This document shows positions 1 to 32,145 of a stretch of 32,145 nt of DNA, piece by piece (positions within the stretch are counted from its first letter, which is position 1; every line of letters begins with the position of its first letter). The notes beneath the pieces are model-generated. The model saw only the letters and a list, made by a program, of their open reading frames with translations, did no database searches and was not told where the DNA came from. The position numbers and the translations under genes are program-made. The stretch is taken from contig JALTLO010000187.1 of assembly GCA_027001995.1 (NCBI GenBank), forward strand, positions 1-32,145, in the 5' to 3' direction. The stretch comes from Planctomycetota bacterium. Its GTDB lineage: Bacteria; Planctomycetota; GCA-002687715; DRQF01.

Positions 1-327
1 TGCATGTACAATGCCGAGAGAAATCACCAGGGGATCGGCAACGAACTTATCGATGCCAAAGAGATGCCCAAAGAGGGCAAGATCGTCCGTGAAAAACGAC
101 TCGGCGGTCTCTTATCCTTCTATCGTTGCGCTACCTGAAACCACTTTCGTCGACGCAATTCTGGACCGTCTTGCGCCCAAGGTCCATCCAAAATAGGAAC
201 GTTGACGAGTTCCGTGCCAGTCACCGAAGCCTTGTCGGCGCAAGCCGAAAAGCCGAGTCGGCCTATCTCCGTCCGCTGACGTTCGCCTGGCCGCAGATTG
301 ACGTCGGCTGACTTTTTGCACGCTACG
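1..327 (+). mobile_element. 3' part and right end of a defective integrase-core (DDE) IS; second copy of 3543-4790, cut by the window edge
   Basis: 1-326 matches 4464-4789 with 3 substitutions. It encodes the transposase tail (YNAERNHQGIGNELI...RLGGLLSFY). Terminal IR tcggctgactttttgcacgctacg at 304-327. Confidence 0.9.
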
Positions 328-509
328 AGCTCCCCGAGTTGGACTCTGTTCCTAAAAGTTTTCGAGACTCGAAAGCAGAGAGCGATATGGTTGCCACTAT
401 CAAACCGGTTGTCTTGCCAGCCATCATCGAATTTCGCGAGGCTAAAACACGGTCTAATTCACCGGATTAGATAAGCAGGAGGCGCAGACCCAATCGTCCG
501 CAACGATGT

Positions 510-2756
510 TTAGTCCTCGATCACAACACGATCTGTCAGCTCAACATCAAAAATGCGGTTTTGCGACTTGAATACGGTATCGTCTGCCGTCTCAGGCACC
601 CACACATTTCTTTCTGTGCCAGCCTCAACGCGGCTCGCCAGCAATTCGCGTCCATTTCGAATTAGATGTACTCCGACAGCTCTCCCTGTTCGATTTACTA
701 CTTTGTGCCATCTTCCAGTCCCTCCAGTCTCAATGTGGCCGTGCTTTCTCTCAATCCAATCTCGAAACACCTTTCTCCGGCCTTTTATCTCCCAGATGGT
801 GCCGGAGAGTTCAACCTCTTTCGGAGCATACAACACAGCGGGCGCACGGTCGTTCGTGATCAATCGCACCATCTCCGCCTTGGCATCTTGAACAGCTTGC
901 AACTCGACATAGAGATTCTCGCCCATTCGCGGAGTTACGTCGATTGCGATCGTACAGATCGATCCAAGGGGGAATTCAACATTCCATCCTTCATCTTGAG
1001 TCCTCTCGATGAGGCCCAAGAGATGGACCATCCTCTGCCCTAACTGGCGGAACTTGACGACGATGGTCGTGTTGACGAGCGGCGGCAGTTCGAAGCGACC
1101 ATCTTCATCAATCTTCTCCGAATGCGTCCAGAATTCCACAAACTGCGGGCGTAAGTCGCTTGGTATGGACCGCCAATTCCGAATGGAAACCTTGCGCTTC
1201 TCATGACGTTGCAACGACTCAACAAAGATCGACTTCGCTTGTCCATTGTTCAGATGAAATCGGCGTACATATTCAACGGCGTCGTCCTTGTTTACTAAGC
1301 GCAACTCGTAGTCGCCACTTCGCAAGCCCTCAAATTCGACTTCGGCCGCGAGAGGACCGGTACGAGCACACTTGGCTCCATTTTTTTGGAACTTGAGAAG
1401 CTGAATCGAGAGTTTGCGTTCTACAGGATCCAGTCCACTATTCACAGTGACTACTCGCAGAGAAGAACCAACTGGCATCGTTTCAATCAGGACTTCTGGT
1501 GGAAGTTGTCCCTTGTGAAGAACAAATCCATATGTATCGCGAGATTCAATTTCAATTTTCCAATCTTCGCCATTCGGATGTCGGGAGGGCATCAAGAATC
1601 TACGACTTGCTCTCAAGGGTCCTAAGGACGCGGCGACGCCTTCGTTTACAACTAATGAGAGCCCGTCAAGGTTAGGCTTTTCCTTGTTCCAAGACTCAAC
1701 GCGAATCACCGAGTATGGCTCCGCTGCTACAAGTGAACTGTCAGTACCCAGGGCAGCCCTGGGTTGCAATGCAATCCGGTCAAACACAAGAGGTAGATAG
1801 AACTCGGCCTTCCCAATGTCCTTTGCCACAAACGCGAACCTTTGCATGGAGTCGAGAGGAATGAGGTTTCTCGATTCTCTTTGATCAATTGGCACCACAA
1901 TCTCTACATAATCTGCTAAAAACCACTCTGGAAAACCCAAAACTTTGAATCGGTGCCTCATGTAATCACGCAAGTCAAATACAATTGGCATGCCTTCATT
2001 TGGTTCATGCGGAATTGAAATGGATTCGATGACGCCGGCCGATCGGTGGCTCACAGCGACTGTCCATGCCCCATCTCTCATGATTCTCAATTCTGCATCG
2101 TGTTCTCCGGCGGTGCGAACCTCAATGAGAGTCCGATCGACAACAAAAGGCGGGTCAGCTCTTCTAAATGCAACAACAGAGATGTCGCCCAAAGCGCATG
2201 AGGACACGATTCGAACAAGCAATGGGAGTTCACCGACCAAGACAATTTGCCCAAGGTCCAACCCACGCGATTCTTCGACTCTTGCTTCTCGATTGATCGA
2301 CTGAAAACCGTCTACCTCAATTTGAATATTGAGTTCTCCATTTCCTGCTGGGAAATGAAATCGCTGGTCAATCGTCCCATCGGAGAAAAGCGATTGTAGC
2401 TTGGATTTTCCTCTCAATTCGACCCGACATCGAACTTCCAGTCCCAAAGGTATTGCTGCTCCGGATTTAGTCTCCAAACCAAAAGACACAACACTCGGGG
2501 AGGCGACAGGAGACTCTCGCCCCCCAATTGGCGCTCGGTCAATAGACGAACCAAAATCACGGTGCACCCGACTCTTGTTTGGGCCAGAAGCATCAGTGAC
2601 CTGATTTGTGACTTCGAGGTCAACGTCGTCGAATTCAGAATCCAAAAGGCGGACTGCCATTGCGACGAAAAGCAGGAGACCTGCTGTGACAAGAAATCCA
2701 AACATGGTGCCGGAATTAGGAGACATCTTCAACGGACTCTCTCTGAAACAACTCAC
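510..2756 (-). CDS. Large membrane-anchored hypothetical protein with carboxypeptidase-regulatory-like beta-sandwich segments
   Basis: 748-aa ORF with an N-terminal hydrophobic helix (FGFLVTAGLLLFVAMAV), a low-complexity linker and beta-rich motifs (FEGLRSGDYELRL, IDEDGRFELPPL). The start may be the ATG at 2726 or 2705. Confidence 0.75.
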   Translation of the reverse strand: MSCFRESPLKMSPNSGTMFGFLVTAGLLLFVAMAVRLLDSEFDDVDLEVTNQVTDASGPNKSRVHRDFGSSIDRAPIGGRESPVASPSVVSFGLETKSGAAIPLGLEVRCRVELRGKSKLQSLFSDGTIDQRFHFPAGNGELNIQIEVDGFQSINREARVEESRGLDLGQIVLVGELPLLVRIVSSCALGDISVVAFRRADPPFVVDRTLIEVRTAGEHDAELRIMRDGAWTVAVSHRSAGVIESISIPHEPNEGMPIVFDLRDYMRHRFKVLGFPEWFLADYVEIVVPIDQRESRNLIPLDSMQRFAFVAKDIGKAEFYLPLVFDRIALQPRAALGTDSSLVAAEPYSVIRVESWNKEKPNLDGLSLVVNEGVAASLGPLRASRRFLMPSRHPNGEDWKIEIESRDTYGFVLHKGQLPPEVLIETMPVGSSLRVVTVNSGLDPVERKLSIQLLKFQKNGAKCARTGPLAAEVEFEGLRSGDYELRLVNKDDAVEYVRRFHLNNGQAKSIFVESLQRHEKRKVSIRNWRSIPSDLRPQFVEFWTHSEKIDEDGRFELPPLVNTTIVVKFRQLGQRMVHLLGLIERTQDEGWNVEFPLGSICTIAIDVTPRMGENLYVELQAVQDAKAEMVRLITNDRAPAVLYAPKEVELSGTIWEIKGRRKVFRDWIERKHGHIETGGTGRWHKVVNRTGRAVGVHLIRNGRELLASRVEAGTERNVWVPETADDTVFKSQNRIFDVELTDRVVIED

Positions 2757-3062
2757 GGACCAATCTCAAGCAAGGTTAGTGATAGTGCCTTAAGTATCGA
2801 CATCTGGACACGGATCGCTTGAATTATAGGGCCGACGGCCATTCGGAGCACATCCGGTTCCTTTCGCATTGGGTTCCGCCCTTAATTTTGGCAACTCTTG
2901 AATATAGGGTCAGATGGGGGCGATTGGAGCCACAAATGGCTGAATTGCGCAGAACGGTACAGCCCAATAAGGCCCTCAGAACATTCGCGGAACCAACGCG
3001 CAACACTGATCCGTTTGCTTCCGGTCTTCGATGGAGAAACCGCTCAGCGGCTCGTTGATCCC

Positions 3063-3084
3063 GGGGGCACGAATTCGTGCTCCC
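3063..3084 (-). terminator. Hairpin downstream of the small secreted protein gene (terminator or stabilising stem-loop)
   Basis: Minus strand gggagcacg-aatt-cgtgccccc, 28 nt after the stop at 3113. No U-tract. Confidence 0.45.
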
Positions 3085-3112
3085 AGAACTACTCTCACTC
3101 TACAAGGGGGCG

Positions 3113-3457
3113 TCAGTATATCCAGCCGGAATGGAATGGCGCATTACTTTGGGTCCAACTCCATTTGTCTCGACCAGTGTCCCAACCGAGTTCGCCACTG
3201 TCGCCGGTATGGGAGGTCCAGCGGCCGGTTATCCCGCCAGGTAAAATAGCATACGTCCCAGAATCACCATTCGTGTTGGTCCAAGTGCCGCTATACGCCC
3301 CTGTCGTGTCATTTGACAATACAATAGTAAACGTCACGGTGGTTGTACCGCCGGTGTAACTGTTCGACTGGGTGAACGAACCGCTTAGTTGGGTCTGCGA
3401 GTACGCCGTGCCTCCAAGCAGTAACAACGCAATAGAGGCAAACATTAGATGTTTCAT
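3113..3457 (-). CDS. Small secreted Thr/Ser/Gly/Trp-rich beta protein (114 aa)
   Basis: Strong RBS (gaaggag) before the ATG at 3457. Signal peptide MKHLMFASIALLLLGGTAYS|Q. The longer ORF-track start at 3592 lies inside the IS. Confidence 0.85.
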   Translation of the reverse strand: MKHLMFASIALLLLGGTAYSQTQLSGSFTQSNSYTGGTTTVTFTIVLSNDTTGAYSGTWTNTNGDSGTYAILPGGITGRWTSHTGDSGELGWDTGRDKWSWTQSNAPFHSGWIY

Positions 3458-3542
3458 TGCAACTCCTTCGGCTCCCAAAGAAAATTCCGTCCCTGATTTG
3501 GTGGGAGCATGTCCCAAGTCATGGAGCGCAACATCAGGCCCC

Positions 3543-4790
3543 CGTAGGGTGCAAAAAGTCAGCCGAGCTGTAATCCCTTGTAGCAGAAACACTTTCGCCC
3601 TACCCTCAGCCCCCCCATGAAGAACGCGCTAACACCGCCCTCTCCTCCTCATCGCGGCCCTCGCTGGCTGGCTGAATCGAGAACAACAGAAGGTTTTCGA
3701 CTACCTCCGTAAAGAGAACCGAGTCCTCAAGGAACAACGCGGGACAAAAAAGATCCGTTTGACTGATACACAACGTCGTCGCCTCGCCGCCAAAGGCTGG
3801 GAAATAGGTCGTCGTTTGCTCGGTCAATACGCAACCATTGTCACGCCCGACACACTGCTGCCCTGGCATCGCAAACTGATCGCGCAGAAATGGGCGAACA
3901 AAGCCGGCAAAGGACGCCATAGCGTCATGAAGAAGATCGAGGATCTCGTCGTCCAAATGGCAAAGGACAATCCCAGCTGGGGCTAGGGATGTATCCAGGG
4001 GGCGCTCAAGAATCTTGGCCACGTCGTCGTGCACAACACCGTCAAACGCATCCTTCAGAATCATGGAATTGAGCCCGCGCCCGTGCGTGGAAGAAAGACC
4101 AGGTGGTCTCAGTTCTTGCGCAACCATTGGTCAACGCTCTCAGCCTCCGATTCTTTCACAACCGAAGTGTGGACGACTAAGGGGCTTGCCACCATCTACA
4201 CGATCTTTGTCATCAACATCGCAACTCAACCCATTCACATCGTTGGTTCGACAGGCCACCCGAACCGCATATTCATGAAACAAGCTGCCCTTGATCTTGG
4301 GGCCTTCGATGATGGATTTCTACGCGGAACGAGATTCCAGCAAGATCGCCAAATTGCAATCCTCACGTTGAAAGATTTGTGAAAACCATCAAAACGGAAT
4401 GCTTGACAAAGATGATTTTCTTCGGAAGGAGATCCCTCAACAAGGCCAACAGGAATTTCGTCATGCATGTACAATGCCGAGAGAAATCACCAGGGGATCG
4501 GCAACGAACTTATCGATGCCAAAGAGATGCCCAGAGAGGGCAAGATCGTCCGTGAAAAACGACTCGGCGGTCTCTTATCCTTCTATCGTTGCGCTACCTG
4601 AAACCACTTTCGTCGACGCAATTCTGGACCGTCTTGCGCCCGAGGTCCATCCAAAATAGGAACGTTGACGAGTTCCGTGCCAGTCACCGAAGCCTTGTCG
4701 GCGCAAGCCGAAAAGCCGAGTCGGCCTATCTCCGTCCGCTGACGTTCGCCTGGCAGCAGATTGACGTCGGCTGACTTTTTGCACGCTACA
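3543..4790 (+). mobile_element. Defective insertion sequence (~1.25 kb) with an integrase-core DDE transposase and 24-bp terminal inverted repeats
   Basis: IRL cgtagggtgcaaaaagtcagccga (3543-3566) vs IRR tcggctgactttttgcacgctaca (4767-4790), 22/24 complementary. No target-site duplication visible. Confidence 0.9.
3617..4601 (+). pseudogene. Integrase-core-domain transposase pseudogene
   Basis: Recognisable pieces: LAGWLNREQQKVFDYLRKENRVL, TPDTLLPWHRKLIA, NPSWG*GCIQGALKNLGH, ASDSFTTEV, PARSPNCNPHVERFVKTIKTECL. Lesions: frameshift near 3640, TAG at 3984-3986, deletion near 4337 removing the DRD segment, +1 G at 4469. Confidence 0.9.
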
Positions 4791-4811
4791 GTCACCATCT
4801 CCTCTGACTTG
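4791..4811 (-). repeat. 21-bp fragment of the ABC permease-like gene (copy of 11209-11229)
   Basis: gtcaccatctcctctgacttg vs gtcgccatctcctctgacttg, 20/21. The difference is synonymous (QVRGDGD). It abuts the IS right end. Confidence 0.7.
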
Positions 4812-4823
4812 GAAAGAGGCAAG

Positions 4824-5201
4824 CTATTTTCGTCGAAGCGCAAGAGACCCCAAGATATTGATGCACGCGAGCGCTCCCAACGAGCCACACAAAACGAGGC
4901 GTTCGGCGCTATCTATGTCCACCAATGGGCCGAAGCATCCACACGGCTCTTGCCAGAACAAAACGGTCCACAAGATGCCGCCAATGGAGAACAGCAAGAG
5001 CGTCAGTGACCCGAACAAGACCAATCCGCGAGCCAAAGCAACGATGACGACAAACTCGAGAATGAGCGAATACAATTGAAGCCTCGAATGCGATTGGAAT
5101 ATCGAGCCATCAACGATGGCAAGGATCTTACCGCAGAATGCAAATAGCAAAATGAGGATGGCGACAATCGTGGCTGGTGTTTTACGCTTATTCGGCTGCA
5201 A
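4824..5201 (-). CDS. MauE/DoxX-like small membrane protein
   Basis: 125 aa with about 4 hydrophobic segments and a PCGCFG motif. The TTG start with a gaggtg RBS overlaps the upstream gene end. Confidence 0.75.
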   Translation of the reverse strand: MQPNKRKTPATIVAILILLFAFCGKILAIVDGSIFQSHSRLQLYSLILEFVVIVALARGLVLFGSLTLLLFSIGGILWTVLFWQEPCGCFGPLVDIDSAERLVLCGSLGALACINILGSLALRRK

Positions 5202-6831
5202 GGAGTTTCACCTCGATAGCCTGAACGTTATTCGCGTCAGGAACATCATTGACTTCGACAGTCTCAAGGAAAGGAAAGAACCCGTCGGCCCGAACTTTGA
5301 TCTCGACAAGACCCACGGGGAGCCAGCGCTCCCTTTCTCTACTCGAGGTCCAGACCCCGGCTTCCCAGAGCCCTCCTTGTCTTAGGCCATAGCTCGCAAG
5401 GCCAAACGGATAAGATAGGTCGTGGACGAACCGGAAGACAACCCGGCGAAGCTCCACGGGAACCTTGAACTCACGTTCAGCGCGTTCGTTTTCTTTGACC
5501 CGGACCCCAAGAGGCTGGTACCTAAGGTTCTTCAAACATCCATTTCCTCGTACCCTGTAGCTGCCAACCGGCAAGACACAATCTCGGCCGAACGGGAATG
5601 GGATTTCAACCTTGTTGCCCTGCTTCCAAGTATACTGCAAATATAGACAGTTTGATCTTAGCTCCTTTCCGCTTGGCATGGTAACCTTCAGGTTGGCTAC
5701 TCCAAATCGGGGGTCCGAAATTGAGGCTGCGTCGAGAGTGCTTAAGGTCATCTGGCTCGGTGGCACCAAGGGTAGAGTAATTTCTCCGGTTCCGCCATCG
5801 CTCAGCAAGAAGTCGACTTTGCACGACGGCCTGTCATTTTGCGAACGTTCTCTTTGTAACCACACCATGACCGTGGCCCCGCTATGCTTCACCTTAAGAA
5901 GCTCTTTTGCGCCCATGAGCTCTGGCAGATGGGTGGACGAAGACGGATAGACGACGAATCCTGTCACGGAAGGGTCTGTTGCCAAGATAGTGGAATTCCT
6001 CGTCGCTGGTGCCTTGATAGCTGCCCCAAGAATCGGTGCCATCTCCAAGACATGGGACACTCCAGGGACCAAGATCGCGGGATTTCTACCGTGATTCACA
6101 CATACAAAATCTTGGGAAGACACTTTATAGCAATACGCGCCTTCAGGAACCCCGTCAATGAAACACTCACCATGTTCATCAGTCAATCCGGAAAAGATCG
6201 GCCTTTTTCCGATTGGATAGCGCAAATCTCCTGTCAAGTCGGAACCTTCAAACTCTCCACTATCCATGGTGAACTGAGACAAGTAGATTCTGACACCGGC
6301 AACCGGGAAACCGCGCAAGTCTCGGGCTTCAATTCTTGTGGGTCGAGCCTTCTTCAGAACCACATCCCATGGACCAAGTCCACGAAACGAAACGGTACGA
6401 CTCAGAAATCCTTTTGCATGGACAGCAACCATGAATCCCCTTTCGAGATCGATTCGAGGAAGCTTCAAATCGACCGTTGCTCGACCTGACGAATCAGTGA
6501 GAACACTGCCGTCTCCGGGGACGCGCTTAACGACTCTCGCCTTCGGATCCGGGAACATAACGAGGGCCCCCGGAACTGAATTCCCCCAATCGTCCACAAT
6601 TCGAATTTCACCCGTGAGAGCTTCTTGCAAGGGAGCCGAAGGGGCAAGAGCCGTTCTGGCTGGCACTCTAGCTGGAATCTCTGCAATCTCTGCTTCAAAA
6701 GGTGCTTGAAGGGCGTCCCCCCTCAGGCTCTCGGGCTCCCCCTCCTGCCCAAGAAAGCGGATGAGCACCCATCCTCCAAAACAAAGCCCAATGACGATCG
6801 AAAATATTCGGCCTGCTTGCTTCCAATCCAT
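5188..6831 (-). CDS. Membrane-anchored protein with carboxypeptidase-regulatory-like domains
   Basis: 547 aa, RBS ggagg, N-terminal TM helix. Motifs IRIVDDWGNSVPGALV...TDSSGRA and ARDLRGFPVAGVRI...TDEHGECFIDGVPEGAY. Confidence 0.85.
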   Translation of the reverse strand: MDWKQAGRIFSIVIGLCFGGWVLIRFLGQEGEPESLRGDALQAPFEAEIAEIPARVPARTALAPSAPLQEALTGEIRIVDDWGNSVPGALVMFPDPKARVVKRVPGDGSVLTDSSGRATVDLKLPRIDLERGFMVAVHAKGFLSRTVSFRGLGPWDVVLKKARPTRIEARDLRGFPVAGVRIYLSQFTMDSGEFEGSDLTGDLRYPIGKRPIFSGLTDEHGECFIDGVPEGAYCYKVSSQDFVCVNHGRNPAILVPGVSHVLEMAPILGAAIKAPATRNSTILATDPSVTGFVVYPSSSTHLPELMGAKELLKVKHSGATVMVWLQRERSQNDRPSCKVDFLLSDGGTGEITLPLVPPSQMTLSTLDAASISDPRFGVANLKVTMPSGKELRSNCLYLQYTWKQGNKVEIPFPFGRDCVLPVGSYRVRGNGCLKNLRYQPLGVRVKENERAEREFKVPVELRRVVFRFVHDLSYPFGLASYGLRQGGLWEAGVWTSSRERERWLPVGLVEIKVRADGFFPFLETVEVNDVPDANNVQAIEVKLLAAE

Positions 6832-7160
6832 TTAAGATCCTCCCCCTCGACGAAATCGCGATCACCATTCACTACGATAGACACGTTATGAACAATAGCA
6901 ACTGATCTGCCACACAGTTCCGGCAGGTTCTTTTCCAATGCACGATGTCAGACAAGATTGAGAATCACAATTGATAACTATAGCAGTGCCAACGACTTTC
7001 GCGCTCCCAGCACAAGGAAGGTCTTGCCCACATGGGCATGAGGCCGTTCCCTTGTCAAAAACGACTGCGAAGCAATCTTGGAAGTTCTTAAAACTCTAAG
7101 TTGTTGGCAATTGGAAAAATTCGGCATCATGCAGGGTACGCCAAACTGGGCAACGCGCGC

Positions 7161-7260
7161 TACGCCCGCACTAGCGGTTGGCTTGCCAAAGGATGCGGAG
7201 CTCATCGGTTTCTAAGTTGTAGCTGGCCAGTTTGTCTTTGTTCCCCAGGAGCAGGGTGCA
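7161..7260 (-). repeat. 100-bp orphan copy of the 3' end of the ABC permease-like gene (direct repeat of 10779-10878)
   Basis: 96/100 identical. It encodes CTLLLGNKDKLASYNLETDELRILWQANR* plus 10 bp of downstream sequence. Three of the 4 differences are synonymous. Confidence 0.95.
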
Positions 7261-7329
7261 ATAGCATTGGCGCCAAGCGTACGTTTCATTGCTCGAAATG
7301 GCGAAGCTGCTTCACGACTAGGCGAATAC

Positions 7330-9897
7330 CTAGTCAAAGTCGAGTGCGACTGTCTTGTTGCTCAGATCAACTGAAGCACGCAGTTGATAGCTCCCCTTCG
7401 AGCCCCTCCCCGTAGAAATAGTCGCCGCAAGTCTTCGAGGAAAAAGAAGTCCTAACTTCGTCTGCTCGGGGACTATCTTCGGTCTGATACGTTTTGCTTG
7501 ATGGTCTCGATCTTGAAAGACAGCCAAAATCGAGCCTCGATTCTCCGCCAACCACTGAGAAACGGCCGCACTCGTGGCAATGTCATAGTCGCCAGCCTCA
7601 GCACAATTGAATGCCTCGTCTTCCGGAGCAAAGTAGTAAGTCAAACCATGGTTCACACGAATCACGACCATGTCGTCTGTGGATAGTTCCAAGCGAGCGG
7701 ATTCAACTTCGCCTGGCTCTATCTTTAGGGAGAGTTCTTTTACCAAGTTCGCGGAGCTACAAACCGAAATGCCGACTTTTTGCGCCGCGCCAAGAAATTG
7801 AAAAGTCTTCAGCTCCTTTGGATCATCCAATGCTATCCGATCCGGGATGCTACTTGACAAACCTTCCCAAACAACGACCCATTCTCTGTCAACCAAGATG
7901 CGAATCTTCCCAACGACATTTGCTTTGGGAACCGTCAGATCAAAAGTCTCTCTGCTTCTGGCAGCAAAGTCGTCGTAAATCTTGACCGATCGCCAATAAC
8001 AATCGACTCGGTCAAACTGGGTGCGCCCAGCGATCTGAATCGTGTGACGATAGTAGTGTGGGACTTCCAGTTCGGCCACATGGTTGCGTTTAAATTGCGC
8101 GCCTACGCCGAATTCGGTTCCGAACTTGTTGCGCAAGCTGATGGAGAACCACGCGTCACGCGTCTTCGGTGAGAACTCGAATTCACTGTCCGCAACTCGA
8201 GACGTCTGTATTGACATAATTCGACCACTCGCTGGAACGATCGTGGCACTTGTAATATCTGAAGAATTGGGCCCCAAAAGTCGGCCTCGCAACTTCATGC
8301 TCTTAGTCAACTCGCATGGCTTCAAGATCATGTCTGAGGCAACTGTAAATCTCGCCTCATAGTCTAAGAACTTAGGCGAACGGACGAGCATGCGGTATGA
8401 ATAGGCACCAAGTAACAATCGAAAGTGCCCAGAGGCAGAGCAACGAACAGTAAGGTCTTTGTAGGTGTGCAGCTTGTTGATCTGAGAACGTTGATCTGCT
8501 AGGCCAACTTCGGCATAGGGAACGGGATTACCGTTTTCATCGAGAACTTCCCCAGATACAGAATAGATCCTGCCAAGGTCGATCGTACGCTCTTCTTGTT
8601 GCTCAACCGGGATATAGTTGCGACCGATCCTCAGTCCGAATTCGACTCCATCGATCTCGTCGGAAAGCGGCAGAATGATGGAAGAATCAAATTCTTCGGA
8701 CCGGAAAGACGCAATCTCAACCCGGACTGAGTTGGGAGACCTGATAGAGGCCACGAGGCTCCAACTCCCATGAACAGTGTCAATATTGGCTCGTTGGAGG
8801 ATCTTCCATTCGATTTCTTTGAACGACTGGAATCGAAGCTCAATCAACTCACTTTGTGCGAAATTACTTTGAAATTCTTCAATCAGACTAGGCGTATCAA
8901 TTGGCAACGCGGCGACAACTCTGTCCAATTCGTTACGAAGCGTAAAGGTCGCGCCAAAAACTCCTGGCACCCCTGTCAAAGTTGCCTTGCCATTGGTAAC
9001 TGGGGCTCGCCACAAGCTGGACTTCAGGTCTCCAATCGTCAATTCGAGTGTTCCACTCCTCGCCGGCTCTCCGTCTAAAATGATCTTGAATCGGGACTTC
9101 AGATCTTGACGTAGAAATAGAATGTGGGCCGTCTTGCCAGGAGGAATCCAAGAACTGTAGGACCCTTGAGCTGACTCGACTCTTAGGAAAGTTGACGAAT
9201 CGCGATTGCGAGAAACGACCAGTTTTCCTCCAAGAACAGGAACATCTCGAATGTCCGTGTTCTTGGCGAAGGAGGCTTCCAACCCTTGCCCTCTCCAACT
9301 TCCCTTACTGCGACGCAGCTGAATTCCGCGGTCCGCGCCATCGAAGCAATCCAGAATAGTCAGTTTGGCGAGACCAGAGAATAAATCACCAGTTGGTCCA
9401 AGAATTGTCAGGCTGAGGGGCGACTTCGTAAGCGACGGAAACTCAATTCTGTATTCTCGCTGATCAGCCTGCAGATTGAAGTCTACAGTCTGAACGTCTC
9501 CCGAATCCAATCTCGTCGCAACAATGGTCAGCTTCTCGTGAGACGCTATGACTCTAAAAAAACCACGCCCCAGTTGTTTGACAGGAACAGCGATTGAATC
9601 TTGAGGGCATTGAGCAAAGAGTTGAGAAGGCAACAGAGCACCATCGGCATTCGAGACTCTCACCACAATATCGAAAACCTGAACACGAGTGGCGATTGTC
9701 GGATTACGAGCAGAGGCTCCTGCAGTTCGTGACACAACACCGTCGTTGTGCTCTATATTCGATGAGTCGATGGCCCTGGCCCCATTCCCCAATTCTAACT
9801 CGACATCTGGTCCTTGCGTGAATTGCCAGAACAGCGCCAACATGATGGCCATAGCCAACATTGCAAGGCAGAACGATTGGATCGAAATATTCTTCAT
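7330..9897 (-). CDS. Large membrane-anchored protein with carboxypeptidase-regulatory-like domains
   Basis: 855 aa, N-terminal TM helix (FCLAMLAMAIMLALFW), motif VSGEVLDENGNPVPYAEV...SASGHFRL. Confidence 0.85.
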   Translation of the reverse strand: MKNISIQSFCLAMLAMAIMLALFWQFTQGPDVELELGNGARAIDSSNIEHNDGVVSRTAGASARNPTIATRVQVFDIVVRVSNADGALLPSQLFAQCPQDSIAVPVKQLGRGFFRVIASHEKLTIVATRLDSGDVQTVDFNLQADQREYRIEFPSLTKSPLSLTILGPTGDLFSGLAKLTILDCFDGADRGIQLRRSKGSWRGQGLEASFAKNTDIRDVPVLGGKLVVSRNRDSSTFLRVESAQGSYSSWIPPGKTAHILFLRQDLKSRFKIILDGEPARSGTLELTIGDLKSSLWRAPVTNGKATLTGVPGVFGATFTLRNELDRVVAALPIDTPSLIEEFQSNFAQSELIELRFQSFKEIEWKILQRANIDTVHGSWSLVASIRSPNSVRVEIASFRSEEFDSSIILPLSDEIDGVEFGLRIGRNYIPVEQQEERTIDLGRIYSVSGEVLDENGNPVPYAEVGLADQRSQINKLHTYKDLTVRCSASGHFRLLLGAYSYRMLVRSPKFLDYEARFTVASDMILKPCELTKSMKLRGRLLGPNSSDITSATIVPASGRIMSIQTSRVADSEFEFSPKTRDAWFSISLRNKFGTEFGVGAQFKRNHVAELEVPHYYRHTIQIAGRTQFDRVDCYWRSVKIYDDFAARSRETFDLTVPKANVVGKIRILVDREWVVVWEGLSSSIPDRIALDDPKELKTFQFLGAAQKVGISVCSSANLVKELSLKIEPGEVESARLELSTDDMVVIRVNHGLTYYFAPEDEAFNCAEAGDYDIATSAAVSQWLAENRGSILAVFQDRDHQAKRIRPKIVPEQTKLGLLFPRRLAATISTGRGSKGSYQLRASVDLSNKTVALDFD

Positions 9898-9910
9898 AGT
9901 GTTCTTGGAG

Positions 9911-9935
9911 GTGAAGGGCCTTTTCGGCCCTTCAC
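9911..9935 (-). terminator. Perfect 10-bp hairpin between the small secreted gene and the large anchored gene
   Basis: gtgaagggcc-ttttc-ggcccttcac. It lies 29 nt after the stop at 9965 and 13 nt before the ATG at 9897. No U-tract on the minus strand. Confidence 0.65.
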
Positions 9936-9964
9936 TCTGTCATGAATTTTTTCTTATAGAGTGC

Positions 9965-10501
9965 CTATCGGTCCCATGAAGAGTCTTTGATATCAAAACT
10001 CGTCACGTCTGCCCCAATCATGCCACCAGTCATGCCGCCGCTCCCAAACAAGTTGTTGGCGCCGGGGGAACCAGAGTCTTTGAAACCAACGACAAGACTG
10101 TCGAACCATTGATCGTGCCAACCTGAACCACAGTACATGGCTCCAAATGGCAATTCAGCCCTCTCCTTTGCCGGATTGTACGTAAAATCGGCTTTCACAA
10201 AATTAGTAATTCCGATTTCAATTCCCGAACCAATTTGGTCATCGCCGGAGAAAGAATCGTAGTCCCACATGTACAAAGGGTTGCTAAGATTGACAGTAAG
10301 TATCGTCGTCATTGCGGGCAAAGCGCACAATGCTTCATAGGAAGCGTGATCCATTCCAAGGAACATTGTCGGTTGCACCTTGGCAACGTTTCCTGACCCA
10401 ATTGAAATAATCCGAGGTTGAACAATAATCACTTGGTTTGATTGGCCAGTTTGACCATAGGCCGCGACACCGAACATGAAGATCATGATATACTTGAGCA
10501 C
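9965..10501 (-). CDS. Small secreted hypothetical protein (178 aa)
   Basis: RBS gaaggag before the GTG start. Signal peptide MLKYIMIFMFGVAAYG|Q. Two Cys. Contains a WDYDSFSGDDQIG segment reminiscent of a C2-like acidic loop. Confidence 0.85.
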   Translation of the reverse strand: MLKYIMIFMFGVAAYGQTGQSNQVIIVQPRIISIGSGNVAKVQPTMFLGMDHASYEALCALPAMTTILTVNLSNPLYMWDYDSFSGDDQIGSGIEIGITNFVKADFTYNPAKERAELPFGAMYCGSGWHDQWFDSLVVGFKDSGSPGANNLFGSGGMTGGMIGADVTSFDIKDSSWDR

Positions 10502-10788
10502 GTTGAATTTCTCCTTCTACTTTTCGCATGACAATTGCCGTCACTGTGAACACCATCAATGCGGATCAATTCCGCACTCAGACGCCCAAGAAATCCGGCA
10601 AGCCTATTTTTGGTTTGGTTGATGGACGCCCTTGCCCACCTCTTCATCCAATGAGCAGCTTGCAAGAGGAGTCAAGAGGAGTCTTAGAATATTTTCGATT
10701 ATACGGCCGTGGCAAGTTTTCCCGAAAAACTAGTTGCTCCAGGCGTGTCCGATTCCTTCGCCCAAAGTTGCAGCGGGGTACGCCCGCA

Positions 10789-12741
10789 CTAGCGGTTGGC
10801 TTGCCAAAGGATGCGGAGCTCATCGGTTTCTAAGTTGTAGCTGGCGAGTTTGTCTTTGTTCCACAGAAGTAGGGTGCACGCACCGATCCATCTGGAATTG
10901 ATGCTACCGAGGCCATAGCGGCCACCGCCGACTAGTCCAAGCTCCCTTAGCTGAGCAATCCTCTGGGGCGCAATGACGTTTTCAAGAGTATCCGTTTGCC
11001 AATAGTTGGCGCTTTGATTATTTGATCGGAGAATCAAGTTGAATCGACCATCTGGGGATCGAGTCGAGGAGAACATTCCATAGGCCCCCCAAAGCCAAAC
11101 TCGATCACTCTCGTCTACTCGAGACTTGAAATTGCCTGTCTCAAGATTGAGTACGCCAACATATTTCTTCTTCGCTTCCCCATCATAGGAGATCATCAGG
11201 TAATTAGGGTCGCCATCTCCTCTGACTTGTTGGATGGGCCATTGATCTTCGGCCACGGTGAAGACGCAACTCATTTGTTTGGTTTCTAAGTTCATGGCCA
11301 AAACACGAGCGCGATCCTCAGCCACATAATAGGCCATGCCATCGCGGGCAATAGGAACATCCATGTTCCTGGTCATCGTTGAGGACCTGATAAAAGCCCC
11401 TGGCAGATCAATGGTAGATTCTTCATGGCTAAACATGTCAACCAGGCGAACAGCGCAGCCCACGGTTTTCCGCCCAGGACGAATCACGTCACCCATGACC
11501 CAATGCCCACGCCAAGGAACAACGCCGACGAAAGGGGGAGGCAGGTATTTCTTGGTCTTCCCTGTAGCCTCATCGAGAACAAAGATATGGTTGAGACCAG
11601 CCCAAGCTTTCAGTTGTCCTTGACGATAGACCTTGCCTTGGGGCACGCGGATTGTGGGGCCTTTCAGTCCACCGGATCTCAGCAGGCCATCTTTCGTTAG
11701 GACTCGGGTGTTCGCCGAATGTGTACGTTCGAAATTGCTCTCAACGAGGCTATGTGCATTGAGATCTGCCAAAGCAATGTCGTCACTTTCAAGACTTCGG
11801 GACAACATCACCATGGCTGGAAATAGAGACAGAATCTCGCCTGACTCAAAGTCGAGAATCGCCGTATGCTTACGAAAGTGACCAACACGTCCTAACTGCA
11901 GAACGATGCGTTTCTGATCGCGAAGAACAAGGGCCTCTTCAAGCACCAAATCCGGAGACGACATGTCGAATGTTTCCCATGCCCGCACCTCCCCTTGAAC
12001 CCAGGTTTGCCCGATAGGGAATGCCATCAGGAGAATCCCTATGGCAATCATCGCAGGGCGCAAAAAGCTGCGACGGTGCAAACGTCCAGCCAGAAAGACA
12101 AGAGCGGCGATGACAAAGAACAAAGGAGACAGCCAGGCTGCTCCTTGCAGCATCCCGGTGAAGAGGGCGTCCTCGCCGACATCATGGTAGGACAACCAGC
12201 TATAATGGAGCCAAATAACGCCAAAGAAATAGCCTACGCCAAGGGTCAAAGTCGCGACCACCGCCCCAGACCCCATGGGCAGGAGTATTGAGAAGAAAGT
12301 CGCAAAAGACAGCAAGGCCAGTTGCATCTGGACAAAGCGCAAGATGCTGAATTGCTCCAACTCGTTGGCAACAGAAAGTGGCAGCCAAACCTCACGACAA
12401 AGAAGTTCAACACCCACAACACAAAAGGAGACAAGAGATGCCAAAGCAAACAGAACCACGAACTTGGCTATCAAAACCGAACGGGCTTCGATACCATAGG
12501 ACGCCATGGTCCGCCGGCCCTTGCCACGCCATTCACGCCCGAATATCTGCCACGCTAAGAGTATGTGAATGATGGATGTCAAAGCCCAAGGGGCGGAGAC
12601 AAAAGCCTCTTCAAAGCTGAGGGAAATCCATGATGAGAGTGTCCAGCGAGCCAAGCCCATGACGAGCAAAGCGATGGCTGTGGCGACGATCACCAAACCT
12701 CTGGTGGCCCGCCACTCTCTTAAGATGAGTTGCTTCATCAT
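10789..12741 (-). CDS. ABC-2-type permease-like protein with a long C-terminal extracytoplasmic beta-rich (propeller-like) domain
   Basis: LILREWRA at the N-terminus, FGREW...VLIAKF motif, about 6-7 TM segments, then about 390 aa of beta-rich sequence. ATGA overlap with the upstream stop and a ggggag RBS place the start at 12741. Confidence 0.8.
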   Translation of the reverse strand: MMKQLILREWRATRGLVIVATAIALLVMGLARWTLSSWISLSFEEAFVSAPWALTSIIHILLAWQIFGREWRGKGRRTMASYGIEARSVLIAKFVVLFALASLVSFCVVGVELLCREVWLPLSVANELEQFSILRFVQMQLALLSFATFFSILLPMGSGAVVATLTLGVGYFFGVIWLHYSWLSYHDVGEDALFTGMLQGAAWLSPLFFVIAALVFLAGRLHRRSFLRPAMIAIGILLMAFPIGQTWVQGEVRAWETFDMSSPDLVLEEALVLRDQKRIVLQLGRVGHFRKHTAILDFESGEILSLFPAMVMLSRSLESDDIALADLNAHSLVESNFERTHSANTRVLTKDGLLRSGGLKGPTIRVPQGKVYRQGQLKAWAGLNHIFVLDEATGKTKKYLPPPFVGVVPWRGHWVMGDVIRPGRKTVGCAVRLVDMFSHEESTIDLPGAFIRSSTMTRNMDVPIARDGMAYYVAEDRARVLAMNLETKQMSCVFTVAEDQWPIQQVRGDGDPNYLMISYDGEAKKKYVGVLNLETGNFKSRVDESDRVWLWGAYGMFSSTRSPDGRFNLILRSNNQSANYWQTDTLENVIAPQRIAQLRELGLVGGGRYGLGSINSRWIGACTLLLWNKDKLASYNLETDELRILWQANR

Positions 12742-14726
12742 GGCGTGGTACTCCCCTTTAGTTGCCAAAGGACTTCAATTTTCTTGGTGCTTAGGTCTAA
12801 GACGCGGATGTCTCGTTTGCCTGGGAGGAAGACGCGCTTAGTCGTGGCGTCGTATTGAGAAGACAAATTTAAAACCTCCCCCCATGGGAGGCGACTCAAG
12901 ACGACATTGGTTTTCGTATTGCGAATGGTCACTTTCATTTCGCCGTCTTTTTTGTCCGTGTCGACGAAGAACTCATCGACACCAAAGGGCCAGAGCCTAA
13001 TCCATGGTTGAACATCAGCCCCGTCTTGGGCTTGCAACAGCCCCGTATCGGTGTTCAGTATTCCCCACGATTCTCTTCGGCCCACCTGCCGCTTCTTCCC
13101 ATGACTACGGGCGCCATAGACACACAAAATGTAGCCGCCTTGAGGTGAAACTCGGATGGTGTCCAAAGGGAACTGTTCTTGGGTGGCTTCAAACACAAGG
13201 GACACAGCTCGGGTCGTAAGATCGAGCTTCATGATGCGCTGGCGATCTTGGTGAATGTAGTAGACCGTTCCATCTCCTTGGAAGCCAATCGTTTGATCGA
13301 GAAGACTGTTCTGCCCCATGGCAATATCTGGGATGACAATACGCTCTTCCCCCGATTCAAAGATGGACCACAACTCCACCCCCATTTCAAGTATGCCCGG
13401 GTCTAATTGCCATTTCTTGGACACCACCCAGTACTTCTGCCAAGTGCGGATGGAGACGTTGCTATTGACCGGGTATTCCCGGGATGAGACCACACGGTTC
13501 TTCAACTTATCGAAAACAACGACTTTGCCTTTATTCCCAACCACGTAGGACAGAAGATTGCCTTGCCTCACGATCACATCTGGAGAAGCCGCCATGTGCT
13601 CTGCGGGAGAAGGAGCTTGGGGCTGGCTGATTGATCTTCCGTCTTGAGCAACCACCATGTCTAATTGAACTATTTGGGGTTCGGTCTTCTTTCTTCGTGA
13701 TGACGATCTTCCTCCGAGAGGAGATGAACTGGTATCAACCAGAACAAAGCGCTCGCGACCCACATCATAACCTCGCGCCCGTGCCTGCTGCTGAAAGGAG
13801 AGTTCTTCTCCACTTTGAGCATCGAGCAACAAGACGTGAGGGTTGGGAAGGCCCGGTCGGAACAAAGTGACATACAGGCGACCCCCGCCGCCCTTCTGAA
13901 AGCGAACCCCAGCAATGCTCAAGTCTTCATCGTCCAGCGATATTGTCTCGTGACGATGAACCATCCAAGCAGATACCCCTCCCACGGGGATCAAGCACAA
14001 AAGAAACATCACGGTAGCGACCAAGACCGAACGTAAGTGCTTGCGACGATGCAAATGCCCACCGATAAAAATGGCAAGAGACACAAATAGGAGGACGATT
14101 CCCAAAACCGGAGACGCAGCGAAGGCGATGGGTGTCAAGAGATCGTGATGAATGTCGCGATAGGCCAACCAATGATCAAAACTCAAAACAGTCAGAATGG
14201 GATAGCATATACTCAGCACCAAGGAGAGTGCGACAGCACCAGCTCCAGAAGGCACAAGACAACCTGTGCAAATCCCCAGACCGAAAATGAACACGGAATA
14301 CTGGATCAGATAGAGAGTTGTCCAGTTGTTGCCGAATGCGCCGAGCTTTTTGGGCTCAAGAAGATTGATCAAGACCTCGTTGCCCCCAATCAAGATGGCC
14401 ATCGACAAGACGCAAAGAAGAGTAGCCATGATCAGTTTGGCAGAGAAGACTTGGGCACGGCTAGCACTCAATCTCTTCAGCCAACGCTGACCACCCCCTG
14501 TCCATTCTCGCCCGAAAATGTGTTGGGTCACCATAAGCATGATGAACCAACCGAAGAACCACGGGACAGGGCGAGCCCCTTCCGTTGACAAAGCGGTAGC
14601 GAACCTCCAATTGGCGGCGATAGAAAGCGCTAAGAGGCCCAGGGCAGCTGGCAAAACGAAACAGAGAAGACGAAAGGCAGCTCGCCTTTCTCGGATGATG
14701 AGTTGTTTCAATGAGTCCAAAGTCAC
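12738..14726 (-). CDS. ABC-2-type permease-like protein with a C-terminal beta-rich domain (paralog of 10789-12741)
   Basis: LIIRERRA and FGREW...QVFSAKL motifs, same TM pattern. GHLHRR vs GRLHRR and IEVLWQ vs LRILWQ are shared with its neighbour. GTGA coupling to the ATPase gene. Confidence 0.8.
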   Translation of the reverse strand: MTLDSLKQLIIRERRAAFRLLCFVLPAALGLLALSIAANWRFATALSTEGARPVPWFFGWFIMLMVTQHIFGREWTGGGQRWLKRLSASRAQVFSAKLIMATLLCVLSMAILIGGNEVLINLLEPKKLGAFGNNWTTLYLIQYSVFIFGLGICTGCLVPSGAGAVALSLVLSICYPILTVLSFDHWLAYRDIHHDLLTPIAFAASPVLGIVLLFVSLAIFIGGHLHRRKHLRSVLVATVMFLLCLIPVGGVSAWMVHRHETISLDDEDLSIAGVRFQKGGGGRLYVTLFRPGLPNPHVLLLDAQSGEELSFQQQARARGYDVGRERFVLVDTSSSPLGGRSSSRRKKTEPQIVQLDMVVAQDGRSISQPQAPSPAEHMAASPDVIVRQGNLLSYVVGNKGKVVVFDKLKNRVVSSREYPVNSNVSIRTWQKYWVVSKKWQLDPGILEMGVELWSIFESGEERIVIPDIAMGQNSLLDQTIGFQGDGTVYYIHQDRQRIMKLDLTTRAVSLVFEATQEQFPLDTIRVSPQGGYILCVYGARSHGKKRQVGRRESWGILNTDTGLLQAQDGADVQPWIRLWPFGVDEFFVDTDKKDGEMKVTIRNTKTNVVLSRLPWGEVLNLSSQYDATTKRVFLPGKRDIRVLDLSTKKIEVLWQLKGSTTP

Positions 14727-15604
14727 AGCTTGCGCCCTCCGGTGGCTGCGAGGAATGCTTCCTTCAGGTCAACGGGCGGCAAAGGTGATAACTCTTCCAC
14801 CCCAGGAATGTCGATAGCTTCGATATCGACGTCCCCAAACCAGGTGAGTTTCACTTCCCGGCCTAAGCGCTCAATGGAGGTGGGCCCTTCAATGAGGGTG
14901 TGATCAAAATCTTCTGCAACTCGACCTAAGAACTGATGGGTACGGGCTCGCAGGTCATCGAGTTCGGCGGCAAAAGACACGGCACCCTGATGAAGAACAA
15001 CGACGCGATCTGCCACGCGCTCGATCTCATCGAGGTCGTGACTCGCTATGATGATGGCGCGATCGCTGTCGACCTGTCGCACGACTTCGGCCAAGATTTC
15101 ATCTCGGATGCCACAATCGAGCCCATCGAAAGGCTCGTCCAAAACCAAAAGTTTCGGGGCATGGGCGAGTGCCACCACCAAGGCAAGTTTGGTGCGCATA
15201 CCACGAGAAAGGTGCTTCACTCTCTTGCGGCGATCTAAGTCAAAATTTTTGCACAACCTATCGGTCTCAGACCAACTCCATGAGTGATACATAGAGCCAA
15301 AGAAAGTCAGAATCGATTCGACCTTCTCATGAGGATCAAACCAAGGATCGGCCTCAACGTAGCCAAGATGTTGGCGAACCTCTGGGCCTTTCTTCCATGG
15401 GTTCATACCCAAGACTTCGATCTCGCCGCCGTTGGGTGGAAGAAGACCAATGATGCAGTCCAACAACGTTGACTTGCCGGCGCCATTGCGGCCCAGAAGT
15501 GCAGTGACACTTCCAGCAGGCACATGGATGTCGATGTCATTCAACGCTCGATGGCGACCATGGTTGAGCACAAGCTTGTGGATAGCGACGTGGTTTTCAG
15601 TCAT
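14723..15604 (-). CDS. ABC transporter ATP-binding protein (YtrB-like)
   Basis: Walker A GRNGAGKST, signature LSRGM, Walker B LLVLDEP, H-loop ASH. The ATG at 15604 overlaps the GntR stop. Confidence 0.95.
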   Translation of the reverse strand: MTENHVAIHKLVLNHGRHRALNDIDIHVPAGSVTALLGRNGAGKSTLLDCIIGLLPPNGGEIEVLGMNPWKKGPEVRQHLGYVEADPWFDPHEKVESILTFFGSMYHSWSWSETDRLCKNFDLDRRKRVKHLSRGMRTKLALVVALAHAPKLLVLDEPFDGLDCGIRDEILAEVVRQVDSDRAIIIASHDLDEIERVADRVVVLHQGAVSFAAELDDLRARTHQFLGRVAEDFDHTLIEGPTSIERLGREVKLTWFGDVDIEAIDIPGVEELSPLPPVDLKEAFLAATGGRKL

Positions 15605-16005
15605 CGTGTTGACCTTTCGATTGAGGCAGGGTCTGCTTCGAGCAGCAACCCTTCTAAAAGTGTGTGGACATCTGCGCCTTCTAGGCCACATTGCCGAGCT
15701 TTCTGGATCAGATCGCCGGCAAGCTCCTGAAGGTTTGTCCTCAGTTCGCTACGAGCCTTCGATTCGGCTTTATGGGACACGAGCATCCCAGAGCCTCTTT
15801 TGGCCTCTAGGAATCCATCCCGTTCGAGGTCGCGATAGACTTTGGCAACGGTATTGGGGTTCACCAGGATCTCACTGGCCAATCCTCGGACACTGGGCAG
15901 CATGTCGCCCTGGCGATAGCGCTTGGCAACAAGGGCGGCCAAGATGTCTTGGCGTATCTGCACCGACATGGGAGCCGGTGATTTGGGATCGGGTTTCAGC
16001 CACAT
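15601..16005 (-). CDS. GntR-family transcriptional regulator, YtrA subfamily
   Basis: LPSVRGLASEILVNPNTVAKVYRDLERDG wHTH with a short C-terminus. First gene of an ABC operon. Confidence 0.95.
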   Translation of the reverse strand: MWLKPDPKSPAPMSVQIRQDILAALVAKRYRQGDMLPSVRGLASEILVNPNTVAKVYRDLERDGFLEAKRGSGMLVSHKAESKARSELRTNLQELAGDLIQKARQCGLEGADVHTLLEGLLLEADPASIERSTR

Positions 16006-16007
16006 AG

Positions 16008-16036
16008 CTGTACTATCGTGCTAGTGCAGTGGTCAA
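16008..16036 (-). promoter_or_regulatory. YtrA-type operator palindrome with an adjacent -35-like box; probably a leaderless autoregulated promoter
   Basis: ctgtacta-tcgtgc-tagtgcag (16008-16029, 7/8 inverted) lies 2 nt from the ATG. TTGACC on the minus strand at 16036-16031. No SD. Confidence 0.7.
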
Positions 16037-16110
16037 CTTGAGGAGATTGTCATCGTTGGGAATCCTTGCCAAGCTGAAGAAATGAAGAGATGTGGCCGAG
16101 AATCCGGTCA

Positions 16111-16215
16111 GACATACGGTACCCGGTCAGATTCGCCAGTTTGTATCGCGGTAGCGATCGCAGGAAACAAGAAATCGTTGAAGGTTGATGGTGAGTTGAC
16201 CGGGTACCATATGTC
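16111..16215. repeat. REP-doublet/MITE-like inverted repeat, copy A
   Basis: Left arm gacatacggtacccggtcagattcgccagttt. The right arm ends tgaccgggtaccatatgtc (18/19 complementary). The left arm nearly matches the arms at 30301-30385. Confidence 0.8.
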
Positions 16216-16405
16216 AACCCACAGGCTCCCTGTGAACGCTTCACTTCGGGGATCACTCCACGACGCGCCACTACTCGGTTCCATATTGTGGTTGCCCTTG
16301 TCTGGAAGGGATTGTGTGGTTTCAAGCAAAGTTTCAAAGATCACATCATGTCATCAAATCCTCTTTGACCGAGCTTGGCCTGGGGCACGGGTACCGTACC
16401 ACACT

Positions 16406-18007
16406 CTACAACCTCACTCCCATGGCAAACGTCCCTTGCGATAGCTGCCTAAAATCAATTTCCCGACTCTTCACGATTCGACCAGCTGCGTCGACCCGCG
16501 AAAGCACATATCTTCCACAGCGCAAACTGCCAATGTGAAAGACCGATAAGTTGGTGGGAGAGAAACTCTGGGGGGAAGCAAACCGAAATCGGTCAATCTT
16601 CAACGTTTCCCCTTCTTTCAACCGCACATCAAATGTCACGTCAATTGAATACCCGGGTTCAAGTTGGAGAACAACATCTCGCGAAGTGGTCCAAACATCC
16701 TGCCATGGTTTATCGATAGATCCGAAGAAAGAAAATCCATCTCTCTGCCCAGGTGGTAGCAACCAAACCGCCGCTTTGAGCCGCACCGAGTTCCTCGGAA
16801 TGGCCGGGAGTACAAAACCGCCAATGGAGTTGGTTTGAGCATTCAGTGACCGCCATTCCTTCTCATTCAGCGGATTCCGATATTGTGCCGTGACGGTCAC
16901 GTCCCCTACACCTTGGCCTGTGGGGCCGAGGACGCGGCCCCGAATTCCCTTTCCCGCAAGATTGACATGGGCTCTCACTTCGCACTCACTATTCTCAACG
17001 ACTTCGATACGGTCGTTCGTTAAGAAGGCGGGATGTGCGGAATTGACTGAAACCTGATACTCGCCCGCAGGCAAAGAAGCCGTCTGCATATGCTTGTCAC
17101 GGCTCACAGAAACGAGGACCGGGGGCCCATTCGCATGAGGTCCCAAGGGAAAAAACGTTAGTTGCACATGATAATCTTCTTCAGACAAATCGCCAAACAT
17201 CTGGGCAACTACTTTGACAGTTCCGTTCTCAATCAACGTTAAGTCAATGACATTTTCCTGATTGGAAGCAACAATGAACGGAACGCTTCTTGTTGCCCTC
17301 ACCTGAGGAGTTGTACTCGCCGTCGGGGTGGATTCTACCCAAACTCTTCCCGACGGTAGGCGCTCGAAACTGCATTCGCCGTTGCTGTCCGTTACGCCTT
17401 TGACGCGGCGCCCCAACTCTTCAACTACTCCAATATGCAACCCTGCGACTGGATGCCCAGATGAATTCAGAGCGCGAACTCTGAGCACCGCTGTACATTC
17501 AGCTAGAGAAATTTTTAGGTCCCGCTCTCCGACACTCGGCAGGATCTTGATCCCCTGATGGACTTCTGAGTATTCCGGGATGGAGCCACGACGACGGTTA
17601 ACGACGACATGAACCGCCTCACTATTTGTTGCCACAGAGAAAAGGCCCTTGGAGTTCGTCGAACCAACCGAAACGAGATTGGAACTTTCGATCGAAAGTT
17701 CATCTCTCAGGACGACAACCTCAACACTTTCGATCGGTTCATTGCTCTCATCCACGACCCAAACCCTGAGAAATGTTTGGTGTTTGCCATCCAAGTCTGA
17801 AGCTCTTCTTCCTGTCTTGCGGACATCCACGATGTTCGCCTCGGGCTTTCCGCCTATAGGAGATGATGATCGTTTGACCGAAGTTGCTGGATCTGTTTTC
17901 GGAACGTGGCTCCCGAGTAAGCTATCAGAAGGGGTCTCGGGAAGAACAAATGCCACAAAAATGCCGAACATGACAACAATCAAGAGCGTCGCAATTCTCG
18001 CTCTCAT
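16406..18007 (-). CDS. Membrane-anchored protein with multiple carboxypeptidase-regulatory-like domains
   Basis: 533 aa from the ATG at 18007 (ATGA overlap). TM helix IATLLIVVMFGIFVAFVL. Repeats VVDESNEPIESVEV, ALNSSGHPVAGLHI...TDSNGECSFERLPSG, IRGRVLGPTGQGVGDVTV. Confidence 0.88.
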   Translation of the reverse strand: MRARIATLLIVVMFGIFVAFVLPETPSDSLLGSHVPKTDPATSVKRSSSPIGGKPEANIVDVRKTGRRASDLDGKHQTFLRVWVVDESNEPIESVEVVVLRDELSIESSNLVSVGSTNSKGLFSVATNSEAVHVVVNRRRGSIPEYSEVHQGIKILPSVGERDLKISLAECTAVLRVRALNSSGHPVAGLHIGVVEELGRRVKGVTDSNGECSFERLPSGRVWVESTPTASTTPQVRATRSVPFIVASNQENVIDLTLIENGTVKVVAQMFGDLSEEDYHVQLTFFPLGPHANGPPVLVSVSRDKHMQTASLPAGEYQVSVNSAHPAFLTNDRIEVVENSECEVRAHVNLAGKGIRGRVLGPTGQGVGDVTVTAQYRNPLNEKEWRSLNAQTNSIGGFVLPAIPRNSVRLKAAVWLLPPGQRDGFSFFGSIDKPWQDVWTTSRDVVLQLEPGYSIDVTFDVRLKEGETLKIDRFRFASPQSFSPTNLSVFHIGSLRCGRYVLSRVDAAGRIVKSREIDFRQLSQGTFAMGVRL

Positions 18008-18619
18008 CGTGTCACACCAAGACCGACAATGTCGAGTCTCTTCCAACGAATATCGATGTAGTTGGAAGGATCGTGACCGATGATCCGCAACAGAATCACG
18101 CGCTGAGGAACATGTCGATTCGCACCGTATTCCAGAAGATAAGTCGCACCAATTTTGGCTTCTCCTGTTTTTACGCCCCCCGAAAGGTCTTCGGTATCAA
18201 TTTCAGCGAGAAGCGAACCAGAATGAGGATTCACGATACCTTTATCGTTTCGAAAAATCTCTTGAAAAATCGAACGGCCATGGTGAATTACAGGGGGTAA
18301 CATTGTCAATTTTGTTTTTGCCCCTCCCGACATACCAATCGCCAAAACGTTCTTTCCACCATAACGGCCGAAAGTGATGTCTGTTCCCAATGTCCTGAGT
18401 TCATTCTTGCAGAATAACCGCGTGTTGCCCCAGGAAGAAATTGTACGCGTTGGTAACTTCATCAAAACGCCGAAGACGGACAATTTTCCCAATTGAAGGC
18501 GGCGCGTCAGCGGGTGACACAGTGTCGGCTGCGATGTGAACTGCACGGTCATTTTTTTCTGAACACGCAAGAACGAGTAGGAGTGGGCCCAAGCAAATAA
18601 GAGATGATCGATACTTCAA
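18004..18619 (-). pseudogene. Putative lipoprotein split by a 1-bp frameshift (pseudogene or sequencing error)
   Basis: TTG at 18619 with a ggag RBS and lipobox LLVLA-C. Removing one base from the C4 run at 18428-18431 joins ORFs 18401-18703 and 18004-18570 into about 204 aa. Confidence 0.6.
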
Positions 18620-18677
18620 CGGCCATTCACTCCAATCTTCAGAAATCCATTTCAATTTGAAGAAGGCATCTAATCTT

Positions 18678-18695
18678 ACAGCTTTCGAAAGCCGT
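18678..18695 (-). terminator. Hairpin downstream of the glycine-rich gene
   Basis: Minus strand acggctt-tcga-aagctgt (one G-U pair), 14 nt after the stop at 18710. Confidence 0.4.
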
Positions 18696-18709
18696 GCACA
18701 CAACTCTTG

Positions 18710-19099
18710 CTAATGAGTGCAGATTCCACTTCCATCGGGCCCCTTGGCACCTTTCGCCCCATCTGTATCTCCGCCTGCACCTTTCCTTCCTCCTATCCCA
18801 CCGGGTCCACCTTCACCAATTCCGCCGTTTCCTCCAGAACTAGATCCGTCGCCACCCTTTCCACCAGTGGCGGGATTGCTCGGGTTTGTGGGGTCGTTCC
18901 ATGCATTCCTTCCCTTGCCTCCCTTGCCTCCATCACCGGGCATGTTAGATCCACCACCGTTGCAGCCATCACCGCCGTGCGGGAATGCGGATGTACCATT
19001 AGCGCCCGCCATTCCTTGTTGACAATATGAGAAATCAGAAAAAAAGAAGAAGGCCGATCCAAACAAGAACCATGCCAAGAATGCTCTAAGTACCGACAT
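18710..19099 (-). CDS. Small secreted glycine-rich (GGxG/GxxG repeat) protein
   Basis: ATG at 19099 with a ggag RBS and a hydrophobic N-terminus. The mature region is made of GGDG, GGKGGKG, GGNGGIG and GAKGAKG blocks. Confidence 0.8.
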   Translation of the reverse strand: MSVLRAFLAWFLFGSAFFFFSDFSYCQQGMAGANGTSAFPHGGDGCNGGGSNMPGDGGKGGKGRNAWNDPTNPSNPATGGKGGDGSSSGGNGGIGEGGPGGIGGRKGAGGDTDGAKGAKGPDGSGICTH

Positions 19100-19428
19100 T
19101 AGACTACTCCAAAATAGTAACTGCCTACCAAGTTGATCGAAGATGAGAACAAGGAGAAGAAGAAGCGTCATTTCTCAATTGGTGTCCGCGTTTTCAAGTT
19201 TTCAGCTTGTCCATACAGCCAAATTAATTTACTCTCGCCACTGCTCGGTAGACTTATGGCGCGAAAATGGGGATTAAAGAGAAGATATTCATGGGTAGAA
19301 GAATGAAAATGACAAGAGGAATACTTGTTTACTTGTATGTGCCAGCGCACAAACAAAGTCTGAGGCTACTTTCGAAAGATTCGTGATTCCCAGACCGAGG
19401 TCGATACCACCATTGCACTACTGGCAAG

Positions 19429-19917
19429 GTGTGGATGACCAAAATAATGGAATCATCGTCCTTGTTCCGACCAGTCCAGTTCCAAATGGCTACGGTGTCA
19501 TTTGGTTGGATAGCGCGTATTCTCTTCGGGGTATTCTCCTTCTCAGTCTATTCGCTTGTAAGTGAACCCCGATTTATTCAGTTTGCACTCTTAAAGTTTG
19601 GAAGACTCGCAGGCCTCGAGTTTTTGGACCTCAGTGCTACGAATATGGCCATTCGAGCGATTTTGGCAATTGAATGCATGATTTCTGCTCTGTGCGTGAC
19701 CAGTCTTTGGCGAATCGGAGTTTCTACAGCGTGTTGTCTACTAACAGGTTATTCGATCTATTTGGTGATGCTTTGGCAGCTCGATGGCACCGCAGCTTCT
19801 TGCGGGTGCGGCTTTTCTGCGGGCGATAATCTCCCGTGGTGGGTTGGTGTCATTCGCAATATTACCTTGATTGCCTTGTGCTCTTGGACATTGCGATTAA
19901 GGAATAGTGAACTCTAA
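19429..19917 (+). CDS. MauE/DoxX-like membrane protein
   Basis: About 4 TM segments, RILFGVF, AIE, SCGCG and IRNITLI motifs. The start codon is uncertain. Confidence 0.75.
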   Translation: MWMTKIMESSSLFRPVQFQMATVSFGWIARILFGVFSFSVYSLVSEPRFIQFALLKFGRLAGLEFLDLSATNMAIRAILAIECMISALCVTSLWRIGVSTACCLLTGYSIYLVMLWQLDGTAASCGCGFSAGDNLPWWVGVIRNITLIALCSWTLRLRNSEL

Positions 19918-19932
19918 GTCGAAAGGACGACG

Positions 19933-20610
19933 ATGAAGAAGCATTATGGCTCAAAGACCGTGGGGTTGGCCATTGTCGGGGTATTTATTGTCGCTGTGGG
20001 ATCTTGGCTTTGGATTCGCAATTCTGGCGAGTCGAACGAAGCACTTACTGGAATAGTCCGCGAATCGGATGAATCAGCAGAGCATGTTGAAGAGCCGAAT
20101 GCCCAAGTTGATGATAATTTCTTGGAAATAAACCAACTCAAGAGGCGCATGGCGGAGCAAGGGAAACTGATCGCCGCACTGACCGAGAGAGTTGAAAATA
20201 GTAATCATGGAAGAGCAGGAATCGATAGCGAGTCCGAAGAATCCAAGATTGCTGAAATTCCAGCCTCGGCTCCAATTTCGCAAGTACAACTTGACTCCCA
20301 AACAAAAGATCATATCGACCTTATTGCCGAAAAGTTAAACTTCTCGCATTCCGAAAAACAAGTAGCTCTTTGGTGTTGTCGACAACTGAATGCGCAACTT
20401 GACCAGTTCGTCATTGAACCTTTTGTCGCTTCAAGTATGAAATTCAAGAGAGCGAAGGCAGAATTTGAAAGAGCAAAGTCGGCGAGCCAGGATGAATATG
20501 TTCACGCGGAAGCCCAGAAGGCGCTTCTTGCAATTCAAGTGGAATACCAACGCGAAGTTAAGCGACTTTTTCCTGATAAAGATGACCGCAATAAGATCTT
20601 CGGCCGATAA
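19933..20610 (+). CDS. Membrane-anchored coiled-coil/helical hypothetical protein
   Basis: 225 aa, RBS gaaagga, N-terminal TM helix, acidic linker, heptad-like INQLKRRMAEQGKLIAALTERVE. Confidence 0.8.
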   Translation: MKKHYGSKTVGLAIVGVFIVAVGSWLWIRNSGESNEALTGIVRESDESAEHVEEPNAQVDDNFLEINQLKRRMAEQGKLIAALTERVENSNHGRAGIDSESEESKIAEIPASAPISQVQLDSQTKDHIDLIAEKLNFSHSEKQVALWCCRQLNAQLDQFVIEPFVASSMKFKRAKAEFERAKSASQDEYVHAEAQKALLAIQVEYQREVKRLFPDKDDRNKIFGR

Positions 20611-20741
20611 TCCGAGCCTCTATGAGGCCAAGCTGACGTGCTGGGAAAAACATCGGCACAATTGATCTATCGGATTAGGCCTTTGCCGATTCTGACCTTT
20701 GGCCGCGAGAGCGGACATCCAGCTTTGCTACAGAAGTCCAT

Positions 20742-21722
20742 TCAGTAGCTCACTTTGAACGTCGGTGAATCCTCTGGTCTTGATCGCCGTCTATCATACA
20801 GTTTTGTCGTGCTTATATTCGAGTGGCCCAACCATTTCTGCACGTAAGCAATGTCGGCGGCGTTTTCGAGAGCATTGGTGGCGGCCGTCGCTCGAAGCGA
20901 GTGCAAACACAAGCCATCCAACCTCACGCCGGCTTTCTTGGAGTAGCTCTTAATCATGGTGTAGAGCCCGTTGCCGGAGATTGCTTTGTCGAGATCTCCA
21001 GTCACGTTGTTGCGAACAGGCCGAAAGAGAGGGCCTTTCCGATCTTCCTCGTGGCCGGCCGCCTCAAGGTACTCCGAAATGGCGGTGATGGCTGCCGGAT
21101 GCGCCGGCACATATCTTGTTTTTGATCCTTTACCTTTAACCGTGAAGTGCAAAACACCACGGCGCTCCGTGAGACTTCCCACCTTTAGGTCCGCAACCTC
21201 TGTCCTTCGCAGCGCATGAAACAAGTAGGCCGCAATGATGGCGCGATCGCGCTTGGCTTTTAACGTATCACCTTCAGGGGCCTTCAAAAGTAACCTAGCC
21301 TGGTCATCAGAGAGCGCCGGCGTCTTTCCTTCGTTGTTATCCGCCGATGGGCGTTTCACGCCAGAGACTGGGTTATGCTCAACAGCGTTTTCATTGCACA
21401 GATAGTCAAACAAGGAAGAAACCGCCGACAACTTGCGGCGCATGGTAGCCGGGGCAAGAGATTGGCCTTCTAAGGCTTTTCGCCAGGCAATGATGTGAGC
21501 TCTTGTCACTTGGCGAAGCTCAGAGGGGTTTTCAATGCCGCAAAAAGCAATGAAAGCCTCGACATCAGATTTGTAGGCTCGCTTGGTGTTGGGGTTATCG
21601 ATATTCGCCAACCAGATCATCGCCGCCGGTACTTCCGCCAACTCATGAAATTCAGCGTTCGAGAGCAAGCGTCCCGATCCGTCATTAACAACTAAGTCAC
21701 CTTTATTTACGATATCGACCAT
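20742..21722 (-). CDS. Tyrosine recombinase/integrase (XerC/D-like fold with N-terminal SAM-like domain)
   Basis: Catalytic motifs LRRTE, KGKGSK, HSLR, LGH and TTKLY are intact. The ATG at 21722 with a ggag RBS is preferred over 21767. Confidence 0.95.
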   Translation of the reverse strand: MVDIVNKGDLVVNDGSGRLLSNAEFHELAEVPAAMIWLANIDNPNTKRAYKSDVEAFIAFCGIENPSELRQVTRAHIIAWRKALEGQSLAPATMRRKLSAVSSLFDYLCNENAVEHNPVSGVKRPSADNNEGKTPALSDDQARLLLKAPEGDTLKAKRDRAIIAAYLFHALRRTEVADLKVGSLTERRGVLHFTVKGKGSKTRYVPAHPAAITAISEYLEAAGHEEDRKGPLFRPVRNNVTGDLDKAISGNGLYTMIKSYSKKAGVRLDGLCLHSLRATAATNALENAADIAYVQKWLGHSNISTTKLYDRRRSRPEDSPTFKVSY

Positions 21723-21740
21723 GCCCGCCCCACTCCGTCT

Positions 21741-21774
21741 TTTAATGTTGATAATGTATTTTATCACTATTAAA
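21741..21774. other. dif-like tyrosine-recombinase crossover site (14-6-14)
   Basis: tttaatgttgataa-tgtatt-ttatcactattaaa, arms 12/14 inverted, with an ATAA-N6-TTAT core. It lies 18 nt upstream of the recombinase start. Confidence 0.75.
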
Positions 21775-21962
21775 GAGGGCGGTCAATCGAGAAGTCAGCT
21801 TATGGCTCGCACGCCCCTAATGGGAGCGTGCCGCCCACTCCCGAAGTACCGACTCCGCCATGAACTTGGCAGAACCCAACCAAAGAGTATATTCGTAGTT
21901 CAGGCGACCCAACGACCGGAAGATCTCGCGCCCAAAGTGGTGACGACGAAAGGAATTCATTC

Positions 21963-24900
21963 ATGCGAAAGTACGCATTTTGGAACAATAAAGGCGGCAC
22001 AGGAAAGACGAGCCTACTTTTTCAATCGGCAACGATGTACGCCGAATCCCACCAAAAGCAGCAAGTCTTAATCATCGACGCTTGCCCGCAAGCAAACCTC
22101 TCCGAACTACTTTTAGGCGGGTTAGTCAGTGGCGGGAGTGATTCATTACAGTCTCTCCAACAACAGTCGCCTCGCAGGACAATTGGCGGTTATTTTGAAT
22201 CTCGGCTTCCTTCGCCATTCACAAAACCGGAAATTGACGTTGCCGAGTTCCTGTCAAAACCCTCGGAAAGCAATGAGGCGATCGCAGGCAATATTTCATT
22301 ACTTGCCGGCGATCCTCTCTTGGAGCTGCAATCTAACGCTATCGCAACACTTGCAAATTCTCAGATTCCTGGCCAAAATCCTTGGCTGGCTGTTGCCGAT
22401 TGGATTACGAACTTCATTGAGAGCGCCGAAGGAAGTTTTGATGTGGTGTTCATCGACACCAACCCAAGTTTCTCCATGTACACTCAAATCGCACTCTCGT
22501 CCGCATCTCACTTGGTATTGCCAACAATGGCAGACGATTCGTCTCGCAGAGCAATCCAGAATGCGTTTTCGTTGATCCACGGCTTGAATCTTCCATCCTC
22601 GATTTACAAAGACTATTCATTTACGACCAAACTCACTAATGACCGTCGTGACCTCCCGAAAGTACATTTGGTGCCGATGAACAGACTCACTCAATATATG
22701 GGACCCGCATCGGCCTACAGTTCTGTGATGAATCAGATCCAATCGTTTGTCGGAGACGTTCTTGAGGATAACCCGGAAGTCTTCACCTTCTCCGACATGA
22801 AAGAAGGATTTGTCGATATCAGGGACTTTCAAACAACGGGCGTTGTGGCATTCTCTGAGGGCAAACCATTCACTCGACTCAAGACAAGAAATCACTTCAT
22901 CGGCGGTCGTAAAACCCCCGGTTACGTCGGCGCGAAACCAAATTACATAACCGCTGAGATTCGCGAGTTCGTTGAGCTCTCCGTTTTGAGATCGAAGGAA
23001 TTCAACATTCCAGTTCCATCTGGCCTCTCTTGGTCTTCAAGTGATTCTTATCCGATAAGGCAACCTCAAGATAGAAAGTCATGGGGGATCGTCGGTGCGA
23101 GTTCTGGCGGGTACTTGGCTCTTGACACAGCACTTGCTCCGCACTCGCAACGGATGAACACAATGATCACCGTAGGCAACTCACCAATACCCGTCTTTGT
23201 TGACACTGGGATTGGAGCGGCCGCGGTGGAAAGTCCGGGTGTTGACGTTTACAATTGGCGGTTTATGGGTGACAACAGTTACTTGCGACGGAATGCAACC
23301 ATCTACATGCACACCGATTTATCGCACCTTGGGTATCCGTTCCCGTCAACCGCGCCACTGCCTGCAAACGCGCCAGCTGGCTCAAGAATTCAATTCCCCG
23401 AACCCTGGGATGACCTCATCTTGGATGCAATCGTCCCACTGCCATATGCCAAGTTTTTTCCTGAAATCTACCTGAAACTAAGACCGAATGTGACGATCAA
23501 CCAGGGGCTTGAGAAACAGGTCTTCTCCGACACTTTGGATTTCGCTTTGCATGCTGGCGGTACAAATCCAGCGGCGAATCAATCTGCGATGGCACCTTAC
23601 TACCCGCTCTTGCCATCAGTTTGGAAGAACTTATTCTTAGGGAAGAATATCGTTGACTATATTGGCGCCAATCTCTCAAACACGCCGCCGGAACCAGATC
23701 CGCCGATCCTCTACATGTACGGCGATTGTGATTCGGTTGTGTCGCCATTTCAGCCTGAGAGGTACAAGAGTGTTTATCTTTCTGTGACCGGATCAACTTT
23801 TGACAACATCTTTCCGAGGACTGGCGAGAAACATGGATACCGGGACATCGATCGAAAAGACCGCGGTGAATACGTCTGTTTCTTCGATCAAGAATTAAGA
23901 GGGATCGTGGATGCGGACCGCGATGGGCTCAGCGATGCAAACGAACCGGTTGCGAACAATGCATATGATACAGACGGCGATGGCCAACTTGATGGAATCG
24001 AGTATAAACATTCGGGAATCACTGGGGTTTTTGCGGCTGGTGGAGAAGTAGATGATCCGTCATCAACTTTTCGAATTACGTCCGTCACGAAAGTTCTCGA
24101 TACGACTCTCGGCACATGGAAAATCACGATTGATTTTGACGGCAATGGCAGTCTGGGAAGTTCAGACAACCAATACACTCTCCAAACATGCAAATGGCTC
24201 TTCAATAATGATGATGATAGCGGGCGGGCCTATGCAAGGTGGAAAGACGTTACCCAGGATATTGGCCTTTCTTCGCTAGCCCCAGGAAAGTTTCGATGCT
24301 CGATCTTGAGGCCGGTTAACGCTGCAAACGATGAGAAGTTCTATCGCGTCGCAATGGTCGATCCACTGAGCAAGATGCGGGAGGTGACGACCGCTCCATT
24401 TGGGCTTCAAAAAGGGCTCATTAGGCGAAATCAAACTCCAATTGGAGGTCCCGTGGCCGCGACAATGATCAATTTGATTTGCTCGCCCTTTCACAATCCG
24501 GATGAAAGAAGAGTGAGAGTTGACAGTGTTTCAAGTACCGCAACGATCCCGGTCCAAACCACTTGGTTGCACAATAGTGGGATCGCATCGCCATTTGGCT
24601 CTCTTCCTAGTTTCTTGACTTCGGGAGCGACGAATACTGGGAGTTTTGGTTACTATGCAATCATCCAAGACGATTTTGATTTCTCGTCCAAACGGGCTGG
24701 GCGCTCTGCGCTTCCACCGCCGCCGGATACGCCCAATCCTGAAGATCATGGGATTGAAGGTCACTGGTGGTTCGTTGATTCAGCCACTGCAAATTCAGTG
24801 ACGATGACAGAGCGAGCATCCAATCAAACCCAAGCGTCTGGGATCCCCGCCAACTCTAGTATTTCGATTCGGAAATTGACTTCGTTAGCCGACATTTTTG

Positions 24901-25856
24901 AGGGCCTGAGAGATACGCGCATGTCACCAGTGGTTCCGAATCGTTGGTTGCGGGCTCTTGATGTTGTTGGAGGAATTGCCCCGAGTCCATTTCTTGATGG
25001 AGATACCATTCGTTTCTTACCTCGAGATAGCCATAGCGTTGATTGGAGTGTTGCGATGAGTTTCTCCCTTCCATGGGCAAACCCCCTCACACTTCGTTTC
25101 GTCGATCAGGGCGTTTTTGATGGCTTTTGGGTCGACATTGCCAATCCGACCATTCCAGTCGACCTATCTACTTATTACCTAAGGCCTGATGAAGCGATCG
25201 AATACAACGCTTCTCCAGCGGCAGCGAACGACAATTCTGAGACTTATTGGATATCTGGCATGGTGTTGACGTCGGATCTCATTGCGTATGTCAATGCGCT
25301 CGCTGTGGATTCTCAGGGGAATCAGACGTTTCCGGCGGACAGAAACGCTCCTGGAGCACAGAATTTCGGCCCAGTATCCTATGGTGTTTCAACTGTCGGC
25401 TGGCCGTTTTCGGCCGATTGCCCACTGGCAACATATTTTGGCCGATCTACTATGTTTTTTGAGTCTGGCCTTACAATGCGCGTCGATGACGGCACGTTCG
25501 CGAACAATGATTTGCCTTCAACATTCTCTGCCGGAGCAATTCTTTTTCACACCGACTATAAGTTAGGCGGTGGATATCAAGGCGATGCTCCAACGCTATC
25601 GACGGCGATTTGGGGCGACTACACTGGCGACCATCAGTATTGGGCTCCTCAGCTACCTCTGGTTCGACGTGTTGAACTTCCGGGCGGAGTAAGGATCTAT
25701 GGGACGAACATTCCTCCTGGTTTGGGCGGGATTGTGGACAATACAGTCCAAGAATTACGAGCTGGCCGTGGATATCACGTACTCTTGAATCGAACAAACC
25801 CTTCGGAACGCCTTATTCATGAATGGCGGATGCGTCGGCCATATCGGAGGCCTTGA
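21963..25856 (+). CDS. Chimeric protein: ParA/Soj-like ATPase fused to a truncated alpha/beta hydrolase, Ca-binding DxDxDG repeats and a large extracellular-type domain
   Basis: Residues 1-318: NNKGGTGKTS, IIDACPQAN, FIDTNP. Then GASSGG (S380), YGDCD (D590), EKHGY (H624), and DADRDGLSD / DTDGDGQLD. RBS gaaagga. Confidence 0.8.
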   Translation: MRKYAFWNNKGGTGKTSLLFQSATMYAESHQKQQVLIIDACPQANLSELLLGGLVSGGSDSLQSLQQQSPRRTIGGYFESRLPSPFTKPEIDVAEFLSKPSESNEAIAGNISLLAGDPLLELQSNAIATLANSQIPGQNPWLAVADWITNFIESAEGSFDVVFIDTNPSFSMYTQIALSSASHLVLPTMADDSSRRAIQNAFSLIHGLNLPSSIYKDYSFTTKLTNDRRDLPKVHLVPMNRLTQYMGPASAYSSVMNQIQSFVGDVLEDNPEVFTFSDMKEGFVDIRDFQTTGVVAFSEGKPFTRLKTRNHFIGGRKTPGYVGAKPNYITAEIREFVELSVLRSKEFNIPVPSGLSWSSSDSYPIRQPQDRKSWGIVGASSGGYLALDTALAPHSQRMNTMITVGNSPIPVFVDTGIGAAAVESPGVDVYNWRFMGDNSYLRRNATIYMHTDLSHLGYPFPSTAPLPANAPAGSRIQFPEPWDDLILDAIVPLPYAKFFPEIYLKLRPNVTINQGLEKQVFSDTLDFALHAGGTNPAANQSAMAPYYPLLPSVWKNLFLGKNIVDYIGANLSNTPPEPDPPILYMYGDCDSVVSPFQPERYKSVYLSVTGSTFDNIFPRTGEKHGYRDIDRKDRGEYVCFFDQELRGIVDADRDGLSDANEPVANNAYDTDGDGQLDGIEYKHSGITGVFAAGGEVDDPSSTFRITSVTKVLDTTLGTWKITIDFDGNGSLGSSDNQYTLQTCKWLFNNDDDSGRAYARWKDVTQDIGLSSLAPGKFRCSILRPVNAANDEKFYRVAMVDPLSKMREVTTAPFGLQKGLIRRNQTPIGGPVAATMINLICSPFHNPDERRVRVDSVSSTATIPVQTTWLHNSGIASPFGSLPSFLTSGATNTGSFGYYAIIQDDFDFSSKRAGRSALPPPPDTPNPEDHGIEGHWWFVDSATANSVTMTERASNQTQASGIPANSSISIRKLTSLADIFEGLRDTRMSPVVPNRWLRALDVVGGIAPSPFLDGDTIRFLPRDSHSVDWSVAMSFSLPWANPLTLRFVDQGVFDGFWVDIANPTIPVDLSTYYLRPDEAIEYNASPAAANDNSETYWISGMVLTSDLIAYVNALAVDSQGNQTFPADRNAPGAQNFGPVSYGVSTVGWPFSADCPLATYFGRSTMFFESGLTMRVDDGTFANNDLPSTFSAGAILFHTDYKLGGGYQGDAPTLSTAIWGDYTGDHQYWAPQLPLVRRVELPGGVRIYGTNIPPGLGGIVDNTVQELRAGRGYHVLLNRTNPSERLIHEWRMRRPYRRP

Positions 25857-25951
25857 GGGTGTGTTCTATTCTTCATTATACCGCGATTCCTCATGTTTGT
25901 TTGATTCTCTCCTGTTTAGCTGTGTTGTCTCGCTTGAGCCCACCCAAACGC

Positions 25952-28048
25952 ATGATAGTTGAATTCGTACTGGTATGGATTCTGGTTACGGGTGGCATAG
26001 GCTACGCCCAAGTCCCCGAGCTCCTCTATCTGAGGTTTAACAGTGGTAGTGGCCTTGTCACGAATGACAAGGCAGTCCCTGGTTTGCCAGGAACATCCAT
26101 TGTTCTTGCTCCAAGTATCTCTTGGAATTCAACCAATCCGCGCATCGGTGGCTCCTGCTTGGACACAAGCACGGGGACTGGATTACTCCCCATGTGTAAG
26201 ACCGGCGCGCCCGTCAACTATGTCGGCGATTGGACCATCGAATTTTGGATTCTCCGAACCGGGGCGAACGGTTCGACACTGTTGGGAACAAATGGAACCG
26301 GGGGCCCTTGGATTGTTGACCATGGCAGTTCGGCCTTTGACAAAATCTTGCTGGATGCGGTGAACGGGGACCCTCTCTCGATCAACCAGGTCGGGAATTC
26401 AAGCTGGAAACATGTTGCCATTGTTCACGATTCTCTTGAATTGAAAGTCTCAAGTTTTGTAGATGGAGTCTTTCAAGGTGTCGTTTCACAGAGCAACGCA
26501 ATTCCGATCCAAGGCGATGGTGCCAGTGGGTTACTCATTGGAGGCATTGGGGGTGGGGCCTGGAAGGGGCTCATCGACGAATTTCGGATTTGGGGGCGAG
26601 CGCTATCTCAGCAAGAAATCTTCACCGGTCGCGGGTCTCAATCGAATGCAAAATCGGTGGACGCTGCGGTGATTCAGGTCACGAGTCCAGTCGCTATTCT
26701 TGGTCAGTTTCCTCCTTCGCTTTTTTCTGCGTCTGAGACTGTGACGGTGCAAGTAAGCAACCTCGGTACAACGATGATGCCAGCGGGGACGATCCTTCCC
26801 ATGACTTTGAGTTTGAATGGTGTTGTGCTGTCAAATGAATCATTTGCCTTGCCCTCCATGTTGTCTACAGGATCGAGCACCACTTTCACATTCCTACAAT
26901 CGGTAGATCTGACTGGGCAGGGGCGCCAGTCTTTGGAGGTATCCGTCGGCTTCCCCGGTGATCAACAGCCAATCAACGACGCCAAAACGAGATCATTTCG
27001 AGGCAATCAAGGGACACTGATTGCTCAATTTCCATTCAAGGAGGATTTTGACGCCCTTGGCCAGGGTTCGGTGCCGCCCTTGGGCTGGATGCAGGACCCA
27101 GGTGATAATCTTCCTTCACCGGTTGACGTCAATTGGGATTTCGCGGATGGATCCTTGTTGTCGTTTCCCTTTCCGTCGGGAGACCACACATTTGGCGTAA
27201 ATGGGGGAGGAAACTTCGCTCTCGTTTCCGCGCCTCCCAATTCGACTGCAAACCTGTTGACGCCGATCTTTGATCTGCAAGGGCTTACGAATCCGCGACT
27301 GGAGTTTTGGTTGAACAACGAGAATGCTTCGACGGCAGGGCAGTCTGCCACTTCATTTAGCATCGATGTATTGGTTTGGCCTTCTGGCTCAGTGACCTTG
27401 GATGTGTTCGGTCCCATCGGCGCTCTTTCACCTGCCGTTTTGCCTTGGCAACGACAACTGCTAAATTTGAGTCCGTTCTTGGGGCAAAAGGTGATGTTGA
27501 GGTTGCGTGCTCAAACTGCCGCCATGAGTGGCATGCAATCGTTGGCCATTGACGACATACAACTGACCGACCATCCGCTTGGGATTGGGCAAGCACCACA
27601 GGTTGGTTTCGCTGTTCTTGACATCAATGGTTGTCGTAGTATCGGCGGTGAATTGGTTGCCATTCAAGACCCTGGACCGTATTTGGCACGTGCGACCGTC
27701 GGGGGGCCTCTTCGTTTTCGTCTGGAGGGTCAAAGCAATCAGACAACAATTTTGTTCTTTGGTTCTCTCAACTTGGTTGCAGCAACGTTTCCAACAATTG
27801 GCCAAATCGACATTGGCGGGGCGATTGACCCTCTGAGTGGAATACCCGTGGGACTAAGTGTGATGTTTGACGGTAGCAACAGCTTTGGATTAAACCCATT
27901 TTTTGTGACGGACGCTTTTGGCGTCGGTGGGCTTCTCCTCAATACGCCGAATCTCCCGATAGGCATCGTCACAACTTTTCAAGCGGCCGTGCACAATTCA
28001 ATCACGGGAGTTTCCTTAAGCAACGCCGTTCAGTTGGAGATTGAGTGA
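25952..28048 (+). CDS. Secreted multidomain protein: LamG/ConA-like + CARDB/Ig-like + MAM-like + conserved C-terminal domain
   Basis: Signal-like MIVEFVLVWILVTGGIGYA|Q (start uncertain; the ORF is open from 25823). LamG motifs WTIEFW, WKHVAIV, GLIDEFRIWGRALS. Also TVTVQVSNLG and EDFD...GW...DHT...AIDDI. Confidence 0.85.
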   Translation: MIVEFVLVWILVTGGIGYAQVPELLYLRFNSGSGLVTNDKAVPGLPGTSIVLAPSISWNSTNPRIGGSCLDTSTGTGLLPMCKTGAPVNYVGDWTIEFWILRTGANGSTLLGTNGTGGPWIVDHGSSAFDKILLDAVNGDPLSINQVGNSSWKHVAIVHDSLELKVSSFVDGVFQGVVSQSNAIPIQGDGASGLLIGGIGGGAWKGLIDEFRIWGRALSQQEIFTGRGSQSNAKSVDAAVIQVTSPVAILGQFPPSLFSASETVTVQVSNLGTTMMPAGTILPMTLSLNGVVLSNESFALPSMLSTGSSTTFTFLQSVDLTGQGRQSLEVSVGFPGDQQPINDAKTRSFRGNQGTLIAQFPFKEDFDALGQGSVPPLGWMQDPGDNLPSPVDVNWDFADGSLLSFPFPSGDHTFGVNGGGNFALVSAPPNSTANLLTPIFDLQGLTNPRLEFWLNNENASTAGQSATSFSIDVLVWPSGSVTLDVFGPIGALSPAVLPWQRQLLNLSPFLGQKVMLRLRAQTAAMSGMQSLAIDDIQLTDHPLGIGQAPQVGFAVLDINGCRSIGGELVAIQDPGPYLARATVGGPLRFRLEGQSNQTTILFFGSLNLVAATFPTIGQIDIGGAIDPLSGIPVGLSVMFDGSNSFGLNPFFVTDAFGVGGLLLNTPNLPIGIVTTFQAAVHNSITGVSLSNAVQLEIE

Positions 28049-30015
28049 TGGAAACGGAAGTCATTAGCGTATTTCGAAGAGGCATAATTGCGCTCTTTCT
28101 TTTCTCTAGTTCTTTGGCTCTAAACGGGCAATTGTTGACGACCGGATTGGCGAACGCAAATTCCGGTGGGTCCAACTTCATGTTTGATCTTGAAGCCCTA
28201 TCCTCTTTGACGATTGACTCCATCGATATTCAGTTGCCGTCCTTCTTGGGACAAACCATTCCGCTTGAAGTTTGGACGACCAGCGATGGTGGCTCGTTCG
28301 TTGGAAGAACGTTGGACCCGCTTTCTTGGAAACTGGTTGGTTCTTACGAGGCGTTGCTTCCACAGGGAACCGGGAGCTGGACCAACGTCATTCTTCAAAC
28401 TCCGACTTTTGTTCGGGAAGGGACGAACCGCGGGTTCTGTATTGTTCGTACAGACTTGGTCGGATTTCATGGGTTTACAGCTGTGGCCACCGGCATCAGC
28501 GTCGTTGCTAATTCGGATCTTATTGTGAGATCCGGTGTTCATAGTGTTGCATCCTATTTTAGCGCGGGCTCTCCAGGGATACCAAGCATGAACGTTCATT
28601 ACTCAAGGAATGGGCCTTTCGGACGGGATCTACGAACCCATCGATTCGTTTCGCCGGTTTCAGATCGTTTCACATGCAGCGTGGGGGCAAGTGCTGAACA
28701 ACTCAGTGTTGAATTCCTGAATCTCGGGAGCTTGAGCATCCCCGCGGGCGAGATTGTTCCCGTCAGTGTTAGTCTCGATGGCGGTCCGCCAATCAATGAA
28801 TTCTTGGCTATCGCGACTGCGTTGCCACCGAATGGATCGATTGTGTATTCTTTCGCAACTTCAATTGATCTGTCAGCGTTAGGACCACATTCGATTAGTG
28901 TGGGTCATCAATTGGTGATGGACCAATTCAGTAGCAATGACCAGTTGACGGCCGAGATCGCGAGCGGCGGGGAGTCGCGTATCAGTAGTTTTCCCTGGAG
29001 TGAGAACTTCGACGGCATCAGTTCTGCCAACATTGTGATACCACCGGTTGGCTGGGTTCAAGAAAGCGCAGACGCTGCAGGTAGAAATTCGGATTGGTTT
29101 TTCGTGAATAGCGGAGACACTCATTTTCAGAATACGGTTATTGATCACACGAACGGACAAGGGTCTTGGGCTCTCTTGCATGACCACAATTCTCACCATG
29201 CAGCTGTTAGTATTCAATCGCCGTGCCTTGATCTCAGTTTGCTCACCCATCCGCGTCTTGACTTTTGGGTCAATAGTTTTAATGCAACAGTGCTAGCTGA
29301 CAATACACTAAGTCTTGACGTTATCGACATGCAGTCAGGAATCATTACTATGAATGTCGTGGGCCCTATTGGCTCATTCTTTGGTGCTGGCTGGAACCTT
29401 ATAGACGTTGATTTGTCGGCTTTCTCTGGAAGCGTCATTCGTTTGGTTTTTCGTGGATCCACAGATCATGGTGGTGGATTTAGTGGAGACGATCATCCTA
29501 TTCAGATTGACGATGTGAGTGTCAGGAACGTCCTACCAACGCCAGGCCAAAACGCGCAACCGGGATTCGCAGCTTTCAAAATTGGTGTCACACGAAACGT
29601 CAATCTTGAGCTCGTCGATTCTTTCTTAGGTGGCCCTTTCTTTTCGACTGTCAATGCCAACGGCGACATGATCATGGAATTCGAGGGTGAACCCATGATG
29701 CCCATCCTATTGTTGGGTGGACCTCTTAATCCGGCTTCCGCAACTTTTCCCATCATCGGGGCTTTGGATTTGGGTAATGTCGTCGACCCGTTGACTGGTA
29801 TTCCAACGGGAATCCAAGTCTTGGCCGATGGCAACTTGACCGTAGGATTAGACTCGTTCTTTAACACGGGCCCTTTGGGGATGAACCAAATCGGCATTCA
29901 TATCGGCAACCTTCCTCCTGGAATTCTGGCCAACCTCCAATGTGCCATGCGAACATCTGGCGCCAATGGTTCCTACATCGCTTTGAGCAACGCGATTCAA
30001 GTGACTGTTCAATGA
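28045..30015 (+). CDS. Secreted multidomain protein: distinct N-terminal beta domain + CARDB/Ig-like + MAM-like + the same C-terminal domain
   Basis: Signal peptide RRGIIALFLFSSSLALNG|Q. GTGA coupling. Motifs VEFLNLG and ENFD...GW...DHT...IDDVSV. The C-terminus is paralogous to the upstream gene. Confidence 0.85.
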   Translation: MMETEVISVFRRGIIALFLFSSSLALNGQLLTTGLANANSGGSNFMFDLEALSSLTIDSIDIQLPSFLGQTIPLEVWTTSDGGSFVGRTLDPLSWKLVGSYEALLPQGTGSWTNVILQTPTFVREGTNRGFCIVRTDLVGFHGFTAVATGISVVANSDLIVRSGVHSVASYFSAGSPGIPSMNVHYSRNGPFGRDLRTHRFVSPVSDRFTCSVGASAEQLSVEFLNLGSLSIPAGEIVPVSVSLDGGPPINEFLAIATALPPNGSIVYSFATSIDLSALGPHSISVGHQLVMDQFSSNDQLTAEIASGGESRISSFPWSENFDGISSANIVIPPVGWVQESADAAGRNSDWFFVNSGDTHFQNTVIDHTNGQGSWALLHDHNSHHAAVSIQSPCLDLSLLTHPRLDFWVNSFNATVLADNTLSLDVIDMQSGIITMNVVGPIGSFFGAGWNLIDVDLSAFSGSVIRLVFRGSTDHGGGFSGDDHPIQIDDVSVRNVLPTPGQNAQPGFAAFKIGVTRNVNLELVDSFLGGPFFSTVNANGDMIMEFEGEPMMPILLLGGPLNPASATFPIIGALDLGNVVDPLTGIPTGIQVLADGNLTVGLDSFFNTGPLGMNQIGIHIGNLPPGILANLQCAMRTSGANGSYIALSNAIQVTVQ

Positions 30016-30029
30016 GAGTTTTCCCGCTC

Positions 30030-30300
30030 TGCGGGGCACTGTTGCAGCAATCAAACTGAAGCCGGAGCGGTAGCTCCAACTGCACAATTCAGCTCGTGAT
30101 CTGTGCCCTTCCGGCAAACATGCACAATCTGAGTTTTTTGGGCTGTGAGTAGGCCCCTCTCCCTGGCATTCATGCCAGGGGCTTGGGCACACACTGATCT
30201 CATGTTGGCAGGTAAGGTATCTAAGATCGGGAGCTGTTGACTTCGCTCTCGAAGGTTTCCTCGTCGCCCTCCACGGCAGCCAAGGCCTCTCGAAAGTTCC
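30030..30300 (-). pseudogene. Possible degraded Hpt (histidine phosphotransfer) domain fragment
   Basis: Stitched across three frames: FREALAAVEGDEE / LRERSQQLPILDTLPANMRSV / LTAQ-KLRLCMFAG...VQLE. It resembles the Hpt pattern but lacks the His. Confidence 0.4.
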
Positions 30301-30385
30301 ATATACGGTACACGGTCAGATTCGCCAGTTTTGACTCTCTCTCTGGAATCATCAAAACTGGCGAATCTGACCTGGTACCGTATGT
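30301..30385. repeat. REP-doublet/MITE-like inverted repeat, copy B
   Basis: 34-nt arms (30301-30334, 30352-30385), 31/34 complementary, with a 17-nt loop. Same arm sequence as 16111-16142. Confidence 0.88.
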
Positions 30386-30430
30386 TCTTGCTTGAGCGAA
30401 CTCGAGATGAACAAGACTAAGTGAATTAGT

Positions 30431-32145
30431 CCTCAATCAAGCGACCTAGCCTCATGAATCATGTCAAAGCTCTGCTGACTCCGAAAAGACGGCTATTAGC
30501 AGCCGGAATCTTGTCGCGTGCTCCATTTTCTTTCGTTTTCTACAATAGCCCTGCTGTTTTCGGTCGACTTGATCGAAATTTCGACTGTGGATACGGACCC
30601 CAACTGCACATGATATTGGTATTTGATAGCGCGGAATTTTTCTATGCAAACTTGAGCTGCCGAAAGCGGGCATGTGTCTCAAAAACTGATTCCAGCCAAG
30701 TCGTGTAGGCTAGGAAACGGTGGATAATTCTTCTCCCGGATTTCACTACCTGACAAGGAATTTCAATGATCCCTTTCGCGAATCGCCGAAACTCCATTCT
30801 CCGGATGAGCTCCCCTTCCTTTTTGTCATGCCAAAGCAAGGACGTCCAAGCCTTTAAGTTCCAAGCCAAAGATGCCGCGACGATGTAAGCATCGTTGGCG
30901 AGCATTTCGCGACATGGCATTCGCATGGCATGAACACCGTTCTTCGTTTGCTCAATCAAGTTTTCTTGATCGCATCTTTCGTTGGAGTGCCGAATGACTT
31001 GGCGTGCGGTCATCTCCCTTTTTGGCGAGTTGGTGATGTAGAAGAAATAACGAATGTCTGGCACCAGAAGCACTTGGCCCTTTTCGATTCGTAAGCTCTT
31101 TCGGACAACGACCACGCGGTAGGTTTCTTGACACTTGGTTGGTTGATACGAAAATTCAGAGTAATGCTCATCCTCAAGAGTGATGTGACGGTATTCGCGC
31201 TCCCTGATCCGCTCACGCTTTACCTTGTCCATCTTTGCTCTATTCTTTCCCAAGGTCTTTTGACCGTCTCGCCTCAACCTCGTCCAATCTTCCTTCTCAA
31301 GGCCGTCTGCAATCTTAACGAGGTTCTTTTTGCACGCGATCCCAAAGACAAACTTGACGCCAATCTTAGTCCAATAGTCGAATTTTTCCGTTGAGGAAAA
31401 TCCAGTATCACCGCGCAAGAGCACTTTCTTAAATCCTCCTGACCGCACCAAGTCCACTGCTGGGTCGAGGTAGTCGAATGCCCCATCATGAGACTGGCGA
31501 TTGCCAGATCGGTTGCGAGTGAAGAGCACTTCCTTGGTGTTGGCCAAAGTGACAAGCAATGGGGCGAAGCCCCATATTCCTTTGTAGCTCATGTCCATAC
31601 CTTCTTTGCACTCACCCTCAGTGCCTACGATGGTTCCATCGATGTCAATAATGGCACGCTCAAAGAACGACTTGGGCTCCTTTTTCCATACCTTCATTCT
31701 TGTGGTATTGATTGCCATCTGGAGCGCGGTGATGTCTTTGAGTTTCAAGCGGCGAAGGAAGTCACCCGCGGTGGTGGGATCCGGGATGCGCTCGGCACCA
31801 AGGGCATCCATGTAGGCTGCGTCCTGGCGGAGGTTTTCAATGTCGTCCAAAGTGCGGCCACCGCAGAGCACGTTGTAGGCGATGTTCAGAACGTGGTCCG
31901 ACTCGTAATAGGGGCAGTGGTTCTTAAGCAAAGAAAGAGCGCGATTGATTTCTTCTGCTAAGCCAACTTGGCGAACCAAACGGTGGATCAAAGCTATGCC
32001 ACCATGGTTCGTTGCTTTGACACGATGGCTCATGGCAAGCTCTTCGTTGCCACCCGAAAGGACTGGGCCAGATTTATGAAGGCGAGAGCTTCGTGCCAAA
32101 CGAGTTGAAATTTCTGACTGTCGTTTCGAGATTTCTACGGTATGA
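30431..32145 (-). mobile_element. IS1380-family insertion sequence, truncated by the window edge
   Basis: Contains the transposase below. The candidate terminus cctcaatcaagcg at 30431 resembles CC-ended IS1380 IRs. The partner IR is not visible. Confidence 0.8.
30642..32099 (-). CDS. IS1380-family transposase (the true start probably lies beyond the window)
   Basis: Motifs YYESDHVLNIAYN, IPDPTTAGDFLRR, IDIDGT, LRGDTGF, RCDQENLIEQ, AWNLKAW. The frame stays open up to the window end. Confidence 0.95.
   Translation of the reverse strand: MARSSRLHKSGPVLSGGNEELAMSHRVKATNHGGIALIHRLVRQVGLAEEINRALSLLKNHCPYYESDHVLNIAYNVLCGGRTLDDIENLRQDAAYMDALGAERIPDPTTAGDFLRRLKLKDITALQMAINTTRMKVWKKEPKSFFERAIIDIDGTIVGTEGECKEGMDMSYKGIWGFAPLLVTLANTKEVLFTRNRSGNRQSHDGAFDYLDPAVDLVRSGGFKKVLLRGDTGFSSTEKFDYWTKIGVKFVFGIACKKNLVKIADGLEKEDWTRLRRDGQKTLGKNRAKMDKVKRERIREREYRHITLEDEHYSEFSYQPTKCQETYRVVVVRKSLRIEKGQVLLVPDIRYFFYITNSPKREMTARQVIRHSNERCDQENLIEQTKNGVHAMRMPCREMLANDAYIVAASLAWNLKAWTSLLWHDKKEGELIRRMEFRRFAKGIIEIPCQVVKSGRRIIHRFLAYTTWLESVFETHARFRQLKFA

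What the first reader, a model, noticed from the sequence alone, without database searches (positions are those of the whole stretch)
327..12741. Array of variable secreted-protein cassettes stacked behind one anchor gene, separated by orphan pieces of that gene
Seen, reading the minus strand: full permease gene, [178 aa + 855 aa], 100-bp orphan 3' end of the permease, [547 aa + MauE-like], 21-bp permease fragment cut by an IS, [114 aa + 748 aa]. Both junction fragments have the same orientation as the gene. They differ from it almost only at synonymous sites, as expected for alleles from related strains. Known: rhs/cdi orphan arrays are built this way, with cassettes preceded by fragments of the upstream gene. 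Inference: the 3' end of this ABC operon is a recombination anchor through which polymorphic surface or secreted modules are acquired and stacked. I do not recognise this as a described system.
Basis: partly seen in the sequence, partly recalled or inferred. Interest (0 to 1): 0.82.

Follow-up and report, generated by a model that had tools for sequence, protein, structure and literature searches.

The report
Gene blocks stacked behind a transporter
In an uncultured planctomycete, two blocks of predicted surface-protein genes sit behind an ABC-transporter gene, each ending in a leftover copy of that gene's tail; they were likely added one after another from DNA of related strains, and because unrelated genes elsewhere in the genome carry the same scar this is likely a general route of gene gain rather than a dedicated system.

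Summary
The anatomy is real. Behind the second permease of a GntR-ABC-permease-permease operon lie [178+855 aa], a 106-bp copy of the permease 3' end (94%), [547 aa + MauE-like], then a 21-bp permease piece abutting an IS. A contig from an independent run (X5) carries the same junction with at least 397 bp of permease, so the IS did truncate a longer second orphan. The third block [114+748 aa] lies between two IS copies, and no listed contig bridges that IS. The reading as a dedicated rhs-like system is not supported. The orphans include the stop codon and are not fused to the cassettes. The four family members with the operon have no such cassettes behind it. Both cassette types occur elsewhere in the genome. 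Four unrelated genes in this genome show the same gene-insert-orphan layout, two with empty sites in relatives. Most likely mechanism: linear DNA from a related strain (permease end plus downstream genes) is ligated to a circle and integrates by single crossover, as shown in E. coli (PMC3240628). Closest known: additive flexible islands and rhs/cdi orphan arrays. The scan's earlier notes held no such finding.

The parts
15601..16005 (-). GntR-family regulator, 134 aa, first gene of the operon
   Evidence: Pfam PF00392 51.3 bits over cut-off 27; best NCBIfam hit PmtR 53.9 bits, below cut-off 200
14723..15604 (-). ABC ATPase, 293 aa
   Evidence: Pfam ABC_tran; best NCBIfam hit PmtA 149.8 bits, below cut-off 350
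12738..14726 (-). Permease 1, 662 aa: six hydrophobic segments plus a soluble C-terminal domain
   Evidence: 25% identical to permease 2
10789..12768 (-). Permease 2 (anchor gene), 650-659 aa: six hydrophobic segments plus a C-terminal domain that is likely a beta-propeller
   Evidence: ABC2_membrane_4 in 3 of 10 homologues, best E 5.6e-4; weak profile hits to PpgL (E 0.005) and Atg18 (E 0.045) (that these are propellers is recalled)
10773..10878 (-). Gene-side copy of repeat 1 (last 30 codons plus 16 bp)
10554..10729 (-). Non-coding leader of cassette 1, shared with a [125+788 aa] gene pair on contig C86
   Evidence: 74% over 177 bp, E 4e-25; weaker copies upstream of genes on C43, C14, C75, C40
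9965..10501 (-). Cassette 1, small 178-aa protein with a signal-peptide-like N-terminus (by eye)
   Evidence: no Pfam, NCBIfam or PADLOC family; cluster of one; Atlas hits only hypothetical proteins; single-sequence model pLDDT 35, unusable
7330..9897 (-). Cassette 1, 855-aa protein with N-terminal membrane anchor and a CarboxypepD_reg domain
   Evidence: PF13620 32.8 bits, cut-off 32.3; Atlas neighbours are CarboxypepD_reg proteins mostly of Planctomycetota; only itself at E<=1e-10 among 1.84 billion representatives
7155..7260 (-). Orphan 1: 106-bp copy of the permease 3' end including the stop codon
   Evidence: junction inside X1 contig 7198-8879
5188..6831 (-). Cassette 2, 547-aa protein with N-terminal membrane anchor, weak CarboxypepD_reg hit
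   Evidence: PF13620 E 0.002, below cut-off; no homologue among 7999 scored candidates; about 99% pieces in X4 and 92-95% pieces in X5
4824..5201 (-). Cassette 2, MauE-like membrane protein, 125 aa, CGC motif
   Evidence: 31% identity to the Pfam-positive MauE on C141
4791..4811 (-). Orphan 2 remnant: first 21 bp of a permease copy starting at 11229, truncated by the IS
   Evidence: 20/21; unique in genome; at least 397-bp untruncated form in X5
11209..11229 (-). Gene-side segment matching the orphan 2 remnant
3543..4790 (.). Degenerate multi-copy insertion sequence with terminal inverted repeats and an 82-bp internal deletion at 4332 relative to the copy on C120
   Evidence: high read depth
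3113..3457 (-). IS-flanked block, small 114-aa protein with a signal-peptide-like N-terminus (by eye)
   Evidence: no family
510..2756 (-). IS-flanked block, 738-748-aa protein with N-terminal membrane anchor
   Evidence: no family; 99% pieces in X4
1..327 (.). Right end of a second copy of the same IS (contig end)
   Evidence: 99% identical to 4464-4789

Best explanation
Two gene blocks lie behind the permease, each followed by a diverged copy of part of the permease end, and they were likely added by successive integrase-free insertions of DNA from related strains. Inferred steps: a linear fragment from a related strain, starting inside the permease and running through that strain's downstream genes, enters the cell. 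It is trimmed and ligated to a circle. It integrates by one RecA crossover in the shared permease end. The result is intact gene, new cassette, partial permease copy, old downstream DNA. The partial copy starts wherever the fragment began (11229 in the first event, 10878 in the second) and ends where donor and recipient stop being homologous (16 bp after the stop in orphan 1). Cassette 2 came first, then cassette 1 was added in front of it. An IS later landed 21 bp into orphan 2 and the rest was deleted, so the third block is not shown to be part of the stack. The permease is likely just the conserved piece nearest to a variable region. The cargo is a lineage-wide class of small secreted plus large membrane-anchored Ig-like (CarboxypepD_reg) proteins, with or without MauE, and is predicted to be expressed from its own leaders.
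For: Shown: two same-orientation permease copies with different start points. Untruncated orphan 2 at the identical junction in an independent study's run. The orphan-2 difference at 11212 also stands in an X4 contig that bridges 11229 and in both X5 contigs there. 4 of 5 coding differences are synonymous, against 21% expected for random changes (P about 0.008 without transition bias). No shared motif at the junctions of five such loci, and no microhomology to the gene upstream of either junction. Same gene-insert-orphan layout at 5 of 13 loci with two-copy direct repeats (C99, C108, C123, C141, this one). Empty sites with a single gene end in 3 of 5 relatives for C99 and 4 of 5 for C108. At C123 the orphan is followed by 95-97% remnants of the same cassette, as expected if a sister allele was added in front. 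In X4 the listed cassette 2 and 3 pieces are 98-100% identical to the window, while the listed operon pieces are 91-95%, so operon and cassettes have mixed histories. Known: in E. coli, linear DNA with one-sided homology to the lacZ 3' end gave partial duplications in 56 of 60 clones, 109-950 bp in the 14 sequenced. The authors ascribe this to trimming, ligation and single crossover (PMC3240628, passages). ComEC and DprA are present (weak, since 10-11 of 14 controls also have them).
Against: No donor molecule, circle or cassette-free joint was seen: no joint skipping 7261-10878. At the four other loci the differing codons are 6 synonymous and 12 not, which does not favour the allele reading there over decay of a local duplicate. 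The E. coli events are rare (about 6e-9 per recipient) and artificial. No Ku was found to aid end joining (genome 92% complete). 106 bp is short for a RecA crossover (own knowledge). The data cannot separate this route from HFIR.
Confidence: 0.5

Rival explanations
1. Homology-facilitated illegitimate recombination (HFIR): a linear donor pairs through a long permease or operon anchor, and its foreign end is joined directly to the recipient inside the anchor. The orphan is then the recipient's displaced gene end. Same outcome, no circle.
For: Proposed for V. cholerae T6SS immunity arrays (PMC5361080, passages). The operon allele is 91-95% to X4 while cassettes 2 and 3 are about 99%, which fits a long donor anchor arriving with cassette 1. 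Variable breakpoints.
Against: In the E. coli test, HFIR was expected to give deletions and made up 4 of 60 clones (PMC3240628). X4 may simply hold two populations.
Confidence: 0.2
2. A dedicated polymorphic system: the GntR-ABC-permease operon works with the small secreted and membrane-anchored proteins (export, sensing or immunity), and selection stacks and swaps cassettes at its 3' end, as with rhs/cdi orphans.
For: Two independent events at one gene, both with cargo of the same broad class. Cassette-type genes also lie upstream of the operon (546 aa, 153 aa, MauE). Best NCBIfam hits are the peptide-export PmtR and PmtA models, below cut-off. The permease 3' third is more variable between strains than its last 31 residues.
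Against: No such cassettes or orphans behind the operon in 4 of 4 family genomes that have it (only 1.9 kb downstream available for G002). No permease-end orphan in 108 loci (1.97 Mb) around more distant ABC ATPases. Same cassette types at C86 and C141, away from the operon. Same scar at unrelated genes. No toxin or defence family in the cargo. Recombination with an orphan would delete cassettes, not create a new protein.
Confidence: 0.12
3. Local duplication: the repeats arose inside one chromosome (break repair or IS activity) when foreign DNA was inserted, and diverged afterwards.
For: IS-rich region. Non-synonymous-rich differences at the four other loci.
Against: Synonymous bias here. The orphan-2 variant is a standing allele in other strains. 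Orphan 2 in X5 has no gaps in 397 bp despite 8% divergence. Duplications of 106-441 bp are far beyond IS target duplications (own knowledge).
Confidence: 0.08
4. Site-specific integrative islets that target the permease 3' end, moved in trans by a tyrosine recombinase (attL/attR).
For: Same geometry as tRNA-targeted additive islands (PMC4898812, passages). A tyrosine recombinase lies at 20742-21767.
Against: Two breakpoints 351 bp apart, no junction motif, no integrase in either cassette, and five unrelated target genes.
Confidence: 0.06
5. Strain-mixing assembly artefact.
For: Short-read MAG; related alleles exist in these habitats. The 67-bp identical core collapses into one contig in X1. 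The IS is not bridged.
Against: Junction 1 lies inside one X1 contig, depth is even, and junction 2 recurs in X4 and X5 from other studies. It remains open only for the link to the third block.
Confidence: 0.03

Closest known systems
Single-crossover integration of trimmed, recircularised linear DNA with one-sided homology (E. coli lacZ test, PMC3240628; passages read)
   Same: Foreign DNA flanked by a variable-length partial duplication of a gene's 3' end (109-950 bp there; 106 and at least 397, likely 441+ bp here), no integrase, no fixed breakpoint.
   Different: There a laboratory plasmid and identical homology; here natural, 92-94% diverged copies, repeated twice at one gene and seen at four more genes.
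rhs C-terminal displacement and cdi/rhs orphan arrays (PMC2935791, PMC3150448; passages read)
   Same: Intact gene followed by direct, variable-length fragments of itself that separate acquired modules. IS disruption of orphans. The circle-plus-crossover model was proposed for rhs.
   Different: There the fragment is conserved core lying upstream of, and in frame with, a variable toxin tip that lacks a start codon, followed by an immunity gene. Here the fragment is the gene's own end with its stop, and the cargo is complete, unrelated genes with their own starts and leaders.
Additive flexible genomic islands (Alteromonas, PMC4898812; passages read)
   Same: [quoted passage not shown]
   Different: There the targets are mostly tRNA or tmRNA genes (6 of 8) and the hotspots are described as site-directed. 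Here the target is a protein-coding gene with two breakpoints and no integrase in the cassettes.
T6SS effector-immunity arrays built by proposed HFIR in Vibrio cholerae (PMC5361080; passages read)
   Same: Upstream conserved DNA as anchor; successive additions push older modules downstream.
   Different: There old effectors are lost and immunity genes are kept. Here whole older cassettes are kept and no effector or immunity family is found.
YtrA/PmtR-type GntR + ABC exporter operons (family role recalled; NCBIfam)
   Same: Short GntR regulator, ABC ATPase and permeases in one overlapping run.
   Different: Scores are below the PmtR and PmtA cut-offs. Two 650-660 aa permeases with a large soluble C-terminal domain; found in 4 of 8 other genomes of this family and in 0 of 32 sampled genomes outside it.

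Membership tests
rhs/cdi orphan arrays | Direct, variable-length fragments of the upstream intact gene lie downstream of it | tested here: met
   106 bp from 10878; at least 397 bp from 11229 in X5
rhs/cdi orphan arrays | Fragment is conserved core upstream of and in frame with a variable C-terminal tip lacking a start codon | tested here: not met
   Orphan 1 ends in the permease stop codon; the next gene starts 324 bp later with its own ATG
rhs/cdi orphan arrays | Modules are toxin-immunity pairs | tested here: inconclusive
   No toxin, immunity or defence family in Pfam, NCBIfam or PADLOC; the small proteins have no known family, so activity cannot be excluded
rhs/cdi orphan arrays | Orphan-to-gene recombination loads a new module in other strains | tested here: inconclusive
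   No joint skipping a cassette in five runs of low-depth contigs
Additive flexible genomic island | Repeat of part of the target gene downstream of each added cassette | tested here: met
Additive flexible genomic island | Cassette content differs between close relatives at the same locus | tested here: inconclusive
   The sister's 42,770-bp contig holds the four operon proteins but no cluster member of eight flanking proteins; its DNA could not be read, so the operon may lie at a contig end. X3, X4 and X5 contigs diverge at 7067 or 4824
Additive flexible genomic island | Site-directed insertion, usually at tRNA or tmRNA genes | tested here: not met
   Protein-coding target, two breakpoints, no junction motif
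Integrase-dependent islands / integrons | Integrase within or beside the array and one constant att site | tested here: not met
   No recombinase in 327-12768. The nearest, 8 kb upstream of the permease, scores 48 bits against an integron-integrase cut-off of 265. attC sites were not searched with a model
One-sided-homology additive integration (circle plus single crossover, or HFIR) | Partial target duplication of variable length without sequence specificity | tested here: met
   54-307 bp at four other genes, 106 and at least 397 bp here; no motif
One-sided-homology additive integration (circle plus single crossover, or HFIR) | The two copies come from different strains | tested here: inconclusive
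   Supported here (4 of 5 synonymous; variant shared with other strains' genes); not at the other four loci (6 synonymous, 12 not)
One-sided-homology additive integration (circle plus single crossover, or HFIR) | RecA dependence and a circular or linear intermediate | not testable with these tools
   Uncultured organism; only assembled contigs available
Pmt (PSM export) / YtrA-type operon | PmtR and PmtA equivalog scores above cut-off | tested here: not met
   53.9 of 200 and 149.8 of 350 bits; general GntR and ABC_tran domains met

The most novel reading that the evidence does not exclude
The GntR-ABC-double-permease operon and the small secreted plus membrane-anchored Ig-like (and MauE) cassettes form one surface-interaction system of this hydrothermal planctomycete lineage. 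Cassettes travel between sister populations as permease-tagged circles excised between gene and orphan, and stack at the operon's 3' end: an rhs-like reservoir built from whole genes and anchored on a transporter, with no integrase.
Probability: 0.12. Interest if true: 0.72.

Novelty: new variant of a known kind. Interest (0 to 1): 0.36.

Why it matters
How bacteria gain genes without integrases or transposases is mostly argued from laboratory tests. This locus records two successive gains at one protein-coding gene. One junction is confirmed in an independent population, and four more single events are visible in the same genome, two with empty sites in relatives. That gives a simple signature (diverged partial copy of a gene end, 0.7-3.6 kb downstream, no integrase) that can be counted across genomes to ask how common this route is. 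It also warns that rhs-like orphan anatomy does not by itself mean a dedicated polymorphic system. The cargo is a poorly characterised class of planctomycete surface proteins. No function was shown, so interest is moderate.

Tried and rejected
(1) Absence of cover: X4 and X5 contigs do not cover the 855/178 cassette while covering parts of cassette 2 and the permease. Depth is low and no contig joins across, so this is not used as evidence. (2) About 40 bases of X5 cover near 7220-7260, inferred from bin depths, might be a permease allele carrying the orphan-1 variants. The record was not listed; unresolved. (3) A weak match of a G001 downstream ORF to permease 1 (E 0.001) was checked as a possible orphan. 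It lies opposite a real gene with a 77% orthologue on C76; rejected. (4) A longer, diverged orphan 1 upstream of 7260: no similarity above shuffles (p 0.46); rejected. (5) Enrichment of such scars in this genome. Same tile scan: 3 clear loci plus one paralogue remnant in 3.52 Mb of G000 (176 tiles), 0 in 1.6 Mb of G002 (80 tiles), 1 IS-type repeat in 0.4 Mb of G005 (20 tiles). Not significant (about 1.4 expected in G002). (6) DNA of the 89% sister genome was not obtained: metagenome scans returned nothing for the permease and only ATPases of 38% identity or less; the genome scan returned G001 and G002 as best hits. (7) Structure: the 178-aa model is unusable (pLDDT 35); the permease job had not finished; no fold search was run. 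(8) Promoter and terminator scan: counts at shuffle level (7 vs 10.3; 23 vs 18.4), not used. (9) Literature: searches found no paper on a permease-anchored array or on planctomycete CarboxypepD/MauE cassettes in the listings seen. Most subscription journals are not covered. The two PNAS HFIR papers were not held and are known to me only as citations in other papers. No supplements were read; they could bear on how often HFIR yields duplications. (10) No SignalP-type tool was run; the hydropathy scan found no segment above threshold in the 178- and 114-aa proteins, so 'secreted' for them is by eye.
Full report
Setting. The window is the whole of contig C187 of a 5.2-Mb, 204-contig assembly, 92% complete. 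The closest genus-level relative is titled Planctomycetota. Four of the five runs that hold the stretch are labelled hydrothermal vent metagenome. On the minus strand, 16005-10789 is a run of overlapping genes: GntR, ABC ATPase, and two 650-660 aa permeases with six hydrophobic segments and a soluble C-terminal domain.

The observation. Downstream of permease 2 come [178+855 aa], a 106-bp copy of the permease end (7155-7260 against 10773-10878, 94%), [547 aa + 125 aa MauE-like], a 21-bp permease piece (4791-4811 against 11209-11229, 20/21), a degenerate IS (3543-4790), [114+748 aa] and the end of a second IS copy. Of the five coding differences, four are synonymous; random changes would give 21% (P about 0.008 without transition bias). 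The 21-mer is the only such match in the genome outside the gene and orphan 1.

Reads. In X1, which may be the source sample, one contig spans junction 1, depth is 11-15.6 on the listed contigs, and the 67-bp identical core is one contig at 34. In X5, from another study, a 414-letter contig lies on permease 10833-11229 with 30 differences and no gaps. Behind 11229 it continues with the MauE stop and spacer (16 of 17 letters; the odd base is read the same way in X1 and X4). Another X5 contig bridges 11229 as intact gene. So orphan 2 was at least 397 bp and the IS removed the rest. An X4 contig also covers base 4812 with 35 letters to its end. The single orphan-2 difference (11212) stands in the X4 contig that bridges 11229, so it is a standing allele. 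Of the listed differences, X4 has 13 synonymous and 12 other codons and X5 has 8 and 5 (only 27 listed positions in the range were classed, 85 further rows of the table were not shown). One X5 MauE allele continues into other DNA after its stop, and X3 and X4 contigs leave the window sequence beyond 7067: the cassette borders vary between strains. In X4, listed cassette 2 and 3 pieces are 98-100% identical to the window and listed operon pieces 91-95%; this may reflect exchange or two populations. No listed contig bridges the IS and no joint skips a cassette.

Relatives. The operon is found in 4 of 8 other family genomes and in none of 32 sampled genomes outside the family with the permease query. 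In G001, G002, G005 and G006 (21-37% permease identity) it has no cassette or permease repeat behind it (8.8, 1.9, over 10 and 7.7 kb of downstream DNA). Its neighbours there map to different contigs of this genome, so the operon itself moves. A sister protein at 89% (P0002) sits on a 42,770-bp contig that also holds cluster members of GntR, the ATPase and permease 1, but of none of eight flanking proteins. The 547- and 855-aa proteins have no close homologue in larger searches. That contig's DNA could not be read. Around 108 loci of more distant ABC ATPases (1.97 Mb; loci under 8 kb dropped from 160) there is no permease-end orphan.

The same scar elsewhere. A scan of 2531 long ORFs gave 4 hits, and a two-copy repeat scan gave 17 pairs at 13 loci. 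Five loci have the layout gene, insert, partial copy of the gene end: this one, C99 (82 bp, 1.8-kb insert), C108 (307 bp, PilZ gene, 0.75 kb), C123 (85 bp, AcrB-like gene by my recognition, 3.5 kb) and C141 (54 bp, DUF4943 gene, 1.6 kb). Relatives show the empty site with one gene end at C99 (3 of 5) and C108 (4 of 5). At C123 the orphan is followed by 95-97% remnants of the same cassette. The junctions share no motif. Against my reading, differing codons at these four loci are 6 synonymous and 12 not, and a tile scan did not show that this genome has more such scars than relatives.

The cargo. The large proteins have an N-terminal hydrophobic segment, and two of the three have CarboxypepD_reg hits (one over cut-off). 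The Atlas places the 855-aa protein among CarboxypepD_reg proteins mostly of Planctomycetota. No toxin, immunity or defence family was found. The leader of cassette 1 is 74% identical over 177 bp to the leader of a [125+788 aa] pair on C86, and C141 carries a [542 aa CarboxypepD_reg + MauE] pair. Both cassette types therefore exist independently of the permease.

Mechanism. Shown: the layout, two different breakpoints, IS truncation, allele-like differences here, and repetition at unrelated genes with empty sites. Inferred: donor DNA from a related strain, circularisation, one crossover, and the order (cassette 2, then cassette 1, then the IS). In E. coli, linear DNA with homology to one gene end gave partial duplications in 56 of 60 clones, 109-950 bp in 14 sequenced, ascribed to trimming, ligation and single crossover; 4 of 60 were HFIR (PMC3240628, passages). 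A circle-plus-crossover model was also proposed for rhs (PMC2935791, passages), and HFIR for Vibrio immunity arrays (PMC5361080, passages). ComEC and DprA are present and Ku was not found. I give 0.5 to the circle route, 0.2 to HFIR, 0.12 to a dedicated system, 0.08 to local duplication, 0.06 to site-specific islets and 0.03 to artefact.

Comparison. It works like the growth of rhs/cdi orphan arrays and additive flexible islands, but fails a defining feature of each. The orphan is not core fused to a start-less toxin tip (PMC3150448, passages), and the target is not a fixed tRNA-type site (PMC4898812, passages). PMC2884548 (passages) reports that 10-18% of small variable segments are flanked by direct repeats, mostly under 30 bp; the repeats here are longer and diverged.

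Verdict. Observation confirmed; interpretation partly supported. A well-documented natural case of stacked, integrase-free gene addition at a protein-coding gene: a new variant of a known kind, interest 0.36.

Noticed in passing
window 4812: The window has G on the + strand where all X1 and X4 contig depth reads C: likely a consensus error in the assembly, right at junction 2.
   Followed up: partly
window 16406-20610: Cassette-type genes also lie upstream of the operon: 546-aa CarboxypepD_reg protein, 153-aa Gly-rich protein with hydrophobic N-terminus, a MauE gene (PF07291) and a 225-aa membrane-anchored protein; the 546- and 225-aa proteins are clusters of one.
   Followed up: partly
window 21963-25856: A 1297-aa ORF fuses a ParA-like ATPase (AAA_31, residues 2-205) to a roughly 1000-aa region that stands as separate genes on C9, C35 and C68 (44-49% identity); possibly an accidental fusion by deletion.
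   Followed up: no
window 25823-30015: Two large predicted secreted proteins (741 and 656 aa) belong to a family with about 30 paralogues in this genome.
   Followed up: no
window 16112-16142, 30303-30385, 30642-32099: A 29-31 bp motif, inverted near an IS1380-type transposase (PF13701), is scattered through the genome; likely the IS1380 end noted earlier by the scan.
   Followed up: partly
window 10554-10729; G000 C86:2642-2806; weaker on C43, C14, C75, C40: A conserved non-coding leader upstream of several small or secreted-type genes; could be a promoter family or an RNA element. Not folded or searched in Rfam.
   Followed up: partly
window 10866-10990 (permease 2): X4 and X5 each hold a second permease allele too diverged here to be laid at 80% identity, next to a conserved last 31 residues: a hypervariable block in the C-terminal domain.
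   Followed up: partly
G000 C123:655-4785 (L178): Second stacked case: gene end, cassette, orphan end, then a deleted 95-97% copy of the same cassette.
   Followed up: partly
G000 C23:14581-14937, C103:5307-7927, C193:80386-85007, C146:16335-26967, C11:6488-6823: Further diverged direct repeats or deleted paralogue remnants flanking inserts of secreted-type genes.
   Followed up: partly
L013:220-6421 (G005 C36): In G005 three tandem paralogous FG-GAP-like secreted-protein genes (label by my recognition) with 73-83% identical C-terminal parts lie directly upstream of the operon.
   Followed up: no
window 1-327 and 3543-4790: Multi-copy IS with an integrase-core-like transposase (label recalled) and about 24-bp inverted ends; 13 exact matches to an 18-base end motif in the genome, copies 85-95% alike. 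Family not assigned.
   Followed up: partly
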